Source: Myxococcota bacterium (lineage in GTDB: Bacteria; Myxococcota_A; SURF-8; G963677705). Taken from it: a DNA stretch of 64,000 nt. Positions 1 through 64,000 of the stretch are shown here, piece by piece; position 1 is the first letter of the stretch, and each line of letters starts with the position of its first letter. The notes below the pieces were generated by a model that saw only the letters and a list, made by a program, of their open reading frames with translations, made no database searches and had not been told where the DNA came from. A program made the translations under genes and the position numbers. The DNA lies in NCBI GenBank assembly GCA_963677705.1, contig OY782497.1:1900774-1964773 (forward strand), written 5' to 3'.

Positions 1-2
1 AA

Positions 3-260
3 TCCTGCGGTCAGTGTACGCCCTGCCGTGAGGGAACCCATTTCCTGCATCTCATCATCAAACGTTTGGAAGCCGGTCAAGGCACGATGGAAGACATCGA
101 CAAACTCTATCGACTGGCCAACAATATGGAAGGTGCAACCATCTGCCCCTTGGCCGAAGCCGCCGCGTGGCCGATGAAGTCCTTCATTACGAAGTTCCGT
201 GACGAATTTGAAGCCCATGTCACCCTGGGTCGCTGCCCGATGAATCACGCCATCGGCTGA
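3..260 (+). CDS. nuoF: NADH-quinone oxidoreductase subunit F, C-terminal fragment (5' end lies upstream of window)
   Basis: Frame 3 reads ...SCGQCTPCREGT...ICPLAEAAAWP from position 3 and ends at TGA 258-260. This is the 4Fe-4S-binding C-terminus of NuoF. It lies immediately upstream of nuoG. Confidence 0.85.
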   Translation, partial: SCGQCTPCREGTHFLHLIIKRLEAGQGTMEDIDKLYRLANNMEGATICPLAEAAAWPMKSFITKFRDEFEAHVTLGRCPMNHAIG

Positions 261-299
261 TTTTGAACGGCACGCCTTGGCGTGCGGGAGGTTTTTTTG

Positions 300-2225
300 A
301 TGACCGAAACAGTAAAAGTCACCTTCGACGGCGTGGAGTACGAGGTACCCAAGGGACGGACCGTGCTGGAAACGGCCAAAGACCTGGACATCCCCATCCC
401 GTATTTCTGCTGGCACAAGCACCTTTCCGTTTCCGGCAACTGCCGCATGTGCCTGGTCTACATCAGCCCCGGCCCGCCGAAACCGCAGATTGCCTGCGGC
501 ACCTACGTCGCCGACGGCATGACCATTGACACCAAGAGCGAGAAGGTACGCGCCCAGCGGCAAAACGTGCTGGAATTCCTTCTGCTCAACCACCCGCTGG
601 ATTGCCCCGTCTGCGACAAAGCCTATGAGTGCAAGTTGCAGAACTATACCTATAATTATGGCAACGATGCGGGACGGTTTGTAGACATGCACGACCAGAA
701 GCGGGTCTACAAGCGGGAAAATCTGGGGAAGATTTTCACCGAGATGAACCGCTGCATCCATTGCACCCGCTGCGTGCGTTACCTGCGCGAAGTGGCCGGG
801 GAACCGGAGATGCAACGCCTGGAGCGTGGCCACGAGTTGAAGATCGGCACCTGGAAAGAAGCCTTCGAGAGCGATTTCGCCCTTAACGCCGTGGACATCT
901 GCCCCGTGGGTGCTTTGGGAGATCGTAAATTCAATTTCACCACCCGCGTCTGGAACCTTCAACCCACGCCAAGCGTTTGCGGTTCCTGTTCGGTGGGATG
1001 CAACGTCACGGTGGAAAGCTTTGAAGGCGTGGTGATCGACGAAGAAAAACCGGAGAAAATCGTCCGGCTTCGCCCCCGTGAAAACCCGGTGGTCAATGCC
1101 ACCTGGATGTGCGACTACGGTCGTCATCATTTCGATTGGATCAACCAGGATCGCCTGCGTGACATCCGCGTCAACGGCAAAGCCGCGAGCGCCGACGAGG
1201 CGGTGAAAGCCATTGCCAACAACGTGGAGCAGATCGGCAAGGGAAGCTTTGCGCTATCGCTGAACTCCTGGCTGACCACGGAGGAACTCTGGCTCGGTAA
1301 AAAACTGGCCGCCTTGTGGGAGGGTTCCACGCTGGCCTTCGTGCCCGGTTACAACAAGCAAACCGTTTTTGAAGACGTGACCCAAGATGTGCTGCCTGTG
1401 ACCCTGGTTTCCGACGACAAGTCCCCCAACAGCGAGCTATCGCTGAACTCCTGGCTGACCACGGAGGAACTCTGGCTCGGTAAAAAACTGGCCGCCTTGT
1501 GGGAGGGTTCCACGCTGGCCTTCGTGCCCGGTTACAACAAGCAAACCGTTTTTGAAGACGTGACCCAAGATGTGCTGCCTGTGACCCTGGTTTCCGACGA
1601 CAAGTCCCCCAACAGCGAGGGTGGTCGTTTGCTGGGTTTGCCGGAAGGCTCCCAGGAAACCCCGGCGATCCTCAGTCTTATCGACGCAATGGAAAACGGT
1701 TCGGTGCGCGGTCTGGTTATGGTGGGCGATCCCTGCCTGAGCCATCCGGATCTTGATCGCGACCGCCTGCTTGCCACCGTGAAAAAGCTGAGCTGCTTCG
1801 TGTACCTCGGCCCCAATACCAATGAGTTGTCCGACCTGGCGCATATCGTGCTGCCTAGCGCGGCCTATGTGGAAAAACGGGGAAGCCTCATCAACCGCCT
1901 GCACCGCGTGCAGAAACTCCGCCCGGCGCTGCGTTTGATCGGCGATACCGACACGGAATTATCCTGGCTGTCCAAGCTGGGTGCGCAGTTTGAAGACGGT
2001 TTCGGTTTTGAAGACTACAAACCGGCGCTGAATGCCTTGGCCGAAGAGGAAGCCGCGTTTTCCGGCCTGCGCTATGAAGCCCTGGGGCTTCTGGGTGTCA
2101 AGCTCGTTGACGGCAAGGCGGAAGACAAAGCCGATGATCTGCTGAAACTGGAAGCCAAGATCAAAGCCCAGATGCTGCGTCATGCAGCCAGGGACAGTGA
2201 CAAATCCAGCGGTCACGACGCCTAA
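300..2225 (+). CDS. nuoG: NADH-quinone oxidoreductase subunit G (75-kDa Fe-S subunit)
   Basis: MTETVKVTFDGVEYEVPKGRTVLE... is a 2Fe-2S ferredoxin-type N-terminus. Cys clusters CRMCLV, CPVCDKAYEC and CIHCTRCVRY follow. The ATG at 300 is preceded by GGGAGG. The ORF-track start at 282 is GTG. Confidence 0.9.
   Translation: MTETVKVTFDGVEYEVPKGRTVLETAKDLDIPIPYFCWHKHLSVSGNCRMCLVYISPGPPKPQIACGTYVADGMTIDTKSEKVRAQRQNVLEFLLLNHPLDCPVCDKAYECKLQNYTYNYGNDAGRFVDMHDQKRVYKRENLGKIFTEMNRCIHCTRCVRYLREVAGEPEMQRLERGHELKIGTWKEAFESDFALNAVDICPVGALGDRKFNFTTRVWNLQPTPSVCGSCSVGCNVTVESFEGVVIDEEKPEKIVRLRPRENPVVNATWMCDYGRHHFDWINQDRLRDIRVNGKAASADEAVKAIANNVEQIGKGSFALSLNSWLTTEELWLGKKLAALWEGSTLAFVPGYNKQTVFEDVTQDVLPVTLVSDDKSPNSELSLNSWLTTEELWLGKKLAALWEGSTLAFVPGYNKQTVFEDVTQDVLPVTLVSDDKSPNSEGGRLLGLPEGSQETPAILSLIDAMENGSVRGLVMVGDPCLSHPDLDRDRLLATVKKLSCFVYLGPNTNELSDLAHIVLPSAAYVEKRGSLINRLHRVQKLRPALRLIGDTDTELSWLSKLGAQFEDGFGFEDYKPALNALAEEEAAFSGLRYEALGLLGVKLVDGKAEDKADDLLKLEAKIKAQMLRHAARDSDKSSGHDA
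1254..1619 (+). repeat. Perfect in-frame tandem duplication, 2 x 183 bp (61 codons), inside nuoG
   Basis: nt 1254-1436 is identical base-for-base to 1437-1619. Both encode LSLNSWLTTEELWLGKKLAALWEGSTLAFVPGYNKQTVFEDVTQDVLPVTLVSDDKSPNSE. Confidence 0.85.
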
Positions 2226-2245
2226 GGGGCTGAAAGGAAACGACG

Positions 2246-2743
2246 ATGGAAGCGATTTTCTTCTGGGTATTCGCGCTCATCTCCGTAACAGGCGGGTTGA
2301 TGCTGGTGTTTCATAAGAACCCCATCCATTCCGCGCTGAGTCTGGTGCTGACGCTCATCGCGACGGCAGGGCTGTTTGTGGTGCTGCGTGCCGGATTCGT
2401 CGGCGTGTTGCAGGTTTTGGTGTATGCCGGTGCGATCATGGTGCTGTTTGTCTTTGTCATCATGGTGCTTAACCTGCAACGGGAAGAACTGGGCTTGCGC
2501 CGTCATCGCCTGATTAAAGTGATGGGTATCATCCTTGCCTCCGGCTTTGGTTTGAACCTCGCTGCGATGCTCTTCGAATTGCCCACGAAAAAAGGCATTA
2601 CAGACCCTCAAGCGTTGTTCGGCACGGTGGAAGGCGTCGGCGAGTTGGTGTTCACCACCTACGTCGTTCCCTTCGAGGCGCTGTCTCTGCTTCTGCTGGC
2701 TGCCATTGTGGGCGCGGTGGTGATCGGTAAAAAACGCATTTAA
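2246..2743 (+). CDS. nuoJ: NADH-quinone oxidoreductase subunit J
   Basis: 165-aa polytopic membrane protein. [22 protein letters not shown]...[24 protein letters not shown] matches NuoJ/ND6. It starts 20 nt after the nuoG stop. Confidence 0.85.
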
Positions 2744-2786
2744 CGTTCGTTTTCGGAACGCTTTTTTCAGAAAGGGCCATCCTGAC

Positions 2787-3104
2787 ATGAGCTGGCTGAC
2801 CGACATCGGAATTTCTCATTATCTCGCCCTGGCTGCGCTGCTGTTCACCATCGGCATGATTGGGGTGTTGATCCGCAAAAACGGTTTGATTGTGTTCATG
2901 TGCATCGAATTGATGCTCAACGCCGTCAACCTGACCTTCATCGCCTTTGCCAATCAGGTGGGCAATGAGATGGGACACGCCATCGTGTTCTTCATCATGA
3001 CGGTGGCTGCTGCCGAAGCGGCGGTGGGCCTGGCAATCTTTGTCGCGTTGTACCGTGGCAAGGAAACCGTATACGTGGACGAAGCAGACTCGCTTAAGCA
3101 TTAA
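2787..3104 (+). CDS. nuoK: NADH-quinone oxidoreductase subunit K
   Basis: 105 aa. ...[21 protein letters not shown]... is NuoK/ND4L-like. It lies between nuoJ and nuoL. Confidence 0.85.
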
Positions 3105-3171
3105 CCGGACCTGCGAAGCGTAAGCCAACGCACTTTGCAACCGGCTGGCCTTGTACGAGAGGACGATCATC

Positions 3172-5241
3172 ATGGCGCACAGTGAATCTCACGAACCCCA
3201 CGCCGCCGAGAAAATCAATTGGCTTCAGGCGGCCCTGGCTCTTCTGGCCTTGGGACTACTGCTTCTTTTGCTGTTGTCGAAACTGGCCACGGGGGAAACC
3301 GTCTGCGACATCACCCAATGGGTGTTCCTGATCCCCTTGCTTCCTGGTCTGGGCGCGTTCCTGAACGGGGTCTTCAACCGTCGCCTGCCGAAGTTCGTGG
3401 TAAACATCATTGCCATCGGCAGTGTCTGGTCCAGTTTCTTCATCGGCTTGATGCTGTTCATCCAGCTCAAGATGACCGGCGAACCGGTTCACGCGGTGAT
3501 GTACCACTGGATCTTCTCCGACGCGCTGCATTTGAACATTGCCTTCACGCTGGACCAACTCAGCGGTGTGATGGTGCTGGTAGTAACCTTCGTCGGTGGT
3601 CTGATTCACCTCTACAGTGTGGGCTACATGGCCGACGACGAAAGCTATTCCCGCTACTTCACCTACCTGAACCTCTTCACCTTCAGCATGTTGGTGCTGG
3701 TACTGGGCGATTCCATTCCGCTGATGTTCGTCGGTTGGGAAGGCGTGGGCCTCTGCTCCTACCTGCTGATCGGTTTCTGGTTCGATGATCCGGCCAAGGC
3801 CACAGCGGGTAAGAAAGCGTTCATCGTCAACCGTATCGGTGACATGGGCGTGATGATCGCGATGTTCATTCTGTTCTACGCCACCGGCGCGTTGAGCTTT
3901 GCGGGGATTCAGGAAAACGTAGACAAGATCAGCCCGCTGTTGGCCACCCTGGCCTGCCTGGCGCTGTTCCTGGGAGCCACCGGCAAAAGCGCCCAGCTTC
4001 CCCTATACGTCTGGTTGCCCGATGCAATGGCCGGTCCGACACCGGTGTCCGCACTGATCCACGCTGCGACGATGGTTACCGCCGGCGTGTACATGATCGC
4101 CCGCTTGAGCTTCCTCTTCGTGCTTTCCCCGACGGCCATGCTCGTCGTGGCGACCATCGGTGGGTTGACGGCCCTGTTCGCCGCGACCATCGGCCTGTTC
4201 CAGTATGACATCAAGAAAGTACTGGCCTATTCCACCGTCAGTCAGCTTGGCTACATGTTCCTCGCCGTCGGTGTGGGAGCCTTCTCTGCCGGAGTGTTCC
4301 ACCTGATGACCCATGCCTTCTTCAAGGCCTGCCTGTTCCTCGGTTCCGGTTCGGTGATTATGGGAATGCACCACGAGCAGGACATCCGCAAAATGGGTGG
4401 CCTTGCCAAGAAAATGCCGATCACCCGCTGGACCTTCTTCCTGAGTTGCCTGGCCATTGCGGGAATCTTCCCCTTCGCCGGATTCTTCAGCAAGGACGAG
4501 ATCCTCTGGAAAGCCTTCACCACCCATAACATAGTGATCCCCGGTGCCGAATACGTGTTGTACGGCCTGGGTATGCTGGCCGCTTTCTGTACCGCGTTCT
4601 ACATGTTCCGCCTCTATTTCATCACCTTCAGCGGCGAGAACCGTGCGGACAAACACACCCAGGAACACATCAAGGAAAGCCCCTGGACGATGACCGTCCC
4701 CTTGATCATCCTTGCCGGATTCGCGACCATCATCGGCTTTGTGGGTATGCCCCACGTGATGGGTCCGAACCTCTTTGAACACCACCTGGAGCCCGTTCTT
4801 GGCGAAGCGACGAAGGTCATTGCCAGCGCAGCCGGTCATGGGGCGCATCCTTCCGCGGCTCTGGAATGGGGTATGATGGGTGTCAGCCTCGCCGTGGCGG
4901 GTTTGGGCATCGGTCTGGCCTACATGCTTTACGGTGGCGGCAAATTCGTGTTCAAAGAGAACGCCAATTTCTTCTACAAGCTGCTGCGTGACAAATACTA
5001 CGTGGATGAAGGCTACTTCTATGCCTTCGTGCGTCCCCTGGTGAATTTCAGTCAGTTCCTCTGGAAGTTCGTGGACACCTATCTCATTGATGGCTTGCTG
5101 GTTCACGCCTCCAGTTGGACCGTACGTAGCGTGGGCGAGGGACTGCGGCTCTTGCACACCGGAAACGTGCAGCACTACTTGTTTGCCTTCCTGCTTGGCG
5201 TGGTGGCGATCTTCGTCTACCTGCTGCAAGGAACGTGGTAA
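3172..5241 (+). CDS. nuoL: NADH-quinone oxidoreductase subunit L
   Basis: WLPDAMAGPTPVSALIHAATMVTAGVYMIARL is the antiporter-like NuoL signature. The ATG at 3172 follows GAGAGGA. The ORF-track start at 3151 is TTG. Confidence 0.9.
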   Translation: MAHSESHEPHAAEKINWLQAALALLALGLLLLLLLSKLATGETVCDITQWVFLIPLLPGLGAFLNGVFNRRLPKFVVNIIAIGSVWSSFFIGLMLFIQLKMTGEPVHAVMYHWIFSDALHLNIAFTLDQLSGVMVLVVTFVGGLIHLYSVGYMADDESYSRYFTYLNLFTFSMLVLVLGDSIPLMFVGWEGVGLCSYLLIGFWFDDPAKATAGKKAFIVNRIGDMGVMIAMFILFYATGALSFAGIQENVDKISPLLATLACLALFLGATGKSAQLPLYVWLPDAMAGPTPVSALIHAATMVTAGVYMIARLSFLFVLSPTAMLVVATIGGLTALFAATIGLFQYDIKKVLAYSTVSQLGYMFLAVGVGAFSAGVFHLMTHAFFKACLFLGSGSVIMGMHHEQDIRKMGGLAKKMPITRWTFFLSCLAIAGIFPFAGFFSKDEILWKAFTTHNIVIPGAEYVLYGLGMLAAFCTAFYMFRLYFITFSGENRADKHTQEHIKESPWTMTVPLIILAGFATIIGFVGMPHVMGPNLFEHHLEPVLGEATKVIASAAGHGAHPSAALEWGMMGVSLAVAGLGIGLAYMLYGGGKFVFKENANFFYKLLRDKYYVDEGYFYAFVRPLVNFSQFLWKFVDTYLIDGLLVHASSWTVRSVGEGLRLLHTGNVQHYLFAFLLGVVAIFVYLLQGTW

Positions 5242-5283
5242 GAACTTTCAGGCACTAACCGCTAGCTCGATTGGGAACCGCCT

Positions 5284-6906
5284 ATGGCAATTCAAGATTT
5301 TCCCGTATTGACCCTCATCACGATCCTGCCCTTGGTCGGCGCGGTGATGGTGGCCCTGTTGCCCAAAGGGGAGGACGGCGTCGTCAAGACCTTCGCCTTC
5401 ACCTGGTCCACCCTGGTTTTCCTCACCAGTCTGGTGATTTTCGCCGGATTCAACCCCGCCGTGCCGGGGATGCAACTGGTGGACAACCTGTCCTGGATCG
5501 ACGAATTCGGCATTCGTTTCAGCTTGGGCATTGACGGTATCAGCCTCTGGCTGGTGATTCTCACCACCTTCCTGACCCCGGTGGTGGTGCTGGGAGCCTT
5601 CAAGGCCGTGCCGAAGTACATGAAAGGCTTCATGTTCAGCATCCTGCTGCTGGAAACGGCGATGATCGGCACCTTGTTGGCCACCGACATCTTCCTGTTC
5701 TACGTGTTCTGGGAACTGATGCTGATTCCGATGTATTTCCTCATCGGCATCTGGGGTGGTCAGAAACGCCTCTACGCCGCCGTGAAGTTCTTCATCTTTA
5801 CGATGGTCGGCTCCCTGTTGATGCTTCTGGCCCTGATCTATGTCTACTACCAGCACTTCGTGCAGTTCGGCATCTGGTCTACCGACCTCCACGCCTTGCT
5901 TCAGGTGCAGTTCGGCTTGACGGAACAGGTTCTCCTGTTCATCGCCTTTGCCCTGGCCTTCGCGATCAAAGTCCCGATGTGGCCGCTGCATACCTGGTTG
6001 CCAGACGCCCATACCGAAGCGCCGACCGCCGGTTCGGTCATTCTGGCCGGTGTGCTGTTGAAGATGGGAACCTATGGTTTCCTGCGCTTCGCCATTCCTT
6101 TGTTCCCCGTGGCGGCGGCCAAGGCCATGCCGGTAATCGCCGCGCTGGCCGTGGTGGGCATCATCTACGGTGCGCTGGTGGCCTTCGTGCAGAAAGATGT
6201 CAAACGTCTGGTAGCCTATAGCTCCGTGAGCCACCTGGGCTTCGTCATGCTCGGTATTGCCGGTATGACCTTCACCAGCGTGCAGGGTGGTCTGTATCAG
6301 ATGCTGAACCACGGCATCAGCACCGGCGCCTTGTTCCTCGTGGTAGGCATGATCTACGAACGGCGTCATACGCGCATGATTTCCGACTTCGGCGGGCTGG
6401 CGAAGGTGATTCCGCTGTTCGCCACGATGTTCATGATTACCATGCTTTCCAGCATCGGCGTTCCGGGACTGAACGGCTTCGTCGGCGAGTTCCTCATCCT
6501 CACCGGAACCTTCACCAGCCAGAGCCTGCCTTACGCGCAAGTCTGGGTAGTCCTGGGAACCACGGGGGTTCTGCTGGGTGCCGTCTACATGCTGCACATG
6601 TACCAACGGGTGATGTTCGGTCCGGTAACCAAGGACGAAAACAAGGCCTTGAAGGATCTCTCCGTCCGTGAAGTGGCCGTGCTGCTGCCACTGATTCTGT
6701 TGATGTTCGTGATGGGCCTGTTCCCCAATCTCTTCCTGAAATACACGGAAAGCTCCATCCACGATCTTCTGAAAACTTACAACGCCAAGGTGGAACGCTA
6801 TGAACAGCGTGAAGCCTCGTTGTCCGAGCCGCGTCTGGGCGGGGTTCTGGCCGTGGGGCAGAGCGCCACGGATGACACCGAGAACCAAGCCGTTGTTCTT
6901 CGCTAA
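5284..6906 (+). CDS. nuoM: NADH-quinone oxidoreductase subunit M
   Basis: WLPDAHTEAPTAGSVILAGVLLKMGTYGFLRF is the NuoM/ND4 signature. 540 aa. Confidence 0.9.
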   Translation: MAIQDFPVLTLITILPLVGAVMVALLPKGEDGVVKTFAFTWSTLVFLTSLVIFAGFNPAVPGMQLVDNLSWIDEFGIRFSLGIDGISLWLVILTTFLTPVVVLGAFKAVPKYMKGFMFSILLLETAMIGTLLATDIFLFYVFWELMLIPMYFLIGIWGGQKRLYAAVKFFIFTMVGSLLMLLALIYVYYQHFVQFGIWSTDLHALLQVQFGLTEQVLLFIAFALAFAIKVPMWPLHTWLPDAHTEAPTAGSVILAGVLLKMGTYGFLRFAIPLFPVAAAKAMPVIAALAVVGIIYGALVAFVQKDVKRLVAYSSVSHLGFVMLGIAGMTFTSVQGGLYQMLNHGISTGALFLVVGMIYERRHTRMISDFGGLAKVIPLFATMFMITMLSSIGVPGLNGFVGEFLILTGTFTSQSLPYAQVWVVLGTTGVLLGAVYMLHMYQRVMFGPVTKDENKALKDLSVREVAVLLPLILLMFVMGLFPNLFLKYTESSIHDLLKTYNAKVERYEQREASLSEPRLGGVLAVGQSATDDTENQAVVLR

Positions 6907-6927
6907 TTTAGGCACAGGGTATCCACG

Positions 6928-8442
6928 ATGACAAACGTGAACCTTTCCGAATTCATTCATCTTGCGCCCATCCTGATTCTCAGCGCGTTCGCGTTGGCCG
7001 TGCTTCTGCTGGATGTCTTCAGCGACCACGCGCCGGATCGTAAACGCATGGGCTATCTCACCCTTCTGGGCCTGGGCCTTGCCGTTCCGGTATTGCTCTA
7101 CCAACTGGGCATGGATGGCGCAAAGCCGCTGTTTTCCGGAATGATCGCTTTAGACGGCTTCGGCACCTACTTCAACCTGCTCTTCGTAACGGGTTCAATG
7201 GTCACGGTGCTGTTGGCCATGACCTATTTTGAGGAACACGGCCTGCATCGCGGGGAATTTTACGCGCTGGTGCTCTTCGCCACGGTGGGGATGATGCTCA
7301 TGGGTATGAGTACCGACCTCATCAGCTTCTTCGTAGGTCTGGAATTGATGTCGATCAGCATCTACGTGCTGGCCGGGTTCATGCGCCACGATCCGCAATC
7401 GGTGGAAAGCAGCCTGAAGTACTTCCTGATGGGAGCCTTCGCCACCGGCTTTCTGATGATGGGCGTGGCCTATCTCTACGGACTGGCCGGGAGTACCAAC
7501 CTCGCGATGGTCGCTCAAGCTCTGGCGGGCAAAGTCAGCGTCGCTCAGACTCTGGGTGGAAATGCAGCCAGCCTTTACGGCCATATCGGGATGTTCTTCA
7601 TCGTCATCGGCTTCGGCTTCAAGGTGGCCTCGGTGCCCTTCCACATGTGGACGCCGGATGTCTATCAGGGCGCGCCGACACCGGTGACCGCGTTCATGGC
7701 CGCGCTGGTCAAAGCGGCGGCCTTCGGTGGGTTCGTGCGCATCTTCGCCACCGCGCTTTACAGCCTGAAGAGCGGAAGCTTCGACTGGTATTCCATCCTC
7801 TGGGTGCTGGCCGTGTTGACCATGACCTGGGGTAACGTCGTTGCTCTGACCCAAGACAACATCAAGCGGATGCTGGCCTATAGCTCCATTGCTCACGCCG
7901 GTTACCTGCTCATCGGTTTCCTGGCTATTTCCAAGGCGGGAAGCGCCGTCAGCGCTATTCTGTTCTACCTGGCCGCCTATACGGTGATGAACATGGGTGC
8001 CTTCGCCGTGGTGATCCTCGCCGGGCGTCGCGGGGATGAAAACCAGGATCTCACCGGCAAGGGCTGGGCGGGCTTCGGACGTCGCAATCCCGGTTTGGGG
8101 GCGGCGATGACCCTCTTCATGCTCAGCCTGGCCGGGATTCCCGGAACCATCGGCTTCATGGGTAAATTCTACGTCTTCCGCGCCGCCATTGAGGAACACC
8201 TCTATGTGCTGGCTCTGCTGGGCGTACTGAACAGCCTGATCAGCGTGTTTTACTACCTGCGCGTGATTCTGGTGATGTTCATGAAGGATTCCGAGGCCGA
8301 CAGCGAACCGGCCAGTGCCTTGCGCTTCGCCACACCGGGAACCCTGGCGGTGATCCTGATGACTGTGTTGACCGTGGGCTTGGGCCTTCTGCCCTCCGTC
8401 CTGCTGCAACTGACCGACTCCGCCTCAAAAACCCTGTTCTAA
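6928..8442 (+). CDS. nuoN: NADH-quinone oxidoreductase subunit N
   Basis: 504-aa antiporter-like membrane protein. FHMWTPDVYQGAPTPVTAFMA matches the NuoN/ND2 motif. It is the last gene of the nuo block. Confidence 0.85.
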   Translation: MTNVNLSEFIHLAPILILSAFALAVLLLDVFSDHAPDRKRMGYLTLLGLGLAVPVLLYQLGMDGAKPLFSGMIALDGFGTYFNLLFVTGSMVTVLLAMTYFEEHGLHRGEFYALVLFATVGMMLMGMSTDLISFFVGLELMSISIYVLAGFMRHDPQSVESSLKYFLMGAFATGFLMMGVAYLYGLAGSTNLAMVAQALAGKVSVAQTLGGNAASLYGHIGMFFIVIGFGFKVASVPFHMWTPDVYQGAPTPVTAFMAALVKAAAFGGFVRIFATALYSLKSGSFDWYSILWVLAVLTMTWGNVVALTQDNIKRMLAYSSIAHAGYLLIGFLAISKAGSAVSAILFYLAAYTVMNMGAFAVVILAGRRGDENQDLTGKGWAGFGRRNPGLGAAMTLFMLSLAGIPGTIGFMGKFYVFRAAIEEHLYVLALLGVLNSLISVFYYLRVILVMFMKDSEADSEPASALRFATPGTLAVILMTVLTVGLGLLPSVLLQLTDSASKTLF

Positions 8443-8467
8443 CCGACAGGCTCCTGCTACGTATACG

Positions 8468-8497
8468 AAAACCCGGCCAGATGGCCGGGTTTTCTGC
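8468..8497 (+). terminator. Rho-independent terminator after nuoN
   Basis: aaaCCCGGCCagatGGCCGGGttttctgctg is a GC-rich hairpin followed by a T-run, 26 nt after the nuoN stop. Confidence 0.6.
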
Positions 8498-8982
8498 TGA
8501 GGTATCTTCCACACCAGGAACGGCCTTCCTCTCTCTTCCCCCTTCTTCCTCCCTTTGAATACTCCTATTCTTTCCCTGGAGTGCGATGTTCAATCCGGGA
8601 AGGTTGAGTGATGGAGGGAACATAATCGATGTTTTTGAACCAGCAGCACATCATTCGAACTCAGACAGGGTGCGCTCATGGCGAGTGATTCATCGACGAT
8701 GAATTGGTTCGAGCCACGAGCGATCCTTCGATACACCGCCCTCCGGGCGGCACTCAGGATGAGCGAAGAGAAACAACCAAGCCGAAAATAGCAGTCAGAA
8801 TGAGCAGAGAGAACCTCCCCATGATAACGTCAATGTACCCACATGGAAATTCACACCCTGCCCCTGTGACACGCCGTGCGCCGTTGACAAGAAAGTATCT
8901 CCCCGCTATACTGCCTTTTACTTCTTCACGAAAAACGACTCTTCTTACACAGTCCACCCCTTGACTCTGAAAGGCGGTTGTC

Positions 8983-11358
8983 ATGCGTTGGTCATTTCTG
9001 GCCCTTTTCCTTTTGAGTATTTGCACGTTTCTGCTTTCTTCCTGTGGAGATGATGGCGGCTCGTCCTCTGATTCCTCGGATGGTGACCTCGTTGCCGACG
9101 GGGATGATGAAACAGGGACGGAAGAAGATGGAGACACGGAAGACGACACGGAGCCGGCCAGGGTTTCGGAAAATTACAAGGTGCGCGGCAGCATCGAGCA
9201 GATTTATATCTGGTTGGCCGAGCCGGGGATCACGATGGAAGTCGTTTCCTCCCAGGATGAAGTCATCGCCTCCGGTGAAACGGATGATCTGGGCAGCCTT
9301 GTTTTTCGTACCCTGCCCCCTGCCGAAGACTACCGCGTGCGCCCGGCTGATGACCCGGATGATTACACCGACCAGATCCATGTCATGTCCATTGAAGGCA
9401 GCCAGCCGGACGAGGACTTCTACGCATCGCAGACCCTCCAACCGGGCTATGGCTATCTGACCGCCCGCGATGGAACCACCCTCTCCATCTTCGTTTCCCT
9501 GCCGGGGCCGGTGGAAGACGGGCCGTATCCGACGGTGGTCAACTATTCCGGCTACAGCCCATCGCGACCGGGGCAATCGTTGGGAGAAACCGCCGAGTTG
9601 TTCTGCGACGACTACCCCATCCTCTGTGACGCCCCCAGCGCGCCATCGGCCTTGATTGCCGGGGTGATGGGCTATGCCTCGGTCAGCGTCAACCTGCGGG
9701 GAACCGGCTGTTCCGGTGGAGCCTATGACTACTTCGAGCCGATGCAGATTCTGGATGGCTACGACGTGATTGAAATTGTCGCCCGTCAGTCCTGGGTCAA
9801 GCACCACAAAGTGGGCATGGTCGGCCTCTCCTACCCCGGTATCACGCAGTTGTTCGTCGCCAGTTCCAATCCACCCAGCCTTGCCGCCATTGCACCCTTC
9901 TCCGTCATCGCCGACACGGTCACGTCCACCCTGGTTCCGGGAGGTATCTACAACAACGGGTTTGCCCTGGAATGGATTCAGATGGTCTTGGACAAAGCCA
10001 GCCCGTATGCCCATCAGTGGATTGTCGATCTGGTGGACGCCGGAGACACGATCTGCGAAGAAAACCAGCTTCTGCACGGACAAAAACTGGATGCCATCGC
10101 CAAAGCGCTGGAGAATCCCTACTACACGGATGAGGTCGCCAAACCCTTGGACCCCACCACCTTCGTACAGAAAATCAACGTTCCGGTCTTCATGACCGGT
10201 CAGACCCAGGATGAACAGACCGGCCCCCATTTTCCAGCCTTGTTTGACAAATTCACCCAATCGCCCGTGACGCGGTTCACCGTGACCAACGGGATTCACA
10301 TGGATGGCTTTGCACCGCAGATTCTTGGGGAATGGGCCAACTTCCTTTCCTTCTACGTCAACCGGGAAATCCCCGGCATCGACTCCACCGTTCGCGGGAT
10401 TGTGCCGCTGTTCATGGTGGATGTCTACGGCGCGCAAGGCTTGTCCCTGCCGCCGGAGCGCTTTACAGAGTACACGGATTTCGAACAGGCCAAGGCGGAC
10501 TACGAAGCGGAAGATGCGATCCGGGTGATTTTTGAAACGGGAGCCCAAGAAGGCATCACGCCCGGCGGGCCGGAGGGCGTGTTTGAAGCCGGATTCAGCG
10601 AATGGCCCATTCCGGAACTCGTTCCCACGCGCTACTACTTCCAACCGGGAGGGGCTATGTCCCTCACCACTCCCGATGCCACCGAAAGCGCCTCGTGGTT
10701 CATTCCCGACCCGGAAGCGGGGGACCGGATCACCTTGAACAGCGGCTCGGTGGAAACCCCGCAACCGGATTACATCTATCGGGATCTCGTTTCCGGCAAG
10801 GCGGTCAGCTTCCTCAGCGAAGCCCTTGAAGACGATCTCTTTCTGATCGGTCCGGGGTCGGTGGATCTGTGGATTCAATCGACGGCGGATGATGCCGACC
10901 TGGAAGTACAACTGAGCGACGTGCGGCCCGATGGCAAGGAATCCTTCATTCAGAATGGCTGGTTGCGGGCCAGTCATCGCACCCTGTTACCGGAAAGCAC
11001 CGACCTGCGCCCCGTTTCCTCCCATTACGAAGAGGATGTCTCTCCGCTTCCCGCCGACGAATGGACCCTCGTCCGTGTGGAGCTGATGGCGATCAACCAC
11101 ATTGTCCGGGCCGGATCTCGCCTGCGCCTGAGCATCGACACCCCCGGCGATAGCTGCGCCAGATGGCGGTTTCTGCTCCTGGAAACGGACGACGACACGC
11201 GGCACTACATCGCTCATGACTCCACTCATCCGTCCAGCATGGTGCTACCCGTCGTTCCGGATCTTGTCACCGAGGGCGAGCGGCCCGACTGCACGGCCCT
11301 TCGCGGCCAACCCTGCCGGGACTATCTTGACTTCGTGAACAACGAAGCCCTGCCCTGA
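8983..11358 (+). CDS. Acidic lipoprotein with CocE/NonD (Xaa-Pro dipeptidyl-peptidase, S15) family hydrolase domain
   Basis: The signal peptide plus lipobox LLSSC is followed by a D/E-rich linker (GDDGGSSSDSSDGDLVADGDDETGTEEDGDTEDD). Later comes ...MVGLSYPGITQLF, a GxSYxG nucleophile motif typical of CocE/NonD hydrolases. 791 aa. Confidence 0.65.
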   Translation: MRWSFLALFLLSICTFLLSSCGDDGGSSSDSSDGDLVADGDDETGTEEDGDTEDDTEPARVSENYKVRGSIEQIYIWLAEPGITMEVVSSQDEVIASGETDDLGSLVFRTLPPAEDYRVRPADDPDDYTDQIHVMSIEGSQPDEDFYASQTLQPGYGYLTARDGTTLSIFVSLPGPVEDGPYPTVVNYSGYSPSRPGQSLGETAELFCDDYPILCDAPSAPSALIAGVMGYASVSVNLRGTGCSGGAYDYFEPMQILDGYDVIEIVARQSWVKHHKVGMVGLSYPGITQLFVASSNPPSLAAIAPFSVIADTVTSTLVPGGIYNNGFALEWIQMVLDKASPYAHQWIVDLVDAGDTICEENQLLHGQKLDAIAKALENPYYTDEVAKPLDPTTFVQKINVPVFMTGQTQDEQTGPHFPALFDKFTQSPVTRFTVTNGIHMDGFAPQILGEWANFLSFYVNREIPGIDSTVRGIVPLFMVDVYGAQGLSLPPERFTEYTDFEQAKADYEAEDAIRVIFETGAQEGITPGGPEGVFEAGFSEWPIPELVPTRYYFQPGGAMSLTTPDATESASWFIPDPEAGDRITLNSGSVETPQPDYIYRDLVSGKAVSFLSEALEDDLFLIGPGSVDLWIQSTADDADLEVQLSDVRPDGKESFIQNGWLRASHRTLLPESTDLRPVSSHYEEDVSPLPADEWTLVRVELMAINHIVRAGSRLRLSIDTPGDSCARWRFLLLETDDDTRHYIAHDSTHPSSMVLPVVPDLVTEGERPDCTALRGQPCRDYLDFVNNEALP

Positions 11359-11420
11359 CCGGGGCAGACGCTCACCCGACGCGGCCTACCGTCCGTGTCG
11401 CCACAATGGTGTCATAACAC

Positions 11421-11452
11421 GAAAAAGGAGTTACGAGAAACTCGTAACTCCT
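11421..11452 (-). terminator. Rho-independent terminator downstream of tRNA on minus strand
   Basis: Perfect 12-bp stem AGGAGTTACGAG/CTCGTAACTCCT with a 3-nt loop. On the minus strand it is followed by TTTTTCGTGTT, directly 3' of the tRNA. Confidence 0.55.
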
Positions 11453-11461
11453 TGATCTTAC

Positions 11462-11538
11462 TGGTACCGCCTATCTGATTTGAACAGATGACCTCCTGAT
11501 CCACAGTCAGGCGCTCTAACCAACTGAGCTAAGGCGGC
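11462..11538 (-). tRNA. tRNA-His (anticodon GUG); no encoded G-1, G1.U72 wobble pair, A73, genomically encoded CCA
   Basis: The reverse complement folds as a canonical cloverleaf. Acceptor GCCGCCT/AGGCGGT, D-arm GCTC-AGTTGGTTA-GAGC, anticodon arm CCTGA-CUGUGGA-TCAGG, T-arm ATCTG-TTCAAAT-CAGAT, then ACCA. The base 5' of G1 is C. Confidence 0.75.
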
Positions 11539-11935
11539 GTAAAGCCTTTGCCGAAACGGCAGGTAGGTAACCTAGTGAATACCGCGTGATCTGTCAAGGA
11601 TTTTCTCCGGCAAACCAAAGCGCGGTGATTCGAACGCTGGCAGGGGGAACGACCGGGGCAAGATGCAGGATGGACCTGGAAAGAACCGGAGAAAAGACAG
11701 GCGGGGAAGGGTCATGAGCCGCGAATGTAAATGAAAAGGGAGACCTGCCATCATCGCTCAACCTAGGTACTGCCGTCTGATCGAAGCGGAATCTCCACAT
11801 TGTTGAGCGACGACACCTATATACTTAATCGGGTTTTCTTTTCTTTGCCTGGAATGGTAGCTTGGGCGGCGTACAGATCGTTTGGCTACTCTTCTGCATT
11901 CCTATGGCTCGATCAAGCAACGAGGAGGACATAAT

Positions 11936-12826
11936 ATGAACCTGGCAGATACATTGAAAACCTTGGATCGCCCGATGATTTCCTTTGAGTTCTTCCCACC
12001 GCGGACTGAAAAAGCGGCGGCGGGTTTTGAAGGCACGATCGAGACCCTGGCGAAACTCAAACCCGACGTCGTCAACGTAACCTTCGGGGCGGGTGGCTCA
12101 ACCCGCGAGGGGAGCTACCAGATTGTTGATATGCTGAAGAACCGAAAAGGCTTGAACACGGTGGCTTATGTTGCCGGCTACGGTCTGGGGCCCGACGATA
12201 TTGCTGCGGTCGTCCAAGGCTATGAAACACTGGGAATTGAAACCCTTTTTGTCATCCGTGGCGATGAACCCAAGGGAGACGACAGCTTCCGGCCTCACCC
12301 CGACAGCATGGCCTATGCCTCTGAGATGATCGGCTTCATTGCATCTCAATCTTCTCTTTGCCTCGGTGCAGCCGGATACCCGGAAGGTCATATTGATGCA
12401 ACAAGCAAGGATGAGGATCTCAAGCACCTGAAGGCAAAGGTTGATAAGGGCGCAAAGTACATTGTTGCTCAGTATGTTTATGATGTGAATCTGTTCTTCG
12501 ATTTCGTCCGGCGCGCCCGCGAGATGGGTATTGAAGTTCCGATCCTACCGGGTATCATGCCCATCTATTCAGAGAAGCTGACCCGTAACCTGGCGCGGAT
12601 CTGCGGTGCGTCAATCACCGAAGACATTGAAAAGGGTTTGGCTGCCCTGCCGCCGGACGACAAGCAGGCAGTGCTTGATTACGGGGTTCAGGTAGCAACA
12701 CAGCAGTGTCGTGAATACCTGCGCCGAGGCGTGGACGGGCTGCATTTCTATACGATGAATCGTGCCAATACCGTGGTGCGTGTGATCGAACAGCTCCGGC
12801 AGGAGGGCTTGCTTCCATCCGGTTGA
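11936..12826 (+). CDS. metF: 5,10-methylenetetrahydrofolate reductase
   Basis: MNLADTLKTLDRPMISFEFFPPRTEKAAAG...VNVTFGAGGSTREGS...HFYTMNRA. The SFEFFPPRT MetF signature is present and the protein is collinear with E. coli MetF. GGAGGA sits 8 nt upstream of the ATG at 11936. Confidence 0.9.
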   Translation: MNLADTLKTLDRPMISFEFFPPRTEKAAAGFEGTIETLAKLKPDVVNVTFGAGGSTREGSYQIVDMLKNRKGLNTVAYVAGYGLGPDDIAAVVQGYETLGIETLFVIRGDEPKGDDSFRPHPDSMAYASEMIGFIASQSSLCLGAAGYPEGHIDATSKDEDLKHLKAKVDKGAKYIVAQYVYDVNLFFDFVRRAREMGIEVPILPGIMPIYSEKLTRNLARICGASITEDIEKGLAALPPDDKQAVLDYGVQVATQQCREYLRRGVDGLHFYTMNRANTVVRVIEQLRQEGLLPSG

Positions 12827-13089
12827 TTCCGCGTGGAGTCAGGTGGTGATGAAGCCATAGCCCGTTGCAGGGTTTCCCACCGATGTATCACGAGCGTACT
12901 CTCCGGTAGGCCGGGTTCATTCAGAACCCGGCCTTTGGGATTCCACCATTTTCGTTTGGCGACTGGGGTATCTTTTGATTGCAAGGGACTGATATGACGT
13001 CGCCAGACAAAAAGATGAAAATTCAAACCCTTCGTCAGCCAAGTACCCAGATCAGGGTTCTTTTATTAACCCGGCGATTAGAACCGAGC

Positions 13090-13200
13090 TTAAGAATCGT
13101 CATCCTCCGCGCAGGCGGAGGATCCAGTCAACTGAGTTTACTCTGGATTCCCGCCTTCGCGGGAATGACAAAATGGATGCTTCGTCTAACTTATTGTTGC
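13090..13200. repeat. Pair of REP-like hairpin elements (GTCATYCYCCGCGNAGGCGGRGRATCCAG) in inverted orientation plus shared flank
   Basis: 13099-13127 reads gtcatcctccgcgcaggcggaggatccag. 13143-13169 reads ctggattcccgccttcgcgggaatgac, its reverse complement. About 75 bp (13125-13200) matches the reverse complement of 22630-22705. Confidence 0.6.
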
Positions 13201-13295
13201 TGTGTTAATAAGCCACCTGCTTGCTTAACCCTCCTGCCTTGCTATAATCGGAAGGCCATGTTGTTTCGTCACCTTTCTAGGAAGGAAGAAGCCTG

Positions 13296-14933
13296 ATGCG
13301 TTGTTCTCCGTTTTTACTCGTCATGTATATCGCGCTCTTCATGGGTGTTTTCGTGTCCTGCTCAAACAGCAGCAACCCTTCCAGCGGTGACGAGGATGTT
13401 GAGATCGAGATCGACCCCAAGCTTTCGGCCCTGATCTTTGAAGGAGGTGTTGCCGTAACGAGACCAATACCAAGTACCTTGTCCTGTGATTCCCCTTTGC
13501 GCATCAAAGTGATCCGGCACAGCGAGTTACGGATTGGAGCCCCGTTTGCCTTTACCCTGGAAAGCGAGCAAGATACCCTTGAAGAAGTTACCAGTGTCCT
13601 TGTTGCCCTTAATGATGCAGATGGCTACATTGAGGTACCAGGGCGTTTGTATAACCATGTGTTTGAACTAGCGGGCGAACTGGAGGCGCTGGATTCCATT
13701 CAAGGAGAATCCATCTCGCTTCAATTCGCCTTACGGACCCAAACAGGGGTCATTGGACCATTAGCCCCTCTTGCCATTGCCATTTCGGACAAGGAAGAAA
13801 CCCAGTTTCATTCCGCAACTTATTATGATGGTATCAGATCTCTGTATCTTCGGAACAGCCAAGCAGTCTATTCTCCCCCCCCTGAAGGCGCTCTGGATGA
13901 CGGGTTACCGCAAATCGAGAGTCTATCAGGTATCTCGAAGTTTCCCCCGGAAGGTCCTTTCTCTATCACTATCAAAGCTGAACACTGTGAGGAGAACCTG
14001 TCTGTGGTCGTGAAGAGTCCATTTTCTGATTTCTATTTATCAGTTCCTTTCACATCATGTTCCACATCCTCTGTACATCTTTGCGGTTTTATCTCTGGCT
14101 ATTTTAGAGAGAAAAGGAACGTATCACCACCAACTATTTTTCTTGGCGATACCATGGTATATCAATTCGCCTTGCAAAATAAACAAGGGGTTGGCCTGTA
14201 TCGTAACTGGGCGATTCAACTCGTCTCCCCAAAGGAGGCCAAACTATCAAGGCAAGAATACTATACCAATACCTGGGTCACCATTCCCGCTGGCAGTTTC
14301 ATGATGGGTTGTTCTTCGGGGGATAAAGACTGTGTCGGAAATGAGTCACCCCAACATCGTGTTGACATCCCATCTTTCAAACTTATGAAATATGAAGTAA
14401 CGCAGTTTCAGTATGAGTTCACCATGAGATCAAACCCTAGCCATTTTAGCCCATACGGTGATGGTCAGGATTGTGGCCCGGAATGCCCTGTTGAATCAGT
14501 TTCATATTACGATGCCCAGGACTTCTGTGAAAATATCGGAGCTCGCCTTCCGTCCGAATCGGAATGGGAATATGCAGCCAGAGCGGGATCAACGACCCCA
14601 TTTTCCTGCGGTGATGATCCATCCTGTTTGGATGCTACCGCTTGGTATCGTGACAACAGCAAAGGACATCCTCATCCGGTTGGGCAGAAAGAAGCCAACG
14701 CTTTTGGCCTTCATGATATGACAGGGAACGTCTTTGAAATCGTACAGGATGATTTTTGCAGTTATACCTACGCGCCTACGGATGGGAGTCCACATGAAGA
14801 TTGCCATAGCGATCATGCAATGCGCGGAGGGTCTTGGTATACGCAGCATGTTCGCTATTTGAGAACCTCTCACCGTGAGGCAATCCCCGGCGGTTACTCC
14901 ATCATCGGATTTCGATGTGCGATGGATCTGTAA
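13296..14933 (+). CDS. Lipoprotein with C-terminal FGE-sulfatase (SUMF1/DUF323-like) domain; FGE catalytic Cys pair absent
   Basis: Signal peptide and lipobox FVSCS. The C-terminal ~250 aa read ...PSESEWEYAARAGSTTPF...HDMTGNVFEIVQD...MRGGSWYTQHVRYLRTSHRE...GFRCAMDL, the formylglycine-generating-enzyme fold signature. The CxxxxC active site is missing. Lower GC than flanks. Confidence 0.75.
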   Translation: MRCSPFLLVMYIALFMGVFVSCSNSSNPSSGDEDVEIEIDPKLSALIFEGGVAVTRPIPSTLSCDSPLRIKVIRHSELRIGAPFAFTLESEQDTLEEVTSVLVALNDADGYIEVPGRLYNHVFELAGELEALDSIQGESISLQFALRTQTGVIGPLAPLAIAISDKEETQFHSATYYDGIRSLYLRNSQAVYSPPPEGALDDGLPQIESLSGISKFPPEGPFSITIKAEHCEENLSVVVKSPFSDFYLSVPFTSCSTSSVHLCGFISGYFREKRNVSPPTIFLGDTMVYQFALQNKQGVGLYRNWAIQLVSPKEAKLSRQEYYTNTWVTIPAGSFMMGCSSGDKDCVGNESPQHRVDIPSFKLMKYEVTQFQYEFTMRSNPSHFSPYGDGQDCGPECPVESVSYYDAQDFCENIGARLPSESEWEYAARAGSTTPFSCGDDPSCLDATAWYRDNSKGHPHPVGQKEANAFGLHDMTGNVFEIVQDDFCSYTYAPTDGSPHEDCHSDHAMRGGSWYTQHVRYLRTSHREAIPGGYSIIGFRCAMDL

Positions 14934-14948
14934 GTACTTAAGGAAGTG

Positions 14949-16319
14949 TCAATGGTACATCTCATAGACAGATTCCATTGGCCCTGCAACACCTCGAATT
15001 GCACATTCACTGCGTTCAAGATACAAATAATCTCCGCCATCTGTCGTTGCATCACAAAAGGATGACCCTATGGCTCCTGGTATTGCGGGACTCCCATCTC
15101 CTCCATAATATATGTCGCGTTGATATGGTTCTTCATCTCCAGCAATCTTCCATAGTTTTTGACTCTCTTCATCAATGCTAAAAACATCGGCTTGTGATCC
15201 TTCGTAAAACATCACACCAACATCAGTCATAAAGAACTGGTTAGGGTAGTAATACGCTTTTGTGTCAAATGACATTCCATCATATGGACATCCACGAGAA
15301 TCGTTTCCGAACGGGCAATCGTTCATGGCCCCAGGACCACTTATAGCTTTCATTTTCATAAGCATGTCATCATCACTGTAATCAACATGATAGATATGAC
15401 CGCCAAATCCAGCATAACCGCTATTATCATCAAATATTTGCAGGCTATAAATAAGATCATAATTTCCCACATCAATGCACTCACCAGCATCATCATACAT
15501 GCATATACCTATTTCTTCACGCGAACCATCCAATGTCAGCCTAGATACCCCGCGACCTGTTGTAGCAATAATTTTCTCATCATCGATATAACTAACTATA
15601 TAGTATGACTTAACAGAAGACGGATCGTCTCTCGTATATTTTTCACATACATAGTCATCAACACGCTTACTGTCCAAACCATACAAAACAACACATGTAT
15701 ACAACGAGTCATCGTTATCATAACCATCATCGTTTTCATCGACATAAACATTCAATGGGATGAGCATGTTTCGCTTATATATTTTTGCGATCCCAGCAGT
15801 GAACAACTTGCATCCATTATCAATTCCGAATTGCATTCCATATACGTAGTATTCTTCAAATCCACCATCCTCTGCAAGAAATACCATACGAAACACCACG
15901 TTATCGGAAATAGAAGAAGATAGATCATCCGGCCCCAAGACCATCACTGCGTTGTTCAGATCCGGATCCCAAACCATACTACGGACTGTACAATCCTTTG
16001 TATTATTCTCCACAGGTAGAAAACCATAGGTAAACAACTCTCCCGTCTCTACGTCATCCCTCCATAGAGTCTTTTTCTCCTTGGCCCACCAAGGGTTAAA
16101 AGGACGACCGTCATCAACAATCGTGTAATCACCGTAGTCTTCTGTAGAGTTATCGTATAGGCCAGATTCTCCTTCGCAGATCACAAGCTCTGCGGGTTCC
16201 GGGGTCTGGGAGTTGTCTTCCTGTCGGCATCCGGCAGAAAGCATCAACAGAACAACAAGCGTGATGGTGTGATATGCAAACCGCGTCATGGTCGTGTCAT
16301 CCTTTCCAGACTGATTCAT
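14949..16319 (-). CDS. Hypothetical lipoprotein (markedly AT-rich gene)
   Basis: 456-aa ORF. The N-terminus ...MTRFAYHTITLVVLLMLSAGCRQED has an L-S-A-G-C lipobox. The product is D/Y/N-rich and acidic. GC content is visibly far below neighbouring genes. No recognisable family. Confidence 0.55.
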   Translation of the reverse strand: MNQSGKDDTTMTRFAYHTITLVVLLMLSAGCRQEDNSQTPEPAELVICEGESGLYDNSTEDYGDYTIVDDGRPFNPWWAKEKKTLWRDDVETGELFTYGFLPVENNTKDCTVRSMVWDPDLNNAVMVLGPDDLSSSISDNVVFRMVFLAEDGGFEEYYVYGMQFGIDNGCKLFTAGIAKIYKRNMLIPLNVYVDENDDGYDNDDSLYTCVVLYGLDSKRVDDYVCEKYTRDDPSSVKSYYIVSYIDDEKIIATTGRGVSRLTLDGSREEIGICMYDDAGECIDVGNYDLIYSLQIFDDNSGYAGFGGHIYHVDYSDDDMLMKMKAISGPGAMNDCPFGNDSRGCPYDGMSFDTKAYYYPNQFFMTDVGVMFYEGSQADVFSIDEESQKLWKIAGDEEPYQRDIYYGGDGSPAIPGAIGSSFCDATTDGGDYLYLERSECAIRGVAGPMESVYEMYH

Positions 16320-16326
16320 CCTTCCC

Positions 16327-18522
16327 TTAGCGGGTCAGTTCCAGCACCAGGTGGTAGTCCTTCTGGCTACCGCCGAAACGAATGCGCAGGCTGTGGCTTC
16401 CCTCACGGAGCATCACGCCGGACTTGGGCGTGGTAAAGGGTTCTCTGCCGGGCAGGGTGATGGAAGCCCAGGAGGCACCGCAATTGAAGCCCAGCTTGGC
16501 CTTGGCGGAAAAACGCCCCTGCCCTTCATGGCGCTCATCCACTTCCAGACGCAGGCGAAGCCGCCCTTCCGCCGCGCCGACCGTCACCAACAGCGGCTCC
16601 GTCGGATGACGGAACTCCAGCGTTCCTGTTGCAGGCTTTCCCTTGGAAGCCACGGTCAAGCCGTCCATAGCACGCAGACGAACCCGCAACGGAGCCGCTT
16701 CCAGGTGCAGATTCACCGAGGTTTCCTCTCCCTCCTTCAGCACGACGGGAAGGCTCTGCGCCCGATACCCTTTGGCTCCCACCCGCAACCGGTATTCCTT
16801 GCCGCGAACCAGCTTGTCCACACGGAAAGGGCTGGTTCCCGAAAGACGTCGCCCTTCCAGAAAGACCAGCGCATTCTTCGGTTCGGTATGCAGCACCAGG
16901 GTTCCAAGCAGGCTGTTCAGTGCCACCCGGATGAGATACGGCTCTTCGGAAGCCTCGGTAATCAGAAATTCCTTAGTCACCGGCACGTAGCCCGTGCGGC
17001 GCAGCGTCACCGTCTGGGGTTTGGAAAGCGGAATATCCGGCAGGCTCAACGGGGTCGTCTCGGTCAATCGTTGGCCGTTGAACTGAACTTCGGCCCCCGG
17101 CGGATCGCTTTCAAGAATCAGCTTACGGCTCAAGGCTTTCAGTTCCAAGGCTACATTCTGCGCTTCGTTCTCTTGCAGGGAAAGCTCATGACGAAGGCGC
17201 TGATAGCCCGGCGCGCGAAGCTCCAAGACGGACTCACGGTCCACCCGCAAGCCACGAAGCACCAAAGGCCGTGTCTCGGCTTGAAGGACGCCATTCAAAA
17301 ACACCTGGGCCAACGGGGGAGTGACCGTCACGGTTACCGGCCCCGCCTTGGGCACGCCGGGCCAGGCGATCCAGGCCAGAAACGCCCCAAGAAAGCCAAG
17401 CAGGGAAAGCAACAAGACCCACCGCCGCGAGGAAGCCCCAGCCGTTCCGGTGGTTGCGTCGTGATCCGTGGAAAGAGAGGATACCTCATCCTGGGGAAGA
17501 AAGGGTTTGGCCGCAACCAGGGTTCCCTTCTTCTCCGGACGTTCAATGGGTTTCTCGGCAACAATGGTGCGCTCCGGGATCTCCACGACTCCGGTTTCAC
17601 TTGCCCGATGCACCTGCTGCACATACCAGGAAAGCGGTTGCTCCGGCTTGGGTAGGCGGCCTAGAGCCTCGTTCAAGGCTTGAGCCATCTGCAGGGCGGT
17701 ATCGTAGCGCTCCGCTTTTTCCAGACTCAGACTACGTTCCAGAATCCGTATCACTTCGTCGGGGAGCGTCGGATCATCCGGGCGCGTCCAAGCCCCGGAA
17801 CAGATGCGGGCAAACAGGCTTGCGGAGTCCTCCCCGGCTTTCCGCGGGTCATCGGGTGCAAAGACCTTGCACCCATAGAGCAGTTCAAACAGCACCAGGC
17901 CCAACGAGTAGACATCGCTTCGGCGGTCTTGCGGCTCTCCGCGCACCTGCTCCGGCGAGAGGTAACAAAGCTTTCCCGCCAAACGATCCTCGTGAACCTC
18001 TTCCCCGCGCCGCACTTTGGCCAGACCGAAGTCTGTAAGCTTCACCTCGCCTTCGCGGTCCAAGAGAATGTTTCCGGGACTGATGTCCCCATGAACCAGG
18101 CCAAGCGCCTGGCCCTGCTCGTCACTCAGACGATGGGCGTAGTCCAAGCCCTTGCAGGCATCACGAACGATACGCAGGGCGTGGGCTGCGGGAAAGGGAA
18201 TCGCCTGGGCCTTGAGTTCACCAAGCAGGCGGGAAAGGTCCGGCCCGTCCAGGTATTCCATCGCCAGAAACAGGCTGTCGTCTTCCTGACCGAAATCATA
18301 GATGTGGACGATGTTGGCGTGGTTCAACCTCGCCGCCAGACGGGCTTCCTGTTGGAAACGCCGGACGAAGTCTTCCTTGCGAGCCAAAAAGGGAAGCATA
18401 CGCTTGATCGCCACCAGTTTTTCAAACCCGGCTTTGCGTACCAGCTTCGCTTTATACACTTCCCCCATTCCGCCCTGGGCGATGCGTTCCAGAAGTCTGT
18501 ACTGGCCGATTCGGTCCTGCAT
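16327..18522 (-). CDS. Hanks-type Ser/Thr protein kinase with C-terminal PEGA domains
   Basis: YRLLERIAQGGMGEVYKAKL (Gly loop plus VAIK lysine), VHGDISPGNILL (catalytic loop, HGD variant), LTDFGLAK (DFG) and SPEQ (APE-like). A TM segment and repeated PEGA-like modules (...SDPPGAEVQFNGQRL...) follow. Start chosen at MQDRIGQYRLL, 21 codons inside the ORF-track start. Confidence 0.8.
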   Translation of the reverse strand: MQDRIGQYRLLERIAQGGMGEVYKAKLVRKAGFEKLVAIKRMLPFLARKEDFVRRFQQEARLAARLNHANIVHIYDFGQEDDSLFLAMEYLDGPDLSRLLGELKAQAIPFPAAHALRIVRDACKGLDYAHRLSDEQGQALGLVHGDISPGNILLDREGEVKLTDFGLAKVRRGEEVHEDRLAGKLCYLSPEQVRGEPQDRRSDVYSLGLVLFELLYGCKVFAPDDPRKAGEDSASLFARICSGAWTRPDDPTLPDEVIRILERSLSLEKAERYDTALQMAQALNEALGRLPKPEQPLSWYVQQVHRASETGVVEIPERTIVAEKPIERPEKKGTLVAAKPFLPQDEVSSLSTDHDATTGTAGASSRRWVLLLSLLGFLGAFLAWIAWPGVPKAGPVTVTVTPPLAQVFLNGVLQAETRPLVLRGLRVDRESVLELRAPGYQRLRHELSLQENEAQNVALELKALSRKLILESDPPGAEVQFNGQRLTETTPLSLPDIPLSKPQTVTLRRTGYVPVTKEFLITEASEEPYLIRVALNSLLGTLVLHTEPKNALVFLEGRRLSGTSPFRVDKLVRGKEYRLRVGAKGYRAQSLPVVLKEGEETSVNLHLEAAPLRVRLRAMDGLTVASKGKPATGTLEFRHPTEPLLVTVGAAEGRLRLRLEVDERHEGQGRFSAKAKLGFNCGASWASITLPGREPFTTPKSGVMLREGSHSLRIRFGGSQKDYHLVLELTR

Positions 18523-18768
18523 GGTGATCGTTTGTCCGCCTGATTGATTGCGCTCTTGGGTGAGATATCGAGGAGCGAGAAGCATCCATAGTCATCAAGA
18601 CCAGAGGACAAGCCCCTTCCTTCCTCCAAAACACCGCGTGTAAAAGCGCTCTCACTTTGCCAAAGAAGCAGAACCCTGGCAAGCTATTTGATGCGCGGCA
18701 GAGCGACAAAAACAGGCTCTTTCCTTCAAACCAGGAGAGAGCCTGTGAAACGAGGTCTTCGTCCGTGC

Positions 18769-19542
18769 TTAGATGGTTTCCCCTCCGTCCACGGTCAACA
18801 CGGTTCCGGTAATCAGGCTGGCCGCTTCGGAACAGAGGAAGGCCACGGCCTGGGCTGGTTCGCGTGGTTCCCCGATACGGGGAATGGCGTGGGTTTTCAA
18901 CACTTCATTCAAGACTTCTTCACTGGACCATAAGGCCGCGCTGAAGTCCGTTTTAATCAAGCCCGGCGCGACGGCGTTGACCCGGATACCACGCGGCCCC
19001 AACTCTTTGGCGAACACCTTGGTCAAGTTGATCACCGCCGCCTTGGATACCGAGTACAGGCCAATCAGGGGCATGGGGGTAATCCCCGCCACGCTGGCCA
19101 GGTTGACCACCGCACCACCGCCGTTTTTTTCCATGTGGGGCACGCATTCTTTGATGAAACTGTAGTAACCCACCACGTTGGTGGTCAGGATCTTGGTAAA
19201 GATTTCCTCATTGCTGTCAATGATGAACCCGAACTGCGGATTGGTCGCGGCGTTGTTGACCAAGAAGTCGATGCGCCCCAGTTCGGCGGCCACCTTGGCA
19301 ACGGTTTCCCGAATGGCTTCGGTTTTACCGGCATGGCAGGCCAAGGGAAAGGCCTTGACCCCAAACTCCCCGCGAATCTCTTCCGCCACGGCATCCAAGG
19401 CTTCTTGCTTGCGACTGATCAGAGCGACGTCCGCTCCCAGCCCGGCAAGCTGTCTGGCGATCTCTTTTCCAATACCCCGGCTGGCTCCGGTTACCAGAGC
19501 TACCTTCCCTTGAAGATTCAACTGTTCTTTCATCATCGTCAC
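18769..19542 (-). CDS. SDR-family oxidoreductase (FabG-like 3-oxoacyl-ACP reductase family)
   Basis: GKVALVTGASRGIGKEIA (TGxxxGIG Rossmann motif), NNAA, and the catalytic YSVSKAA (YxxxK). 257 aa. Confidence 0.85.
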   Translation of the reverse strand: MTMMKEQLNLQGKVALVTGASRGIGKEIARQLAGLGADVALISRKQEALDAVAEEIRGEFGVKAFPLACHAGKTEAIRETVAKVAAELGRIDFLVNNAATNPQFGFIIDSNEEIFTKILTTNVVGYYSFIKECVPHMEKNGGGAVVNLASVAGITPMPLIGLYSVSKAAVINLTKVFAKELGPRGIRVNAVAPGLIKTDFSAALWSSEEVLNEVLKTHAIPRIGEPREPAQAVAFLCSEAASLITGTVLTVDGGETI

Positions 19543-20006
19543 CTACATCGAAAAGGGTTTGGTTGATCTCATCTGCGCGAGGCAATGTAGCACGAAAACG
19601 GGGTAGAATCAAAACCCAAGCAAGCCCGGACCAGGAATCGCCCGGCGTATCCGGGTAAGAATGGCAAGCCCCTGCTGAGTCGAGCCGTCCTATCCTGTCA
19701 CGACCGTTAGGATACCTCAAGCTCTTCCCTGTAGCCATCGCCTTGGATGACGATTCACTATCAAGCCCATGCCTACGGAGTCCGGCGTTTTCTCGTTGCG
19801 TCCAGGGTGGATTCATGATACAAAATCTGCGGGAATGTTTGTCCTTGAAGCAACGGCAAAGTGCGCTTTCTTTTTATGCAAATTTGACTTAATTTTAGGT
19901 CGGGTGTATACTCTGCACCGTATTTGCGGAACAGTGTTGACCAAGCCGTATCAGCCCCAAGGCTACGTCTAATTGGTAGACTATCGACATAGGAGACCGG
20001 CTAACG

Positions 20007-22544
20007 ATGGGAACTTTGCTAGTTGTGGATGACAGTCGTACCATCCGTCAAGCGGTACAAATGACCTTTCAGAATACGGGTATCCAGGTTTTGGAGGCGG
20101 ACAACGTTCCGCAAGGCCTGGACATTCTTCGTCAACAGAAACCAGACATGGTGTTGGTGGATCTTGTCATCCAGGGTGACGCGGAAGCCGGCTTTTCCTT
20201 TGCCGAACAAGCCTTGAGCGGAAGCCAGACAGGCCGTATTCCGATCTTCATTCTCTCTGGAAAGAACCGCAACGTAGACAAGAAGCGGGCGAAACTGATC
20301 GGTGCCAAGGTGTTTATCAAGCCCTTCGACACCCAGGATCTCATCGACCTGGCAGAGCTGACCATTGCGGAAAGCGATCAGAAGCAAAGTTCGGCTCCCG
20401 CTCCGGGTTCCCCAACTCAAAACGCGATGGAAGCCGCTTCCGCGCCTCGCATGACCATGCAGATGAGCGCTTTCAACCCCGATGCCATTGCGGCACCGGC
20501 AGACCCCTTCGGTGTTCCTGCGGCCCCAAAACCCACAGCGAGCATCCCAGCAGCAGCTCCGATGCCCGATCCTTTTGCCGCTCCGCCTCAGCAGGCTCCG
20601 GCAGCAGACCCCTTCGCGGCTGCGCCTCAACAGACTCCGGCGGCAGATCCTTTCGCCGCTCCGCCTCAGCAGGCTCCGGCAGCAGACCCCTTCGCGGCTG
20701 CGCCTCAACAGGCTCCGGCAGCAGATCCCTTCGCCGCTGCACCTCAACAGGCTCCGGCGGATGATCCCTTCGCTTCTGCACCTCAACAGGCTCCGGCAGC
20801 AGATCCCTTCGCCGCTGCACCTCAGCAGGCTCCGACAGCAGACCCCTTCGCCGCTGCACCTCAACAGGCTCCGGCGGAAGATCCTTTCGCTGCTGCACCT
20901 CAGCAGGCTCCGGCAGCAGACCCCTTCGCCGCTGCACCTCAACAGGCTCCGGCGGAAGATCCTTTCGCTGCTGCACCTCAGGCCGACCCGGTGGAGATGG
21001 ATGGCGACGATCTGGAGATTATGGATGACTTGGAGGAAATCGAAGAAGTCGAAGCTATCGAACCGGAATTGGAACAAACCAATACCCCGGTGGAATTCGA
21101 CGAAGGCGATTTGGACCTGATCGAAGACGATCTGGAAGAGCCGGATTACCAAGACATGGTCACCACGGATGACGTTGTGGCCGAAGCCGCTCCGGCAGCA
21201 GACCCCTTCGCGGAAGACGACCCCTTCGGCCCTCTACCGGACCCGCCCTCTACGCAGAAAGCGGAACCGATCGCCGATCCCTTCGCCGGATTGGATCAGG
21301 CTCCTATTGAAGAACCCCCTTTGGAGGTTGCTCCCAAAGACAGCCCCAAAGATCCCTTTGCCGGATTGGCCGATCCCGGCTTTGACGACGAGCCGTTGGA
21401 AACCCACGCCAAAGCTCCCAACGATCCCTTCGCCGGACTGAACGAACCGGAACCCGAACCGGAGATTCCGGAGGTAGAGGCCGAGCCGGAGGAATTGGAC
21501 GCCGTCGAGTTGGAAGAGGAACCCGCCGAGGCGATGGAGATTGAACAGATCGACCCGGAACCCATTCCGGACATTGACCTGGAACCCGGCCCAGACGCAG
21601 AGTTGGAGGTCGAAGCACTGCCGGAATTGGAAAGCGTGGATCTGGATGAAGACGCCGCGGAACCCATCCCCACGGAGTCCGAGCAACCCGTTCCCAACGT
21701 CCCTATTCCCACCCCGGAACCGGTTGATGTACCGGAACAATCCGCTCCTCTGGAAGTGGAAAGCCAAAGCATGGCTGAAGCGCAGTTCTTCGCCACCCAG
21801 ACCCAGACGGTTAAGGCTCCCGTGCTGACCGATCCCAAAGCCCAGCCTGTGGAACCGGTTCCGGCAGAACCCATTCAGGAATCCGCAAGCGATGCTCTGG
21901 AGTATGAGAGTCCCGTTCGCATCACCGACGCCAGCCTGGAAGCGCATGGCGATGGTGACAATGGTGACTTTGTGGATGCTGCTCAGATCATGGCCCTGAT
22001 GCGTAAAGTCCTGCGTGAAGAACAAGCCCAGGCTCCGGCAATGGCCGCCCAGGCCGCTTCCGCGCCTTCCGCTGGAGTGGACATGAATGAACTACGCGAT
22101 GTCGTCCGCAGCGTTGTTCGCGACGAAATGAAAGCCAACCAGACGGCTCCTGCCGCGCAGGCTGTGGATACCGTGGCTCTCTCTGCGGCCTTGTCTCAAA
22201 CCGTGAAGGCCGAACTGGCCAAAATGCCTGCACCTCAGGCTGCGGCCCCCGTGGCTTCAGACAAACTCTCGGATGGCCAGATGCGCACCATCGTCAAGGT
22301 GGTGGCTGAAACCGTTCATTCCGTGGTGCAGGGTGAAATGACCAATGCCCTGGCGAAACTGCCTGCCCCCAGTGCCTCTGCCGGTGGCGGCGGCGGCGCG
22401 GATCTGACGACCATCCGTCAAGCCATTCAAGAAGAGATTGGCCAACTGATGAGCCAGAAGATTGAAGCCATTGCCTGGGAGGTGGTTCCCAAGATGGCGG
22501 AAACCATCCTCAAGCGGGTTATCGCCAAGCAACAGCAAGGCTAA
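20007..22544 (+). CDS. Response regulator (N-terminal receiver domain) with long Pro/Ala-rich tandem-repeat and poly-acidic regions
   Basis: MGTLLVVDDSRTIRQAV...DMVLVDLVIQGD...KPF is a CheY-like receiver with phospho-acceptor Asp. Then ~10.8 tandem DPFAAAPQQAPAA repeats, a D/E-rich stretch with further DPF(A/G) motifs, and an Ala-rich C-terminal region. 845 aa. Confidence 0.8.
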   Translation: MGTLLVVDDSRTIRQAVQMTFQNTGIQVLEADNVPQGLDILRQQKPDMVLVDLVIQGDAEAGFSFAEQALSGSQTGRIPIFILSGKNRNVDKKRAKLIGAKVFIKPFDTQDLIDLAELTIAESDQKQSSAPAPGSPTQNAMEAASAPRMTMQMSAFNPDAIAAPADPFGVPAAPKPTASIPAAAPMPDPFAAPPQQAPAADPFAAAPQQTPAADPFAAPPQQAPAADPFAAAPQQAPAADPFAAAPQQAPADDPFASAPQQAPAADPFAAAPQQAPTADPFAAAPQQAPAEDPFAAAPQQAPAADPFAAAPQQAPAEDPFAAAPQADPVEMDGDDLEIMDDLEEIEEVEAIEPELEQTNTPVEFDEGDLDLIEDDLEEPDYQDMVTTDDVVAEAAPAADPFAEDDPFGPLPDPPSTQKAEPIADPFAGLDQAPIEEPPLEVAPKDSPKDPFAGLADPGFDDEPLETHAKAPNDPFAGLNEPEPEPEIPEVEAEPEELDAVELEEEPAEAMEIEQIDPEPIPDIDLEPGPDAELEVEALPELESVDLDEDAAEPIPTESEQPVPNVPIPTPEPVDVPEQSAPLEVESQSMAEAQFFATQTQTVKAPVLTDPKAQPVEPVPAEPIQESASDALEYESPVRITDASLEAHGDGDNGDFVDAAQIMALMRKVLREEQAQAPAMAAQAASAPSAGVDMNELRDVVRSVVRDEMKANQTAPAAQAVDTVALSAALSQTVKAELAKMPAPQAAAPVASDKLSDGQMRTIVKVVAETVHSVVQGEMTNALAKLPAPSASAGGGGGADLTTIRQAIQEEIGQLMSQKIEAIAWEVVPKMAETILKRVIAKQQQG
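20568..20990 (+). repeat. Coding tandem repeat, 39-bp unit x ~10.8 (DPFAAAPQQAPAA) inside response-regulator gene
   Basis: Near-identical 39-nt units (gatcccttcgccgctgcacctcaacaggctccggcagca and variants) are repeated head-to-tail. Individual units differ by single-codon substitutions (A/P, A/T, A/E, A/D). Confidence 0.85.
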
Positions 22545-22570
22545 AGCCTGATCTTTCACGAGCCAATCAA

Positions 22571-22599
22571 GGCCGGGAGTTTTCCCGGCCTTTTTCTTT
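22571..22599 (+). terminator. Rho-independent terminator after response-regulator gene
   Basis: GGCCGGGAgtttTCCCGGCC followed by tttttcttt, 27 nt after the stop at 22544. Confidence 0.6.
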
Positions 22600-22629
22600 G
22601 CCAGCCTACCCGTCTTTGTTATGAACCCG

Positions 22630-22705
22630 GCAACAACAAGTTAGACGAAGCATCAACTTTGTCATTCCCGCGGAGGCGGGAATCCAGATTAAATTCAGTA
22701 GACCG
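22630..22705. repeat. Second copy of the REP-like element (inverted relative to 13125-13200)
   Basis: caacaacaagttagacgaagcatcaactttGTCATTCCCGCGGAGGCGGGAATCCAGattaaattcagtag. An adjacent hairpin gtcgggcaaggaatttgcccgac lies at 22706-22728. Confidence 0.6.
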
Positions 22706-22755
22706 TGTCGGGCAAGGAATTTGCCCGACCTACGATTCTACGATTCCTTGGCCAT

Positions 22756-22783
22756 GAAAAACGGGCGGCTCAAGGCCGCCCGT
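22756..22783 (-). terminator. Rho-independent terminator after the giant ORF (minus strand)
   Basis: Read on the minus strand: ACGGGCGGC-cttga-GCCGCCCGT followed by TTTTTCATGG. It sits about 30 nt downstream of the giant gene stop at 22813. Confidence 0.55.
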
Positions 22784-22812
22784 TGCTTGGGTTATCAGGT
22801 TCAAAGAATGGC

Positions 22813-25800
22813 TTAGGGACGCGGAGAGGTTTTGCCGCAGCGGAAACCAATGTAATCGGCTCCCAAGCCCGGCAGCATGTAACCGCGATAGAAGGCGCGG
22901 GTTTCCGACAAGCCGGAGTTCCACGCACCACCACGGAAGACCTTCCGGTCGCAACCTTCCACGCAGATGGGATCACCACCGCAGCGAGTCAAACAATCCG
23001 ACTTGAGATCCAGCACCGGGTTGTCGGCAGGATCGCCGCTGATGTTGGTCGGATACGGTCCGTAGTAATCTTCCACCCACTCCGCCACGTTGCCGGCGAG
23101 GTTGTAGACCCGGACACCGTTGTAGGTGGCCGTACCATCGGAACCGCCAGAGCCATAACTGCTCACGCTTTCCGGATATCCGACGAGGTTGTTGTAGTTG
23201 AGCCTGTCGTCATCCATCGTGTCGCCCCACGGCCAATTGGTGAAGGTTCCACCGTGGATCGCCCACTCGAATTCGTGTTCCGTCAACAGACGCATCCCGT
23301 TATGGCGACAGTACTGCTTGGCCTGTTCATGGGTAACAAAGACCACCGGAGAATTGGGACTACTTGTATAGTAGTTGTTCACCTGATTGAACGGGTCTTC
23401 GTTCTCCGGGTCACCTTCACAACCAACGGCACAATAGCCACTGGTAGAGCAGAAGGTTCCGAAGCCATCACAGACCGGATCATACGGATTGCTTGCAGTA
23501 CAAGGATGCGCCAGGTCTTCGGCGAAGGCATTGGCACAGGCCCGGTATTCGCTGTTGGATACCTCTTTTTGCAGGATGTAGAAACTATCCACTGTGGCAT
23601 AGTGTTCCAATTCATCATCCTGGTGGTAGGGGTCCGTGCTTTCCGAGCCGAAGCGCTCGTCTTCCGCTCCCGGTACTACCGCAGCGCCATCCGGTGCCAT
23701 ATCCACGCGGATCTTGTAATGGTAGACACTACTCCAGGCGTTGTAACTAACGTTAGACCCGTTAAGGTTGTTGTTCTTCACCCGGATGTGGAAGTACCAC
23801 TCCCCGTTCTCGATGTTGCTATACTTGAACGACGGGTTTCCACCGTGGAGAATCAGACTTTCGGTATTCACCGATGTACCGGGGTCGCCGGTGGGGTTCT
23901 GGTCCAGTGAGAAGCTGTACCCTGCGATACGGCTGGCCACGGTACCACCACCAAGCTGGTCTTCCGCCGGAATCCAGTAGAACTGCGGATCATCGGCATC
24001 ATCGGTGGTGTCTGCGGCATCACCGGCGAAGCTGTACCAGGTATCCGAGTTCGGGTGCGTGTTGGAATAGACCACGCTTCCGTCCAAGCTGGGCGGCGTA
24101 CTGTCAATGCGGATTTCAAAATGGGTCACGTCACCCCAGGTACCAGTACCATCCTGAGCCCTTACGTTGAAGTAATTGATACCCTGAGCCAAGGCTCCCG
24201 CCGGACTGATTGTGGTTCCCGGACTAGAGTAGTCATCGCATGTTTCATCTGGATCATTGGGGTTAACCTGACTCCAGGTATAACTGTAACAGGTGATCCC
24301 TGAACCATCCGTCGCCTCATAGTTCACCGTGGCTGTGGTGGAATGAGAATACCAGTAGCCTTGGGTGGGGTGTGACGACGTCACGGTCGGTCCCGGTGGC
24401 TCCGTAGTATCAATCAGCACGCAGTAGGTTTCAATAGCGCCCCAGGTACCGGCAGCGTTTTGTCCTCTCACTCTGAGGTAGAAGTTACCGTCCGCTCCGG
24501 TATCAATGGTCAAGCTTGCCTGGTCCGTTATCGTGCTGGGAATCGCCGCTGGACTCCCACTGAAGACGTATTGCCAGTGCTCAATGGGGGCCGTATCAGT
24601 CAACGTCCAGGTGAACGTCGCCTCACGATCCGCAACCGGCTGCGGACACTGCACATGATGGGGAGCATCCCCCGCAATCACCGGCGCACCGGGGGCGGTG
24701 GCATCCAAGTTGAATTGGAAGTGAGCAACTTCACCCCAGATTCCCGCACCGTTACGGGCGCGGACATGGAACCAATGCGTCCCATCAGCCAGGTTGGATA
24801 GAGTCACACTGGCCGTATTGGTCAGGGTATCCGTTCCCGGATTGACCGTATCCGTTGCGCCCGCGCTCACTTTGTAGGCATAACGGTTACTCGCATACAA
24901 GCCGGAAATATCGCTGACCGTCCAACTGAATTGAGGGTCGTTGCTGTCATACCAGTTGCTCTGCACCGGATGGGTAGAACTACTCACCGTTGGTGCCACC
25001 GGGCCGGTGGTATCCACATTCACCTGAATGGTTTTCGTATCACCCCAGATACCGGACTGGCTCGCGGCACGGACATGGAAGTACCAAGTGCCATCGGCTT
25101 TGGCGTCCGGGCTGGTCCAGCTACGGATACTGGTGGTTTCTGCGACCTCATCCGGGATGGTTCCCGCAGCCTGATCCAGCACGTAGCTGTAACCGCCGAT
25201 ACCAGAGGTCGAGATCCCTTCGTTCCAGGCGAAGGCCGGGAAGCTGTCATTGTACCACAGGACCGGGTCGGGATGGCTGGTTGACCAGACATCATTCACA
25301 CCCCAGGTCGGCGCGGAAGTATCGATATGCACCAGGAAGGTGGCCGTCGGTCCCCAGAGATTGGCCCCGTTCATCGCCTTGATGCTGAAGCAATATTCAC
25401 CATCCGGCTGAGTGAGGAAATCAACCGAGGTAGACGCGCCCTCTCCCGTGGTGTCCGGCGTCTGACAGGTTGTACCGGAAACCCAGGTGTAGCTGTATTC
25501 AATCACACCGGAGGTATCAGTCAGACCGGACCATTCCAGGTGAACATCCTGGGCGTTGTACCAGTTGCTCTGCACGGGATGGCTACTGGAGATCACTGTC
25601 GGCATACCCGGAGCGGTCCCATCCACACGCAGGCGGTAGTGAGCCGGATCACCCCACATCCCGGCCTTGTTCAAGGCGCGGATATGGAACCAATGTTCAC
25701 CATCCGACAGACCGGTCAGGTATTCCGAAGTCACCGTGGAACCACCATCCATGCTTTCATCCGGCGTGGTGGAAGAATTGGTGTCCAACAGCCAACTATA

Positions 25801-28800
25801 GCCGTCAATCCCACTGTAGGAACTGGCAGACCACATCAGCGTACTGTCACGATGCTCGTACCACTGATCCTGGTCCACATGCGGCGTTGCGGTAAGGCTG
25901 TCTATCGTCGGCGGTTCACCATCGATACGGATGATCCATTCCGCACCCGGCCCGGCCTGCCAACCGTGCTGATCCCGCGTGGTGACACGCCAGTACCAGG
26001 TACCGTTGGGGATATCGAAGGCCGGTGTCCAGGACGCTGACGTCACCCAGCCGCTCTGGTAATGGGTTCCGTTCCCACCCGGCGAGCTGTAGACATCGAA
26101 GTAATAGTATTCGGTATCCCCGCTGTCCACCGTGTTGGATGCGATGTTGGCGTCGGTCACCGGCGTCACCGCCAAAGTGGGCCGGAAGCTGGTAGCCCAG
26201 GAACCCGAAACCGGGCTCAGGTTGTTCGCCACGGGGATTTGGATATTGGTATGGAAGTTCAGATCATAGTCTGCCCAGGCCGTGGTTCCGTTGAAGTCCG
26301 AGGCAGCGGCGGCGATGTCATTGTCTTGAATGTCGCCATAGCTACCCGGCGTCAAGGTCCAGCGGAAGAGCAGGGTCAGTTGGTTGCCGTTATCCGCATA
26401 GCTGGAGGTCGGCGCACTGAGCATCACGCGGTCATTGCCGTTGTCTCCGTTTTCACTAAAGCCGACATCACGCACCCACTTGAAGCTACCGCGAGCATTC
26501 TGCCAGGTTGCACTGTCTTGACTGATACGGATCTCAACATCCTGGATGTTGGTGGAGCCGTTCAAGTCGCTGACCACCACCGTGGCTTCCTGATAGTCAA
26601 TGCCGTCCACCTTGACCACGGTCTTGCTCACCGTGACATCGTCAATTACCGGCGCGGCGTTGATCTTCACTTTGTAGTGAGCGGCACTACCCCACACGCC
26701 GATACCGTTTTGACACTTGACATGGAAGTAATAGATGCCCGGAGCCAGGTCGTTGTAGGTTTCCGAGGTAGACCCATCGGGTGTACTCAGACTGGCCGGG
26801 GTCGTCGTCGCGGTTTGATCCAGCGTGAAGCTATAGCCGTTCACACCGGAGGGCGAACTACAGGACCAGGTGAATTCCGGATCGTTATCATCATACCACT
26901 GGGATTGATCCGGGTGGGTGGGACTGGCAACCACCGGGATGGTTCCGGTATCGATACGGATCTCAAAGTGAGCCGTCGGTCCCCAGGCACCGCTGGGTTG
27001 CGCCGAGTTCAAGCTGCGCACATGCAGGTACCAGGTGCCGTTGGCCACATCCGTATAGCTGGCAGAGGTCACATTGCCCATGCTGCTGGCAGCCGGTTCA
27101 TCCGTGGCGTTCTGGGTGAAGGTCCAACTATACGCAGCCACACCGGACTGAGTCAGCGCATCCGTTCCCGGCGTCCAACTAAAGACCGGATCGTTGTGGT
27201 TACGCCAGCTTGGTGGCGCGGGATGAGTGGAACTGCTGATTACCGGCGCGTCCGGCATATTATCAATGCGCGTGCGGTAATGGGCCGTCGGTCCCCACAC
27301 ACCGGAATTGCTTTGGGCGCGAACGTGGAGCCACCACTCACCGTCAGCCAGAATTCCGCTGGTGTAGCTGGTCACATTGCCTTCGGTGGTTTCATCCGCC
27401 GCTGTGCCGGAACTCTGATCCATATGGAAGCTGTAACCAGCCACACCGGAAACGCTGTTTGCCGTCCAGGTGAATTGCGGCTCGTTGTTCACATACCAGT
27501 TGGCCTGGTTGCCGTGGGTCGCGCTTGTGACCACCGGCGCTTCCGGACCGCTGTCGATATGCACCACAAAGTGCTTCGCCGTTCCCCACATACCGGCTTC
27601 GTTCTTGGCACGGATGTGGAAGTACCAAACCCCATCTGAGGTAGCAGACAAAGATACCGTGGTGTTCACGCCCTGGCTAGTGGTGTTCGGTGTCGTTGTG
27701 GGAGACGTGTTGAACACGTAGCTATACCCGGCAATCGGTGCGGTATCCGTTGCGGACCATTCAAAGTCCACATTCCAGGAGGAATACCAGGTACCGATAT
27801 CCGGATGGCTGGAAGAACCGAGGGTTGCGATCACCGGCGGCGTGCGATCCATGTTCATCTGGAAGTGACTGGTGTCGCTCCAGGTGCCATCGCCGTTCAC
27901 CGCACGGATATGGAAGTACCAGATGCCATCGGTCAAGCTGTCAAAGGCGTGTTCCACACCGGCTTCCATGTTGGTTTCAGTGGGAATGGTGGCGGGAGCC
28001 TGATCCAGCACCCAGCTATAACCATCCACTCCGGTTTCCGCATCGGTGAACTGCCAACTCACGGTACCGGCATTGTAGGGATACCACCTGGCTTCATCCG
28101 CGTGTGGAGTTGCCGTCAAGTCAACCAAGACCGGCGGGGTCATATCCGGGCTGCGCATTTCCACTGCCGTGGTCATGTGGGCCGAGACGTTGCCCGCAGC
28201 ATCCACCGCATCCACCTTGTAGTACCAGGTTTCGCTGTTCCCCACCGTATGGGTGTAGGAGGTGGTCGCCAAGCCATCAGCCAGACGGGAACCGTACATT
28301 TCCACTTCGATAAGGTTGGCCTGATCGTTGTAGCTGTTGATCTGCGTTTCCGTCGAACCATCGAAGCCGATACGGATCTGCTTGGAGGTAACCGGCGTGA
28401 AAATCATGCTGGAATAGCCGTGATCCGCCCTGAACCCACGCAGTTCCGTAAAAGAACCGCCACTGTATATCTCAATATTCTGACGGCGATAGATGCGATC
28501 ATCGCTATCCAGGAAGTGCAAGCTCACTTTGGAGATGTCAGCCTCACTGACCCTGTAGAATGTTACATACTTCAAACTTGACGGGCTGTCACCGGTCCAG
28601 AAGGAGGTGATGCCATGATCGCCATCATAGGCACGGGCGAAGTTGGAACCCCAACCACTACCGCTTGTCACCAGGTTGTCCAGGTCCGAGGCCGTCTGGC
28701 TGGCATACACGTTGTAGCTGACGGCATCGGGAACCGGATCCCAACTTAGGCTGATCTGTCCCGCGGTGGCGCTGGCGGCCAGGTTACCCGGCACGGACGG

Positions 28801-31800
28801 CGGATCACGATCCGGAATGGTCACCGCGTTGACATCGGTAAGGTACGCGCTGGTGTGACCCAGGTTATCGCGAGCCTGAATACGGAAGCGGTAGGTCGTT
28901 CCCACATTCAGGGAGGGATAATAATATTCGGTTGCGGAGCCATCCACGATCTGGCGTTGATAGGCCGCATCCCAGGTACCGTCGTCATCAACATCCACAT
29001 CCAGGAAGATGTCGTTCACACCGGCGTAGGCATCGGTGCAAGCCGGCCAACGCAGGGTGACACCGAAACCGCTGTCACTGTGATGGTTGGTCAGCGGACC
29101 GGCACAATCCGGACCCTGGGTATCCATCGTGATGTGGTCGATCGCCGCTGCGGCAGTGGTGTTACCACCGGCATCGCGGAACCAGGCATAGACCGTCTTC
29201 ACGCCATCGCCGCCACCGGCCAGGGTGTGCGCCATCGTTGATGTGCCACCGGCTCCGAAGTCCTGCCAGTCTCCGCCGCTGGGTGCGCTAGAATCGTTGC
29301 GCACGGCAACCTGGAGGTTCTGCCAGGGATCGTTGGCCGTCAAGGTCAAGGTGACGTTCAGGCTGGTCGTGTAGGGATCGTTGTTGTTAATGACCACCGT
29401 GGCATCGCTTGGCGGAGTGGTATCCACGATCACCTGACCGATCTCGCTTTGAGGACCGAGGTTATTCACGTTATCGTAGGGAACCACCTTGATGTACCAG
29501 GTGCCATCGGCCAGAGCCGCCGTGTGCTGATAGAAGGCATTGTCGCTCCAACCATCAAACACGCCGCTGCCGAAGCCCGCATCCTGGGACCAGAACACAT
29601 GGTAGGCCTGAGCATCACGCACTCCGGAGAGAGCATCCGTCGTGGCCGTCCAGGTCCAGGTTGGTGTGTTGTCCGCCGTGCGCATGGTTCCGGTCGTCGG
29701 GGCGGGAGCCACCTGGTCCGGACCGGTCTGATCGACGTAGGTGAAGTCCGAGGCAAAGAGGGAAATGTTACCCGCGTTGTCACGGACCCAACCATACACG
29801 GTACGCGCTCCCTCACCACCGATCAGAGTGTGGTTCAACAGAGAGCTTCCATCCCACGAACTGAAGGCACCGTAACCCGGCTCCGTCGGATCATTGGACA
29901 GATAGACGTAGTCGCATCCCTGACCGGAAACCGTCAGGCCCACGGTCACGTTGCTGGACGCATTGTAGTTGTTGCCGTTGTAATAATCCGGCGAAATGGC
30001 CAGGGTATCAATGATGCAACCGGAGATGTCGATTTCCACCTCACCATAGGTGCTGCTCATCATCGTATTGCCCACGGCATCGTAAGCTTCCACCTTCAGG
30101 TACCAGGTCCCTTCATCCAGGTCATCCAGGTGGGTGAAGCTGTTGGTATCCGTCCACGCGGAGTAGGTTTCACCCAGCGGGGATTGCGACCAGTAGACAC
30201 GGTAGACGTTGGACAATGGCATACCGCTTTCGGCATCCGTAGAGGGCGTCCAGGTCCAGGACGGTGTCTGATCGTTGGTCGGAGACATCCCCGTTACCGC
30301 GATACCGGACGGTTCCGTCGGCGGCGTTTTGTCGATCCAGAACGGACCGAGGGTCGCCGTCTCATCCGACCAGTTCCCGGCTTCATCCACGGCACGCAAG
30401 TGCGCGTAGTAGTTCTGGCCGGTGGTGGCAAATGTACAATTGGTCGTAATCGCCGAGTCGTTGAGATCCAACTCGGTGCGGGTGATCTCTCCGGCGTCCT
30501 CGTTGCAGACCACGGCGTAACCCAGGAGTCCGGCGTGTGCATCCACCTTGGTGGCGCGACGGAGGCTCAGGTTATCCAGAAGCAACTCGGTTCCGTTGGA
30601 GAACCCGGCATTGTTGAATACACGGAAGTAGAAGCTCGGATCGCCATAGCCATTCTGCACCGTGACATAACCGGTGTAGTGACCATGAGGCAGGCCCAGG
30701 GAGCAATCCAGGTTGTCACTGCGGGTCGGGCGGCTTTCCGCTTCGTTGGCCATCACACCATCGGCGATGAGATCCGGATGCCCATCAACCGAACCGTCAC
30801 GGAAGAGCAGTTTCCATCCCGCGCCTTCCGGCGGGGTATCCATGCAGTAGTAGTCGAACTCGAAGACATAGCTATCACCGGCTTTCAGGTTTTCAACCTG
30901 CTTGACCATCATCAGGTGTTCTTCACCACCGTCAGCATTGAGATACCAGCTATGACCCCCGAAGAAGCCATCGGTGACACTATCCATTCCCACGGCATCG
31001 TTACGGAACGAGCAGAAGCCGTCGGCGCAGTTGGTGTCTTCGGTCCAGCCTTCGGCCATCGCCCCGACACCCTTCTCAAAGCGTCCGTTCTCAAAGCCGT
31101 TGGCGCTGTTGCCGTCAAGATCCGTCGGCGTGGCAGCAACGTAGTAGGAGGTTTCCGCATCAACGGCTGGATTCCAACCGAAGATCACGTTGGTGTCACC
31201 ACTCCACGCGCCGGTCAGATGACCGCTGGTGGTCGCCAGATCCGTTGCCAGACCCGGAGCGCGATGGTCGTCATAGGTCAGGTCGCTGGTCCAGGTGCGG
31301 TTAGCCACGGCAATCTTGAGGTTGCGGGCATCACCCGTACCGGCACTGTAGGTCGCACCAGCCAGGGTATAGGATGTTTCCGCACCGGTACGTTCATCAT
31401 ACAATTCGCCGATCAGGCTGTCGTCGATGAAGCAACGCACGCGGTTACCTTGAGCCTCAAAGCGCATGGAATAAGAAGCCTGCCCGCTTACCAGAGACTT
31501 GAAGCGCTTCAGCGCATCGGACACGCCGGACGGCGTTTCTTCCAAGCCGGTATCCTGGTACATCAGATAGGCCATGCCGGAGTCCTGATCCACCAGGCAG
31601 GAGTAATGGGCGCCGGTGCTGTCTTGACGAAGCGAGAAGCCCAGGCTTCCGCCGTTGATGTTCAGTACGCTTTCCAAGGCTACATCCGGGCTTTCCACCG
31701 TGGTCGTGAATCCAGGCATGGGTTCATACAGACGGAAGTCCACACCGGTATCGTTGCGGCCATCGCCGCCACCAAGCCATTCCATCTGCGCCAAACGATC

Positions 31801-34800
31801 GGCGACCACATCCATGTGGCTTTGCACCACAAGGTGATTGGCGGGCCAACCGAACAGAGCCGAGGCGAAGCCGCTGCTGGCGGTGGGATTGTAGTACGCC
31901 GCCGCCGGGCTGTTCACCACCAGAGCCAAACCTTTGGAGACGAAGGAGATAACAACCTTACCTTCCACCGCTTCATAGGTGTTGACCAGGGTACCATCGG
32001 CCTGGTAGAGGCTGACCGTCGCGTCCTCACGCATCGTGGCCAAGGAAACCCATTCGGCATCCATCGGCAGCATGAAGGTGGAGGACAAGAGGTTGCTCGG
32101 AATGGCCGGAGCCATTTCCGGCGTTTCAAACTCAGAGACGCGAGTCATACCGAAGGCGCTGAAGATCGCACCATCGCGACCGGCCAGACGCAGGGCGTAG
32201 CCGTTACCATACATATCCCCCATGCCTGTGGCCATGCTGACCACCTCACCGGCCACACAGTTCTGGCTGGCGACTTCTGTACCCGAAAGAGCATAGGCGG
32301 CAACCACACCGTCTTTCAGACAGACGGCGCGGACGGCATCCCCTTCAACGGTGAGGAAGTCACGACCGGCAGGAGCCACCGGGCTGCGACTGGAGCCGTC
32401 TTCCGTGCCGGTATAAACCAAGAGCGGCATGTCGGACTTGACGATGATCGCGCTTTCACGGGTCGGAGGAGAACCGGCATTGATGGTCAGACGCAGGTGA
32501 CGATCCGCACCCAGGGCGTGGACTTCATCCGTCGCGATACGACCCATGCCTTCTACGTAACGATCAATCCGAATCTCTTCATCCTCGGCTTGCGGTCCAA
32601 GAGCGAGAATGTCAATCACCGTCGGCAGACCCATCGGGCGAGCATCGGCAGGCACCGCAAAGCGGGTTCCGGCGAAGCTGTCCGGGATGAGTTCCCCTTC
32701 GGTCACACCGCTGTCGGAGTGCAGCGCGAAGGGAGCCGAACCGGCAATGCGTGTCCAGGGGTTCGGTCCAGCGTTCAAGGTCGCGTTTTCACCGCGGTTG
32801 ATCATGAACTGCTGTTCCCCGTTGGAGACGGTGTTGTTGTCCGCCAAGGACACCACCTGAATGGACGAACCGCTGCTCAGATCCTGACTGACATAGTACA
32901 TGGAATAGCCACCATCCAGCGGATAGAGCGCGCCGGTGGTCTCTCCCATGTCCAGATCATAAGCCAGGCTGGCCAGAGCTTCCGAGCCGTTCCAGGATTG
33001 AGACTCAATGTAGCCATCGCTTTGCAGCGGCAGGCTGCGGTCATACCCGGTGGCGGCCAGGACCGGACCGAAGTCGGTGGGTTCCAAGCCCACCAGATAG
33101 GCTTTCACTTGGAAGCGGTACAACTGGTTGTCATCCAAGCCGGTGACCAGGAAGCCTTCGTTATCTGCTCCGTTCCACTCGTCACGGGAACGCCAGTCTT
33201 CCACCGCAGTGTTGAAGGTGCCCGTGAAGTAGTTGAGATACAGACCGGAATCGACATCCTGAATGGCATACGTCACGGCGTTGCTGTTGCCATCGGCACG
33301 GTGGATAAACAGGCGAATTGCCGCTTCACCATCACCGAGGATGGTACCGTCACCGGTGTAAACCGCGATGGGTTCAAACGGTGTAGAGACGGTTTGGACA
33401 TCCACCTGACCAATGCCGCTTTCCACGGTATTGTTGGCCATGTCGCGAGCCATGACTTTGGCGTACCAGATTCCCGTGGTCAACTCCGCCGAGTGGGTGT
33501 ATTCGTTGGAAAGCAGATCCACCGAATAGACATCCGTGATGAAGTTGGAATCTTTGGACCAGAACAGGGTGTAGGGACGAACGGAGTTCAAACCGCTGTC
33601 CGCATCGCCGGAAGCCGTCCAACTCCAATGCGGAGTCTTGCTTCCCGTCTGGGCTTCGTCCGGTACCGGAGTCCCCGGAGCCGGGAAGGGAGCGGTGATA
33701 TCAAGGAAGGTGCCATCGGAAAGCATTTCGCTTTCGTTACCCGCTTCATCACGGAACACGGCGTACACCGTCTTGGGTCCATTGCCACCCACAAAGGTAT
33801 AGCTGGCCGTCGTGGCAAAGGCTTGATAGGCACCCAGCGTTTCACCGAACCTCATTTCCGTGTTAGATTCATCCACCGTAAGATACAAAGTCACAGTCTG
33901 CTGATTGACGTAATCCGGACCCGGAGCCACGGAAGAGGCAACCACAATGCTTCCGAACGGAGGACGGGTATCCACGGTGAAGCTGGTTTCCAGGCTGGTG
34001 TTGTTGCCCGCACCATCATAGGCGGTGACACGGACATACCATAGGCCATCAGCCAGCGCCGTGGGGAAGGTGAAGCTGGTTTCCGTGGTGTACTGGTTGT
34101 TCGGCGTCGTGGTCAGCTCTTCAACCGTTTGCGCCCAGCGCACGCGGTAGGTGTTGGTCGGACGCGGTCCGCAGAGCGCATCCACCATCGCCGGCCAACT
34201 GATTGTCGGAGTGCTGTCATTGGTCGGATCGACCAAGGCGATGGGACCGGCAAAGGTAGGAGCCTGACGGTCAAGAATGATCGTATCACTCACCGAAGCC
34301 GATTCGTTCCCCGCCAGATCGTTCATTTTGAAGAAGACCGTGCGGGTGCCGTCCTGATCGTCCAGGTAGACGCTGCTCATGATCGTCGAGGCTGTACGCC
34401 AAGACTGCCAGGAGGCATCATCTTCCGGGCTGTAGGCCATCCGGTAGGGAGAACCGGTGTAGGTCTGGCGGCTGACATTAGACAACACCGCCGTGCAGGC
34501 TGCCCCATTGTTCAATTCGTAGGAAGTAACCACCGGCGCAGTCGTATCCACCAGCACAGTACCCGTCGAAGACCAGTCACTGACGTTACCCACTTTGTCT
34601 ACGGCACGCACGCGCAGGTAATGGGTGACACCCGGTTCAGGCAGACTGTTCAGAGCCGTGGCATGGGTGAAGCTTCCGTTCTGGGTTTCCGGGCTGGGAG
34701 CATTCACAAAGATCTGCGTTGTACCGCCACCTTGCGGCCACCATTCCACTTCATAGGCATTGGTTTCCGCCAAGCCGCTTCCGGCATCATTGGCGAAGGA

Positions 34801-37800
34801 CCAACTCCAGGTCGGCGTGGTATCGTTGGTCGCAGCCACTCCGCCCACGCTGGGGGTTCCCGGCGCGGCAGGCGGCAAGGTATCAACGATGATGCTATCG
34901 GAGTTAACCGGTCCGGTGTTCAACACCGTATCGCGGCAGCTCACATACACCTCTCGCTCGCCATCCCCGGCATCCAAGTCGAAGTTGGGAACCGATGCGG
35001 CGAAGGGCACCCAGGTGCAAACCCCCATATCCGAAGGTGTCAGCACGCACATTTCGTGGGCGTCGTTTTCCGTATCGGTAATGGTCAGGGTCACGGTGCT
35101 TCCAGCGACATAGGCATCGCCGTTGTTGATTTCCACCGTGCAGTCCGGGGCGTTGGCATCCAGGTAGATGCTATCACAGATTTCTGCGCTGATGTTGCCA
35201 CCACCGTCACGGAAGCGGGCGCAGATCGTCTTCTCGCCTTCCGTATCGTTGGGCGGATTGAAGTTCCAGGTCAGGCTACTCTGGAAGGGCTGCCAGGTGG
35301 TCGTATCTTCGGGAACCGTGTTGTAGTCCAGGGACATTTCCACGGGGTTCCAGCTATCCGTCGCAGCAAGGCTCACTTCCACCGGCACCAGCGCGGTCAC
35401 CGCCGCACCACCGGCGATGGTCAAAGCAAGGCTTTCCGGTGGCGTGGTATCCAGAATAATGGTGTCCGTTACCGCCGCACTCTCAGTCAATCCGGCATCG
35501 CGGAACTTCACGTATACGGTTTTCACACCGTCCGTAACATGCTCCAGCGTCCAGGACAGGGACGCGGCGAAAGGCTGCCAACTCCCGTAGGTGCTGCCAT
35601 CATTGGACAAGGCCATCTCAATGGGCACCCAGGTGTCACTGGCGCTCAAGGCCAGGCTGACATCTTCGCTGTTGGTCCGCGTCGCACCGGCATTGATCAC
35701 CACCGAACCGGACGGACCGGTGCGGTCGAGGAAGATCTGCTGGCTGACGGAACTGGAAATGTTGCCGCCACCATCACGGAAACGCATGTAAAGGGTCTTG
35801 ATTCCGTCCGTGGTGGAAAGCAGGTCGTAGGTCAGGGTCATGCTGTCCGAGTAGTTCGTCCAGTTGGTCGGCGAACTGGATTCACCGAAGGCCACTTGCA
35901 GCGGCGTCCAGGGGTCCACCGCCGCCGGAGTCAAACTCAAGGTGGTGGACGCGGTGCGGGCATCTCCACCGTTGATGGCGAAGGAACCGACCGGGCCGGT
36001 CATGTCCACGGTGATCGAGTCCGTCAACGGGGTAATGGTAATGTTTCCACCACCGTCACGGAACTGCGCGTAGACCGTGCGTTCGCCCTCGCCGGGCAGC
36101 ATGGTGAAGGGATGCACCGGATCAATGGGCGCCCAGGCTTCCCAACTTGCTGCATCAAAGTTGGTGCTGTTGGAGAAGCGCACGGAGAGCGGTCCCCAGG
36201 CGTCCGTCATATCCACGTCCACATCCACGGTGCTGGAAGCACTGTAGGTTTCGTGGGCCGGGAGCTGATTTCTCAACACGATGGAACCCGTCGGGCCTTC
36301 ATCATCATAGGTGATGCAATCGCTGGCCTCACTCATGTTCCCCGCAACATCGAAGAACTGGGCGTAGACACAATGCTCGGCGTTGGAACCATCCAAGGTC
36401 ATGTAGTAGGTCGAGGCGTAGGCTTCTTCAATGCTCGCCGGAGGATTGACGAAGTCCACCTTCATCGTCTGGACATCGGTGACATCCATCGTCACGGTGA
36501 TGTTCACATCGTTGGTGAAGGCATCGTTGTCGTTGACAACAAAGGAGTTCACCACCGGAGGCTGGCTATCCAGCGTCCAGGGACCGTAATGGTAAGGTTC
36601 GCTCCAGTTACCGGCATTATCCGCCAGACGGACGTGGGCATACCATTCACCATCAGCCAGCGATTCACTGACGATGGCTACGTCACCCGCGCTTGCCGCA
36701 AAGTCGATATCCGGGGTGGCGTTGCGCGTATCGGCAACCTGATCCCAGACCACATCGGCACCGGCAACACCGGTATAGATTTGTTCCATACCCATCTGAA
36801 CCAGAGAGACATCATCCACATAATGCTGTCCCGTACTGGCCGTGGTTCCGATGCTCACTTTCAGGCGATCCCCTGCGGAGTTGTCCACCGCGATCGGCGC
36901 GGAGCGATAGAACAACCAGTTACTCCCGGTGTCCGTGCTTTCATCCATCACCGTCTGCACGAAGGTGAATCCGTTGTAGAGGTCTACCTTGACGGTGAAG
37001 TTTCCACCGGTGGTGCTGTTATGACGGAAGCTCAGCTGGTAGGAATCCATTCCGGCTTCATCGTCAGGTTCAATCATCACCGTCTGACTCATCATCCGTG
37101 CGGTGGCCGTGGTCTTGTTGAAGCGACCATAACGTTCACCGAGGTAGGGAACCACAACGTCCCCGCCCTGCTCGGCCACATAGCCTTCACCGGTGAAGGA
37201 CCAAATGCCCACCGCACCTTGCTCGAAGCCCGGATTCTGCAACAGGTTGCCACGGTTTCCGGCCAAGTCCTGCATATCCGGTGCGAAGTGGAAGGTTTCC
37301 GCCGGATCATCCACACCCAAGGTCAGGCTGATGATCGGGTTGTTGGTCATCCCCACCACAGGAGAGATGGTTTCCGTTCCCACCTCTGGCGGGACGAAGT
37401 CCACCTGGTCCACCGCAACCTTGATACCCGCACCACTGTAGAGCGGAGCCACGCGGAAGTGGTCGAAGCGGGCATAGGGTTGGTTGTTGGCCGAGATCAA
37501 CCCGGCTTTACCGGCTTGGATCGGCGCGGAGATATCCACGACATCAAAGACCAGCGCATCGTTGACGAAGGCGCGGATCTGGCTGCCTCGCACGATGACT
37601 TTCAAGCGGTACCAGGTATTCTGGGCGCTGGTGAAGTCCGCTTCATGCCAGGCGGTTCCCGTTCCGGCAAACTGGGTTGCGCTCTTGTTCAAGAAGGCTT
37701 TACCCACTTCCGGACGCAGGGTGAAAGAATAGTATTCGCTGTCATCCACATACCGGAACAACAGACCGAAGGCATCGTCATCCAGGTTGCTGGCTTCCAC

Positions 37801-40800
37801 GCTGACCACCATATCATGGGTGGACATGCCATCGTACACCAGACCGGTGATGGCTCCGGCGGTCAGTTCGTCGGTCAGGATCTGGTTTCCGCTGGCACTG
37901 ACGATACCCCAGGTTTCATCTTGCAGCACCGTGCTGTAATGCACCAGATGATCGGACTCGAAGTCATCTTCATAACCACCCATCGGCTGGCTTTCTCCAC
38001 CACCGGTGAGTTGGTAGCTGACCACATCCGCCTGGTTCATCGCGATCAGGGCTTTTTCCAGGGTTTCATCTTTGGCCAGAAGCACGGCATCCATACGCAT
38101 CGGTTCCTGGCCCTTCAGGGTCAGGGTGTGCCAGCCTTCGGTCAAGGTCACGCCGCTGTAGGCGTTCCCCCAACCCCAACTGTCATAGCCATCTTCAGAG
38201 ACGAAGACCGCCGGGACATCGCTGTTGGAATCAAAGGCGTAGAAGAAATCGTTCTCGTTGCTGTTTCTGGCATTGCCGCGCAGGTAGAGGTAATACAGCC
38301 CGTCTTCGGGAATGTAGAACTCCATGCTGGCCTGGCTGGAGGCATCGCTGAAGGCCAGGTATTGTCCGGCCAGACTGTCTTCGCTGTGGGTCAGGGTGGC
38401 GCCACTGATCGAAGAGAAGCGCTCCACCTCGAAGAACAACTCTCCGGCAGCCAGTTTCATTTCCACCGGATCGGAACTTCCGGGGTTGCCATCCACCGTC
38501 AGGCTAAAGGGCACATCATGGCCAACCATGACTTCCGGTTCGTTGCGGTCCTTGGTAACCAAGGTTGCCGCCGGGCTGTAATCGGATTCACTGGTTCCCA
38601 GCTTGCTCTTGGTACGGATCTCAATCAGGCTGGCACCGGACAAGGCGGTTCCCACCACGCCGTTCGTACCACCCCACTGGGAGTAGAGGCGCCAGACCGG
38701 AGTATCCGAGGTGAAGGCTCCGGCGGTGGTCATGTATTTGCCGCCGTTGGCATTGGTCCAGATGGCGTAGGTGGTGGTGCCGGGGTTCGCGCCGGTTTCC
38801 ACCTTCACGTTAACCCGCCCACGATGACTGGTCAGCGGCACGTCATCCATCGCCGTGACAACAGGGGCAGGCGGCATCTGAGCGGTAACCACTTCTACGA
38901 TACCGTTCTCACTGGTCAAGGAAGCATTGTTTAACGCATCGTAAGCCACCACGCGGAAGTACCAGGTACCACCACTCAAGGGCGTTACGTGAGTATAGGT
39001 GTTGCTGGTCGTGAAGGCCGTACCGGCAATGCCCGTCGGCGTGGTTCCCCACATCACCGCATAAGTCTGCGAAGTACGCAGGCCGGAGTGGGCATCCGTG
39101 CTGGGAGCCCAGGTCCAGGTGGGATACTGGTTATCCGTCGGCGAACCCGTGGAAGGCACCGGCGTACCGGGCTTGGTGGGTGCCTGATGGTCAGACTTGA
39201 TGGTAAAGACGGAGACCGCAGACTCACCACCGGCATCCTGAGTCAGCACACGGAAGTAGTAGGTGCCGTTCCCCAGAGGACTCAAATCTACCGAGCGATC
39301 CGCGTCTTCCGTGGAAGGCGCACAGCCGTTGGCGGTATCCATACAATACAGTTGAGTACCAACGCTCGGACCAGCCGTGTTGGTCCAGGAGCAGACGGTT
39401 CCCGTCGCGGAACCCCAGGTATTATGGGTGAAGTCCGTACAGGAGATCACCGGTTGAGCCGGAGCGCTCAGGTCGACACGGAAGCGGAACACGCCGATGG
39501 GGGACGCGCCACCCTGGTCAATGTTGACCACACGCAGGTAGTGGTTGCCTTCGGTCAAGCCGGAAACCAGCGTGCTGGGCGAAGCCACCACATTGGACGG
39601 CGTACAGAGGTTGGTGGAATCCAGGCAATAGCGATACTGGCCTGGGCTCGGTCCCGTCGTATCCGTCCAGTTACAGGTACTGGCTGTCGCGTTGGTATAG
39701 ACGTTATCCGTATGGTTGGAGCAGGTTACCACCGGTCGAGCCGGAGCACCGCCATCAATGTGATACGGACCGAAATGCAGGCTATCGCTCCAGTTGCCCG
39801 CCACATCGCGAGCCTTGACGTGGGCATACCAGATACCGTCGGCCAGATCGCTGCTGGTCATCATCGCTTCCGCGGTGTCCAGATTGGGACCGGCATTGTC
39901 ACTATCCGCGACATGATCCCACAAGACATCATACCCGGCGATGACGCTATCCATCACCGCAGTCTGCACACGGCGCACGCGCAGTGCGTCAATCATCATG
40001 CTCTGATCGCCGGTCGGCTTATTGCTGTAGATGCGGAACATCTGAGAGCTGTTCGGACCGGTCTGGAAGTGGGCCACCAGGTGACCGCGTTCACCGGAAG
40101 AGCAGACGAAACTTCCCGTGCTGCCTTTATCCACCACGTTGCCATCATCCAGATAGGCTTTGGCCATACCGTAGCGATCATCTCCCGTCGCGTTACGGAA
40201 GAAGATTTGCCAATGCTGGCCGCTGGAGGCGTCCGGGCAGTAGTAATCCATTTCCAGGATCAGGTTTTCATTGGCCACACCCTCCAGAGATTGAGACAAG
40301 AGGTTGACCGCTTTGGAAACTTTACCCGTCATATTCCAGGAGTAACCACCAAACTGGTTGGTGTTCCCACTGATCCGTTCACCACACCCCAAGGTGGAGC
40401 AACTGGTCGTATAGAAGAAGTGGGTGGCATCAGCGCCATCGCCGTATTCAAAGTCGCCGTTCTTCAGGATGTTGCTCTCATTGTCCTGGGCGTCGATCAT
40501 CGCTCCCTGGAAGTACCAGGTGGTCGCGTTGCCGTTGGGCACATTCCAGGCCAGTTCCACGCTGCGATCCGCAGACCAGTCGGCATCTCCGGTGAGGTGG
40601 GATTCGCTGGCGAAAGTCGGAACATCCGGGGCGGCCTGATCTTGCGCGCCGTAATCGGAAACGGCTTCGCCGGACTGACGCACGCGGATGGACACGTTGT
40701 CCCAACGCACCAAGCCTTTGCGGCTGAACAAACCGATGGGGCTGCCCACACCGAAGTCAACATTTTCCAGACTACCCACCAATTGACCGTTGATGTAGCC

Positions 40801-43800
40801 TCGGACGCTCATCCCGGAAAGCACCAGTTTCAGGTGAATCCAGCTATTCTGGGTCACTGTGGGTTCTTCACGAACGTCCAATTCCTTGAAGGGGTTGGCG
40901 TCGGTATAGCTGTACAGACCACTCTTACCATCCAGATAGCTGATTCCCGATGTAGCCAGCGCTTTGAAGTTCCGATACGTTACCGTACCAAAGGTCAAGC
41001 CGAAGGCTTCTCCGTTGTTGGTCGCGTAGGCATCCGCTTCAAAGATCACGCTCCCCCCGCTGGGCACCGTATCGTTGGTGACAAACACCTCGTTCCCATC
41101 GGTTACCAGACGACCACCAACCAGGTTGGCCCCGGCGGCTCCGATAATCACATTCCAGGAGTCATCCAGTTCGGCAGCCTCGAAGCGATCCGTGAAACCA
41201 CCGGCAGGCACATAGGAACCCAGAAGGTCGTCTTCAGCACGAGACAGAAGCATCGCTTCCGGTAAGGTGCGATACACCGGGCTCGTCTGACCGTTCTCGT
41301 GGCCAATCAGGTATTGACCGTTGCTGGTCATGCAGGAAACACCCAGGCTCCCGGCGGCCCCGCTGGCCGCGTGAGTACCACGGGCGGTTTCAGACCATTC
41401 CCCCGTAGAGGCCGACCAGTCACGCAGGTTGTAATAAGTAATGGGATAGTTCGCCGCGCCGTTACCACCGACGAAAAGCAGACCGTTCTGAACCGCCACA
41501 CCGGCAGCAGTCAACGTGGCACTGGTTTCAAAGTATCCCAAGGCACTGAAGCCGGAGATGGGATCGCCGGTCAGTCTGTAGCGATAGACCCTCGGCTCGC
41601 CAGCCGCAACGCAATAGAGATAGCGTCCATCGGCAGCCAGACCGTGGCAAGCGGCCATGCCGCCACCCAGCTCCGTTTTCACCCACGTTGCGCCATCATC
41701 GGTCACGGTGAACAGGTTCAGGTTACCCGACGCGCCATCCTGGGTGAAGAAGACGTTGTTGCGAGCATCATAGGCCAAGCCCTGATCTGCATCGGAACCC
41801 AGAGCAATGCTACGCACATGACGCCAATCCGAAGTGTGCTGGCAAACTTCACCGGCATTCAGACTGAAAATGTAATCCTGGCTGAAGCCCGTATCCCGCG
41901 AGGAGGCAAAGGCCATATCGCCAGACATCGGAGCATCACCATCGTAGGTATAAGCACCGGTCAACACCTGGGCGGTGTTGTTGCTCCAGGAGATATCCAC
42001 CTGGTTGTTGGCCGTATCGGCGCTGACCATCATCGCCGGAGCCAGAGGCGCAGTGCGGTCGAAGGAACGCACGCTGGCCGGGTCGCTGGCATCGGAAATG
42101 TCTCCTTCAAACCCGGCGAACACGACGAAGCGATGAAGCTCCGCACTACCGACACGGTTGATCTGGGTGTACCCATTCAAACCCTGCCAGGCGTTGAGCG
42201 TATGCCAGTCCGGAGAGCCGGAGCCGATCATGCCCGTTGTGGCATTGACATAGGTCGATGTGGTTTCATCATAGATGGCGTATTCGGTGCTGCTGCTGTT
42301 GGTTCCAGGATTCAGCACGATACGATACGCGCCTTCATCCACACCCAACGGCAAGGAATTAACCGCATACACGACCGGTTGATCAGGCTTGGAAACCTGA
42401 ATCACTTCCACCTGCCCGTTGGCCCAATCGCTGGCCCACCCGGCATTGTCATAAGCACGAACGCGGAAGTACCAGTTGCCACCGGTCAAGTCTACGGTGT
42501 GGGTGTAGGTGGTGGAGGAACTGAACGCGGACTGAATACCCGTCGCCCAACTTGCATCCAAGGTCCACTCGACTTCATAGGTATTGCTGCTGCGCAGACC
42601 GCTGGTCGCATCACTGGCCGCCGTCCAGGTCCAGAGAGGACGCTGGTTACCGGTCGGTGTGGAAGTCATCGGGATGCCCGGTGCTTCCGGCTTGATGCGG
42701 TCCAAAACAATGTCATCGGTAAGAACGGTGGCGGAAATATTTTCGCCGCCATCTCGGAACCAGGCCGTAACAGTCTTCAGGCCATCAGAACCTTCCAGTG
42801 CGAAGGTTCCACCATAAGGCAGATTTTGCCAGTTTCCGGTCTGGCTGCCATCATTACTCAGGGACATGGCCACGGGTTGCCAGGCGTCGGTGGCATCGGC
42901 ATCCACCGTTACGTTGAGGCTTTGAGTGTATTGAGCCCCACCCGCCAGGGAGAAGCTTGGAGCCGTTGGGCCGGTGCGGTCCAGAATGATGTCATCCGCA
43001 TTGGAGACTTCACCCATATCCGTCCAGTTACCCACGGAATCACGCAGACGGACGTAAACCGTGCGGGAACCGTCACTTCCACCGGACAAGGTCCAGGCGT
43101 AGGGATTCTGTGCGGGATCACTGGGGTTGAAGTCTTGAGACAAGCCATCGACTTCGCCGTCAGAGATCGGCGCATCGTTTTTCACCGCAATCTTCACAAC
43201 ATCGTTGGTTGCTCCGACATTCAGGTTGACGTTCAGGCTGTTGGTGCGATCTTCATCATAGTTGATAACCATGTTGGTCCCGGTCGGAGCCCCACAATCC
43301 AGGTTGTAGGTACCGGTCGTCGACCAATCACTCCAATGCCCGGCTTTATCCTGTGCGCGGGCCTGGAAATACCAGGTTTCTTCATCCCCGGTGGAAATAT
43401 CCGAGGTGTGCAGGTAGTTGGCCGCAGCGCTGGAATCCGTCAAGACTCCGGTGCTAAACCCGCTATTCTGACTCCAGCGGACTTCGTAGGGTTGGGTTTC
43501 ATGCAGGCCGACGCCCTGAGCGGCATCGGAACTAGCCGACCAGGTCCAGTAGGGTTGACGGTTGCAGGCTGGTGTAAGAGTCATTGGTCGACCCGGCACC
43601 GAAGGCGGCGTCGTGTCGTAGATGATGGTATCGGAAACCATCACGCTCTCGTTACCCAGAGGATCACGGAACCAGACATAGACGGCGCGGACTCCATCCC
43701 CGGAATTCAAGGTCCAGTTGTTGTGAATCGTCGAATAGGGCCGCCATACACATTCCGGGAGGCTACCGGGACTGGTGGCATTACAGATACGCATTTCGGA

Positions 43801-46800
43801 CACGCTGGTTTCGTTGTCTACAGCGGAAAGTACCAGATCCACGCTGTCCGAGGTAGTCCATTCATCGCCGCTGTTGATGCTTACCGTCCCATTGACCGGG
43901 GAGGCCGTATCCAGACGAATCTGGCCAGTGGAGCTCCAGGCGGAGACGTTGCCCATCGCATCGTATGCACGGACGTGTACGTAGTAGGTCGTGTCGTTGG
44001 CCCAGGTGTCGCTCACCGTCCAGGCATCACTGTTAACATACAAAGTGGTTGCCCCGACAAACGTATTCACCGTGGCCCACTCAACCTGATAGCTGTTACC
44101 ACCTCGAATACCACTACCCGGCGCGGGGTCGGAACTGGCCGACCAGGTCCAGCCGGGGTGACTTGTGCCGGTCCAGTCGGTCGAGCCGTCGTTCCAGCTT
44201 GCCGTCTGCGGCATCCCCGGCGTAGTGGGGGATGTGGTATCCAACTTGATGGTGTCCGAGTTGGCCGGGCTTTGCACGTTGTTCAACGCATCATAGCAAC
44301 GCACATAGACGGTCTTGACACCGTCACTACCGGTCAATCCCCATGATGGAATGCCCGTATGAGTACCATTGATTGTGTACGTAGACCACGTTGTCTGGTC
44401 GTTGCTTACATCCACCGTATTCGCATCGCCACCGGCATCGGTTACGGTCAAATTTACCAAAGTGCTTCCCGTCCATTCATTCCCACTGTTGATCTGTACC
44501 GTACACTCTGGCGGTTCGGTATCAAGAATGATGGTGTCGCTGTAAGGCGATCCAACCGGGCGGGCGTTGCCACCTGCATCACGGGTCCAGTAGTAAATGG
44601 TTTTCAGACCATTGGATGAGGTCATCGTGAAGTTGCGGGTGAAGTATTCCACGGTCTGAGAGTTGCCGTCGTTCCAGGCTTCCCAAGTACAACCGCTACG
44701 ATCCGCATTGGCGCAAACCATGTACTCATACGGTGCCCAGGCACTGGGGGCATCACTCATCTGGAGTTTGATGGAAACCACCGGGTTGCTGGTGGATGCC
44801 GCTCCGTTGTTGATGACAATGCTACCAACCGGTGCAACCTGATCCAACATGATGGTGTCCGTTACCGACGTCACGTTGATTCCGTTTCCGGTTCCGGCAC
44901 AGGTGCTGCTATCCACACAACCGGCACCGTCGGCGAACTGCATACTCACCGAACGGGTTCCACTCACCGAGTTCAGGACATGAGCCGTCGAGCTACCCGT
45001 CACGGTATGCCAGGCACTCCAGGAAGAAGCTCCATCGTTGGCCACACGGTAGTAAATCGGTGTCCAGGGATCGCTGGCGCTATAATTCAACGTTACCGCC
45101 GTGGTGTTGGTATGAGTCGCACCGTTGTTGATGGACATCGTCACCGTCGGGCCACCGACATCCAAAATCACGCTGTCGGCATTGTAGACAGGGCTGGAGG
45201 TGGGAGACGGGTTGGTATTGTTTCCACCATCGCGGAACTGCACATAAACCCACTTCGTTCCAGGCGTATTAATCAAAGCCCAGTTGGAAACCGTCGGGGT
45301 GAAGTTGGTCCATCCCGTTCCGGAACTGAAGTTGGCATAGTTAGAAACCCGCATCTGCAAGGGCTCGCTGGGCGGGAAGTTCCACGGATCGCTGGCCGTG
45401 ATTTTCAGGTTGACGATATTGGTTGAAGTCGCGGTCAAGGTCGTGCCGGAACCATCCACGATGGTTACACCCGTTCCGGTGGGAGCGGCGGTATCCAGAA
45501 TCACCTGATCCGTCGCCGCCGTCGTGGTTCCGTTACCACCGGCATCCGTAGCCCAAACATAGACGTTCTTCGTTCCGTCCCCGCTACCCAGATCCCAGAC
45601 AATAGGTGTGGTAGTACCGGTCAAAGTGTAGTTGTTACAACTGGAGTCGGTCTGGTTATTCACTGCACAGACACGAGCCGTAACCGGGGTCCAGGCTTCG
45701 TTGGCATAGGAAATCTTCAGTTCAATGTTTCGTGTCGCCGAGCGCTTGGTGCCTCCAGCCGCAGAGGCTGTGAACGCCGCCGCGACACTCTGAGGCGCGT
45801 GCTGATCTACCACAATGCTATCGGATGCGGCGGAAGATTGTAGACTGGTTGCATCTTCAACCTGCAAATAGACAGTGCGGGTACAGCCGGGGCTGGCACA
45901 AGCGGAAAGGCTGATTGAGCCGGAAAGCGTCCAGTTGGGCACCCCAGGCGTTGCCGTTGAAACCGTGGTCCAGGTGGTCGGCCAACTGGCATCGGTATCC
46001 CTGCGCAGACGGTATTTGATCGGCGAGGTATATTCCGTCACCGAAGCCGTCCAGGAAACCGTGGTACTGTTGGTTCTGGCCGCATCATTGTTCAGCTTGA
46101 AGGCGGTAATCACCGGGGCGCTGGTGTCCACATAGGTACAGGAACTCAGCACCGCCGCCGTGGTATTACCACCCCCATCGCGGAATTTGGCATACACGCA
46201 ACGGTTGCCGTTACCTGACGTCAGGGTCCAGAAATGACTCTGCCAATAATCCAGAGCTTTCCAGCCGGTCGTAGAGAAACTGGTGGAACTATTGCTCAGG
46301 TTGACTTCAACATTCGTCCAGGTATCGCTAGCCGCACAAGAAACGGTTACGTTGCTGCTGTTGGTGTACGGACGCTGATCGATGGACATGCTGGTCGAGG
46401 TCGGAGCCGTGGTATCCACACGGAAAGCAAACCAAGAGGACCAACCGGAGACATTGGCCGGGCTGGCTTTGTCCACAGCTTGCACACGAATGTTGTAATT
46501 GCCATCAGCCAGGTCTGAGGAGAAGGTATAAGCCTGCGCGGAGCCGTTGTTGTAGCTCACCGTGCTGGGGCAGTTGAAAATCGTTCCGCTGGCATTCTGA
46601 TATTGACATTTGTAGTAGCTGGTACCGGAACCCGTCACCGGGGAGGCCGTCGCGCCTGGATCGTTTCCACCACTGAAATACACGGTGGGACGTTTGGTCG
46701 CATAGGTCAGGCGGCTTTGAGCCGGACTGTTGGTGATAATTGCAAAAGGCGTAGCCGGAGTGGCCGGAGGCGTATTGTCGATACGGATACGGCGCTTTTC

Positions 46801-49374
46801 ATTGCTTGCCGTTCCCGTACTCCAGTTGCCTACGCAGTCCACCGCACGGGTATGGAACCACCATTCACCATCAGCCAGGTTGCTATAGGTTCTCGCCGAA
46901 GCGGGCGCACCGCTGGCACCACCAACGCCGACATATTCGGTCGCGGTATCGGGCACGGAACTGGAACTGTGGTCAATGGACACGGAGTAACCGCAGATCG
47001 TGGTGTAGGAATCCGTATACCCCCAGTCGAAGAAGGGATCGTCGTTGTTGTACCAGGTGGTGTCACTGGAGTGTGACGAGGTCAAGGTTCCCGGTACGGG
47101 GCGAACCTGATCCATGTGATACGTGTAGTTGGCCGTTGCCGAGTTCCCCGCCGTATCATACATGTTCATGTAGATGGTCCGGGCGCCGGAACTGTCTTGT
47201 TTGACATAGCGATAGGCCGAGGTAGAGAAGGAAGAATAGGAACCGCCCCCCCACATATAACGCTGCTGATAGAAACTCAGGTTATCCGCCACTTGAATTT
47301 TATGGTAGTCGTTCTGACTCCACCACCAGATTCCGGTATCAGGATGTTTCCAGCAGGAAGACTTGTTCGGACCGGAATCCGAACAGAAGGGATCCCAATT
47401 GGCCAAAGGGCTAGCCGTCGTATACCGGCTGGGGGTGATATACGGCGGCGTGGTGTCCATGCAGTAGGTTTTACCGATATAATCGGTGGAAGCACTGCCG
47501 GCACCATCATAGTTGGCCCAACTGTTGGCGTAGCTGCTCCAACCCAGGTTTCCGCCATCACGGCCACGAATAGCAATCTTACGACACCCTTCGCCACCAG
47601 GCCAGTTCAAGGTAAAGGTACCCGCTGAGTTGGTTTGACGACAGGCAATGGTTCCCAAAGAACCAAGGGTTACACTACCGCCAAGGCTGCTCCAATCACT
47701 GTAATCAATGCAGGGACTCCCATAGGAGCCGCCAAATTCACCACCGGTGACTCTCACCTTCACCGAGGGCGCAGTATTCACGTAGACATTCTCGGTTGTC
47801 GAACCGTTGTTCACCACACGAACCGGCTGCGGATAGGGACGGATGGTTGTAGACCATTCATTGGCTAGCTTATACACATTGTTGGTGTGGGAATACGCAG
47901 CAAACTTGATCGTTCCCGACGTGTCGGGTGTACAGGTGAAGTACTGCGTTGTACTGGTTTCCGAGCCCATCGTCGGACCGGAGGTACAACCAACCGCAGA
48001 ACTGGACGCTTTGCGAACAATCAGTGAACTAGGCAGGTTTTGACCATTGGTCTGGAACGTCACACTGGTTCCGGCCCAGGGCAAGGTGGTGGAAGTCACT
48101 CCACTCCAGGTAGGGGTATAGACCAAAAGCATGTTCTCTGAAGGAGTGGAACCGATCAACTGACTGTTGGTCCATCCACCCGACGACGGCCACAAGAGAT
48201 ACCACAGAGCATAGCCACCTCGACGCGGTGGTTTGTCATACATCTTTGCCGTAGTATCTGTATTGTAAGTCGTGGCATTGATTTCGGGACTTAGATAGGT
48301 GTAATCCGTACCACTGGAAAGACCTTGAATCTGCGGCCTACCATACCAGGTTCCGTTGATGTTCGGTCGAGGCAGATGAGTACCGGAAACCCACCAATCA
48401 TGGGGATACCCGGCGATTTTCCTACCGGTCAAGGATTCATTATCCGCGTCCAGACCGGAAATGGTCGGTCCGTAGATGGGAAAAATCACCGAGTCGCCAC
48501 CATCGATGACACGATAACCGGCCCCGCTGGAACAATAACGCAGGCGGAAGCGGATCCACCCCGGCTTGGTGGGCCAGCAACTGAAGGAATAATATGGGTA
48601 GCTTGTTCCTGAAATATCCTGAATGGAGGTATGACTGGCAAAGTTCTGACACCCCGTGGTACCTTCGTAATCTACGACCAGATCATGGGGAACGTTGGAG
48701 CCGGAAAACGAGACGGAAAGCTGTTGGTCCCAGTATTTGGTTGCAGGCGTCGCACTGAGAAGGCTGATGTATTCACCCTTGTTGTTCGTATAGGTGATAC
48801 GCCAGGGCATACGGTATTCGTAGGTAGAGGAGTAGTGGTTGTTGTAGTTGGCAATCACCCAGATCCACTGCCGGGTTTGGGGCATTTTCAGAACACCGCT
48901 ATCTTCATCTTTTCCCTCTCTGGGGCCGCTGACATTGTCCTTGTCCACTACGTCGGTGGAGATGTAACTTCCAGCATCCTGATAAGCCATGTAGAGTTGG
49001 GTGTCGGCATAATGGGTACCCAGGGCAATACCACAAAGCGTGTTGGGAACCCAACCCTCATTGAAATAGAAGGGGCCACCACAGAAATCACTGCTATGGA
49101 AGGTGGAGTGATTACTGGTCTGAATACGCACATCATCATTTAACGTGGCATAGTGACTGACACCCAACCAGCCGTTTTTGCCGTTGATGTTGCTGGTTAC
49201 CCGCCAATCATAATGGAAGGCTCCATCATAGTTGACTTGGGCCAGGGCCGTCTGGGAAAACATGCCGACAACCAAAGCCAGCAACGCCAGCCCGATCCAC
49301 CGCCGAAACAGGCGCGTCTTTCCCCAGGAGGTCCAAGATTTTCCACCGTCTGAGTTTGTATTCTGGCCGTTCAT
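22813..49374 (-). CDS. Giant secreted multidomain surface protein (~8,853 aa). Sec signal peptide, ~45 Ig-like/FN3-like modules, 3 LamG/ConA-like and several CBM/discoidin-like jelly-rolls, C-terminal FGE-sulfatase-like domain
   Basis: Single uninterrupted 26.6-kb ORF. Start placed at M81 of the ORF-track protein (MNGQNTNSDGG...RLFRRWIGLALLALVVGMFSQTALAQ, a signal peptide), preceded by GGGGAG. The track start at 49614 would overlap the upstream gene. Recurrent ~95-105-aa modules bounded by D(T/R)T(A/G/P)P: Ig-like (...WxPxxMSLSNDGS...W...L...GxKTVYxxFRDxxGN) and FN3-like (...PxWxW...D..SG...Y.V.W...WYFRVxAxDxAGNxS). LamG signature AFGLLFRYVDDSEYYSF...WYRLKVIVRGSQIRAFVND. The C-terminus is FGE-like. 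Confidence 0.85.
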   Translation of the reverse strand: MNGQNTNSDGGKSWTSWGKTRLFRRWIGLALLALVVGMFSQTALAQVNYDGAFHYDWRVTSNINGKNGWLGVSHYATLNDDVRIQTSNHSTFHSSDFCGGPFYFNEGWVPNTLCGIALGTHYADTQLYMAYQDAGSYISTDVVDKDNVSGPREGKDEDSGVLKMPQTRQWIWVIANYNNHYSSTYEYRMPWRITYTNNKGEYISLLSATPATKYWDQQLSVSFSGSNVPHDLVVDYEGTTGCQNFASHTSIQDISGTSYPYYSFSCWPTKPGWIRFRLRYCSSGAGYRVIDGGDSVIFPIYGPTISGLDADNESLTGRKIAGYPHDWWVSGTHLPRPNINGTWYGRPQIQGLSSGTDYTYLSPEINATTYNTDTTAKMYDKPPRRGGYALWYLLWPSSGGWTNSQLIGSTPSENMLLVYTPTWSGVTSTTLPWAGTSVTFQTNGQNLPSSLIVRKASSSAVGCTSGPTMGSETSTTQYFTCTPDTSGTIKFAAYSHTNNVYKLANEWSTTIRPYPQPVRVVNNGSTTENVYVNTAPSVKVRVTGGEFGGSYGSPCIDYSDWSSLGGSVTLGSLGTIACRQTNSAGTFTLNWPGGEGCRKIAIRGRDGGNLGWSSYANSWANYDGAGSASTDYIGKTYCMDTTPPYITPSRYTTASPLANWDPFCSDSGPNKSSCWKHPDTGIWWWSQNDYHKIQVADNLSFYQQRYMWGGGSYSSFSTSAYRYVKQDSSGARTIYMNMYDTAGNSATANYTYHMDQVRPVPGTLTSSHSSDTTWYNNDDPFFDWGYTDSYTTICGYSVSIDHSSSSVPDTATEYVGVGGASGAPASARTYSNLADGEWWFHTRAVDCVGNWSTGTASNEKRRIRIDNTPPATPATPFAIITNSPAQSRLTYATKRPTVYFSGGNDPGATASPVTGSGTSYYKCQYQNASGTIFNCPSTVSYNNGSAQAYTFSSDLADGNYNIRVQAVDKASPANVSGWSSWFAFRVDTTAPTSTSMSIDQRPYTNSSNVTVSCAASDTWTNVEVNLSNSSTSFSTTGWKALDYWQSHFWTLTSGNGNRCVYAKFRDGGGNTTAAVLSSCTYVDTSAPVITAFKLNNDAARTNSTTVSWTASVTEYTSPIKYRLRRDTDASWPTTWTTVSTATPGVPNWTLSGSISLSACASPGCTRTVYLQVEDATSLQSSAASDSIVVDQHAPQSVAAAFTASAAGGTKRSATRNIELKISYANEAWTPVTARVCAVNNQTDSSCNNYTLTGTTTPIVWDLGSGDGTKNVYVWATDAGGNGTTTAATDQVILDTAAPTGTGVTIVDGSGTTLTATSTNIVNLKITASDPWNFPPSEPLQMRVSNYANFSSGTGWTNFTPTVSNWALINTPGTKWVYVQFRDGGNNTNPSPTSSPVYNADSVILDVGGPTVTMSINNGATHTNTTAVTLNYSASDPWTPIYYRVANDGASSWSAWHTVTGSSTAHVLNSVSGTRSVSMQFADGAGCVDSSTCAGTGNGINVTSVTDTIMLDQVAPVGSIVINNGAASTSNPVVSIKLQMSDAPSAWAPYEYMVCANADRSGCTWEAWNDGNSQTVEYFTRNFTMTSSNGLKTIYYWTRDAGGNARPVGSPYSDTIILDTEPPECTVQINSGNEWTGSTLVNLTVTDAGGDANTVDVSNDQTTWSTYTINGTHTGIPSWGLTGSDGVKTVYVRCYDALNNVQSPANSDTIKLDTTSPTTPGMPQTASWNDGSTDWTGTSHPGWTWSASSDPAPGSGIRGGNSYQVEWATVNTFVGATTLYVNSDAWTVSDTWANDTTYYVHVRAYDAMGNVSAWSSTGQIRLDTASPVNGTVSINSGDEWTTSDSVDLVLSAVDNETSVSEMRICNATSPGSLPECVWRPYSTIHNNWTLNSGDGVRAVYVWFRDPLGNESVMVSDTIIYDTTPPSVPGRPMTLTPACNRQPYWTWSASSDAAQGVGLHETQPYEVRWSQNSGFSTGVLTDSSAAANYLHTSDISTGDEETWYFQARAQDKAGHWSDWSTTGTYNLDCGAPTGTNMVINYDEDRTNSLNVNLNVGATNDVVKIAVKNDAPISDGEVDGLSQDFNPSDPAQNPYAWTLSGGSDGSRTVYVRLRDSVGNWTDMGEVSNADDIILDRTGPTAPSFSLAGGAQYTQSLNVTVDADATDAWQPVAMSLSNDGSQTGNWQNLPYGGTFALEGSDGLKTVTAWFRDGGENISATVLTDDIVLDRIKPEAPGIPMTSTPTGNQRPLWTWTAASDATSGLRSSNTYEVEWTLDASWATGIQSAFSSSTTYTHTVDLTGGNWYFRVRAYDNAGWASDWANGQVEVIQVSKPDQPVVYAVNSLPLGVDEGAYRIVLNPGTNSSSTEYAIYDETTSTYVNATTGMIGSGSPDWHTLNAWQGLNGYTQINRVGSAELHRFVVFAGFEGDISDASDPASVRSFDRTAPLAPAMMVSADTANNQVDISWSNNTAQVLTGAYTYDGDAPMSGDMAFASSRDTGFSQDYIFSLNAGEVCQHTSDWRHVRSIALGSDADQGLAYDARNNVFFTQDGASGNLNLFTVTDDGATWVKTELGGGMAACHGLAADGRYLYCVAAGEPRVYRYRLTGDPISGFSALGYFETSATLTAAGVAVQNGLLFVGGNGAANYPITYYNLRDWSASTGEWSETARGTHAASGAAGSLGVSCMTSNGQYLIGHENGQTSPVYRTLPEAMLLSRAEDDLLGSYVPAGGFTDRFEAAELDDSWNVIIGAAGANLVGGRLVTDGNEVFVTNDTVPSGGSVIFEADAYATNNGEAFGLTFGTVTYRNFKALATSGISYLDGKSGLYSYTDANPFKELDVREEPTVTQNSWIHLKLVLSGMSVRGYINGQLVGSLENVDFGVGSPIGLFSRKGLVRWDNVSIRVRQSGEAVSDYGAQDQAAPDVPTFASESHLTGDADWSADRSVELAWNVPNGNATTWYFQGAMIDAQDNESNILKNGDFEYGDGADATHFFYTTSCSTLGCGERISGNTNQFGGYSWNMTGKVSKAVNLLSQSLEGVANENLILEMDYYCPDASSGQHWQIFFRNATGDDRYGMAKAYLDDGNVVDKGSTGSFVCSSGERGHLVAHFQTGPNSSQMFRIYSNKPTGDQSMMIDALRVRRVQTAVMDSVIAGYDVLWDHVADSDNAGPNLDTAEAMMTSSDLADGIWYAHVKARDVAGNWSDSLHFGPYHIDGGAPARPVVTCSNHTDNVYTNATASTCNWTDTTGPSPGQYRYCLDSTNLCTPSNVVASPSTLVSGLTEGNHYLRVVNIDQGGASPIGVFRFRVDLSAPAQPVISCTDFTHNTWGSATGTVCSWTNTAGPSVGTQLYCMDTANGCAPSTEDADRSVDLSPLGNGTYYFRVLTQDAGGESAVSVFTIKSDHQAPTKPGTPVPSTGSPTDNQYPTWTWAPSTDAHSGLRTSQTYAVMWGTTPTGIAGTAFTTSNTYTHVTPLSGGTWYFRVVAYDALNNASLTSENGIVEVVTAQMPPAPVVTAMDDVPLTSHRGRVNVKVETGANPGTTTYAIWTNANGGKYMTTAGAFTSDTPVWRLYSQWGGTNGVVGTALSGASLIEIRTKSKLGTSESDYSPAATLVTKDRNEPEVMVGHDVPFSLTVDGNPGSSDPVEMKLAAGELFFEVERFSSISGATLTHSEDSLAGQYLAFSDASSQASMEFYIPEDGLYYLYLRGNARNSNENDFFYAFDSNSDVPAVFVSEDGYDSWGWGNAYSGVTLTEGWHTLTLKGQEPMRMDAVLLAKDETLEKALIAMNQADVVSYQLTGGGESQPMGGYEDDFESDHLVHYSTVLQDETWGIVSASGNQILTDELTAGAITGLVYDGMSTHDMVVSVEASNLDDDAFGLLFRYVDDSEYYSFTLRPEVGKAFLNKSATQFAGTGTAWHEADFTSAQNTWYRLKVIVRGSQIRAFVNDALVFDVVDISAPIQAGKAGLISANNQPYARFDHFRVAPLYSGAGIKVAVDQVDFVPPEVGTETISPVVGMTNNPIISLTLGVDDPAETFHFAPDMQDLAGNRGNLLQNPGFEQGAVGIWSFTGEGYVAEQGGDVVVPYLGERYGRFNKTTATARMMSQTVMIEPDDEAGMDSYQLSFRHNSTTGGNFTVKVDLYNGFTFVQTVMDESTDTGSNWLFYRSAPIAVDNSAGDRLKVSIGTTASTGQHYVDDVSLVQMGMEQIYTGVAGADVVWDQVADTRNATPDIDFAASAGDVAIVSESLADGEWYAHVRLADNAGNWSEPYHYGPWTLDSQPPVVNSFVVNDNDAFTNDVNITVTMDVTDVQTMKVDFVNPPASIEEAYASTYYMTLDGSNAEHCVYAQFFDVAGNMSEASDCITYDDEGPTGSIVLRNQLPAHETYSASSTVDVDVDMTDAWGPLSVRFSNSTNFDAASWEAWAPIDPVHPFTMLPGEGERTVYAQFRDGGGNITITPLTDSITVDMTGPVGSFAINGGDARTASTTLSLTPAAVDPWTPLQVAFGESSSPTNWTNYSDSMTLTYDLLSTTDGIKTLYMRFRDGGGNISSSVSQQIFLDRTGPSGSVVINAGATRTNSEDVSLALSASDTWVPIEMALSNDGSTYGSWQPFAASLSWTLEHVTDGVKTVYVKFRDAGLTESAAVTDTIILDTTPPESLALTIAGGAAVTALVPVEVSLAATDSWNPVEMSLDYNTVPEDTTTWQPFQSSLTWNFNPPNDTEGEKTICARFRDGGGNISAEICDSIYLDANAPDCTVEINNGDAYVAGSTVTLTITDTENDAHEMCVLTPSDMGVCTWVPFAASVPNFDLDAGDGEREVYVSCRDTVLNTGPVNSDSIIVDTLPPAAPGTPSVGGVAATNDTTPTWSWSFANDAGSGLAETNAYEVEWWPQGGGTTQIFVNAPSPETQNGSFTHATALNSLPEPGVTHYLRVRAVDKVGNVSDWSSTGTVLVDTTAPVVTSYELNNGAACTAVLSNVSRQTYTGSPYRMAYSPEDDASWQSWRTASTIMSSVYLDDQDGTRTVFFKMNDLAGNESASVSDTIILDRQAPTFAGPIALVDPTNDSTPTISWPAMVDALCGPRPTNTYRVRWAQTVEELTTTPNNQYTTETSFTFPTALADGLWYVRVTAYDGAGNNTSLETSFTVDTRPPFGSIVVASSVAPGPDYVNQQTVTLYLTVDESNTEMRFGETLGAYQAFATTASYTFVGGNGPKTVYAVFRDEAGNESEMLSDGTFLDITAPFPAPGTPVPDEAQTGSKTPHWSWTASGDADSGLNSVRPYTLFWSKDSNFITDVYSVDLLSNEYTHSAELTTGIWYAKVMARDMANNTVESGIGQVDVQTVSTPFEPIAVYTGDGTILGDGEAAIRLFIHRADGNSNAVTYAIQDVDSGLYLNYFTGTFNTAVEDWRSRDEWNGADNEGFLVTGLDDNQLYRFQVKAYLVGLEPTDFGPVLAATGYDRSLPLQSDGYIESQSWNGSEALASLAYDLDMGETTGALYPLDGGYSMYYVSQDLSSGSSIQVVSLADNNTVSNGEQQFMINRGENATLNAGPNPWTRIAGSAPFALHSDSGVTEGELIPDSFAGTRFAVPADARPMGLPTVIDILALGPQAEDEEIRIDRYVEGMGRIATDEVHALGADRHLRLTINAGSPPTRESAIIVKSDMPLLVYTGTEDGSSRSPVAPAGRDFLTVEGDAVRAVCLKDGVVAAYALSGTEVASQNCVAGEVVSMATGMGDMYGNGYALRLAGRDGAIFSAFGMTRVSEFETPEMAPAIPSNLLSSTFMLPMDAEWVSLATMREDATVSLYQADGTLVNTYEAVEGKVVISFVSKGLALVVNSPAAAYYNPTASSGFASALFGWPANHLVVQSHMDVVADRLAQMEWLGGGDGRNDTGVDFRLYEPMPGFTTTVESPDVALESVLNINGGSLGFSLRQDSTGAHYSCLVDQDSGMAYLMYQDTGLEETPSGVSDALKRFKSLVSGQASYSMRFEAQGNRVRCFIDDSLIGELYDERTGAETSYTLAGATYSAGTGDARNLKIAVANRTWTSDLTYDDHRAPGLATDLATTSGHLTGAWSGDTNVIFGWNPAVDAETSYYVAATPTDLDGNSANGFENGRFEKGVGAMAEGWTEDTNCADGFCSFRNDAVGMDSVTDGFFGGHSWYLNADGGEEHLMMVKQVENLKAGDSYVFEFDYYCMDTPPEGAGWKLLFRDGSVDGHPDLIADGVMANEAESRPTRSDNLDCSLGLPHGHYTGYVTVQNGYGDPSFYFRVFNNAGFSNGTELLLDNLSLRRATKVDAHAGLLGYAVVCNEDAGEITRTELDLNDSAITTNCTFATTGQNYYAHLRAVDEAGNWSDETATLGPFWIDKTPPTEPSGIAVTGMSPTNDQTPSWTWTPSTDAESGMPLSNVYRVYWSQSPLGETYSAWTDTNSFTHLDDLDEGTWYLKVEAYDAVGNTMMSSTYGEVEIDISGCIIDTLAISPDYYNGNNYNASSNVTVGLTVSGQGCDYVYLSNDPTEPGYGAFSSWDGSSLLNHTLIGGEGARTVYGWVRDNAGNISLFASDFTYVDQTGPDQVAPAPTTGTMRTADNTPTWTWTATTDALSGVRDAQAYHVFWSQDAGFGSGVFDGWSDNAFYQHTAALADGTWYIKVVPYDNVNNLGPQSEIGQVIVDTTPPSDATVVINNNDPYTTSLNVTLTLTANDPWQNLQVAVRNDSSAPSGGDWQDFGAGGTSTMAHTLAGGGDGVKTVYAWFRDAGGNTTAAAAIDHITMDTQGPDCAGPLTNHHSDSGFGVTLRWPACTDAYAGVNDIFLDVDVDDDGTWDAAYQRQIVDGSATEYYYPSLNVGTTYRFRIQARDNLGHTSAYLTDVNAVTIPDRDPPSVPGNLAASATAGQISLSWDPVPDAVSYNVYASQTASDLDNLVTSGSGWGSNFARAYDGDHGITSFWTGDSPSSLKYVTFYRVSEADISKVSLHFLDSDDRIYRRQNIEIYSGGSFTELRGFRADHGYSSMIFTPVTSKQIRIGFDGSTETQINSYNDQANLIEVEMYGSRLADGLATTSYTHTVGNSETWYYKVDAVDAAGNVSAHMTTAVEMRSPDMTPPVLVDLTATPHADEARWYPYNAGTVSWQFTDAETGVDGYSWVLDQAPATIPTETNMEAGVEHAFDSLTDGIWYFHIRAVNGDGTWSDTSHFQMNMDRTPPVIATLGSSSHPDIGTWYSSWNVDFEWSATDTAPIAGYSYVFNTSPTTTPNTTSQGVNTTVSLSATSDGVWYFHIRAKNEAGMWGTAKHFVVHIDSGPEAPVVTSATHGNQANWYVNNEPQFTWTANSVSGVAGYSFHMDQSSGTAADETTEGNVTSYTSGILADGEWWLHVRAQSNSGVWGPTAHYRTRIDNMPDAPVISSSTHPAPPSWRNHNDPVFSWTPGTDALTQSGVAAYSWTFTQNATDEPAASSMGNVTSASYTDVANGTWYLHVRSLNSAQPSGAWGPTAHFEIRIDTGTIPVVASPTHPDQSQWYDDNDPEFTWSCSSPSGVNGYSFTLDQTATTTPASLSTPDGSTSETYNDLAPGIYYFHVKCQNGIGVWGSAAHYKVKINAAPVIDDVTVSKTVVKVDGIDYQEATVVVSDLNGSTNIQDVEIRISQDSATWQNARGSFKWVRDVGFSENGDNGNDRVMLSAPTSSYADNGNQLTLLFRWTLTPGSYGDIQDNDIAAAASDFNGTTAWADYDLNFHTNIQIPVANNLSPVSGSWATSFRPTLAVTPVTDANIASNTVDSGDTEYYYFDVYSSPGGNGTHYQSGWVTSASWTPAFDIPNGTWYWRVTTRDQHGWQAGPGAEWIIRIDGEPPTIDSLTATPHVDQDQWYEHRDSTLMWSASSYSGIDGYSWLLDTNSSTTPDESMDGGSTVTSEYLTGLSDGEHWFHIRALNKAGMWGDPAHYRLRVDGTAPGMPTVISSSHPVQSNWYNAQDVHLEWSGLTDTSGVIEYSYTWVSGTTCQTPDTTGEGASTSVDFLTQPDGEYCFSIKAMNGANLWGPTATFLVHIDTSAPTWGVNDVWSTSHPDPVLWYNDSFPAFAWNEGISTSGIGGYSYVLDQAAGTIPDEVAETTSIRSWTSPDAKADGTWYFHVRAASQSGIWGDTKTIQVNVDTTGPVAPTVSSSTHPVQSNWYDSNDPQFSWTVSDISGLYASNRYAYKVSAGATDTVNPGTDTLTNTASVTLSNLADGTHWFHVRARNGAGIWGEVAHFQFNLDATAPGAPVIAGDAPHHVQCPQPVADREATFTWTLTDTAPIEHWQYVFSGSPAAIPSTITDQASLTIDTGADGNFYLRVRGQNAAGTWGAIETYCVLIDTTEPPGPTVTSSHPTQGYWYSHSTTATVNYEATDGSGITCYSYTWSQVNPNDPDETCDDYSSPGTTISPAGALAQGINYFNVRAQDGTGTWGDVTHFEIRIDSTPPSLDGSVVYSNTHPNSDTWYSFAGDAADTTDDADDPQFYWIPAEDQLGGGTVASRIAGYSFSLDQNPTGDPGTSVNTESLILHGGNPSFKYSNIENGEWYFHIRVKNNNLNGSNVSYNAWSSVYHYKIRVDMAPDGAAVVPGAEDERFGSESTDPYHQDDELEHYATVDSFYILQKEVSNSEYRACANAFAEDLAHPCTASNPYDPVCDGFGTFCSTSGYCAVGCEGDPENEDPFNQVNNYYTSSPNSPVVFVTHEQAKQYCRHNGMRLLTEHEFEWAIHGGTFTNWPWGDTMDDDRLNYNNLVGYPESVSSYGSGGSDGTATYNGVRVYNLAGNVAEWVEDYYGPYPTNISGDPADNPVLDLKSDCLTRCGGDPICVEGCDRKVFRGGAWNSGLSETRAFYRGYMLPGLGADYIGFRCGKTSPRP
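22816..23604 (-). other. C-terminal FGE-sulfatase (SUMF1-like) domain of giant protein, ~263 aa, lacking FGE catalytic cysteines
   Basis: ...HEQAKQYCRHNGMRLLTEHEFEWAIHGGT...YNLAGNVAEWVEDYYGPYP...KVFRGGAWNSGLSETRAFYRGYMLPGLGADYIGFRCGKTSPRP. The xRGGxW and GFRC motifs are present. No Cys-x4-Cys follows the GG(A/S)W motif. Confidence 0.7.
23695..28137 (-). repeat. Array of 12 divergent ~100-aa FN3-like tandem modules in giant protein (residues ~7160-8640)
   Basis: Consensus (T/S)HPxxxxWYxxxxPxFxWxxxxxxG(V/I)xGYSYxLDQxxxTxPxxxxxxxxTxxxxxxLxDGxWYFHVRAxNxAGxWGxxxHxxIxID. One 247-aa insertion follows copy 5. A 13th, isolated copy sits near the N-terminus (residues ~845-950, nt ~46765-47082). Confidence 0.7.
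40681..41172 (-). other. LamG/ConA-like jelly-roll domain 1 of giant protein (residues ~2815-2978); two further copies at nt ~37435-37932 and ~31315-31647
   Basis: NVIIGAAGANLVGGRLVTDGNEVFV...GEAFGLTFGTVTYRNFKALA...NSWIHLKLVLSGMSVRGYINGQLVGSLENV...WDNVSI. Copy 2 reads GLLFRYVDDSEYYSFTLRP...NTWYRLKVIVRGSQIRAFVNDALVFDV. Copy 3 reads GFSLRQDSTGAHYSCLVDQ...SYSMRFEAQGNRVRCFIDD. Confidence 0.5.
44239..46416 (-). other. Block of 7 consecutive Ig-like ~100-aa modules in giant protein (residues ~1067-1792). Similar blocks recur at ~4350-4912
   Basis: Boundaries fall at DTTAPTS, DTSAPVIT, DQHAPQS, DTAAPTGT, DVGGPTVT, DQVAPVGS, DTEPPECT and DTTSPTTPG. Positions come from a manual residue count, +/-30 nt. 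Confidence 0.5.
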
Positions 49375-49604
49375 GACGAACTCCCCATACCGTGTATAAA
49401 AGGTCTTTGATTCCTTACTTGTATAGTCTGGCTTCCGATCTCGTGAACGAAGGAAAGCTCCCCCGTTGAACGTGTCGCCTTGCCCATGCGGCGTTGACTT
49501 CCACGGACCTTGCGGCAAAAGCATCTGCCGTTTTTCTTTGTGTTGTCCGTTCATGGCCGTTTTCCTTTCGTTCACAAGATCGTTCTTTCTCGTCGATTCC
49601 ATCT

Positions 49605-52600
49605 CTACTGGCAACGCCCCCAGGTCAGATCACAGCTTGTATCCGACGGCTCGCAGCCGCGCAGGGTACTCAGATCATCTCCCATGTCACAACCAACGGT
49701 GCAGAACCCTCCTTCACAATGGGCTCCCTTCGTGATCTGGGCTTCCGTCTCAACAAAGCAATCGCTATCATTGACACAGGTGGGATAGGCATGGGGCAGA
49801 CTGCTATCGCCGCAGATACCGCGATCCTCATCGCAGGTATCTCCATTGGTACAATCCGCGTTGCTGAAGCAATCCACACGGCAGATTCCGGTCTGGTAGC
49901 CGTCTTCCACATCCCCATCGGCTTCCCCGACAAGCACGCAATAGCTACCACGCGGGCAATCCTGATGCACGGCCCCGGATTCACCTCCGCTACAGCGGGA
50001 GCGACACTCATCCGCCGGATTGGGCAGATCGCTCGCATCGCACTTTCCACGCTCCAAAGAGCAGCTCAGACAGGGACCGCAACCACGCGGCCCTTCCATC
50101 TGGACACCATGATCACAGCTTGTCTGGCAGGTTCCACCGTCACACCAACTTAGGAAGGGGCAATCCTCATCCGTGGCACAGGAGGGGAATTGATCCGGGT
50201 AGCTTCCCGTTCCACAGACACCACGATCGGTGTTACAGCTTTGCCCATCCGAACACTCGGAGTCTTCAAAACATTCAATCAGACAGCTTCCCGTCTCCGC
50301 ATCGCAATAACTGCCTCTAGCGCAGTCCGTATGGTCGGCACAAGGAGGTCGGTAATAGATGCAGCGACCATAGTCATTGCAGTATTCGTTGTTGCCGCAA
50401 TCACTGTTGTTGTCACAGTCTTTGCTACAGAAAGAGGGGCAATGGTTGCCTTCCGGACATTCCTGAGTACGGCAATAGCCGATAATCACGTCCACACCCT
50501 CTTGCGTAACCTTGCAGTCATCATCTACCTGACACCCTGTCTCGCAGCGATCCCCGACACAGACCATCGTGGGATTAATGGCCTTACAGTCGGCGTCCGG
50601 GTCAGCCTGGTCTGTATCACACAGAGCGAGGAACTTACATTCGCGGGTTTCGATTTCACAGTAGTGATTATCCGGGCAGTCTTCGTTGGTCGCACATTCG
50701 GCACAACGCCCCGCTGCACAGACCGATTCTCCCGAACAGGTTCCACCAAAGCTTCCGTATTCGGTACAATCATAGGTGCATTTTGCGGCGTCAAGGTCAC
50801 AGTAGGTGATAATACCACCGCCCAAGGGATAATCATGCTCGGCAGGCGGCGGATTCAAAGGCAGAACCGGTTGGCAATACGTCGCCGCATCACAATCATG
50901 GGTCTGCTGACAGATTCCATTGTAATCACAGAGCGAACCGCTGGGGCAGTCGGCATTGGTCTGACACTCGAAGGTACAGATACGCCCACCTTCCGCCAGT
51001 TCCTGGCAGTATTCATGAGTGGAACAACTTGGATCCTGACCATGACTGCAGGCGCATTCCCAATCCGCTTCACACTCGTTAGGCACGCAACGCCCTTCAA
51101 GTGTACACATCTCACCTTCCAGGCAATTGTCCAATACATTTTCGGCATTGCACTCGGACTGGCAGAGATTGAAGCCGGTTTCATCATCCATCGCGCAGTG
51201 ATAGTAAGACCCCATATCCTCAGCGCATTCGTTGTCATCCACACAGGTAAACACCGGATTGCAACGTCCAAGGGATTCGTCACAAACAAAGACCAGAGAA
51301 TCATCCGGGTTATCATCTTCACAGGGCGTCTCGGCATTGCAATCCTGAACGCAAAGCGTGGTTTGCAGGTCACAGTGGTAACCGGCGTCGCATTCCTCAT
51401 CGGTTTCATTGGGACAGGTATCGGCTTCCTCACAGATACCGATCTCATTGCAACGCTCGGTTTCCGCATCGCACCCGCTGGCATTGCCATAACAATCGAA
51501 GACGCATTGCCCATACTGGGCTTCGGTGCAGGTGGTTCCGTAGGTCAAGCCCTCACGGCAGCAGTACATATGACCTTGGCCGGCGCAATCTTCATCCGTC
51601 TGGCAACCGTCTTCCACACAGACCTGCTCTTCCATTGCACACTGGCTCTGTCCCGGCGGGCAGCCGCAGAACTGACCCTCCGGGCAGTCGCCGAAGTCGG
51701 AGCAGATGCCGCATTTTCCATTAAGCAGACACTGCTCTCCATCGGGACAGGAGGTCGGCTCGTCAGGATCGCAATCCTGAGTGCAGAAGCCGTAATCAGG
51801 ATGGCTTTCCTCATCCGGACAATAATGATACACGGGGCATTCACTCGTGCTTTCGCAGGGAACAGGATCATCCCCGGCTTCGGGATTGTAGGCACAGACA
51901 TGGCCATTGCAGACATACATACCTTCGCAGACATCCACGGTGGGACAACCGGGTACACACTCAAAGGTCGGGTTATCCCCTTCCATATCGCACTTGAACC
52001 CGACATTACACATCTCGTGTTCCACACAGCCGAGTTCCTCGGTTACACATTCACCATAGACGCAGTCCTGACCTTCAAAACAATCGTCCTCGTCCTCGCA
52101 GTCCATCACACAGATAAGAAGCTGAGGATCACAGTATTTCCCTTGAGGATGACAGAGCGAGGCTTCCGTCTGTTCCGTACAGGTGGTGACATCACCGTCG
52201 GGAACATCTCCTTCTTCACATTGGCCACGACTGTTGCAGAAGTAACCTTCCGAACAGCACGTATCGCCACTGCAGACGGTGTCGTTCAGGCAATCGTAGG
52301 CGCAACTGTTGTTGCCGCAATACTGCCCTTGAGGGCAATCCGTATCTTTGTTGCAACAAGGCGGAGAACTCTGACCGATACACATATCAAGCTGGCAGCG
52401 GCCACGGTCATCACAAAAGGCCATTGATGCGCAATTCAACTCCGGCGGGTTGCAGTCATAACCGCAGGTGGTGTTTTTGCAATACAGACCCATCTGGCAC
52501 TCATCATCCAGAGAACAAGCCTCCCCAAAGGGCAGTCCGTCCTGCTCTTCTTCCTCTTCAATATCGCCATCTTCCTGGCTCAACACGCAACGACCGTGAT

Positions 52601-53768
52601 CGTCGCAGACGGAACCTTCATCACAAAGAACATTTCCGCAAGCGGCGCCACACTGACAACGGCATTCATTGGGATCGGTGATGATCCAGCAATAGCGGCC
52701 AGGGCCGCAGTCATCATCGAACACACAAGGCGTATCGGCATTGTCTTCATCTTCATCACCGTCGATGTCGCCGTCCGTGTCATCCTCTTCATCCACATCA
52801 AGATCACCATCAGAGTCATCTTCTGGATCACTATCTTCATCCACATCCACATCCCCATCCGAGGGAAGCGAACAGGCCACATCGGGATCTCCGGAATAAC
52901 CCGGATCACAGAAGCAATCACCGCCTTCACAATGCGCATGAGTACCACACACCACATTCAGGCAAGCCGGATCGTCTTCCTGGTCCACCTCTTCATCTCC
53001 ATCCGTGGCGACATCACAGGGCGCATAGTCTTTGCTGAAGCGATAAACATTGTCGCCACAAGTCAACACCAATAGTTCCTGCGCCTCACGATAACTCAAC
53101 AGGCAGGCTCCGTTGGCGATGGAGACTTCTCCGTTTTCATCGCAGGTAAACTCACCGCCGAAGGCTTCTTCACCCAAACCATTCAACATGGAAATACTGA
53201 CGTTGCAGCCACTCTGGGAACCGGGACCGAAACGAACAGAGCGATACCCCGCCGAACCGGCGTCATCGGGATGAATACAATAGGTCGCTTGCGGGGGCGC
53301 CGGGCAGGTACAGGGATTTTCTGCATCCGTGTCGCCATCGGTTGCATCCTGGGTACAGGCAGCATTCGGATCACCGGAGAAACCATCATCACAGACACAT
53401 GTCCCGTTTTCGCAATGGGCGTTGGTTCCGCAGATCGTATCCCCGCAGACATCATCGTCGTCGTCCGTCGATCCGTCACCATCGGTCTGGTTATCATCAT
53501 CGTCGTCGGTTACATCGGCATCGGTGACATCATCATCGTCGTCGTCATCATCGCTACCACGGGTACATGTGCCATCCGGCTGGAGGGTGTAAAAAGGCTC
53601 ACAGACACAATTTCCACTGGCATCGTACACCTTGTGTTCACCACATGATTTTACATCACCGTCCCCACCAGAAATACCCCCATCATCACTACAGGCCGAA
53701 GCCATCAGCAGGGTTCCCAAGACGAGGACGCCAAGGGCCAGTCGTTGCATGTTCAGATAAGTCTTCAT
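49605..53768 (-). CDS. Acidic cysteine-rich repeat lipoprotein (EGF-like modules, poly-Asp tracts), ~1,388 aa
   Basis: Start at MKTYLNMQRLALGVLVLGTLLMASAC (lipobox M-A-S-A-C, GGGAG RBS), then SDDGG... The rest is >1,300 aa of Cys-dense modules such as CVCDDGFSGDPNAAC and CFCDPGYSGDPDVAC (EGF-like signature C-x-C-x2-G-[FY]-x-G...C), many C..G.YC..G.C units, and DDDDDDDDVTDADVTDDDDD / DGDLDVDEEDDTDGDIDGDEDED tracts. Confidence 0.7.
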   Translation of the reverse strand: MKTYLNMQRLALGVLVLGTLLMASACSDDGGISGGDGDVKSCGEHKVYDASGNCVCEPFYTLQPDGTCTRGSDDDDDDDDVTDADVTDDDDDNQTDGDGSTDDDDDVCGDTICGTNAHCENGTCVCDDGFSGDPNAACTQDATDGDTDAENPCTCPAPPQATYCIHPDDAGSAGYRSVRFGPGSQSGCNVSISMLNGLGEEAFGGEFTCDENGEVSIANGACLLSYREAQELLVLTCGDNVYRFSKDYAPCDVATDGDEEVDQEDDPACLNVVCGTHAHCEGGDCFCDPGYSGDPDVACSLPSDGDVDVDEDSDPEDDSDGDLDVDEEDDTDGDIDGDEDEDNADTPCVFDDDCGPGRYCWIITDPNECRCQCGAACGNVLCDEGSVCDDHGRCVLSQEDGDIEEEEEQDGLPFGEACSLDDECQMGLYCKNTTCGYDCNPPELNCASMAFCDDRGRCQLDMCIGQSSPPCCNKDTDCPQGQYCGNNSCAYDCLNDTVCSGDTCCSEGYFCNSRGQCEEGDVPDGDVTTCTEQTEASLCHPQGKYCDPQLLICVMDCEDEDDCFEGQDCVYGECVTEELGCVEHEMCNVGFKCDMEGDNPTFECVPGCPTVDVCEGMYVCNGHVCAYNPEAGDDPVPCESTSECPVYHYCPDEESHPDYGFCTQDCDPDEPTSCPDGEQCLLNGKCGICSDFGDCPEGQFCGCPPGQSQCAMEEQVCVEDGCQTDEDCAGQGHMYCCREGLTYGTTCTEAQYGQCVFDCYGNASGCDAETERCNEIGICEEADTCPNETDEECDAGYHCDLQTTLCVQDCNAETPCEDDNPDDSLVFVCDESLGRCNPVFTCVDDNECAEDMGSYYHCAMDDETGFNLCQSECNAENVLDNCLEGEMCTLEGRCVPNECEADWECACSHGQDPSCSTHEYCQELAEGGRICTFECQTNADCPSGSLCDYNGICQQTHDCDAATYCQPVLPLNPPPAEHDYPLGGGIITYCDLDAAKCTYDCTEYGSFGGTCSGESVCAAGRCAECATNEDCPDNHYCEIETRECKFLALCDTDQADPDADCKAINPTMVCVGDRCETGCQVDDDCKVTQEGVDVIIGYCRTQECPEGNHCPSFCSKDCDNNSDCGNNEYCNDYGRCIYYRPPCADHTDCARGSYCDAETGSCLIECFEDSECSDGQSCNTDRGVCGTGSYPDQFPSCATDEDCPFLSWCDGGTCQTSCDHGVQMEGPRGCGPCLSCSLERGKCDASDLPNPADECRSRCSGGESGAVHQDCPRGSYCVLVGEADGDVEDGYQTGICRVDCFSNADCTNGDTCDEDRGICGDSSLPHAYPTCVNDSDCFVETEAQITKGAHCEGGFCTVGCDMGDDLSTLRGCEPSDTSCDLTWGRCQ

Positions 53769-53827
53769 GATCCGGCTCCCGCCTGAAAAGTTGGTTCCAC
53801 AGGGTTTGTGATGGAACATCATCGTCT

Positions 53828-54259
53828 CTACTTCCTATGCAACTTGGGTTTGTTGGCTCGCACCGCTTCTTCCCGGACCTGATACTGCTGATCCAGAGTG
53901 AGAACAGTAATCGTCTCGGCAATCACACCCTTTTCCGGGATGTGCTTGACCTTCACTTCAACCGGTTTGCCCTTCAACAAGGCCGCCGTGGTCATGGTGA
54001 TGGCCAGCTTGGACGAGGCCTGGTTGACAAACTGAGTGGCTTCATCCACAAAAATCAACAAGGGGTATTTGTTCACTTTGAAATACACCTTACCGAATTT
54101 GTTCTCGGTACTGACCTTGGTTACTTCACCCCGAAAGGTCAGCTCTTCCACCACCTTGTCCTGAGTATCTTCCTTGTCCCCTGCCAGAGCGAAGCCCGGC
54201 ACGAGCCCACAGAGAAAAACCAGAACCAAACCGATTGCCACACGTTGATAGGTCATCAC
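53828..54259 (-). CDS. Small secreted protein of unknown function (143 aa)
   Basis: MMTYQRVAIGLVLVFLCGLVPGFALA|GDKED is a signal peptide with an AxA cleavage site. The product is Lys-rich. It lies 6 nt downstream of pilY1 and 5 nt upstream of the Cys-rich ORF. Confidence 0.55.
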   Translation of the reverse strand: MMTYQRVAIGLVLVFLCGLVPGFALAGDKEDTQDKVVEELTFRGEVTKVSTENKFGKVYFKVNKYPLLIFVDEATQFVNQASSKLAITMTTAALLKGKPVEVKVKHIPEKGVIAETITVLTLDQQYQVREEAVRANKPKLHRK

Positions 54260-54265
54260 ACTCCC

Positions 54266-57200
54266 CTATTTCACGCGATAAAACGACGTTTGAGCCCCAC
54301 TGATCGTCGGCGTTCCCGCCACCTCAATCAGAATCGGACTGACATCGGAGGCGGCCTTGACCATCGCCCCCATTTGCGTCACAACCACCTTAGACAACAC
54401 CGCACCGGTAATCTGTTGACCAGCGTATCCGGTGAAAACCGCAGTTGCATCATTGGAAAGATCCCGGTCATGATTGACATCCTGGACCACAAAGGACGGG
54501 TTGGTTCCCGTCTCGGCGCGGACGGTCATGAAAAAGCCACCGCCCTCTTTGTCTACGTTACGCAGATCACAGGTACCCTTCATGTTCGGGGTAAACGTTG
54601 TAAAGAAGTAGATCCATTCTTCCTTGGTCGAGCAACCCGTGGGATCACCCGCCCGGCAATTCTGCTGCATCACCACGCCATCGGTAATCACGCGCTCACC
54701 TTCCAGGCCGGCATTGCTATCCAGTTCGATATGCCAACCTTTGGCAATTTTGGTCGAATCGGAGGTACTGATCGTGCGCCACAGGTTGCCCGTTGTACCC
54801 AGACTATCCGAAACAGAGTTGCTGCGCAGATCGCCTTCGGTGACCATCACACCATCATCACGGTCCACGATACCGAAAACCTGCTGGTGATAAACCGCAC
54901 TGGTAGTATCCGAAGGATCTTCCAGGTGCTTGTCGAAGCTGTCGTAGAAGCTGTCATATTTTCCGGTACCGAAAAATACCATCAAACGGTTGTTGTTGGA
55001 CGAAGAGCCCAGAATATCATCCGTAGGAGTTTCGTCCGTGCGCCAGATTTCCGGCATCACGGTAATGGAACGGGGGTATTTCAGGAATTCATAATCCTGA
55101 TCGGTCGTTCCCACACGATCGTTTTCCACCTTCTGAGTGAAGTCACCGAGGGTTTTCCCACCCATACGGTAGGTGGCAAACAACACCTCACCGCTGACGG
55201 TGGCCATTCCTGCAGCACTCCCGATACTGAAACGGAGCAGGTGTCCTGCCAGGTCGCCGACATAAACGACATCTTCATAGCCGTCGTAATCCTGATCGCC
55301 AACGATAGGGTTGGACAAGACATTGTTGGTCGGCGTCGGGTTGGCATCAATGCCGGAAATATCCGCACTGGTAATGGCCAGTTTTTCAACCAGATCCGCT
55401 TTGTAGTCACCTCCGACACCGTTGAACAAATCCACAGCATAGAAGTAGCCCACTTTTCCAGCCTGCACGGCACTGCTTGAGGCATAACCGGAGCCGAAGA
55501 AAACCAGCCAACTTTCCGGAGGAGGATCTCCCGCACCCAACCTCACACGCCCCGTTGTGGGAACCGAGTAGGTCAGACCAAGATCATCATCGCTGTACCA
55601 CCACATGTATTCTGGGTTCAAATGACCGGAGGGAGCCTGAATTTCAAAGGCATAGTAGGTGTTTCCACCGCCACGGGAACCAACAAGCAACACGGTGGTC
55701 CATTCCGAGGCACCATCATTCCATACATCATGAACCACCGGAGTAAGGTTCATCATCGGTTGACGAAGTTGGGTGTAGAAGGGGCGGGCCAATTCCTTGA
55801 CCTTGGGAAGCACATCCCAGGGGACAAAGGCCCACAGTTCTTGTCCGTTGGTGGCATCGAAACAGTGCAACATACCATCGTTGGCGGAAACCAACAGCAC
55901 CGGATGGCGTTGCTGGAAATCATCGGAGTTGGTGTATTCGGAATACTTCTCCGGCCCCGCGCTGTCTTTCCATCCATTGGCCGGAGCACCACCGACATAC
56001 ACAGGCTCGGCATGGGTCGTATCCCCAAGCAACCACTCCTGATTATCATCGGCGTCGTAGCGGGAACGCATCATGTCCGTCGCAACGAGATTGACCGAGT
56101 AATCTTCATTGGTATCCATCACGACTTTGCGTGAGGGGCTTCCGCCCGTGTTATCGGTATTGTTCTTTTCGCCAAGGAACCATTCTAAAAGTAATTGTGC
56201 TTCTTCTTCGGTATCCACGCCAAGCTGATCTTTCAAAGACGCAGCAGCCGCAGCATTAATCGCCGTCTTGCCTCCGTTGGAAGCCGCCGGACTGTCAGGG
56301 ATTACGGTAAACACGGTACGACTTCCGGAACTGACCAACTCCGGCTCATCTTCGGTGTACCAGTCTTCGGTGCCATCATCCGCAGAGGTGCTGGAACTCC
56401 GGGAAATACACATCCCCAACACACAGACATCGCTTCCACTACAAGAGGAATCCACGCTGGAACAGGCGTTAATGAAGCAATACTTGGTACAGTCGGTGTC
56501 CGACGGACTGCAATCCGGGTGATACTGACAGGAGTCGCCTTGATCGCTGTGCGGGCATTCTTCGGTCTTTTCACACGTGATGGGAAGTCTGGCGGCATGG
56601 ACTTTCCCGCGCCAGTCGCGAGGGTCAAACATGATGTCGAAGATCATCGGCTCGTTGTCTTTCAACGTACCGCCACCAGAGGTTGTGGTGAACGAATCGT
56701 CATCACTGGATACAACAAACAGGGAGCGCGTCGTTCCGTAAGTGGATTCGCGGATCGGGTCGTTGAAGGTCCACCGCATGGGAATGTAAATCGGTTCCTG
56801 ACCTATGGTCAGGTCTGTCCATTGCAACGCAACCGCGTTATCCACCAACTCTTCCAACGGAGCAGGTACGGTGAGATTCAAAGGATTCGTCAGATCCACA
56901 GCGGGGAAGTCATCTTTTTTGAAGCGATAGAACAGCATCGCCCACCAATCTTCCCACAGCGTGGCCGGTTTCTGCAAACCGATGAACCCTTGGAAGAAGC
57001 TGGTTCCACCGGTACCGCCGATCAAGTGGGTCACATCACAGATATAGCCATACCCAAAATCATTTCCGGCGGTATAGGTATCCACGACGAAATTGAAGTC
57101 CACCTGATTGTAGGTTCCACGGAAGGTACTGATCTCCCAGACGACATCGAAATACGGCGTATCATCCGGTTTGTAGACATACTGAACGATGGTGATCTGA

Positions 57201-57796
57201 TCATCTTCCCCCCTCGCCGCGCCTTCCAAGTCAATGCTGAATTGGGTGCGGATGGGATCCCCGGAACTCTGGGAGACATAATCCATCGACTCCACGGCGG
57301 ATTCGGGGAAAATGGTCAAAGGTTCGCTGGAGGGGTCCGGAGCCGAGCCGCTAGTCAGAGCCGGTCCGGCATACTGGGTAGACCATTGGCAGGTGCCGCC
57401 GGTGGCCGCGCATACACTGGGGATCTTCAGACCGATCACCGTGTTGGAGAAACCGGGAATGGCCCGCCCTGTCCGCGAGGTCAAGGAATAAACCTGCTGC
57501 TTGCGCTCGCAGAGGTAGTTACCGGAGCTATCCAGCAGGCCGGGGTCGAACAAAGGCTGGATCGTACCGGCCATTTTCAACTGCTTATCCGCCAGACGCA
57601 GGGAACTGACACCAACCTCACCGCTGGAGTCGTTGGTATTCACCGGCGGGTTGGTGGTGTAGCTACCGGAGCAGATCCCCGTTCCGAGGCCTTCCAGAAC
57701 ATGATATTTGGTTCGATCCAAGGGCTCATCCGCCGCATACACGACCTGGCAGCCAAGCAAGAGAACCAACCAAAGGATAAATCCTGTATGCTTCAT
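54266..57796 (-). CDS. pilY1: Type IV pilus tip-associated adhesin PilY1 (C-terminal beta-propeller)
   Basis: 1,176 aa with a signal peptide. The hallmark PilY1/PilC motif is ...LLVSANDGMLHCFDATNGQELWAFVPWDVLPK... Propeller-type YYAFEI... repeats follow. An EF-hand-like D-x-D-x-D-G-x-x-D loop (GDQDYDGYED) is present, as in the Pseudomonas PilY1 Ca site. It lies directly after pilX. Confidence 0.8.
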   Translation of the reverse strand: MKHTGFILWLVLLLGCQVVYAADEPLDRTKYHVLEGLGTGICSGSYTTNPPVNTNDSSGEVGVSSLRLADKQLKMAGTIQPLFDPGLLDSSGNYLCERKQQVYSLTSRTGRAIPGFSNTVIGLKIPSVCAATGGTCQWSTQYAGPALTSGSAPDPSSEPLTIFPESAVESMDYVSQSSGDPIRTQFSIDLEGAARGEDDQITIVQYVYKPDDTPYFDVVWEISTFRGTYNQVDFNFVVDTYTAGNDFGYGYICDVTHLIGGTGGTSFFQGFIGLQKPATLWEDWWAMLFYRFKKDDFPAVDLTNPLNLTVPAPLEELVDNAVALQWTDLTIGQEPIYIPMRWTFNDPIRESTYGTTRSLFVVSSDDDSFTTTSGGGTLKDNEPMIFDIMFDPRDWRGKVHAARLPITCEKTEECPHSDQGDSCQYHPDCSPSDTDCTKYCFINACSSVDSSCSGSDVCVLGMCISRSSSTSADDGTEDWYTEDEPELVSSGSRTVFTVIPDSPAASNGGKTAINAAAAASLKDQLGVDTEEEAQLLLEWFLGEKNNTDNTGGSPSRKVVMDTNEDYSVNLVATDMMRSRYDADDNQEWLLGDTTHAEPVYVGGAPANGWKDSAGPEKYSEYTNSDDFQQRHPVLLVSANDGMLHCFDATNGQELWAFVPWDVLPKVKELARPFYTQLRQPMMNLTPVVHDVWNDGASEWTTVLLVGSRGGGNTYYAFEIQAPSGHLNPEYMWWYSDDDLGLTYSVPTTGRVRLGAGDPPPESWLVFFGSGYASSSAVQAGKVGYFYAVDLFNGVGGDYKADLVEKLAITSADISGIDANPTPTNNVLSNPIVGDQDYDGYEDVVYVGDLAGHLLRFSIGSAAGMATVSGEVLFATYRMGGKTLGDFTQKVENDRVGTTDQDYEFLKYPRSITVMPEIWRTDETPTDDILGSSSNNNRLMVFFGTGKYDSFYDSFDKHLEDPSDTTSAVYHQQVFGIVDRDDGVMVTEGDLRSNSVSDSLGTTGNLWRTISTSDSTKIAKGWHIELDSNAGLEGERVITDGVVMQQNCRAGDPTGCSTKEEWIYFFTTFTPNMKGTCDLRNVDKEGGGFFMTVRAETGTNPSFVVQDVNHDRDLSNDATAVFTGYAGQQITGAVLSKVVVTQMGAMVKAASDVSPILIEVAGTPTISGAQTSFYRVK

Positions 57797-57813
57797 GATC
57801 TCCTCGCTCCCAC

Positions 57814-58323
57814 CTAGTCCGAAATCCGCGTCAATTGCTCAACCGTCTGCACCCACTTGACCACAGGTCCTGGCGTGCCATCAGACTGCAAAGGCCGATA
57901 CATGGAATCAATCTTGTACACAAAAATCCGCTTACGCTTCTGGGCGCGTTGCCCGGAGCCTCGGTTGTCGGTTACGGTATTGTCCACACGGGCGTCAATA
58001 GTATCAATACAATACATCGTATTCTGGTCACCGGGTGGGTAGTAATGCGTCGTCGCCGCATCCTGGCAATTGTAGCCCTCAAGGTTGGGGTTCGTAGACC
58101 CTGCAACGATGGTACGCGCCATTTCCGCCCCCGCTTCCGCCAAGGCCAAGCCGCGCACGCTATCCCGAAAAGCCATCGCGATACGCTGCTCCTGCACCGA
58201 GGTATTCATCGCCGCAACTCCCAGGAGCGAGAGCATAATCATCAACACCATCGACATAATCAGAGCCGCCCCACGGTTGGTAGCATAAAACCACAAGGAG
58301 GATCGCTTTGTATTGGACGCCAT
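57814..58323 (-). CDS. pilX: Type IV pilus minor pilin PilX
   Basis: ...NRGAALIMSMVLMIMLSLLGVAAMNTSVQEQRIAMAFRDS...LALAEAGAE matches the PilX N-terminal domain pattern (QRGAALIVALxLLxVLTLLGxAAM...E). 169 aa. Confidence 0.65.
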   Translation of the reverse strand: MASNTKRSSLWFYATNRGAALIMSMVLMIMLSLLGVAAMNTSVQEQRIAMAFRDSVRGLALAEAGAEMARTIVAGSTNPNLEGYNCQDAATTHYYPPGDQNTMYCIDTIDARVDNTVTDNRGSGQRAQKRKRIFVYKIDSMYRPLQSDGTPGPVVKWVQTVEQLTRISD

Positions 58324-58334
58324 ATCCTTCTCCC

Positions 58335-59387
58335 TTAGGGAACCAGGTTATTCAAAGACGCATTGGGCAAACTCACAATGGTGGACATCTGCGTGTAATG
58401 AAACTTTTCACTCCCCGTCACGTCCACGACATTGCCGCCTAAATAGAACTTCAACTTGACATCGTCTCCCGCTTCAATGGAGGCATCTTCATACTTACTA
58501 CGCACGAGCAGTTCAATTTTCACCCCCAGGACCAGTTGGCGATTGGCCTGAGAGGAGGGATCATACGCCGGATCAAACACCGCCCCGGCAGAATTCACAA
58601 TATAGGAATACTGAATATCCTGCACATCCTCAACCACTACAAAGTCCGTTTCCGGGTTGGCCGGGCTGGGGATGGTGTTTTCCAGGCTACCATCACAGGC
58701 ATCCGTTGGCACATCACGAACACAGCGGAACAAACGGGTTCCAATCGCTTGGTAGGTGATCCACACCGGCTGCTGGACGATCATCGTTCCCGGCCAAAGC
58801 GTGGACTCCGTAACATTGGAAAAGCTATTAAGCATCAACTGACTTTCAGGGGTCAGCACGGAACCAAGATCCCCCACAATAGCTTGGGCGACACGGGTAC
58901 GATTAATGTCCAAAAGATCCACGGCCATGCCCTGTTGAAAATAATCCTGTCCATCACCAAGAATTGCAGGAATCTCATGAACATCCACCATAAGCCCCGT
59001 TGCCCCATTACTGACAGACAGCTCCTGAGTCGTCACACTGACCGCACCCATGCCGGAACGAAACTGAATCACATCCGGCGACCCACTGTTGTTCAGACAA
59101 TTCGGACCCAAGGCCATTTCAAGCTCCGGGTTGCTGGCACCATTGACTTCGGAACGATTCTGCCCACCCAGGCCCGCCATCTGCAATTCACCGGCAATAA
59201 TATCCAAAGCGGCACGAACCGACTGCTGAGCCTGGCTCATCCGCCCACTGGTCTGATAGGCCTGGTGGCTAGATGCAAAAATCGTGACCGCCGCACCAAT
59301 CACGATGGTGGACAGCAAACCCGACACCAGTAACTCAACCAAGGTAAACCCGGAACGATGCATTCGACCCTCCATCAACACACTCAT
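58335..59387 (-). CDS. pilW: Type IV pilus minor pilin PilW
   Basis: ...MHRSGFTLVELLVSGLLSTIVIGAAVTIFASSHQAYQ...LQMAG is a prepilin leader plus G|FTLVE methylation motif, with PilW-like length. Its ATG overlaps the pilV stop (ATGA). Confidence 0.7.
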   Translation of the reverse strand: MSVLMEGRMHRSGFTLVELLVSGLLSTIVIGAAVTIFASSHQAYQTSGRMSQAQQSVRAALDIIAGELQMAGLGGQNRSEVNGASNPELEMALGPNCLNNSGSPDVIQFRSGMGAVSVTTQELSVSNGATGLMVDVHEIPAILGDGQDYFQQGMAVDLLDINRTRVAQAIVGDLGSVLTPESQLMLNSFSNVTESTLWPGTMIVQQPVWITYQAIGTRLFRCVRDVPTDACDGSLENTIPSPANPETDFVVVEDVQDIQYSYIVNSAGAVFDPAYDPSSQANRQLVLGVKIELLVRSKYEDASIEAGDDVKLKFYLGGNVVDVTGSEKFHYTQMSTIVSLPNASLNNLVP

Positions 59388-59866
59388 GGCCTGACCTGCA
59401 TGATAATGGGCACACGACCGGACGTAATCACCGGACGATCTGACCCCGCATCACTCGTATCTTCCCAACTGACCTGAACCTCTACAAAACGATAGGCTCC
59501 CGGCAGGTTGGGATCGACACCAATAGGACTGGTGATAATGGTACGCACGCTGTACTTGACCTGCTCAACGACATCCCCAGGGAGAGCCCCAGATTGATAA
59601 TCCATCGCATTCACATCCACCGTAGTATCGGAGTCTGCCAGACGAGGATCTGTCGTCATCGTTCCTGCCGCCATCTGGTAGAAATAGGGATAGCTTTTCA
59701 ATTCATTCAGCCGGGCGTTCATCAAGTTGGCACCGATACTGATATCCGCACCCAACACGTTTCCCTTGATTGCACTGACCTGCATCCCCGCCAAAGCAAA
59801 CATGCCGATGGAAACCAGCAGCACACTCATCAAAATTTCAACAATGGTAAAGCCTCGATACATCAT
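59384..59866 (-). CDS. pilV: Type IV pilus minor pilin PilV
   Basis: MMYRG|FTIVEILMSVLLVSIGMFALAGMQ is a class III signal peptide with a PilV-like N-terminal helix. 160 aa. Confidence 0.7.
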   Translation of the reverse strand: MMYRGFTIVEILMSVLLVSIGMFALAGMQVSAIKGNVLGADISIGANLMNARLNELKSYPYFYQMAAGTMTTDPRLADSDTTVDVNAMDYQSGALPGDVVEQVKYSVRTIITSPIGVDPNLPGAYRFVEVQVSWEDTSDAGSDRPVITSGRVPIIMQVRP

Positions 59867-59877
59867 CCAAGCCCTCC

Positions 59878-60402
59878 CTACAACACGCCATTTGCAGACG
59901 TGACAACGCCCACAGGATTCACAGTGTATGTCACATAGCTGGAACCGGCACCACAGCCACCCCCATCAAGACTTTCGCAAATGGAAAAACTCAACACGGA
60001 AACCATTCCCGTGGTTGCAATCAACTGTCCACGAGGATTGAAGGCATGGGCATCAATAGCTGCCTGCAACTCTGCAGCTCTGGGAAATGTAACCCGCACC
60101 ACCATCACATCTGTGCCATCCGTAAAGGTCCAGTTGTCATCCACGTCACGAAACACGACAACCTGGGTCGCGCCATCACCGTTTACAGAATCATCCACCA
60201 CGACATTGCGCCCGGAACTAATTGCCTCAGAGCGCCCGGAATTCAAGGCTGTCAACACCTCACGCGCAGCAGCCGAGAACTGACGCGCATCCCTGTCTTT
60301 GCCCATGCTGGTGATCGCCATCGAGGCGAGAATCCCGATAATCACGACCACGGTCAGGAGCTCAATCAACGTAAGACCTTGTCTGTTTGACATTCGTACC
60401 AT
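59878..60402 (-). CDS. fimT: Type IV pilus minor pilin, FimT/FimU/GspH family
   Basis: MVRMSNRQG|LTLIELLTVVVIIGILASMAITSMGKDRDARQFSAAAREVLTALNSGRSEAI is GspH/FimT-like. Start set at the ATG 7 nt after GGAGA; the ORF-track start lies further upstream. First gene of the minor-pilin operon. Confidence 0.65.
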   Translation of the reverse strand: MVRMSNRQGLTLIELLTVVVIIGILASMAITSMGKDRDARQFSAAAREVLTALNSGRSEAISSGRNVVVDDSVNGDGATQVVVFRDVDDNWTFTDGTDVMVVRVTFPRAAELQAAIDAHAFNPRGQLIATTGMVSVLSFSICESLDGGGCGAGSSYVTYTVNPVGVVTSANGVL

Positions 60403-60619
60403 TGGACATTCTCCATGCAATCCAACCCGCACTTTTGACATGCAATTTTCATTCCACGAAGAGGGGCAACTTTGAAAAGCGTTGTGATTTTCAAACGATA
60501 CTACAAAGCACCGAGAACTCAAAGTATATTTCTCTGTGAGGAAAAGCCTTGGCGGATCACCCCTTGCAGTTTCTGAAAAAGCCATCGATTTTCCAGGAAA
60601 AACCTGCAAGGTTTGCAGC

Positions 60620-60653
60620 AAAAAAAGAAAAAGCTATGCATGTTTTGCATAGC
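60620..60653 (-). terminator. Rho-independent terminator immediately downstream of pilA
   Basis: Minus strand: GCTATGCA-aaaca-TGCATAGC, a perfect 8-bp stem, followed by TTTTTCTTTTTTT. Confidence 0.6.
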
Positions 60654-60733
60654 TCCTGAATCACACAGATATCAACAGCAAATCATACTGGACACCAACA
60701 GATCCGTGTCCTCGAAAAACAAACCGCGATCTA

Positions 60734-61159
60734 TCAAGAAGTCAAGTCATTTACAACCGCTGTTAACTCTCCCAGTTGGTTCATCTGCCATGTATCGGCT
60801 GTTGCATCATCATCTATATTGCAAGTTCCACTGCAATCAGCTTGAATCACAAAAGTATTTGCATCAGAGGAAACGATCGACAAGGTGTATTGTTGCTTTG
60901 GAGGGGCTTCCAGCGTTTTCTCACTCTGAATCCCTGGAAGAGAAGCCACACTAGAACCAGAAGCTGGATAAGCTCCTGTTTTAGCACGATAGTTCTCCAT
61001 CGCCATACGCACACTATGCATCGCTGAAAACGCGACTTCCTGGCGCGCCCGCGTAATATAGCCCGAATAACTGGTCAAGGCCACGGATGCCAAAATGCCG
61101 ATAATGGCGACTACAACCAGCATTTCAATCAAAGTAAATCCGTCTGAATTCTTCCTCAT
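60734..61159 (-). CDS. pilA: Type IV major pilin (PilA-like prepilin)
   Basis: MRKNSDG|FTLIEMLVVVAIIGILASVALTSYSGYITRARQ has the canonical G|FTLIE prepilin peptidase site with Glu+5. Mature length ~134 aa. A Cys pair near the C-terminus forms the D-region (CSGTC). AAGGAG lies 8 nt upstream. Lower GC than surroundings. Confidence 0.8.
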   Translation of the reverse strand: MRKNSDGFTLIEMLVVVAIIGILASVALTSYSGYITRARQEVAFSAMHSVRMAMENYRAKTGAYPASGSSVASLPGIQSEKTLEAPPKQQYTLSIVSSDANTFVIQADCSGTCNIDDDATADTWQMNQLGELTAVVNDLTS

Positions 61160-61200
61160 CGCTCTCTCTCCTTCTTCCATCCAAACGGTTGTATCGTTTT

Positions 61201-61216
61201 GCAAAAAACGATCCAG
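61201..61216 (-). promoter_or_regulatory. Candidate sigma-54 (-24/-12) promoter of pilA
   Basis: Minus strand reads cTGGatcgttttTTGCAaa, giving GG-N10-GC spacing and a TTGCA -12 element. It sits 25-40 nt upstream of the pilA RBS, in the 60-nt pilC-pilA gap. Confidence 0.45.
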
Positions 61217-61219
61217 GAT

Positions 61220-62428
61220 TTACATATTCTGACCCATCGTAAAGATAGGCATGTAAAGTGAAATCAACACGTACCCAACGATACCTGCCAAGAAGACCAT
61301 CATAACCGGTTCCATAATGGCAATCAAAGCGTTGATTGCCGCATCCACCTCTTCATCATAAAAGTCTGCAATTTTCGCCAACATCGCATCCAAAGCACCG
61401 GTACTCTCACCCACGGCGATCATCTGCACCACCATCGCCGGAAAAACCCCCACCTGCATCAAAGGTTCCGCGATGTTTTTACCTTCCGTAACCTTCTCTT
61501 TGACGTAACGGATGCCTTCTTCAATGATGATGTTACCGGCTGTTTTTTCTACCGTCTCCATCGCTTGCACGACAGGGATACCTGCACCGATCATCGTTCC
61601 CATCGTTCGAGTAAAACGAGACACCGCCACCTTACGGATGGCATCGCCAACCACGGGAACTTTTAGAGCAAGCATATCAATGTATCGACGGCTTGTTTTC
61701 CAAGCAAACAACGCTTTTGCAGTCATATAGGTTATCGTTATCACAACTCCCATATGCAAGTAGTAGGCAACAAAGAAATCTGACATTTCAACCAGCAGTT
61801 GAGTCGGCCCAGGGAGTGTCCCACCCATACCAGCAAACATCTCGGCGAAGGTGGGAACAACCTTAATCATCAGCACGGCAATAACGATAATGGCCACGAC
61901 GAGAATGCCGATGGGGTAGGTCATGGCCCCTTTGACTTTTTTCTTCAAACGCTCAGAGTTTTCAATATAACCGGCGAGACGGTCAAGAATCGTGTCCAGA
62001 ATACCACCCATTTCACCGGCACTGACCAAGGCGATGTACAAGGCATCAAACACACCGGGATGTTTTTCCAACGCACTGGAAAAGGTACTTCCCGATTCAA
62101 CGTCGTTTTTCACCATGAACAGGGTTTTCTGCAAAACCGGGTCATCGGTCTGGGCGGCAAGAATCTCCAGCCCCTGCACCAAGGGCAGACCGGCGTCGAT
62201 CATCGTTGCAAACTGACGGGTAAAGATAATCAGCGACTTAGGCCCAAGCTTTGGAGCAAAGATCGGAATGAAGCTCAGGTCAAGCTGTCCCGGCGCTTTG
62301 GCTACCGAGGAAGGAACGATTCCCTGCTGCTTGAGACGAAGCTCGACCACCTGCTCATCAATGGCGTTCATCGTCCCTTTTTTCATCTGCCCGCCACGGG
62401 TCTTGCCTTCCCAACGAAATACCGGCAT
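61220..62428 (-). CDS. pilC: Type IV pilus inner-membrane platform protein PilC (GspF family)
   Basis: MPVFRWEGKTRGGQMKKGTMNAIDEQVVELRLKQQGIVP...FTRQFATMIDAGLPLVQGLEIL...ALVSAGEMGGILDTILDRLA. The tandem GspF-domain architecture is present. 402 aa. Confidence 0.9.
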   Translation of the reverse strand: MPVFRWEGKTRGGQMKKGTMNAIDEQVVELRLKQQGIVPSSVAKAPGQLDLSFIPIFAPKLGPKSLIIFTRQFATMIDAGLPLVQGLEILAAQTDDPVLQKTLFMVKNDVESGSTFSSALEKHPGVFDALYIALVSAGEMGGILDTILDRLAGYIENSERLKKKVKGAMTYPIGILVVAIIVIAVLMIKVVPTFAEMFAGMGGTLPGPTQLLVEMSDFFVAYYLHMGVVITITYMTAKALFAWKTSRRYIDMLALKVPVVGDAIRKVAVSRFTRTMGTMIGAGIPVVQAMETVEKTAGNIIIEEGIRYVKEKVTEGKNIAEPLMQVGVFPAMVVQMIAVGESTGALDAMLAKIADFYDEEVDAAINALIAIMEPVMMVFLAGIVGYVLISLYMPIFTMGQNM

Positions 62429-62486
62429 GAAAATCCTCGTCTTGTTTCAAATCTGTTCGATTCGTTACCCGTATCGATATGTCGAT

Positions 62487-63593
62487 CTATCTGCTTTTCA
62501 GTTTGGCAACCATCGTGCGGAATTCTTCCTGGTCTGAGCTATAGGCCAAGGCGTCTTCCAGGGTAATCACCCCTTGACTATACAACGCAAACAGAGATTG
62601 ATTCAAGGTCTGCATTCCGTATTTATCTTGTCCGGTCTGCATGGAACCATACACCTGATGCAATTTCCGTTCCCGAATCATCGCCCGGATTCCGCTATGT
62701 GGAATCAGAACCTCCAAGGCCAAAGCGCGCCCAACCCCGACAGCTCGCGGAATCAGACATTGGGAGAAGACACCGGTCAGAGTGAAGGACAACTGGGCGG
62801 AAACCTGGTTCTGCTGGTGGGGCGGGAACATGTCTACAATACGGTTGATGGTTTGTACAGCGCTGTTGGTATGCAGCGTTGCAAACACCAAGTGGCCCGT
62901 TTCAGCAATGGCCAAGGTGGCCTCAATGGTTTCCATATCCCGGATTTCACCGATCAGCACCACATCCGGATCTTGCCGCAAAATGTATTTCAAGGCTTTG
63001 ACAAAGGATGCGGTATCCGCACCGATCTCACGCTGATTGACCAGGCTGTTCTTATGGGGATGAAGGTATTCGATCGGATCTTCAATGGTCAGAATATGAC
63101 TGTTCTGTTCCGTGTTGATCAGATCGATCATTGATGCGATGGTCGTGGTTTTACCGCTTCCCGTCGGACCGGTAACCAGAACCAGACCACGAGGACGCCG
63201 GGCGACTTCCGCCGCAATGGCGGGTAGCCCCAATTCACGGAAACTCATCACCTTGAACGGGATGGTACGAAATGCTCCGGCGATGGCTCCACGCTGCATG
63301 AAAACGTTCGCACGAAATCGCGACAAGCCCTTCACTCCGAAGGAGAGATCCAGTTCGTTGTCCGCTTCAAAACGGGCCTTCTGACTCTCCGTCAGAATAC
63401 TGTAACACAAGGCTTTGGTATCCGCAGGAGTCAACGGCGGATGTTTCACCGGAACCAGACGACCATCAATACGCAGTTGAGGCGGCGCCCCGGTGGTGAT
63501 ATGCAAATCACTTGCCCCCCGCTCCGCCATCGTTTTCAGCAATTGGTGCAGGGTAATGGTTCGTCTCGGTTGCGGGCTTTGAGCTTGTTCCAT
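62487..63593 (-). CDS. pilT: Type IV pilus retraction ATPase PilT (PilT/PilU family)
   Basis: ...AERGASDLHITTGAPPQLRIDG...Walker A GPTGSGKTTT...Asp box...His box. 368 aa, the typical PilT length. Positioned between pilB and pilC. Confidence 0.85.
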   Translation of the reverse strand: MEQAQSPQPRRTITLHQLLKTMAERGASDLHITTGAPPQLRIDGRLVPVKHPPLTPADTKALCYSILTESQKARFEADNELDLSFGVKGLSRFRANVFMQRGAIAGAFRTIPFKVMSFRELGLPAIAAEVARRPRGLVLVTGPTGSGKTTTIASMIDLINTEQNSHILTIEDPIEYLHPHKNSLVNQREIGADTASFVKALKYILRQDPDVVLIGEIRDMETIEATLAIAETGHLVFATLHTNSAVQTINRIVDMFPPHQQNQVSAQLSFTLTGVFSQCLIPRAVGVGRALALEVLIPHSGIRAMIRERKLHQVYGSMQTGQDKYGMQTLNQSLFALYSQGVITLEDALAYSSDQEEFRTMVAKLKSR

Positions 63594-63673
63594 GAATCTG
63601 AAACCTTATCCGTGAAGAAGAGTAACCCGGCGGTCACGGCAACCACAGGGAGAGACACAATTCCAAGTCAGTA

Positions 63674-64000
63674 CTAATCCAGGCTGGTGTTACGCAACAC
63701 CTCTTCGATGGTTGTAACCCCTTCAATATGCTTGATCAATCCAGACATACGCAAAGTCTGCATACCCAAACGTATGGCCTCACGTTTCAGTTCCACCGCA
63801 CTGGCCCCATTCAACACGAAGTCTTTCAACTCATCGTGGAACAGCATGACTTCGTACAGGGCGACACGACCCTTGTAGCCGGTGTTAGAGCAGACTTTGC
63901 AGCCTTTGCCTTCTTTCGGGGTGAATGTCCCCAGAAGTTCCGGGTTCAATTGCGCATCCAGATAGACCTGTTCGGCAACTTCGGTATCTCCAACACATTC
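63674..64000 (-). CDS. pilB: Type IV pilus extension ATPase PilB, C-terminal part (5' end beyond window)
   Basis: ...GCKVCSNTGYKGRVALYEVMLFHDELKDFVLNGASAVELKREAIRLGMQTLRMSGLIKHIEGVTTIEEVLRNT is the GspE/PilB C-terminal zinc-finger-like region. The ORF is open to the window edge. Confidence 0.8.
   Translation of the reverse strand, partial: ECVGDTEVAEQVYLDAQLNPELLGTFTPKEGKGCKVCSNTGYKGRVALYEVMLFHDELKDFVLNGASAVELKREAIRLGMQTLRMSGLIKHIEGVTTIEEVLRNTSLD

Follow-up and report, generated by a model that had tools for sequence, protein, structure and literature searches.

The window, meaning the whole stretch of 64,000 nucleotides that was analysed, carries on its minus strand a giant open reading frame with a lipoprotein-like ORF and a PilY1-like gene upstream of it (Table 1). 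The contig of a sister strain has the same giant gene, called there as a protein of 8913 aa that starts at M21; M81 (window 49374) lies immediately before a probable Sec-type signal peptide. The gene order PilB...PilX-PilY1-small ORF-(1000-1400-aa ORF)-giant was found in 5 loci, and the giants, which belong to uncultured Myxococcota-like bacteria, stand last in an operon of type IV pilus minor pilins and PilY1. A homologue search with residues 81-840 detected none, and the N-terminal heads of syntenic giants have no homology to one another, so that the head is variable. A Pfam search of the whole protein found no Reg_prop, HisKA or response-regulator domains. The FGE-sulfatase-fold domain at its C-terminus resembles GldK, EgtB and PvdO only far below their cut-offs.

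Residues 7157-8642 (window 23689-28146, minus strand) form an array of 12 head-to-tail units of ~100 aa each. The first-pass annotation had placed a 12-copy array at 23695-28137, which corresponds to residues 7160-8640 of the minus-strand giant, as well as one orphan copy near the N-terminus, and both were borne out. When the protein is searched with an HMM of the 12 units, there are exactly 12 strong matches (75.9-125.6 bits, i-Evalue 1e-25 to 5e-41), and the orphan, which had no part in building the model, is recovered too. All remaining FN3-like units of the giant score 35 bits or less, making the distribution of scores within the protein bimodal. The units are 99-108 aa long, except for the last one (133 aa), and are 18-44% identical to each other (mean 33%); the orphan, which has a complete SSHSSDTTWY lead-in and is not kept in the other syntenic giants, shares a mean of 29% with the array. 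Only H15, G74 and W89 are invariant over the 13 units in the alignment of array and orphan, so the WYFHVRA-N-AG-WG core, described earlier as invariant, is better called a consensus.

Table 1. Features of the giant protein and its upstream neighbours (aa residues of the giant; positions in the window)
Feature	Residues	Position	Strand	Evidence and remarks
Giant ORF, 8933 codons from first possible start		22813..49614	-	ORF list; co-linear homologues P0011 and Myxococcales SURF_8
Cys/Asp-rich lipoprotein-like ORF, 1405 aa, upstream of giant		49605..53822	-	syntenic counterparts at ~26% identity
PilY1-like protein, type IV pilus minor-pilin operon		54266..57796	-	Pfam PF05567, E 5e-18; conserved synteny
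Probable signal peptide, MNGQ...RRWIGLALLALVVGMFSQTALAQ	81-126	49237..49374	-	predicted by reading the translation
Orphan module copy	842-950	46765..47091	-	50.9 bits, E 9e-18, HMM built without orphan
Unit 1	7157-7260	27835..28146	-	116.7 bits; AF2 model pLDDT 94
Unit 2	7256-7357	27544..27849	-	123.3 bits
Unit 3	7354-7454	27253..27555	-	125.2 bits
Unit 4	7451-7556	26947..27264	-	111.3 bits
Unit 5	7557-7655	26650..26946	-	125.6 bits; best Pfam Y_Y_Y stretch of the protein
Conserved 242-aa cassette	7656-7897	25924..26649	-	same-position segments in homologous giants
Unit 6	7898-8002	25609..25923	-	123.4 bits; weak Pfam Ig_J match
Unit 7	7998-8102	25309..25623	-	114.5 bits
Unit 8, nearest to consensus	8103-8205	25000..25308	-	108.5 bits
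Unit 9	8201-8308	24691..25014	-	112.8 bits
Unit 10, most divergent, without lead-in WY	8304-8406	24397..24705	-	98.7 bits; alignment
Unit 11	8404-8508	24091..24405	-	102.9 bits
Unit 12, 133 aa, 2 internal insertions	8510-8642	23689..24087	-	75.9 bits; alignment
FGE-sulfatase-fold domain, C-terminal, end ...IGFRCGK	~8655-8926	22837..23652	-	Pfam PF03781, E 2e-25, 90 bits

An insertion of 247 aa had been reported after the fifth copy. Its position is correct, but it measures 242 aa and is a conserved two-domain cassette rather than a random insertion. Both domains are beta-sandwich-like, the second being weakly FN3-like (GTWYWRVTTRD), and searches of Pfam and NCBIfam gave no match to the cassette. 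Equivalent segments stand at this place of the array in P0011, P0018, P0024, P0055, P0069, P0039 and SURF_8 and are 28.7-46.9% identical to the cassette, most of which is 37-43% identical in P0018, P0024, P0011, P0055 and P0069.

The order of 5 units, cassette, 7 units and FGE-sulfatase-like domain is found in at least 7 proteins at ~29-43% identity. It is full in the window giant, P0011, SURF_8, P0018, P0055, P0069 and P0039, and partial in P0024; the same terminal FGE-type domain closes the array in P0011, P0018, P0055, P0069 and P0039. P0011 (29% over ~7090 columns) and SURF_8 (28.6%) are both co-linear with the window giant, and of 386 best cross-protein matches between units, 234 pair equal ordinal positions where 37.6 were expected. 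Paralogue scores within the window giant often beat ortholog scores to P0011, implying some homogenisation or lineage-specific drift. The module had been called old and expanded rather than an assembly duplication. Its age is upheld by the lack of a DNA repeat, the mean identity of 33% and a layout kept in ~29%-identical giants, while "expanded" is misleading, the array being frozen rather than dynamically expanding. Judged from these alignments, the array appears to be ancient and of fixed length, and its frozen layout is the new point of this analysis; the fold is ordinary, and the architecture is unusually conserved. Array, cassette and FGE domain together make up the conserved C-terminal super-module of a family of giant, probably Sec-secreted proteins.

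The module has the consensus S-S-T-H-P-x4-W-Y ... SGI-x-GYSY-x-LD ... DG-x-WYFHVRA-x-D-x-AGNWG ... H-x4-ID-x3-P. We assigned to an STHP-WY subfamily those units that match profile positions 1-102 in full length at 50 bits or more and carry the motifs S-x-T-H-P-x4-W-Y, GYSY-x-LD, DG-x-WYFHVRA-x-D-x-AG-x-W and ID-x3-P. By this definition it includes all 12 units and the orphan, 449 full-length units among the 150 best-scoring database proteins, and the units in 54 genome loci from several bacterial phyla and one archaeon. The profile matches 20,370 cluster representatives at E<=1e-3 and 914 at E<=1e-30, again with bimodal scores, and the 8 top matches that were looked up all lack a name. In its complete form the module is present in Chloroflexota, Actinomycetota, Myxococcota, Omnitrophota, Planctomycetota, Patescibacteria and one Thermoplasmata archaeon, and unit 8 is 38-53% identical to units from other phyla. 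It is found in many unrelated secreted proteins beside dockerin, PKD, CHU_C or T9SS tails. In the 449 units S11, H14, W20, G72, H77 and D98 are at least 90% conserved (H14 94%, W20 90%, H77 90%), with W87 at 71% and H92 at 69%.

The units have the seven-stranded beta-sandwich, topology, B-strand Trp and F-strand Tyr/aromatic corner of the FN3 fold. Fold matches are distributed evenly between FN3 and PKD domains, the structural likeness to PKD being generic; the PKD threshold is not reached (PF00801, PF18911, PF22352), the sole match being K319L-like_PKD with E 0.012-0.025 and 16 bits (GA 27), and the WDFGDG-type motif of PKD is absent from the unit alignment. Pfam fn3 (PF00041) matches none of the 13 units at E<=1 and nothing in the whole giant at E<=0.01, and scores 15.4 bits (E 0.021) against the family consensus, below its GA of 25. 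Y_Y_Y (PF07495) matches 4 of 13 single units, with a best E of 1e-4, and the other 9 have no match at E<=1; its summed score over the whole protein is 61 bits (GA 26.6), yet no single stretch is significant, and against the consensus it reaches 28.6 bits, just above GA, over residues 43-99 only. Big_13 (PF19077) also matches 4 of 13 single units (best E 0.019) and scores 30.1 bits against the consensus (GA 27, residues 23-101), and Ig_J matches 4 of 13. Residues 1-22 of the module are covered by no Pfam model, and an NCBIfam search of the module gave nothing relevant. A self-crosslinking adhesin Ig domain (isopeptide or Thr-Gln ester) was considered and rejected. Such a domain would carry a conserved Lys-Asn/Asp or Thr-Gln pair with a catalytic Asp/Glu/His on its first and last strands; judged from alignment columns rather than 3-D geometry, no Lys column is conserved, and LDQ keeps its Gln in just 6 of 13 units and in fewer than 50% family-wide.

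The canonical FN3-like units of the giant fit Big_13 better (6 of 9, best 2e-8). By hhalign the module aligns to them with 98.5% probability (E 2.5e-15) over columns 20-103 only, with the STHP...WY lead-in unmatched. The suggestion that the module is distinct from these units gains support from the bimodal HMM scores, the lead-in outside the hhalign match and the marginal Pfam scores of single units; a match of ordinary score to a well-known family was looked for and not found. The module thus appears to be a widespread, so far uncurated FN3/E-set subfamily between Y_Y_Y and Big_13, not a new fold, and its N-terminal lead-in seems to be what marks it out.

Y_Y_Y domains, one of which is the membrane-proximal domain in BT4663, a hybrid two-component sensor of Bacteroides (PDB 4A2L/4A2M), typically follow Reg_prop beta-propeller repeats on their C-terminal side in two-component sensors, although the Pfam description also permits tandem stand-alone copies. 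The units fit only about positions 10-62 of the 65-position Y_Y_Y model, at or below threshold, and neither the B strand nor the STHP...WY lead-in is covered; the giant has neither propellers nor signalling domains, and its module forms a secreted 12-unit array. Big_13, a bacterial Ig-like domain of large surface proteins, resembles the module in its tandem-array, extracellular context and occurs with it in the same homologous proteins, but it leaves the lead-in uncovered and detects single units poorly. Eukaryotic FN3 arrays (titin A-band, fibronectin, DCC/neogenin) lack the lead-in and the extra conserved His/Trp of the module, which Pfam fn3 misses and which belongs to prokaryotic secreted proteins. 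In bacterial adhesins the number of copies in a repeat array usually varies. In giant adhesin extenders (SiiE BIg arrays, LapA/MpIBP-type RTX, Ebh, Bap) the repeats are usually near-identical and the linkers Ca2+-rigidified, with T1SS or sortase signals. The window array is like these in being a long Ig-like beta-sandwich run by which a giant surface protein would project its functional domains, and in having a conserved Asp at domain junctions (ID-x3-P); unlike them it is diverged, fixed at 12, positionally orthologous and closed by an FGE-sulfatase-fold end.

Giant genes of Omnitrophota adjoin T2SS-like loci and have been proposed to act in adhesion; they include Archaeovorins with HEAT/TPR repeats, transmembrane regions and SecA-like domains, as well as dockerin-type giants (bioRxiv 10.1101/2023.11.21.568195). 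Here too a conserved type II secretion/type IV pilus-like locus is directly followed by the giant gene, and adhesion is proposed for both. The window giant differs in phylum, in its minor-pilin/PilY1 operon and in being an all-beta mosaic with a probable Sec signal peptide.

We propose that the frozen array of this FN3 subfamily probably serves as a fixed-length structural stalk, which explains the observations best as a whole. Twelve diverged units and a cassette that are conserved position by position at less than 30% identity point to a length-critical, position-specific structure. At about 3.5-4 nm per FN3 domain, the 14 beta-sandwich domains would form an extended stalk of ~50 nm that links the conserved FGE-like domain at the C-terminal end with the rest of the protein, which is N-terminal to the array, long and variable. 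From FN3 topology, the conserved residues would be placed at the domain poles (the lead-in; the D46, P53, D54, D71-G72, D98 pole; the BC and FG loops), and with this placement they would make the unit-to-unit joints. A two-unit model of moderate confidence (pTM 0.68, pLDDT 80, 5-sequence alignment) is suggestive of such a stalk. The low identity between units, which is due to their ancient origin, would also guard against inter-domain misfolding and recombinational change of copy number. The exposed-type residues H14, W20/Y21, Y75, H77, R79, W87 and H92 are conserved more strongly than a pure spacer needs, which could reflect ligand or metal binding.

This conservation bears on a different reading, that the units are multivalent adhesive modules whose exposed His/aromatic patch binds a repeating ligand (e.g. 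a polysaccharide or a prey/host cell-wall polymer), the array being an avidity device and not a spacer. H14, W20, H77, H92 and W87 are atypical of generic FN3 and very strongly conserved across phyla, H77, Y75 and R79 face outward by alignment to titin FN3 F-strands, and the module is spread over many unrelated secreted proteins. We nevertheless consider this reading rather unlikely: the module matches no known binding family, a structural linker role is ascribed to FN3-like glycosidase modules and to the BT4663 Y_Y_Y domain, the conserved residues would lie mostly in the pole loops where domains are joined, and a fixed count with position-specific orthology suits a ruler or stalk better than interchangeable beads.

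It is very unlikely, in our judgement, that the array consists of generic FN3, Y_Y_Y or Big_13 repeats and that the subfamily is an artefact of an HMM built from one protein's paralogues. Single units mostly escape Y_Y_Y and all escape fn3, residues 1-22 stand outside every Pfam model, a true Y_Y_Y domain (BT4663, 4a2l) fits only profile positions 60-90 at 21.8 bits, the scores are bimodal within the giant and across matches, and full-length units with the lead-in turn up again, 449 of them in the top 150 unrelated proteins, as well as in the phyla and archaeon of the 54 loci. These points have to be set against a family consensus that attains the Big_13 and Y_Y_Y gathering scores, a summed Y_Y_Y score well above GA, the high hhalign probability and the even spread of fold matches over FN3 and PKD domains. 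An assembly artefact or recent tandem duplication, for which nothing was found except the general possibility of mis-assembled repeats, is refuted: a Tandem Repeats Finder scan of the whole gene shows no DNA repeat whose period is close to 300, the units have diverged to 18-44% identity, the 12-unit layout is seen in independent assemblies (ENA, JGI, NCBI, Logan), and the sister-strain contig carries the same gene.

Taking the array as a stalk, we suggest with little confidence a wider picture, in which array, cassette and FGE domain are the base/stalk of an undescribed family of giants (about 9,000-10,500 aa) that, as dedicated partners of a type IV pilus minor-pilin/PilY1 system, may act as tip-associated or pilus-dependent secreted adhesins of uncultured Myxococcota. 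Their hypervariable N-terminal heads would set target specificity, the fixed number of units would be a molecular ruler of reach, and the His/aromatic lead-in would be a new rigid, possibly metal-stabilised joint.

On its own the module is one more FN3/Ig-like subfamily, and its main use is in annotation: a curated HMM would give a name to what is now an unannotated domain in maybe thousands of "hypothetical" giant surface proteins of uncultured Chloroflexota, Actinomycetota, Myxococcota, candidate phyla and at least one archaeon. The layout, together with the conserved placement behind PilY1 and the minor pilins, makes these giants a concrete, testable candidate for a new accessory part of type IV pilus-mediated adhesion or predation in Myxococcota.

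The array at 23695-28137 is real and lies on the minus strand, where it forms residues 7160-8640 of an 8933-aa open reading frame (22813..49614); a plus-strand reading was rejected, its translation being full of stops. An HMM built from the 12 visible units and re-run on the protein returned 12 strong copies (75.9-125.6 bits, i-Evalue 1e-25 to 5e-41). The same HMM, built without the orphan copy that the first-pass annotation had placed near the N-terminus, recovered it at residues 842-950 with 50.9 bits; all remaining FN3-like units of this giant protein scored at most 35 bits, giving a bimodal score distribution. Pairwise identity among the 12 array units is 18-44% (mean 33%). Tandem Repeats Finder detected no DNA repeat of unit length, and an origin as a DNA tandem repeat or assembly duplication was rejected for this reason. 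The 'WYFHVRA-N-AG-WG' core, earlier described as invariant, is a strong consensus rather than an invariant string, since only H15, G74 and W89 are invariant in 13/13 units (array plus orphan).

Coordinates of features in the window and in the giant protein
Feature	Residues	Window	Strand	Remark
Units 1-5	7157-7260, 7256-7357, 7354-7454, 7451-7556, 7557-7655		minus	HMM
Units 6-9	7898-8002, 7998-8102, 8103-8205, 8201-8308		minus	HMM
Units 10-12	8304-8406, 8404-8508, 8510-8642		minus	HMM
Cassette	7656-7897	25924-26649	minus	29-47% identity to counterparts
Truncated module relative	3209-3291	39742-39990
Truncated module relative	4244-4353	36556-36885
Truncated module relative	6350-6432	30319-30567
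Pilus cluster upstream of giant		49605-63593	minus	counterparts at loci L055-L059
Cys/Asp-rich lipoprotein-like ORF, 1405 aa		49605-53822	minus	signal ...LLMASAC
Second FGE-sulfatase-domain protein		13296-14933	plus
456-aa ORF		14949-16319	minus	no Pfam match
Ser/Thr kinase with PEGA domains		16327-18585	minus
Response-regulator protein, 845 aa		20007-22544	plus

The fold class of the module is very familiar. A profile of the 13 units matches the FN3 domains of titin, DCC and FNDC3 and the Y_Y_Y domain of BT4663, all of solved structure, and AlphaFold2, given the 13 units as alignment, models a single unit as a confident beta-sandwich (pLDDT 94, pTM 0.85) with generic FN3/PKD likeness in Foldseek (TM 0.55-0.66). 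Among curated models, Y_Y_Y (best E 1e-4), Ig_J and Big_13 (best E 0.019) each match 4/13 single units and Pfam fn3 matches 0/13 at E<=1; NCBIfam scans of the units and context proteins gave nothing above cut-off. The consensus of 449 family units reaches 30.1 bits against Big_13 (GA 27; residues 23-101), 28.6 bits against Y_Y_Y (GA 26.6; residues 43-99) and 15.4 bits against fn3 (GA 25). No curated sequence model reaches the first ~22 residues, a subfamily-specific lead-in of the form S-S-T-H-P-x4-W-Y. Nine 'canonical' FN3-like units elsewhere in the giant (PxWxW...WYxxVxAYD) share homology with the module (hhalign 98.5%, E 2.5e-15), in an alignment that spans columns 20-103 only, and differ in Pfam profile (Big_13 6/9, fn3 3/9). 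The module is a separate subfamily of the known FN3/E-set superfamily, between Y_Y_Y and Big_13, and its novelty is that of an uncurated variant within FN3-like domains. These results support the first-pass interpretation of an old module distinct from ordinary FN3: no well-known family with an ordinary score was found among the Pfam and NCBIfam models, and in the comparison with PF00041 and the PKD/Big families no curated model covers the unit with ordinary scores.

An isopeptide or ester cross-link domain was rejected because the module has no conserved Lys or Gln. A His-cluster metal site (H14/H77/H92) appears unlikely, as strand-register reasoning would not place H77 and H92 side by side. 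The Bacteroidota-type O-glycosylation motif D-(S/T)-(A/I/L/V/M/T) is present at the ID-T-T-x-P junctions; the organism looks Myxococcota-like.

With the unit alignment as query, a word-index profile search gave one weak match only, and the family was found by running the HMM exhaustively over 1.84 billion cluster representatives. The proteins returned numbered 20,370 at E<=1e-3, 7,596 at <=1e-10 and 914 at <=1e-30; these figures are maxima, since arrays of generic FN3 units accumulate score too. The top 150 proteins contain 449 full-length units with the consensus P.aP.vsSsTHPd...WY.nndp.f.Wt..d.SGI.GYSy.lDq.p.T.Pdt...laDG.WYFHVRA.D.AGnWg.t.Hy.vrIDtt.P., in which conservation reaches at least 90% at S11, H14, W20, G72, H77 and D98; scores were again bimodal. 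Scanning species-representative genomes with unit 8 yielded 54 loci, all in MAGs, and a six-frame HMM confirmed the full module with its lead-in in Chloroflexota, Actinomycetota, Myxococcales, Omnitrophota, Planctomycetales, Patescibacteria and a Thermoplasmata archaeon. Loci of Armatimonadota, WS1 and Zipacnadia (L034, L038, L041-L048, L051-L053) each hold about 3 units of a lineage-specific variant (72-82 bits) that retains GYSYVLDQ and the core of the F strand and lacks the lead-in. All eight top matches looked up (P0002-P0005, P0007, P0011, P0018, P0024) are unnamed or 'hypothetical protein', and the domains that accompany the module are of kinds common in surface proteins (CHU_C or FlgD_ig T9SS-type tails, dockerin, PKD, SdrD_B). 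Four proteins of about 1850-2150 aa (P0010, P0016, P0021, P0028) have a HicB-antitoxin-like N-terminus (...CPxLPGCxxQGxTxxEA...) followed by 9-12 units starting near residue 460-570 (residue 463-470 in P0016, P0021 and P0028, of ~1850 aa); this is either an unusual fusion or an artefact of gene calling.

The layout of the array is shared by other giant proteins. P0011 (7853 aa, 5'-truncated) is co-linear with residues 2612-8931 of the window giant at 29% identity (2229 bits), and the giant of Myxococcales bacterium SURF_8 (10,470 aa) aligns co-linearly with residues 5642-8648 at 28.6% identity. Both have 5 units, then a homologue of the window cassette, then 7 units; in P0011 the seven-unit block is followed by an FGE-sulfatase-type C-terminus, and the SURF_8 segment (L045) ends ~380 aa before the gene end, so that any terminal domain would lie outside it. 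The same order of 5 units, cassette and 7 units occurs in P0018 and P0055, the N-truncated P0069 and P0039 have the cassette directly ahead of the seven units, and the fragment P0024 has 5 units and the cassette. What had been taken for a 247-aa insertion after unit 5 is thus a conserved two-domain cassette of 242 aa, matched by no Pfam or NCBIfam model. Across seven proteins, the best cross-protein match fell at the same ordinal position for 234/386 unit queries, against 37.6 by chance; the 386 comparisons are mutually non-independent, and the effect is very large. The shared layout and the same-position matches imply that the count of 12 units was set before these proteins diverged; the array is frozen, not expanding. 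Units in the window often score higher against their best paralogue than against the P0011 ortholog, so lineage-specific drift or some homogenisation has occurred. A super-module of five units, cassette, seven units and FGE domain is conserved position by position.

The giant gene ends a pilus-linked cluster. The gene order leading up to it on its strand is PilB, a PilT-like ATPase, PilC, a pilin, GspH/FimU-like and other minor pilins and PilX, followed by PilY1, a small ORF, a Cys/Asp-rich ORF and the giant itself. A PilY1 homology search found the window PilY1 100% identical on ENA contig ERZ21831104, a sister strain whose giant N-terminus is 97% and middle ORF 98% identical. This gene order is common to five loci (L055-L059), with PilY1 at 31-42% identity in the four beyond the sister strain; the giants are of 8913 (sister strain), 10,058, 10,470, 10,500 and at least 5,634 aa, the small ORF of 142-190 aa and the Cys/Asp-rich ORF of about 1000-1400 aa. 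The SURF_8 contig, found independently via the module, is among these loci. The linkage of the giant gene to the PilY1/minor-pilin operon is conserved in uncultured Myxococcota-like bacteria, and a survey of PilY1 clusters in myxobacteria from 2026 (PMC13190605) makes no mention of such giants. The 1405-aa ORF carries Cys-rich C-x-x-D-x-D-C-type repeats and long poly-Asp/Glu tracts, matches nothing in Pfam or NCBIfam and is only about 26% identical to its syntenic counterparts. On the other side of the giant, a second FGE-sulfatase-domain protein places this fold twice within 10 kb. Local GC drops to 0.43 at 14001-16000, overlapping the 456-aa ORF, from about 0.57 elsewhere; this stretch may be a foreign insert.

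Reading the translation, we find a probable Sec-type signal peptide after M81. M21 is the start picked by the gene caller in the sister strain, and both methionines (49554 and 49374, minus strand) share ATGAACGGxCAx (MNGQ), each preceded by RBS-like purine runs; only an M81 start gives a normal distance from N-terminus to signal peptide. No homologue was detected for the head, residues 81-840 (~760 aa; 47095-49374), and the syntenic giants carry heads that are unrelated to it. In the sister strain, with its identical PilY1, the first 1765 residues of the giant are 97% identical. These comparisons suggest a fast-evolving head on a conserved stalk. Most of the giant is without Pfam annotation, the exceptions being a 3keto-disac_hyd/LamG-like segment (3912-4040), Big_13 (about 5159-5216), the FGE-like C-terminus and weak summed Y_Y_Y and Ig_J signals inside the array. 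A second class of ~100-aa repeats, also without Pfam match, extends over residues ~814-6820 (~29150-47170; motif G-x-K-x-VYV-x-FRD-x-x-GN, at least 9 regex matches). Three truncated module relatives without lead-in score 16-35 bits (AGYDVxWD...DGxWYAHV[KR]xxDxAGNWS), and directly before at least the first two a jelly-roll/CBM-like segment (NPGFE... to ...DDVSLV) was seen by eye.

We propose that the 12 units and the two cassette domains would make up an elongated stalk of fixed length (about 14 x 3.5-4 nm), joining the conserved FGE-fold terminal domain (PF03781, 90 bits, with distant likeness only to GldK, EgtB and PvdO) to the remaining protein. By FN3 topology, the conserved sites would lie at the domain poles, at which one unit adjoins the next: the lead-in (AB region), D46/P53/D54 (CC' loop), D71-G72 (EF loop), D98 (end of the G strand) and the BC and FG loops. 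AF2 modelling of two units from five sequences only (pTM 0.68, pLDDT 80) is compatible with a defined joint between units. Low inter-domain identity limits inter-domain misfolding in titin-type arrays, and the module's ~33% matches this. The main rival explanation is that the same conservation, in its His and aromatic residues, marks a ligand or metal site in each unit, which would make the array a multivalent adhesin. Overall, the giant combines a variable head with a conserved C-terminal super-module. The module alone is of modest interest, and this is raised somewhat by the conserved super-module and its linkage to the PilY1/minor-pilin operon.

Follow-up and report, generated by a model that had tools for sequence, protein, structure and literature searches.

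A type IVa pilus minor pilin/pilY1 operon apparently extended by a giant secreted protein gene in one clade of uncultured Myxococcota

Layout of the locus

The window, i.e. the whole 64-kb stretch of DNA that was analysed, carries on its minus strand pilT, pilC and pilA, then a terminator and a run of genes that extends from fimT to a giant gene and ends in a second terminator. The order of this run (fimT, pilV, pilW, pilX, pilY1, a gene for a small secreted protein, a gene for a Cys-rich lipoprotein and the giant gene), as proposed in a preliminary description of this DNA, was confirmed by the open reading frames and, for the pil genes, by Pfam and NCBIfam matches. The features are as follows.

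61200..61215, minus strand: sigma-54-type -24/-12 motif TGGATCGTTTTTTGCA upstream of pilA, conserved in the relative L003
60734..61159, minus strand: pilA-like gene for a major pilin of 141 aa (Pfam N_methyl and ComP_DUS; NCBIfam pilin models)
60629..60657, minus strand: intrinsic terminator after pilA, a 12-bp stem followed by a T-run
60441..60456, minus strand: sigma-54-type -24/-12 motif TGGAATGAAAATTGCA, 38 nt upstream of the fimT ATG, a candidate operon promoter
59878..60402, minus strand: fimT/fimU, GspH-like minor pilin of 174 aa (Pfam GspH and N_methyl; TIGR01708, E 4e-13)
59384..59866, minus strand: pilV, PilI/GspI-class minor pilin of 160 aa (TIGR02523 PilV, E 5e-7; weak N_methyl)
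58335..59387, minus strand: pilW, PilJ-class minor pilin of 342-350 aa (Pfam PilW and N_methyl), overlapping the pilV stop
57814..58323, minus strand: pilX, PilK/GspK-class minor pilin of 169 aa (Pfam PilX_N, E 4e-12; weak GspK)
54266..57796, minus strand: pilY1, 1,176 aa (Pfam T4P_PilY1, PF05567, E 5e-18; AF2/Foldseek; alignment)
53828..54256, minus strand: small secreted protein of 142 aa (SPase I signal; homologues in relatives at the same position)
49605..53768, minus strand: acidic Cys-rich lipoprotein of 1,387 aa (lipobox; start at a conserved SD and ATG)
49375..49604, minus strand: 'gap' between the Cys-rich and giant genes, open in the giant frame, with in-frame ATGs at 49602 and 49554
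22813..49374, minus strand: giant secreted protein of 8,853 aa counted from its SD-ATG (signal peptide, Ig/fn3-like repeats, lectin-like inserts, FGE/PorK-like end)
22756..22783, minus strand: intrinsic terminator 30 nt past the giant stop codon, read directly from the sequence

The neighbourhood is that of a type IVa pilus (T4aP). Core genes adjoin the run immediately upstream, that of the retraction ATPase PilT included, and pilB is also present beside them in relatives. No Gsp-specific matches (GspC/L/M/D type) were found in the window or in the flanks of the relatives' loci, where the neighbours are T4aP pilB/T/C/A. The pilMNOPQ genes lie outside the 64-kb window, and Rfam found no RNA families between 48.5 and 62 kb.

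A complete priming/tip module

Together, fimT, pilV, pilW, pilX and pilY1 are a complete T4aP priming/tip module. The four minor pilins have class III (N-methylation) signals and are encoded in H-I-J-K order (Pfam, NCBIfam), which is identical in all the relatives that include these genes. PilY1 consists of a clade-conserved N-domain, an 8-Cys knot, a C-terminal β-propeller and a putative C-terminal TxFYR[IV]K strand, and it has the hallmarks of its family, namely the propeller fold and a putative calcium motif, with the conserved C-terminus as a candidate for the strand. Its AF2 model has as top Foldseek match the C-terminal domain of P. aeruginosa PilY1 (3HX6, E 5e-19, TM 0.66), while confidence in the N-domain is too low to assign a fold. 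The putative calcium motif DxDxDGxxD reads DQDYDGYED (residues 834-842); in the clade alignment D834 and G839 never vary, and D838 and D842 hardly do. At the extreme C-terminus, xTxFYR[IV]K is kept in 10/10 aligned clade members, and in published work a C-terminal β-strand of about 10 residues in PilY1 completes the sheet of PilK/PilX (PMC13533445). Residues 200-400 are conserved as strongly as the propeller (54% vs 57%). Homology of the 8-Cys knot to the Cys repeats of the lipoprotein was considered and rejected, an HMM of the knot having matched no Cys-rich or giant protein.

Promoters, terminators and spacing

The genes of the unit are spaced tightly or overlap, and those from fimT to the giant gene apparently form one operon that would be co-transcribed. 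The sigma-54-type motif upstream of fimT occurs at the same place in 9/9 loci with that region, against a background rate of ~5e-5 per nt. It is the only conserved promoter motif of the unit, such motifs being absent from all the gaps downstream of fimT, and the operon is probably sigma-54-driven. The corresponding motif upstream of pilA is one of only four that the window's entire minus strand contains, and a strong terminator (60657-60629) separates pilA from fimT. At the far end, the hairpin at 22783-22756 reads ACGGGCGGC-cttga-GCCGCCCGT followed by TTTT. The preliminary description had seen no terminator before the end of the giant gene, and this stands: the final hairpin is real and the gaps contain none. 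A consensus scan of the gaps in the window, L005 and L007, the interval 49375-49604 included, found no sigma-70-like or terminator-like site, and internal separation of the genes is not supported, though promoters of other types may escape such a consensus scan.

Two of the spacings first proposed had to be revised. The small and Cys-rich genes are 59 nt apart and not 5 nt, since the Cys-rich gene has its conserved start at 53768, where the ATG and a ribosome-binding site (GGGAG-N7-ATG) are shared with L003; the other ATG, at 53822, lacks such conservation. As for the ~230 nt ahead of the giant gene, the interval (49375-49604) does exist but is itself open in the reading frame of the giant ORF, as it is in 8/9 loci. 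Given the in-frame ATGs at 49602 and 49554, the untranslated spacing may be only 2-50 nt, and across loci the ATGs in this gap are 0-30 nt from the upstream stop or overlap it. In a shuffle test, such openness had a P of 0.015 in the window and a joint P of ~4e-5 over five independent lineages, and two sequence islands within the gap are conserved with L003. The gap thus read probably encodes a basic leader at the N-terminus of the giant protein, or else provides an alternative start.

Conservation of the arrangement in relatives

The relatives' loci were reached through a cluster mate of PilC and an alignment-based PilY1 scan of genome contigs; a scan of the contigs with the single PilY1 sequence gave no match, and the window's own genome is absent from the collection. 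Besides a near-identical strain (L002) and a relative with 73% nucleotide identity to the window (L003), about nine further uncultured Myxococcota lineages were recovered, with PilY1 31-42% identical. In five of them (L004, L005, L006, L007 and L010; PilY1 37-42% identical), a giant gene comes after pilY1 and the small gene, and its product measures at least 2,685, 10,058, 10,500, 10,470 and at least 4,769 aa, respectively. L012, L014 and L023 are partial contigs. In the most divergent locus (L008, PilY1 31% identical), fimT, pilV, pilW, pilX, pilY1, the small gene and a gene of at least 5,634 aa follow in order, with no pilBTC/pilA nearby; the minor pilin operon has been relocated and the Cys-rich gene is missing.

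Synteny thus strongly favours the grouping first proposed, in which the downstream genes always follow pilY1: the small and giant genes do so in all the relatives with enough sequence, with the Cys-rich gene between them in all lineages but L008. The arrangement is far beyond chance and recurs in every clade relative recovered. It is not a matter of general colinearity, since what lies upstream of pilB varies from locus to locus. The giant module is absent from outgroup PilY1 loci (26-29% identity). Judged by the genomes compared, the operon is conserved and belongs to a single clade of uncultured Myxococcota. As to whether the Cys-rich or giant genes also occur away from pil genes, no true off-locus homologue was found. 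One candidate for an off-locus Cys-rich orthologue, P0008, whose locus is without pil genes, was rejected because its weak match is only to EGF_TEN-type, EGF-like repeats, with 13% query coverage.

The three downstream proteins

The small protein has an SPase I signal, a β-rich core, a charged C-terminal helix and a pI of 9.3. Its gene starts 9 nt past the pilY1 stop in the window, with GGGGAG in between, and a gene is present 9-26 nt after pilY1 in all loci. Homologues stand at this position in L004-L007, L010, L012 and L014; the match in L008 is weak, and L023 has a size-matched ORF there, a candidate homologue. Like TfcP, most of these homologues are basic and end in a charged tail. The protein matched no family in Pfam or NCBIfam, and its single-sequence AF2 model was unusable (pLDDT 42).

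The lipoprotein (13% Cys, pI 4.05) comprises a lipobox, an EGF-like module, a poly-Asp spacer, a conserved Cys domain of ~100 aa (aa ~150-255) and ~25 Cys-rich repeats. Orthologues are present in seven other lineages, with an N-terminal architecture common to all, and in L023 a candidate orthologue, an ORF of at least 1,209 aa, takes the same position. A lipobox (LMASA|C), with no Asp or Lys at +2, occurs in eight Cys-rich orthologues, and the protein is predicted to be bound for the outer membrane.

The giant protein (953 kDa, pI 4.35) has a single N-terminal hydrophobic Sec signal, an orphan N-region of 650 aa, ~50-55 Ig/fn3-like repeats of ~100 aa arranged in blocks, three lectin-like (LamG/ConA) insert regions and a C-terminal FGE/PorK-like domain. 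The latter matches FGE-sulfatase (E 2e-25) and also PorK/GldK, and in PDB sequence searches of the proteins only the FGE domain matched. The segment for the FGE catalytic Cys pair reads RGGAWNSGLSETRAFYR, i.e. without Cys, hence the domain is non-catalytic and probably a binding or scaffold module. No conservation of the N-terminal ~700 aa was seen between the window's lineage and others by phmmer, BLAST or hhalign at profile level, and a search of 1.84 billion representatives found no relatives of this region save L003 fragments. The giant proteins of all lineages carry DxAGN-type Ig repeats. Compared with L002, dN/dS is ~0.1 (codon-level) for the Cys-rich gene and ~0.16 for the giant gene, which indicates purifying selection on both. 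Two strains that are identical elsewhere are separated by an 8-kb recombination tract, which takes in most of the Cys-rich gene and the beginning of the giant gene.

Comparison with known systems

In known T4aP priming/tip complexes (P. aeruginosa fimU-pilVWXY1; M. xanthus clusters 1-3), H-I-J-K genes are followed by pilY1 as they are here, and the propeller fold and calcium motif are shared, with the conserved C-terminus of the clade's PilY1 as a candidate for the C-terminal strand (PMC7541494, PMC8833165, PMC13533445). M. xanthus TfcP, which stabilises PilY1.1, is a precedent for a small periplasmic accessory gene within such a cluster (PMC8833165). However, known T4aP clusters end at pilY1, at times followed by pilE or pilY2, or contain only a small accessory gene, and unlike in the present clade, no description has a lipoprotein of 1,000-1,400 aa and a protein of 5,000-10,500 aa appended to them. 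Likewise, the N-domain of PilY1, conserved in the clade, is variable in known clusters.

In T2SS, lipoprotein cargo may be co-encoded with the machine, as are Klebsiella PulA and, in the T2SS-beta operon, E. coli SslE/YghJ. These are large Sec-exported lipoproteins that are pushed through the secretin by a filament tipped with minor pilins and then kept on the cell surface. The presence of a Sec/SPase II lipoprotein, the Cys-rich one, in a pilin operon is a trait shared with these systems, but the machine is here a T4aP with PilT and PilY1, with no GspC/L/M nearby, and the putative cargo would exceed theirs in size by a factor of up to 6-8. T4bP operons offer another parallel, since those of ETEC (CofJ) and V. 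cholerae (TcpF) also include a non-pilin secreted protein that the pilus machine exports, and CofJ moreover binds the minor pilin tip (PMC6048534). However, these pili are of the T4b class with one minor pilin trimer at the tip, and the cargo is small and soluble (30-40 kDa). No protein of this operon has sequence similarity to CofJ or TcpF.

Along with these T2SS and T4bP cargo genes, the closest precedents include Omnitrophota, where T2SS/T4P-like loci precede giant genes (West-Roberts et al., bioRxiv 2023, 10.1101/2023.11.21.568195; 2026 preprint, 10.64898/2026.06.07.730766). In both cases giant genes of an adhesion/carbohydrate-binding type recur beside type IV filament genes, with a conserved filament locus right upstream, and both are read as serving attachment to prey or cells. 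However, the Omnitrophota giants exceed 30,000 aa, contain SecA-like domains besides numerous TM segments and have gspD/E/F or Tad cassettes as neighbours within ~20 ORFs, whereas the present protein (8,853 aa) has one signal peptide and no SecA/DEAD Pfam match, and its gene is joined directly to a minor pilin/pilY1 operon. In the Myxococcus Kil pilus, the tip is customised by variable exposed domains to contact targets, but this is a Tad/T4c pilus and the variable domains lie inside minor pilins ('Tips') rather than in separate giant proteins (PMC12075869). The initial suggestion that the arrangement is undescribed thus needs qualifying because giant genes beside T2SS/T4P-like loci are on record in Omnitrophota.

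Export, display or co-regulation

This locus touches on the questions of how giant surface proteins cross the diderm outer membrane and whether motility-type T4a pili can also secrete or display proteins, like their T2SS relatives. From the gene arrangement we infer physical coupling, through tip display or T2SS-like export. That the pilus machine exports or displays the giant protein may be the best explanation of the operon, and we hold this with middling confidence. The minor pilin/PilY1 complex would be the export or display device for a giant adhesin, which it would either push out by way of PilQ, the secretin, in the manner of a T2SS pseudopilus with its cargo, or bear at the pilus tip. 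The small protein could assist in the periplasm, like TfcP, as an accessory or adaptor, and the Cys-rich lipoprotein could be a surface anchor or partner of the adhesin. Counting against this explanation are the lack of a Cys-rich gene in L008, the giant N-termini that differ between lineages and the failure to detect a docking domain. Variable adhesive function would have shifted from the N-domain of PilY1 to the fast-evolving giant protein, and the comparison suggests a division of labour in which this N-domain is conserved and the giant gene, separate and recombining, is where adhesive specificity evolves.

A more specific version, which we put forward tentatively, sees the T4aP of this clade as a dual-purpose machine whose tip complex threads a bead-on-a-string adhesin of ~1 MDa through PilQ, after which the adhesin stays at the end of the retractile fibre or is handed to the Cys-rich lipoprotein. 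PilY1.3 or PilW3 tagged with sfGFP is believed to get stuck in the secretin of M. xanthus (PMC8833165), and passage of a 953-kDa protein would therefore need an unprecedented bead-on-a-string route. If true, such a T4aP would be a retractable 'harpoon line' for the capture of prey or surfaces, and direct evidence that T4aP can act as a T2SS-like exporter for giant cargo. In this clade, T4aP tip genes and a giant surface protein gene are fused into one clean, conserved genetic unit, which supplies concrete candidates for adaptor (small protein), anchor (lipoprotein) and cargo (giant protein). The association of giant genes with type IV filaments, so far reported for Omnitrophota, is thereby found in Myxococcota too, and more tightly, at the level of an operon.

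The main alternative, which we consider rather unlikely, is co-regulation only, the giant protein and the lipoprotein being ordinary surface adhesion factors made together with the pilus for attachment or prey contact and exported by another route. The doubtful sterics of secretin passage (PMC8833165) speak for it, as do the giant N-termini, which are not conserved, the Ig/fn3 and lectin-like content typical of free-standing giant adhesins, and the failure to detect a pilin- or PilY1-docking or interaction domain. What seems difficult to reconcile with mere co-regulation is the strict retention of the slot downstream of pilY1 and the small gene at 31-42% PilY1 identity, tighter than is usual for co-regulated genes, and its survival both of unlinked pilBTC/pilA (L008) and of changing flanks. 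Moreover, no other module for outer-membrane translocation or anchoring was found in the giant protein, the whole of which was searched with Pfam and NCBIfam (E ≤ 0.01-0.1) for autotransporter, inverse autotransporter, TPS and RTX domains and for MYXO-CTERM/PEP-CTERM or other sorting tags, although the orphan 650-aa N-region, for which there is no fold model, may conceal a cryptic barrel.

It is improbable that only the small protein is tied to the pilus, in the manner of TfcP, with the Cys-rich and giant genes in a permissive read-through slot that takes in and swaps large variable genes having no functional link to the pilus. Of the three downstream genes, the small one has the closest coupling to pilY1, in all loci, and most of its products have the TfcP-like basic character and charged tail; the N-terminal content of the giant differs greatly between lineages, and the recombination tract falls on these very genes. 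However, each lineage has the same kinds of proteins, i.e. a lipoprotein of the same architecture and a giant with DxAGN-type repeats, and both genes are under purifying selection. There are no mobile-element genes beside them, and GC3, alike across the operon, does not point to a recent horizontal acquisition of the downstream genes.

Finally, although the giant gene is highly repetitive and the L003 contig has many frameshifts, an artefact of repeat misassembly or a spurious long ORF is effectively refuted by the recurrence of the arrangement in independent assemblies from at least eight samples, contigs of 2.4 and 4.1 Mb included, by a giant reading frame uninterrupted for 26.5 kb and by an excess of synonymous over non-synonymous changes against L002 (100 to 49).

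Organization of the locus

A deeply conserved and tightly spaced unit encodes a complete T4aP priming/tip module together with a small periplasmic protein, in most cases an acidic lipoprotein, and a giant protein of ~1 MDa; research on pili and on secretion has good reason to take note of it. Gene order in the window, established by a six-frame ORF listing and translation, bears out the minus-strand succession from fimT to the giant gene claimed in a preliminary description. The identity of the pilus genes is backed by Pfam and NCBIfam matches (T2SSE, T2SSF, N_methyl, GspH, PilV, PilW and PilX_N), the pilY1 product matching T4P_PilY1 with an E-value of 5e-18.

Genes and signals in the window (genes from the ORF listing unless stated otherwise)
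63593-62487, minus strand, pilT
62428-61220, minus strand, pilC
61200-61215, minus strand, sigma-54-type motif upstream of pilA (motif match; likewise in L003)
61159-60734, minus strand, pilin gene pilA (141 aa)
60657-60629, minus strand, strong intrinsic terminator after pilA (terminator scan)
60456-60441, minus strand, sigma-54-type motif 38 nt before the fimT ATG (motif match)
60402-59878, minus strand, fimT
59866-59384, minus strand, pilV
59387-58335, minus strand, pilW
58323-57814, minus strand, pilX
57796-54266, minus strand, pilY1 (1,176 aa)
54256-53828, minus strand, small gene (142/143-aa ORF)
53768 (start) to 49605, minus strand, Cys-rich lipoprotein gene (1,387 aa; conserved start context)
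49374 (SD-ATG) to 22813, minus strand, giant gene (26.5-kb ORF, 8,853 aa; RBS and ATG)
22783-22756, minus strand, intrinsic terminator after the giant gene (sequence)

Two genes are found shortly past the giant gene on its 3' side: one for a Ser/Thr kinase with a PEGA domain (16327-18585, minus strand) and one for an 845-aa response-regulator protein (20007-22544, plus strand), the latter converging on the giant gene. Further along, GC content is 0.43 at 14001-16000 vs ~0.57 elsewhere. This stretch, which may be a small foreign insert, takes in the end of an FGE-domain gene as well as an ORF of 456 aa (14949-16319, minus strand) that has no match in Pfam.

Conservation in relatives

Contexts of the locus in other genomes were collected via the PilC cluster mate, Cys-rich homologues, full-length PilY1 homologues and two collection scans with the PilY1 alignment. 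The relatives are uncultured Myxococcota/'Myxococcales' MAGs. L001/L003 shows 72.8% nucleotide identity to the window and is colinear with it between pilT and the first part of the giant gene. PilY1 is 37-42% identical to that of the window in L004, L005/L016, L006/L015, L007/L013 and L010/L011, and 31% identical in the divergent L008/L017; L012, L014 and L023 are partial contigs. Wherever the sequence reaches far enough, pilY1 is followed by a gene for a 142-190-aa secreted protein then, except in L008, by a gene for a 1,002-1,387-aa acidic lipoprotein (11-13% Cys), and in every case by a giant gene, whose called products in relatives have 10,058, 10,500 and 10,470 aa, or at least 2,685, 4,769 and 5,634 aa where truncated by the contig. 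L008 tells most: its minor-pilin operon lies apart from pilBTC/pilA and has no Cys-rich gene, but the small gene and a gene encoding at least 5,634 aa are still found directly 3' of pilY1. The expected synteny holds, in all relatives with enough sequence, for the small and giant genes, and in all but L008 for the Cys-rich gene. Since the genes 5' of pilB vary among loci, the conserved block is specific rather than a by-product of genome colinearity. In more distant PilY1 loci with 26-29% identity (Thiobacillus, Archangium and other Myxococcota), what comes after pilY1 are the usual genes of pilin size, and a giant gene is absent. In L001/L003, a long-read contig (ENA ERZ21862665 ctg7370l), frameshifts break every gene from pilY1 through the small and Cys-rich genes to the beginning of the giant gene; indel errors of the assembly are the most likely cause, rather than decay to pseudogenes.

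Gene junctions and transcription

The small gene starts 9 nt past the pilY1 stop codon (6 nt if a GTG is used), with GGGGAG in between. The 5-nt gap previously given before the Cys-rich gene has to be corrected: an ATG at 53822 was rejected because it is not conserved in L003, and the start at 53768, whose GGGAG-N7-ATG context is also present in L003, widens the gap to 59 nt and gives a protein of 1,387 aa. At 49374, the giant gene offers a good RBS and an ATG, and the signal peptide ends at ALA|QV. There are indeed 230 nt before this ATG (49375-49604), as first described, but they are open in the frame of the giant gene and contain in-frame ATGs at 49602 (2 nt past the Cys-rich stop codon) and 49554, so that the junction is probably tighter than it seemed. 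The gap is open in this frame in eight of nine loci (the window plus relatives including L003-L007 and L010), with in-frame ATGs 0-30 nt from the Cys-rich stop codon or overlapping it; nearly everywhere, stop codons close the other two frames. A single stop codon is all that separates the Cys-rich from the giant ORF in L004, L005 and L010, where the two share one frame. Because the frame stays open across loci beyond what is expected by chance (shuffle test, P = 0.015 in the window and jointly ~4e-5 over five independent lineages), the 'gap' probably encodes a basic leader at the N-terminus or provides an alternative start. Besides a long leader of this kind, dual starts or read-through of the stop codon could account for it. 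Two islands within it are conserved with L003, an SD-like AAGGAA with ATG 49554 and GGGGAG with ATG 49374.

A consensus scan of the coding-strand intergenic gaps between the terminators after pilA and the giant gene revealed no terminator-like or sigma-70-like site, in agreement with the hairpin-free run originally proposed, which ends at the hairpin at 22783-22756. In L005 and L007, too, such sites are missing from the gaps ahead of the small, Cys-rich and giant genes, and Rfam found nothing in the operon region. All nine loci covering the region 5' of fimT carry a sigma-54-type -24/-12 motif, TGG-N8-TTGC[AT], at most ~70 nt from its start (positions in relatives, with the copy before pilA counted in for L003: L003 3267 and 2509, L004 3727, L005 7234, L006 7231, L007 7094, L010 7116 and L008 7309). 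It has only four matches on the 64-kb minus strand, and none in any of the gaps that precede the three genes following pilY1. In view of this motif upstream of fimT, the lack of sites in the gaps and the two flanking terminators, fimT through the giant gene are most simply read as one transcription unit, which is probably sigma-54-driven. An FHA-sigma54 activator-HTH protein is encoded divergently ~4 kb upstream in L008.

PilY1, the small protein and the lipoprotein

The first half of the operon belongs to the T4aP minor-pilin/PilY1 family. An AF2 model of PilY1 built from ten clade sequences (mean pLDDT 53; 60-88 in the propeller) has as its best PDB match the C-terminal domain of P. aeruginosa PilY1 (3HX6; E 5e-19, TM 0.66), and a calcium motif, DxDxDGxxD, is kept across the clade at residues 834-842. 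By its modelled fold and its calcium motif, the protein is a bona fide family member. All ten sequences keep xTxFYR[IV]K at the extreme C-terminus, which would fit the beta-strand-addition mechanism recently shown for PilC/PilY1 (PMC13533445). Unusually, residues 200-400 of the N-domain are as conserved as the propeller (54% vs 57% pairwise identity). A clade-conserved 8-Cys knot is inserted in this domain at residues 400-470 (56400-56600, minus strand); homology to the lipoprotein repeats, which it resembles, was rejected as an HMM search gave no statistical support.

The small protein has an SPase I signal, a beta-rich core, a charged C-terminal helix and a pI of 9.3. It belongs to no Pfam or NCBIfam family, and its sole match among 5.8 billion proteins is a copy from its own genome; the small proteins of the different loci are homologous to one another. 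The lipoprotein (13% Cys, pI 4.05) consists of a lipobox (LMASA|C), an EGF-like module, a poly-Asp spacer, a ~100-aa Cys-containing domain, further acidic spacer and ~25 Cys-rich repeats, and the lipoproteins of the relatives share its N-terminal architecture. P0008, encoded away from pil loci, was dismissed as an orthologue, having only a weak EGF-repeat match and an unrelated context; it was the only off-locus Cys-rich match. Compared with PilY1, evolution is much faster in the small protein and the lipoprotein, and above all in the giant protein.

The giant protein

The giant protein (953 kDa, pI 4.35) has an orphan N-region of 650 aa, ~50-55 Ig/fn3-like repeats of ~100 aa arranged in blocks (weak matches to Big_13, Y_Y_Y, Ig_J and OmpL47) and three unique insert regions with ConA/LamG-like lectin folds. 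Its C-terminus (22813-23700) is an FGE-sulfatase-fold domain (E 2e-25) whose best NCBIfam match is PorK/GldK, a T9SS ring lipoprotein, and in which the catalytic Cys pair is missing. At a distance of 8 kb (13296-14933, plus strand), another gene encodes a 545-aa protein that has an FGE-sulfatase domain of its own. The giant protein is predicted to be Sec-exported, and searches for autotransporter, TPS, RTX and sorting-tag domains in it were negative; they show a protein of Ig repeats and lectin-like domains in which no export module of its own was detected. Its N-terminal 700 aa have no detectable relative beyond its own species-level lineage. The layout is super-modular and three-fold: after each block of Ig-like repeats come an fn3-like unit ('TEYAIYD'), a unique region and two domains, one LamG-like and one CBM-like. 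For example, residues ~2,900-3,050 resemble ~6,000-6,150, and ~2,790-2,840 resemble ~3,850-3,920; this layout suggests internal duplication of large segments.

A link between pilus tip and giant protein?

Functional and physical coupling of the pilus tip complex with the giant protein has, in our estimate, an even chance of being correct. The tip complex would be an export or display device for the giant protein, either pushing it through PilQ in T2SS fashion or bearing it attached to the tip, with the small protein as a TfcP-like accessory or adaptor (TfcP: PMC8833165) and the lipoprotein as a surface anchor. Against such coupling, no docking domain was found, the N-termini of the giant protein are not conserved, the lipoprotein gene is missing in L008 and, in M. 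xanthus, even sfGFP as a tag on PilY1 or PilW is thought to jam secretin passage (PMC8833165). Co-regulation of the giant protein and the pilus, with no physical coupling between them, is a possible but rather unlikely alternative. That the operon end is merely a permissive 'slot', only the small protein being tied to the pilus, is improbable.

As a whole, the unit most resembles type IV filament systems with cargo encoded in the same operon. In T2SS, PulA and SslE are cargo encoded in the operon of the machine. CofJ and TcpF are T4bP cargo encoded in the pilus operon (PMC6048534). There is also a parallel with Omnitrophota, in which giant genes are associated with T2SS/T4P-like loci (10.1101/2023.11.21.568195; 10.64898/2026.06.07.730766), although those giants are defined by >30,000 aa, many TM segments and SecA-like domains, features that the present protein does not have. 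The preliminary description had regarded the arrangement as undescribed; this stands in that full-text literature searches returned no paper linking pilY1 with a giant gene, but has to be tempered by these Omnitrophota reports.

Strain variation

The window and the near-identical strain L002 show a single difference in 10 kb of pil genes, followed by an 8-kb block with 2-4% difference (L002 10,500-18,500, corresponding to ~53,270-45,270 in the window), after which near-identity resumes. The block, which looks like, and probably is, an imported recombination tract, begins ~500 nt inside the Cys-rich gene and ends near residue 1,370 of the giant protein. Synonymous changes dominate in it (64 vs 22 and 100 vs 49 synonymous vs non-synonymous codons; rough dN/dS 0.1-0.16), which, judged from codon changes, shows that the Cys-rich and giant genes are both functional. 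The same comparison shows allelic variation, as read from these two genomes, to be concentrated in the lipoprotein and in the giant protein's N-terminus.

Follow-up and report, generated by a model that had tools for sequence, protein, structure and literature searches.

Which function can be assigned to a very large, acidic and cysteine-dense lipoprotein that a type IV pilus operon encodes between pilY1 and the gene for a giant secreted protein? The stretch of DNA analyzed here (64,000 nucleotides, referred to as the window) contains the following genes.

60734..63593, minus strand: pilin (ComP_DUS type), PilC (T2SSF) and a PilT-like ATPase (Pfam)
57814..60621, minus strand: minor pilin genes pilX, pilW, pilV and fimU/GspH-like (Pfam PilX_N, PilW, N_methyl, GspH)
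54266..57796, minus strand: pilY1, 1,176 aa, type IV pilus tip adhesin gene (Pfam T4P_PilY1, E 4.6e-18; PDB 3hx6, E 4.4e-21)
53828..54256, minus strand: small secreted protein of 142 aa, between pilY1 and the Cys-rich gene in every locus read
49605..53768, minus strand: complete CDS of the Cys-rich acidic lipoprotein (ORF list and translation; orthologs P0001 at 98% and P0002 at 65-69%)
22813..49554, minus strand: giant secreted protein, ~8,913 aa from the ATG at 49554, beginning ~50 nt after the Cys-rich gene

Gene context and distribution

The order pilin-fimU-pilVWX-pilY1-small secreted protein-Cys-rich gene-giant was found in all nine lineages read (window/L001, L002, L003/4, L007, L012/13, L014, L015, L017 and L020), down to ~30% identity, and in each of the nine the Cys-rich gene lies on the same strand as the fimU-pilVWX-pilY1 cluster. 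The location given in the first-pass annotation, flanked by pilY1 and the giant gene, is conserved, with the small ORF next to pilY1, and a role as partner or scaffold is suggested by this location alone. The genes from pilY1 to the giant are separated by 9-60 nt and have ribosome-binding sites, and no terminator-like site was seen among them; a terminator-like hairpin lies at 60657-60629, after the pilin gene. The short gaps suggest that the Cys-rich gene is expressed in coordination with the pilus cluster. The small secreted protein gave no Pfam or PDB match. The giant protein contains Big_13, Ig_J, Y_Y_Y and 3keto-disac_hyd (ConA-like) Pfam domains and a C-terminal FGE-sulfatase domain, and it has a Sec signal and lacks a C-terminal anchor; giants in the orthologous loci range from 8.9 to 10.5k aa. 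A more distant locus, L016, has pilY1, a small ORF and a giant but lacks the Cys-rich gene, which is therefore not strictly required by the giant.

We defined true orthologs by a conserved ~100-aa, eight-stranded beta-barrel. Only ~7 such clusters were detected among 1.84 billion representatives, and two further orthologs were found through pilY1 neighborhoods. The family was found only within a narrow group of uncultured Myxococcota-like bacteria. All taxon-labeled relatives are named Myxococcales or Myxococcota. A tenth ortholog, P0021, falls outside the nine loci read, and its contig has the same size as that of the PilY1 ortholog P0179.

Gene model and selection

The minus-strand ORF spans 49605..53822, and we placed the start at 53768 (MKTYLNM...), a position that agrees with the gene calls of the orthologs and has a GGGAG ribosome-binding site 7 nt ahead of it. 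The coordinates 49605-53768 given previously stand, although the product has 1,387 aa plus the stop rather than 1,388 aa. It contains 181 Cys (13.0%, against 0-2.4% in the neighboring proteins), 13.9% D and 8.4% E (D+E, 22%) and only 3.6% K+R, so that the mature protein has ~145 kDa and a net charge of ~ -260. The GC content of the gene resembles that of its flanks. Long antisense ORFs overlap the region, for example at 50190-52427 on the plus strand.

These antisense ORFs and the low-complexity acidic composition could point to a spurious frame, and the first-pass annotation had also worried about a frame broken by indel errors in the poly-Asp codons. We rejected this artifact reading, to which we assign practically no probability. 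The dN/dS against the 98% relative L001 is 0.083; every Cys is kept, 181 of 181 against L001 and 147 of the 147 aligned against L002, with which the non-Cys identity is 65%; the alignment is collinear and the frame intact in the 98% and 65-69% relatives, with in-frame indels confined to the acidic linkers; and the same architecture is shared by orthologs at 98%, 65-69% and ~30% identity. GAT and GAC codons are mixed in the poly-Asp tracts, and no mononucleotide run in the CDS is longer than 5 nt; these tracts are therefore no homopolymer traps. The Cys-rich ORF is a genuine gene under selection.

Architecture of the Cys-rich lipoprotein

From the N terminus to the C terminus, the protein is organized as follows.

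53691..53768, minus strand: signal peptide, aa 1-25, and lipobox Cys26 (LLMASAC), read from the sequence
53565..53645, minus strand: four-Cys EGF-like half module, aa 42-68 (CG.H...G.C.C..[FY]...C; ortholog alignments and N termini)
53448..53564, minus strand: poly-Asp linker, aa 69-107, 56% D/E, with D8 and two D5 runs; its length varies between orthologs by in-frame indels
53355..53447, minus strand: EGF-like module 1, aa 108-138, six Cys, lineage specific (PROSITE EGF_1 match; Pfam EGF_Teneurin/EGF_2 below cut-off)
53016..53312, minus strand: eight-stranded beta-barrel domain, aa 153-251, eight Cys, conserved, marker of the orthologous family
52872..52964, minus strand: EGF-like module 2, aa 269-299, six Cys, lineage specific (Pfam subthreshold and PROSITE pattern)
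52728..52871, minus strand: (D-x)n/DGD acidic linker, aa 300-347, 56% D/E (sequence composition)
49608..52730, minus strand: array of 17 complete and 1 partial eight-Cys double-repeat modules, aa 347-1387 (module HMM, alignment and model)

(i) N terminus. The protein begins MKTYLNMQR-LALGVLVLGTLLMASA-C26 followed by SDDGG, in agreement with the lipobox (LMASAC) and SDDGG motif already noticed in the first-pass annotation. This corresponds to a signal peptidase II substrate of the PROSITE PS51257 type, the hallmarks of which are a positive n-region, then a hydrophobic h-region and, no farther than ~35 residues from the start, a lipobox [LIVMFWSTAG]2-[LIVMFYSTAGCQ]-[AGS]-C. In the full-length orthologs inspected, too, a hydrophobic segment precedes a lipobox-type Cys, and the +2 residue is S, G or A. 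As it is never Lys or Asp, published sorting rules allow us to predict an outer-membrane lipoprotein.

(ii) EGF-like parts. The half module is kept in nearly all full-length orthologs, while both full modules are missing from orthologs at ~30% identity, and module 1 is absent from P0003 and L007. The six-Cys signature C-x-C-x2-[GP]-[FYW]-x(4,8)-C occurs twice, at aa 124 and 285, and the two EGF-type strings quoted previously are indeed there (aa 124-138 and 285-299). Two PROSITE EGF_1 matches were observed, against a mean of 0.1 in shuffles of the same Cys-rich sequence (P = 0.007 for at least two). The modules share with EGF-like domains (PF07974, PF23106 and PS00022) the six-Cys layout and the C-x-C-x2-G-[FY]-x7-C pattern, but they score below the family cut-offs, both for EGF_Teneurin (PF23106; 19.4 and 20.0 bits against 24.3) and for EGF_2 (PF07974; 18.2 and 19.5 bits against 22.1). 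Only 2 of the ~22 modules of the protein are of the full type, so the label "EGF-like" applies to two lineage-specific modules and one conserved half module and does not extend to the bulk of the protein (aa 347-1387), made of a different, eight-Cys module. A bacterial module similar to the EGF-like ones is repeated in P0004.

(iii) Acidic linkers and barrel. The Asp-rich spacers described in the first-pass annotation were located: DDDDDDDD is aa 73-80 (53529-53552), the D5 runs lie at 53493-53507 and 53451-53465, and the (D-x)n tract is the DGD linker. These linkers would probably bind divalent cations; Pfam/NCBIfam and motif searches of the protein detected no Ca-binding family and no thrombospondin type-3-like D-x-D-x-D-G-x2-D-x2-D motif; a search for a heme motif in it also returned none. 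The barrel was set against the calycin-like fold (lipocalin/streptavidin/PliC type), taking eight antiparallel strands, a meander barrel and fold similarity as the yardstick.

(iv) Module array. The module consensus is C-x2-D-x2-C-x4-Y-C...C-x2-D-C...C-x2-G-x2-C-x3-G-x-C, with eight invariant or nearly invariant Cys across 43 aligned copies and a CC doublet in module 3 only. Linkers from module 6 to module 13 are only 0-4 residues long, and the 180 non-lipobox Cys are a number able to pair completely. The structure model of a single module (pLDDT 93) consists of a duplicated turn and hairpin. Two ~22-aa units in tandem, which are of the myxobacterial Cys-repeat type (TIGR04201-like) and may have a Dickkopf/Draxin-like fold, make up each module. 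Orthologs carry 9 to 17 modules, with the half-EGF module and the barrel remaining constant, a spacer-like behavior. The earlier description of a lipoprotein built almost entirely of small disulfide modules with acidic spacers therefore fits the lipobox, the 181 Cys, the array and the D/E linkers.

Relationship to known families

The whole protein matches no Pfam family above cut-off and no NCBIfam model at an E value of ≤1, and its public relatives are called "hypothetical protein," in line with the first-pass warning that it is prone to misannotation. The two families suggested there, TIGR02232 and DUF4215, gave no match to the whole protein (E ≤ 1) or to single modules (Pfam, E ≤ 0.1-10; NCBIfam, E ≤ 1). 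TIGR04201 was matched by 8 of the 43 modules at an E value of ≤1, the best single module reaching 21.5 bits against a cut-off of 25 bits, and in module 14 both halves align to profile positions 4-21. The commonest weak Pfam matches of single modules were DUF7107 and Dickkopf_N. DUF7107 (PF23416), which is not mentioned in the literature searched, matched 7 of the 43 modules at an E value of ≤0.1 (best, 1.2e-4), with individually scanned modules at 12.0-12.8 bits against a cut-off of 24.6. The best module for Dickkopf_N (PF04706) scored 23.0 bits against 25, others scored 11-15, and the eight Cys of the consensus differ from the ten-cysteine Dickkopf pattern. The closest fold of the single-module model was the Draxin C-terminal cysteine-rich domain (PDB 5z5k_B), a weak match.

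The relationship to TIGR04201 is seen in the tandem ~22-aa Cys units, the Myxococcota/Myxococcales labels of the relatives and the link through P0031, a bona fide DUF7107 (277 bits), TIGR04201 (198.6 bits) and Dickkopf_N (86 bits) protein that the module profile matches at an E value of 9e-46 over 30 stretches. The array module is an eight-Cys double repeat related by profile, below threshold, to TIGR04201, DUF7107 and Dickkopf_N.

Proposed role and alternatives

From synteny and architecture only, we infer that the protein may be a lipid-anchored, polyanionic, disulfide-stapled rod that tethers a pilus-linked giant adhesin or serves as its scaffold, a reading to which we give slightly less than even odds (about 0.45); in broader terms, a structural function within a pilus-linked adhesion apparatus is probable. 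The protein would be exported by Sec, processed by signal peptidase II and sorted to the outer membrane. The lipid-modified Cys would be followed by the EGF-like half module, flexible Asp-rich linkers, the disulfide-braced barrel and the long array, whose modules, mostly head to tail, would form a stiff, protease-resistant and strongly polyanionic rod tens of nanometers long. Cotranscribed with the minor pilins, PilY1, the small secreted protein and the anchorless giant Ig/lectin-repeat protein, the lipoprotein could provide the membrane tether or scaffold of the apparatus.

The largest competing idea is an independent coat or matrix protein (a protease-resistant shield, a multiheaded protease inhibitor or a metal/mineral-binding polyanion) that is merely coregulated with pili, without a physical link to PilY1 or the giant. 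In its favor, the module was found in ~1,900 representative proteins; among the best 148 of these, most are acidic and Cys rich, and ~63% have a lipobox-type N terminus. Two loci of module-sharing proteins without the barrel were read, in unrelated contexts with no adjoining pilus genes, one relative carries Kazal domains, and half modules weakly resemble knottin, WAP and carboxypeptidase-inhibitor folds. However, these inhibitor-like matches are not significant (E 0.6-5), and the barrel subfamily sits in the pilY1-giant block at every locus read, a synteny that at ~30% identity exceeds what loose coregulation would lead us to expect, and we consider this idea unlikely.

Less probable still is a calcium reservoir or loader, a polyanionic lipoprotein that would concentrate Ca2+ near the pilus machine for a Ca-dependent PilY1, like TfcP, encoded beside pilY1.1 in Myxococcus xanthus, in role and not in sequence. 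The 22% D+E, the poly-Asp and DGD-rich linkers, the net charge of ~ -260 and the location one small ORF downstream of pilY1 in every ortholog locus read are compatible with it, and a pilY1-cluster accessory gene that aids Ca binding is known (TfcP, as cited in PMC13190605). Against it, no Ca-binding family, thrombospondin type-3-like or heme motif was matched, 17 conserved disulfide modules and a barrel far exceed the needs of an ion sink, and selection acts on the modules, with no Cys lost, whereas the length of the acidic linkers drifts. Very improbable is a eukaryote-like signaling mimic (an EGF/Dickkopf-type ligand) gained by horizontal transfer: it is suggested by Draxin as the best fold match and by the matches to EGF and Dickkopf_N, but all of them are below family cut-offs, the labeled relatives are Myxococcales/Myxococcota and the best matches mostly have bacterial lipoprotein-type N termini, and the gene, with flank-like GC and eight rather than ten Cys per module, lies inside a bacterial pilus operon.

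Going beyond the tether or scaffold reading, the block formed by pilY1, the small protein, the Cys-rich lipoprotein and the giant (9-10.5k aa) could be an undescribed type IVa pilus-coupled surface apparatus of uncultured Myxococcota-like bacteria, a speculative extension that we consider unlikely; the literature found contains no description of the arrangement. If true, the pilus tip complex would deploy or engage a megadalton Ig/lectin adhesin, which a dedicated polyanionic rod with ~90 disulfides would tether to the outer membrane, and the small secreted protein would be an adaptor or chaperone.

Comparison with known systems

The pullulanase PulA of Klebsiella is a lipoprotein that a type II secretion system carries to the cell surface. 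The Cys-rich protein is likewise a lipoprotein encoded with a type-4-filament machine, which might in principle bring it to the surface, but PulA is an enzyme without Cys-rich repeats.

Accessory genes of minor-pilin/pilY1 clusters include PilY2 in Pseudomonas. In M. xanthus, they include TfcP and MXAN_1370 (PMC13190605). Like these three, the Cys-rich gene belongs to a fimU-pilVWX-pilY1 operon with short intergenic gaps; it differs from them in lacking any sequence relation or heme motif, in the far larger size of its product and in the giant gene next to it.

TIGR04201 ("Myxo_Cys_RPT") repeats have been proposed as a rigid stalk in the TraA protein of M. xanthus (PMC3325183). TraA (NF033759) and the Cys-rich protein have in common tandem arrays of a ~22-aa disulfide unit, C-x-x-D-x-x-C-x-x-G-x-x-C-x-x-x-G-x-C. 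In contrast to TraA, the units of the Cys-rich protein are fixed as eight-Cys pairs, and the protein itself is far more acidic, is encoded in a pilus operon and has an N-terminal lipid anchor with neither a MYXO-CTERM tail nor a PA14 head. The topology is the reverse, the globular barrel being close to the lipid anchor and the repeats distal, so the picture of a stalk presenting a head is not directly transferable. In both cases, the units form part of secreted myxobacterial surface proteins.

Gene authenticity and composition

The cysteine-rich gene lies in a minus-strand ORF (49605..53822) and starts at 53768 (MKTYLNM...), with a GGGAG ribosome-binding site 7 nt upstream; gene callers also placed an equivalent start in two orthologs. 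The first-pass annotation had proposed a 1,388-aa, acidic, cysteine-dense lipoprotein, and its ORF stands, with the length corrected by translation to 1,387 aa. The composition agrees with that description (181 Cys, or 13.0%, versus 0 to 2.4% in neighboring proteins; Asp, 13.9%; Glu, 8.4%; Lys+Arg, 3.6%), as does the N terminus, in which a basic n-region and a hydrophobic core precede a lipobox-type Cys26 (LLMASAC) and the SDDGG motif. Without the lipobox residue the Cys count is even (180). The annotation had also reported poly-Asp runs and warned of indels in homopolymer codons. D8 and D5 runs are present where it placed them; the warning does not hold, as the Asp runs use mixed GAT/GAC codons and mononucleotide runs in the gene reach at most 5 nt.

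That the ORF is a frameshift artefact is refuted by collinear relatives, low dN/dS, and Cys conservation, and we give this explanation practically no weight. The gene is collinear with those of two relatives, P0001 in locus L001 (98% identical) and P0002 in locus L002 (65 to 69%), the differences being solely in-frame indels in acidic linkers. Against L001, dS is 0.081 and dN 0.007 (dN/dS, 0.083); against L002, where synonymous sites are saturated, 147 of 147 aligned Cys are kept, compared with 65% identity for the other residues. A local frameshift in the L002 ORF mimics a truncation, and the frame resumes after ~20 garbled residues. Frameshifts break pilY1, the small ORF, the cysteine-rich gene, and the giant gene alike in this region (L002:5948-15447); either the assembly is of low quality here or the locus is decaying. 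Long antisense ORFs occur inside both the cysteine-rich gene (up to 745 aa, e.g., 50190-52427, plus strand) and the giant gene (up to 1,601 aa); they are by-products of codon composition and could mislead gene callers.

Domain organization

The gene encodes a lipoprotein precursor that is exported, has a conserved architecture, and is rich in paired Cys.

Domain organization of the cysteine-rich lipoprotein (amino acid positions)
1-25: signal peptide
26: lipobox Cys
42-68: EGF-like half module with 4 Cys, shared by almost every full-length ortholog
69-107: poly-Asp linker
108-138: EGF-like module 1
153-251: conserved 8-Cys barrel domain
269-299: EGF-like module 2
300-347: (D-x)n linker
347-1387: module array, 17 complete modules and one partial

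The repeated module has the consensus x-C-x2-D-x2-C-P-x-G-x-Y-C-x(2-14)-C-x2-D-C-x5-C-x2-G-x-V-C-x(1-3)-G-x-C, and its eight Cys are invariant or nearly so across 43 aligned copies. Modules 6 to 13 are joined by linkers of only 0 to 4 residues. Orthologs carry 9 to 17 modules, with constant N-terminal elements. Compact, confidently modelled, and tolerant of variation, the module may interest protein engineers.

Several modules of the protein had been described as EGF-like. Both EGF-type strings quoted in support were found in its sequence, and its two PROSITE EGF_1 matches are improbable in shuffles of the same sequence (P = 0.007). Two full EGF-type modules do exist, below Pfam cut-offs, but both are missing in two orthologs of ~30% identity (P0003 and that of locus L007), so they were added in a particular lineage and do not form the protein's core. 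P0004 (L005:522-3398), a 958-aa bacterial protein of repeated EGF-like modules (CGTNEHCEDGTCVCDDGYE) very like these two, with fliN and lpxK genes adjoining, was rejected as an ortholog because only those modules are in common and its gene context is unrelated; this module type is therefore also present in other bacteria.

Relationships of the modules and the barrel domain

Pfam and TIGRFAM families, in which the first-pass annotation had proposed to look for a placement of the protein, did not provide one: the whole sequence has no Pfam or NCBIfam match at an E value of ≤1. Sub-threshold matches came solely from scanning modules one by one, and none of the curated thresholds of EGF, TIGR04201, Dickkopf_N, and DUF7107 is reached. 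The module, the barrel, and the small ORF had no match in PDB sequence searches, and the small ORF, whose product belongs to no known family, has no Pfam match either.

Sub-threshold family matches of single modules
Dickkopf_N: best module 23.0 bits; cut-off 25
DUF7107: 7 of 43 modules at E ≤ 0.1; cut-off 24.6
WAP, EB: weak matches of modules
TIGR04201 (Myxo_Cys_RPT): best 21.5 bits, both halves of a module match; cut-off 25
NF033759 (TraA, Cys-repeat region): weak, 5 modules; cut-off 750
EGF_2/EGF_Teneurin: EGF-like modules, 18 to 20 bits; cut-off 22 to 24

An exhaustive search of 1.84 billion representative proteins with the module profile returned 1,930 matches at E ≤ 1e-3 (276 at E ≤ 1e-10 and 25 at E ≤ 1e-30). 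The best 148 new matches have medians of 12% Cys and 16% D+E, and about 63% of them have a lipobox-type N terminus. One of these 148, P0031 (labelled Myxococcota), was retrieved by the profile at an E value of 9e-46 and scores 277 bits with DUF7107, 86 with Dickkopf_N, and 199 with TIGR04201. The module is accordingly a paired and divergent version of the Cys repeat of myxobacteria that was originally defined in TraA. With a profile built from the ortholog alignment, poly-Asp words dominated the search, and fewer matches were obtained than with the single sequence.

The barrel, a new domain, is the marker of a very small family that numbers about 7 clusters in the 1.84 billion representatives. 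Its HMM recovered only five further proteins among the best 148 new module matches; with P0002 and P0003, they make up seven 50%-identity clusters of true orthologs, and two more orthologs were reached through PilY1 neighborhoods. The orthologs include RJO66426.1, labelled a "hypothetical protein" in a "Myxococcales bacterium" MAG, and relatives carry only this taxon label or "Myxococcota bacterium." No relative was found in the GTDB species-representative genomes by scans with the cysteine-rich protein or with a PilY1 alignment. Two module-sharing proteins that lack the barrel are encoded in unrelated contexts.

Gene neighborhood

Features of the pilus operon (positions in the window)
60629-60657, minus strand: 12-bp terminator-like hairpin with a T-run, directly after the pilin gene
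54266-57796, minus strand: pilY1
53828-54256, minus strand: small ORF, a 142-aa secreted protein
49605-53768, minus strand: cysteine-rich lipoprotein
22813-49614, minus strand: giant ORF, 8,933 aa (about 8,913 aa from the ATG at 49554)

The genes follow one another on the same strand: PilT-like ATPase, PilC, pilin, the hairpin, fimU/GspH-like, pilV, pilW, pilX, pilY1 (Pfam E value of 5e-18; PDB 3hx6, 4e-21), the small ORF, the cysteine-rich gene, and the giant gene. The hairpin would allow stronger expression of pilin than of the downstream minor-pilin and pilY1 genes. From pilY1 onward the intergenic gaps are 9 to 60 nt, with no terminator-like site found between the genes, and the giant gene begins about 50 nt beyond the cysteine-rich gene.

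The position between pilY1 and the giant gene, already pointed out in the first-pass annotation, is conserved: the order pilY1, small ORF, cysteine-rich gene, and giant gene is present in every ortholog locus read (L001, L002, L003/4, L007, L012/13, L014, L015, L017, and L020), down to identities of 37% for PilY1 and about 30% for the cysteine-rich protein. The cysteine-rich gene is under purifying selection and locked into the pilus operon. Outside these loci, the ortholog P0021 appears to share a contig with a PilY1 ortholog, P0179. The more distant locus L016:7368-23780 (GCA_964400725.1; PilY1 31% identical) has fimU-pilVWX-pilY1, the small ORF, and a giant of at least 5,634 aa, and lacks the cysteine-rich lipoprotein gene. 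It follows that the core kept throughout consists of pilY1, the small ORF, and the giant gene, and that the cysteine-rich gene is either a clade-specific gain or a loss in the L016 lineage. Homologs of the small ORF occupy the same slot in all related loci, L016 included. Literature searches returned no description of either a cysteine-rich lipoprotein or a giant gene encoded downstream of pilY1.

The giant has a Sec signal, no C-terminal anchor, many Ig-like repeats (Big_13, Ig_J, and Y_Y_Y), a ConA-like domain of the 3-keto-disaccharide-hydrolase family, and a C-terminal FGE-sulfatase-like domain. Giants follow the cysteine-rich gene in every orthologous locus with a readable downstream gene, measure 8,913 to 10,500 aa where the length is known, and have internal repeats in common (25 to 38% identity) with differing N termini. 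Module count (9 to 17) shows no positive relation to giant size (8.9 to 10.5k aa) in the four loci for which both values are known, which are too few to use. The N-terminal half of PilY1 is conserved solely within this clade; a Cys-rich insert at aa 405 to 462 (10 Cys in about 58 aa) looks like the lipoprotein module but was rejected as one (module HMM score, 0.1).

The remainder of the window is ordinary chromosome. It carries complex I genes and MTHFR, as well as a PEGA-domain Ser/Thr protein kinase (16327-18585, minus strand) followed by a response-regulator protein (20007-22544, plus strand); this last pair is typical of Myxococcota-like genomes. A stretch at 14001-16000 has a GC content of 0.43, versus about 0.57 elsewhere, and may be foreign DNA; it covers a 456-aa ORF without a Pfam match (14949-16319, minus strand) and adjoins a stand-alone FGE-sulfatase-domain protein (13296-14933, plus strand).

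Proposed role and comparison with known systems

The lipoprotein is probably sorted to the outer membrane, because residue +2 after the lipobox Cys is S, G, or A in all orthologs and never Lys or Asp, which are known to signal retention in M. xanthus and E. coli. About 90 disulfides would form in the periplasm. As the modules abut, the protein may be a stiff rod, and as their number varies while the N-terminal elements do not, its role would be structural rather than catalytic. The reading we favor, at a probability of roughly 45%, is an outer-membrane, disulfide-rich rod that would tether or scaffold the anchorless giant as part of a PilY1-linked adhesion apparatus. We infer the functional link to PilY1 and the giant solely from synteny; a caveat on the tether or scaffold is that the giant can exist without the cysteine-rich gene, as in L016.

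The mature protein is computed from its composition to have ~145 kDa and a net charge of about −260. It could instead be an independent coat, an inhibitor, or a metal-binding polyanion, which we consider unlikely; more doubtful still is a Ca2+ reservoir for PilY1. A motif search of the protein found neither a thrombospondin type-3-like Ca motif nor a CxxCH heme motif. A eukaryote-like signalling mimic seems very improbable.

A protein blank in every database gains a testable identity, that of a lipid-anchored rod of myxobacterial Cys repeats plus a new barrel. The conserved block links PilY1, the adhesin at the pilus tip, with a protein that ranks among the largest known from bacteria, and this block is a more intriguing lead than the cysteine-rich protein alone; if the products work together, a giant adhesin would be connected with the type IV pili of this lineage, an arrangement undescribed for model systems.

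For the Cys repeat of TraA, a rigid stalk has been proposed (PMC3325183). That model, in which a stalk carries a head at its far end, cannot be transferred directly to our protein, whose barrel lies near the lipid anchor. Myxobacterial Cys-repeat surface proteins would work alike and are distantly related; what is new with respect to them is chiefly the unvarying position of the gene between pilY1 and a giant gene, and further the pairing of units into a fixed 8-Cys module, an extremely acidic composition, the barrel, and lipid anchoring at the N terminus.
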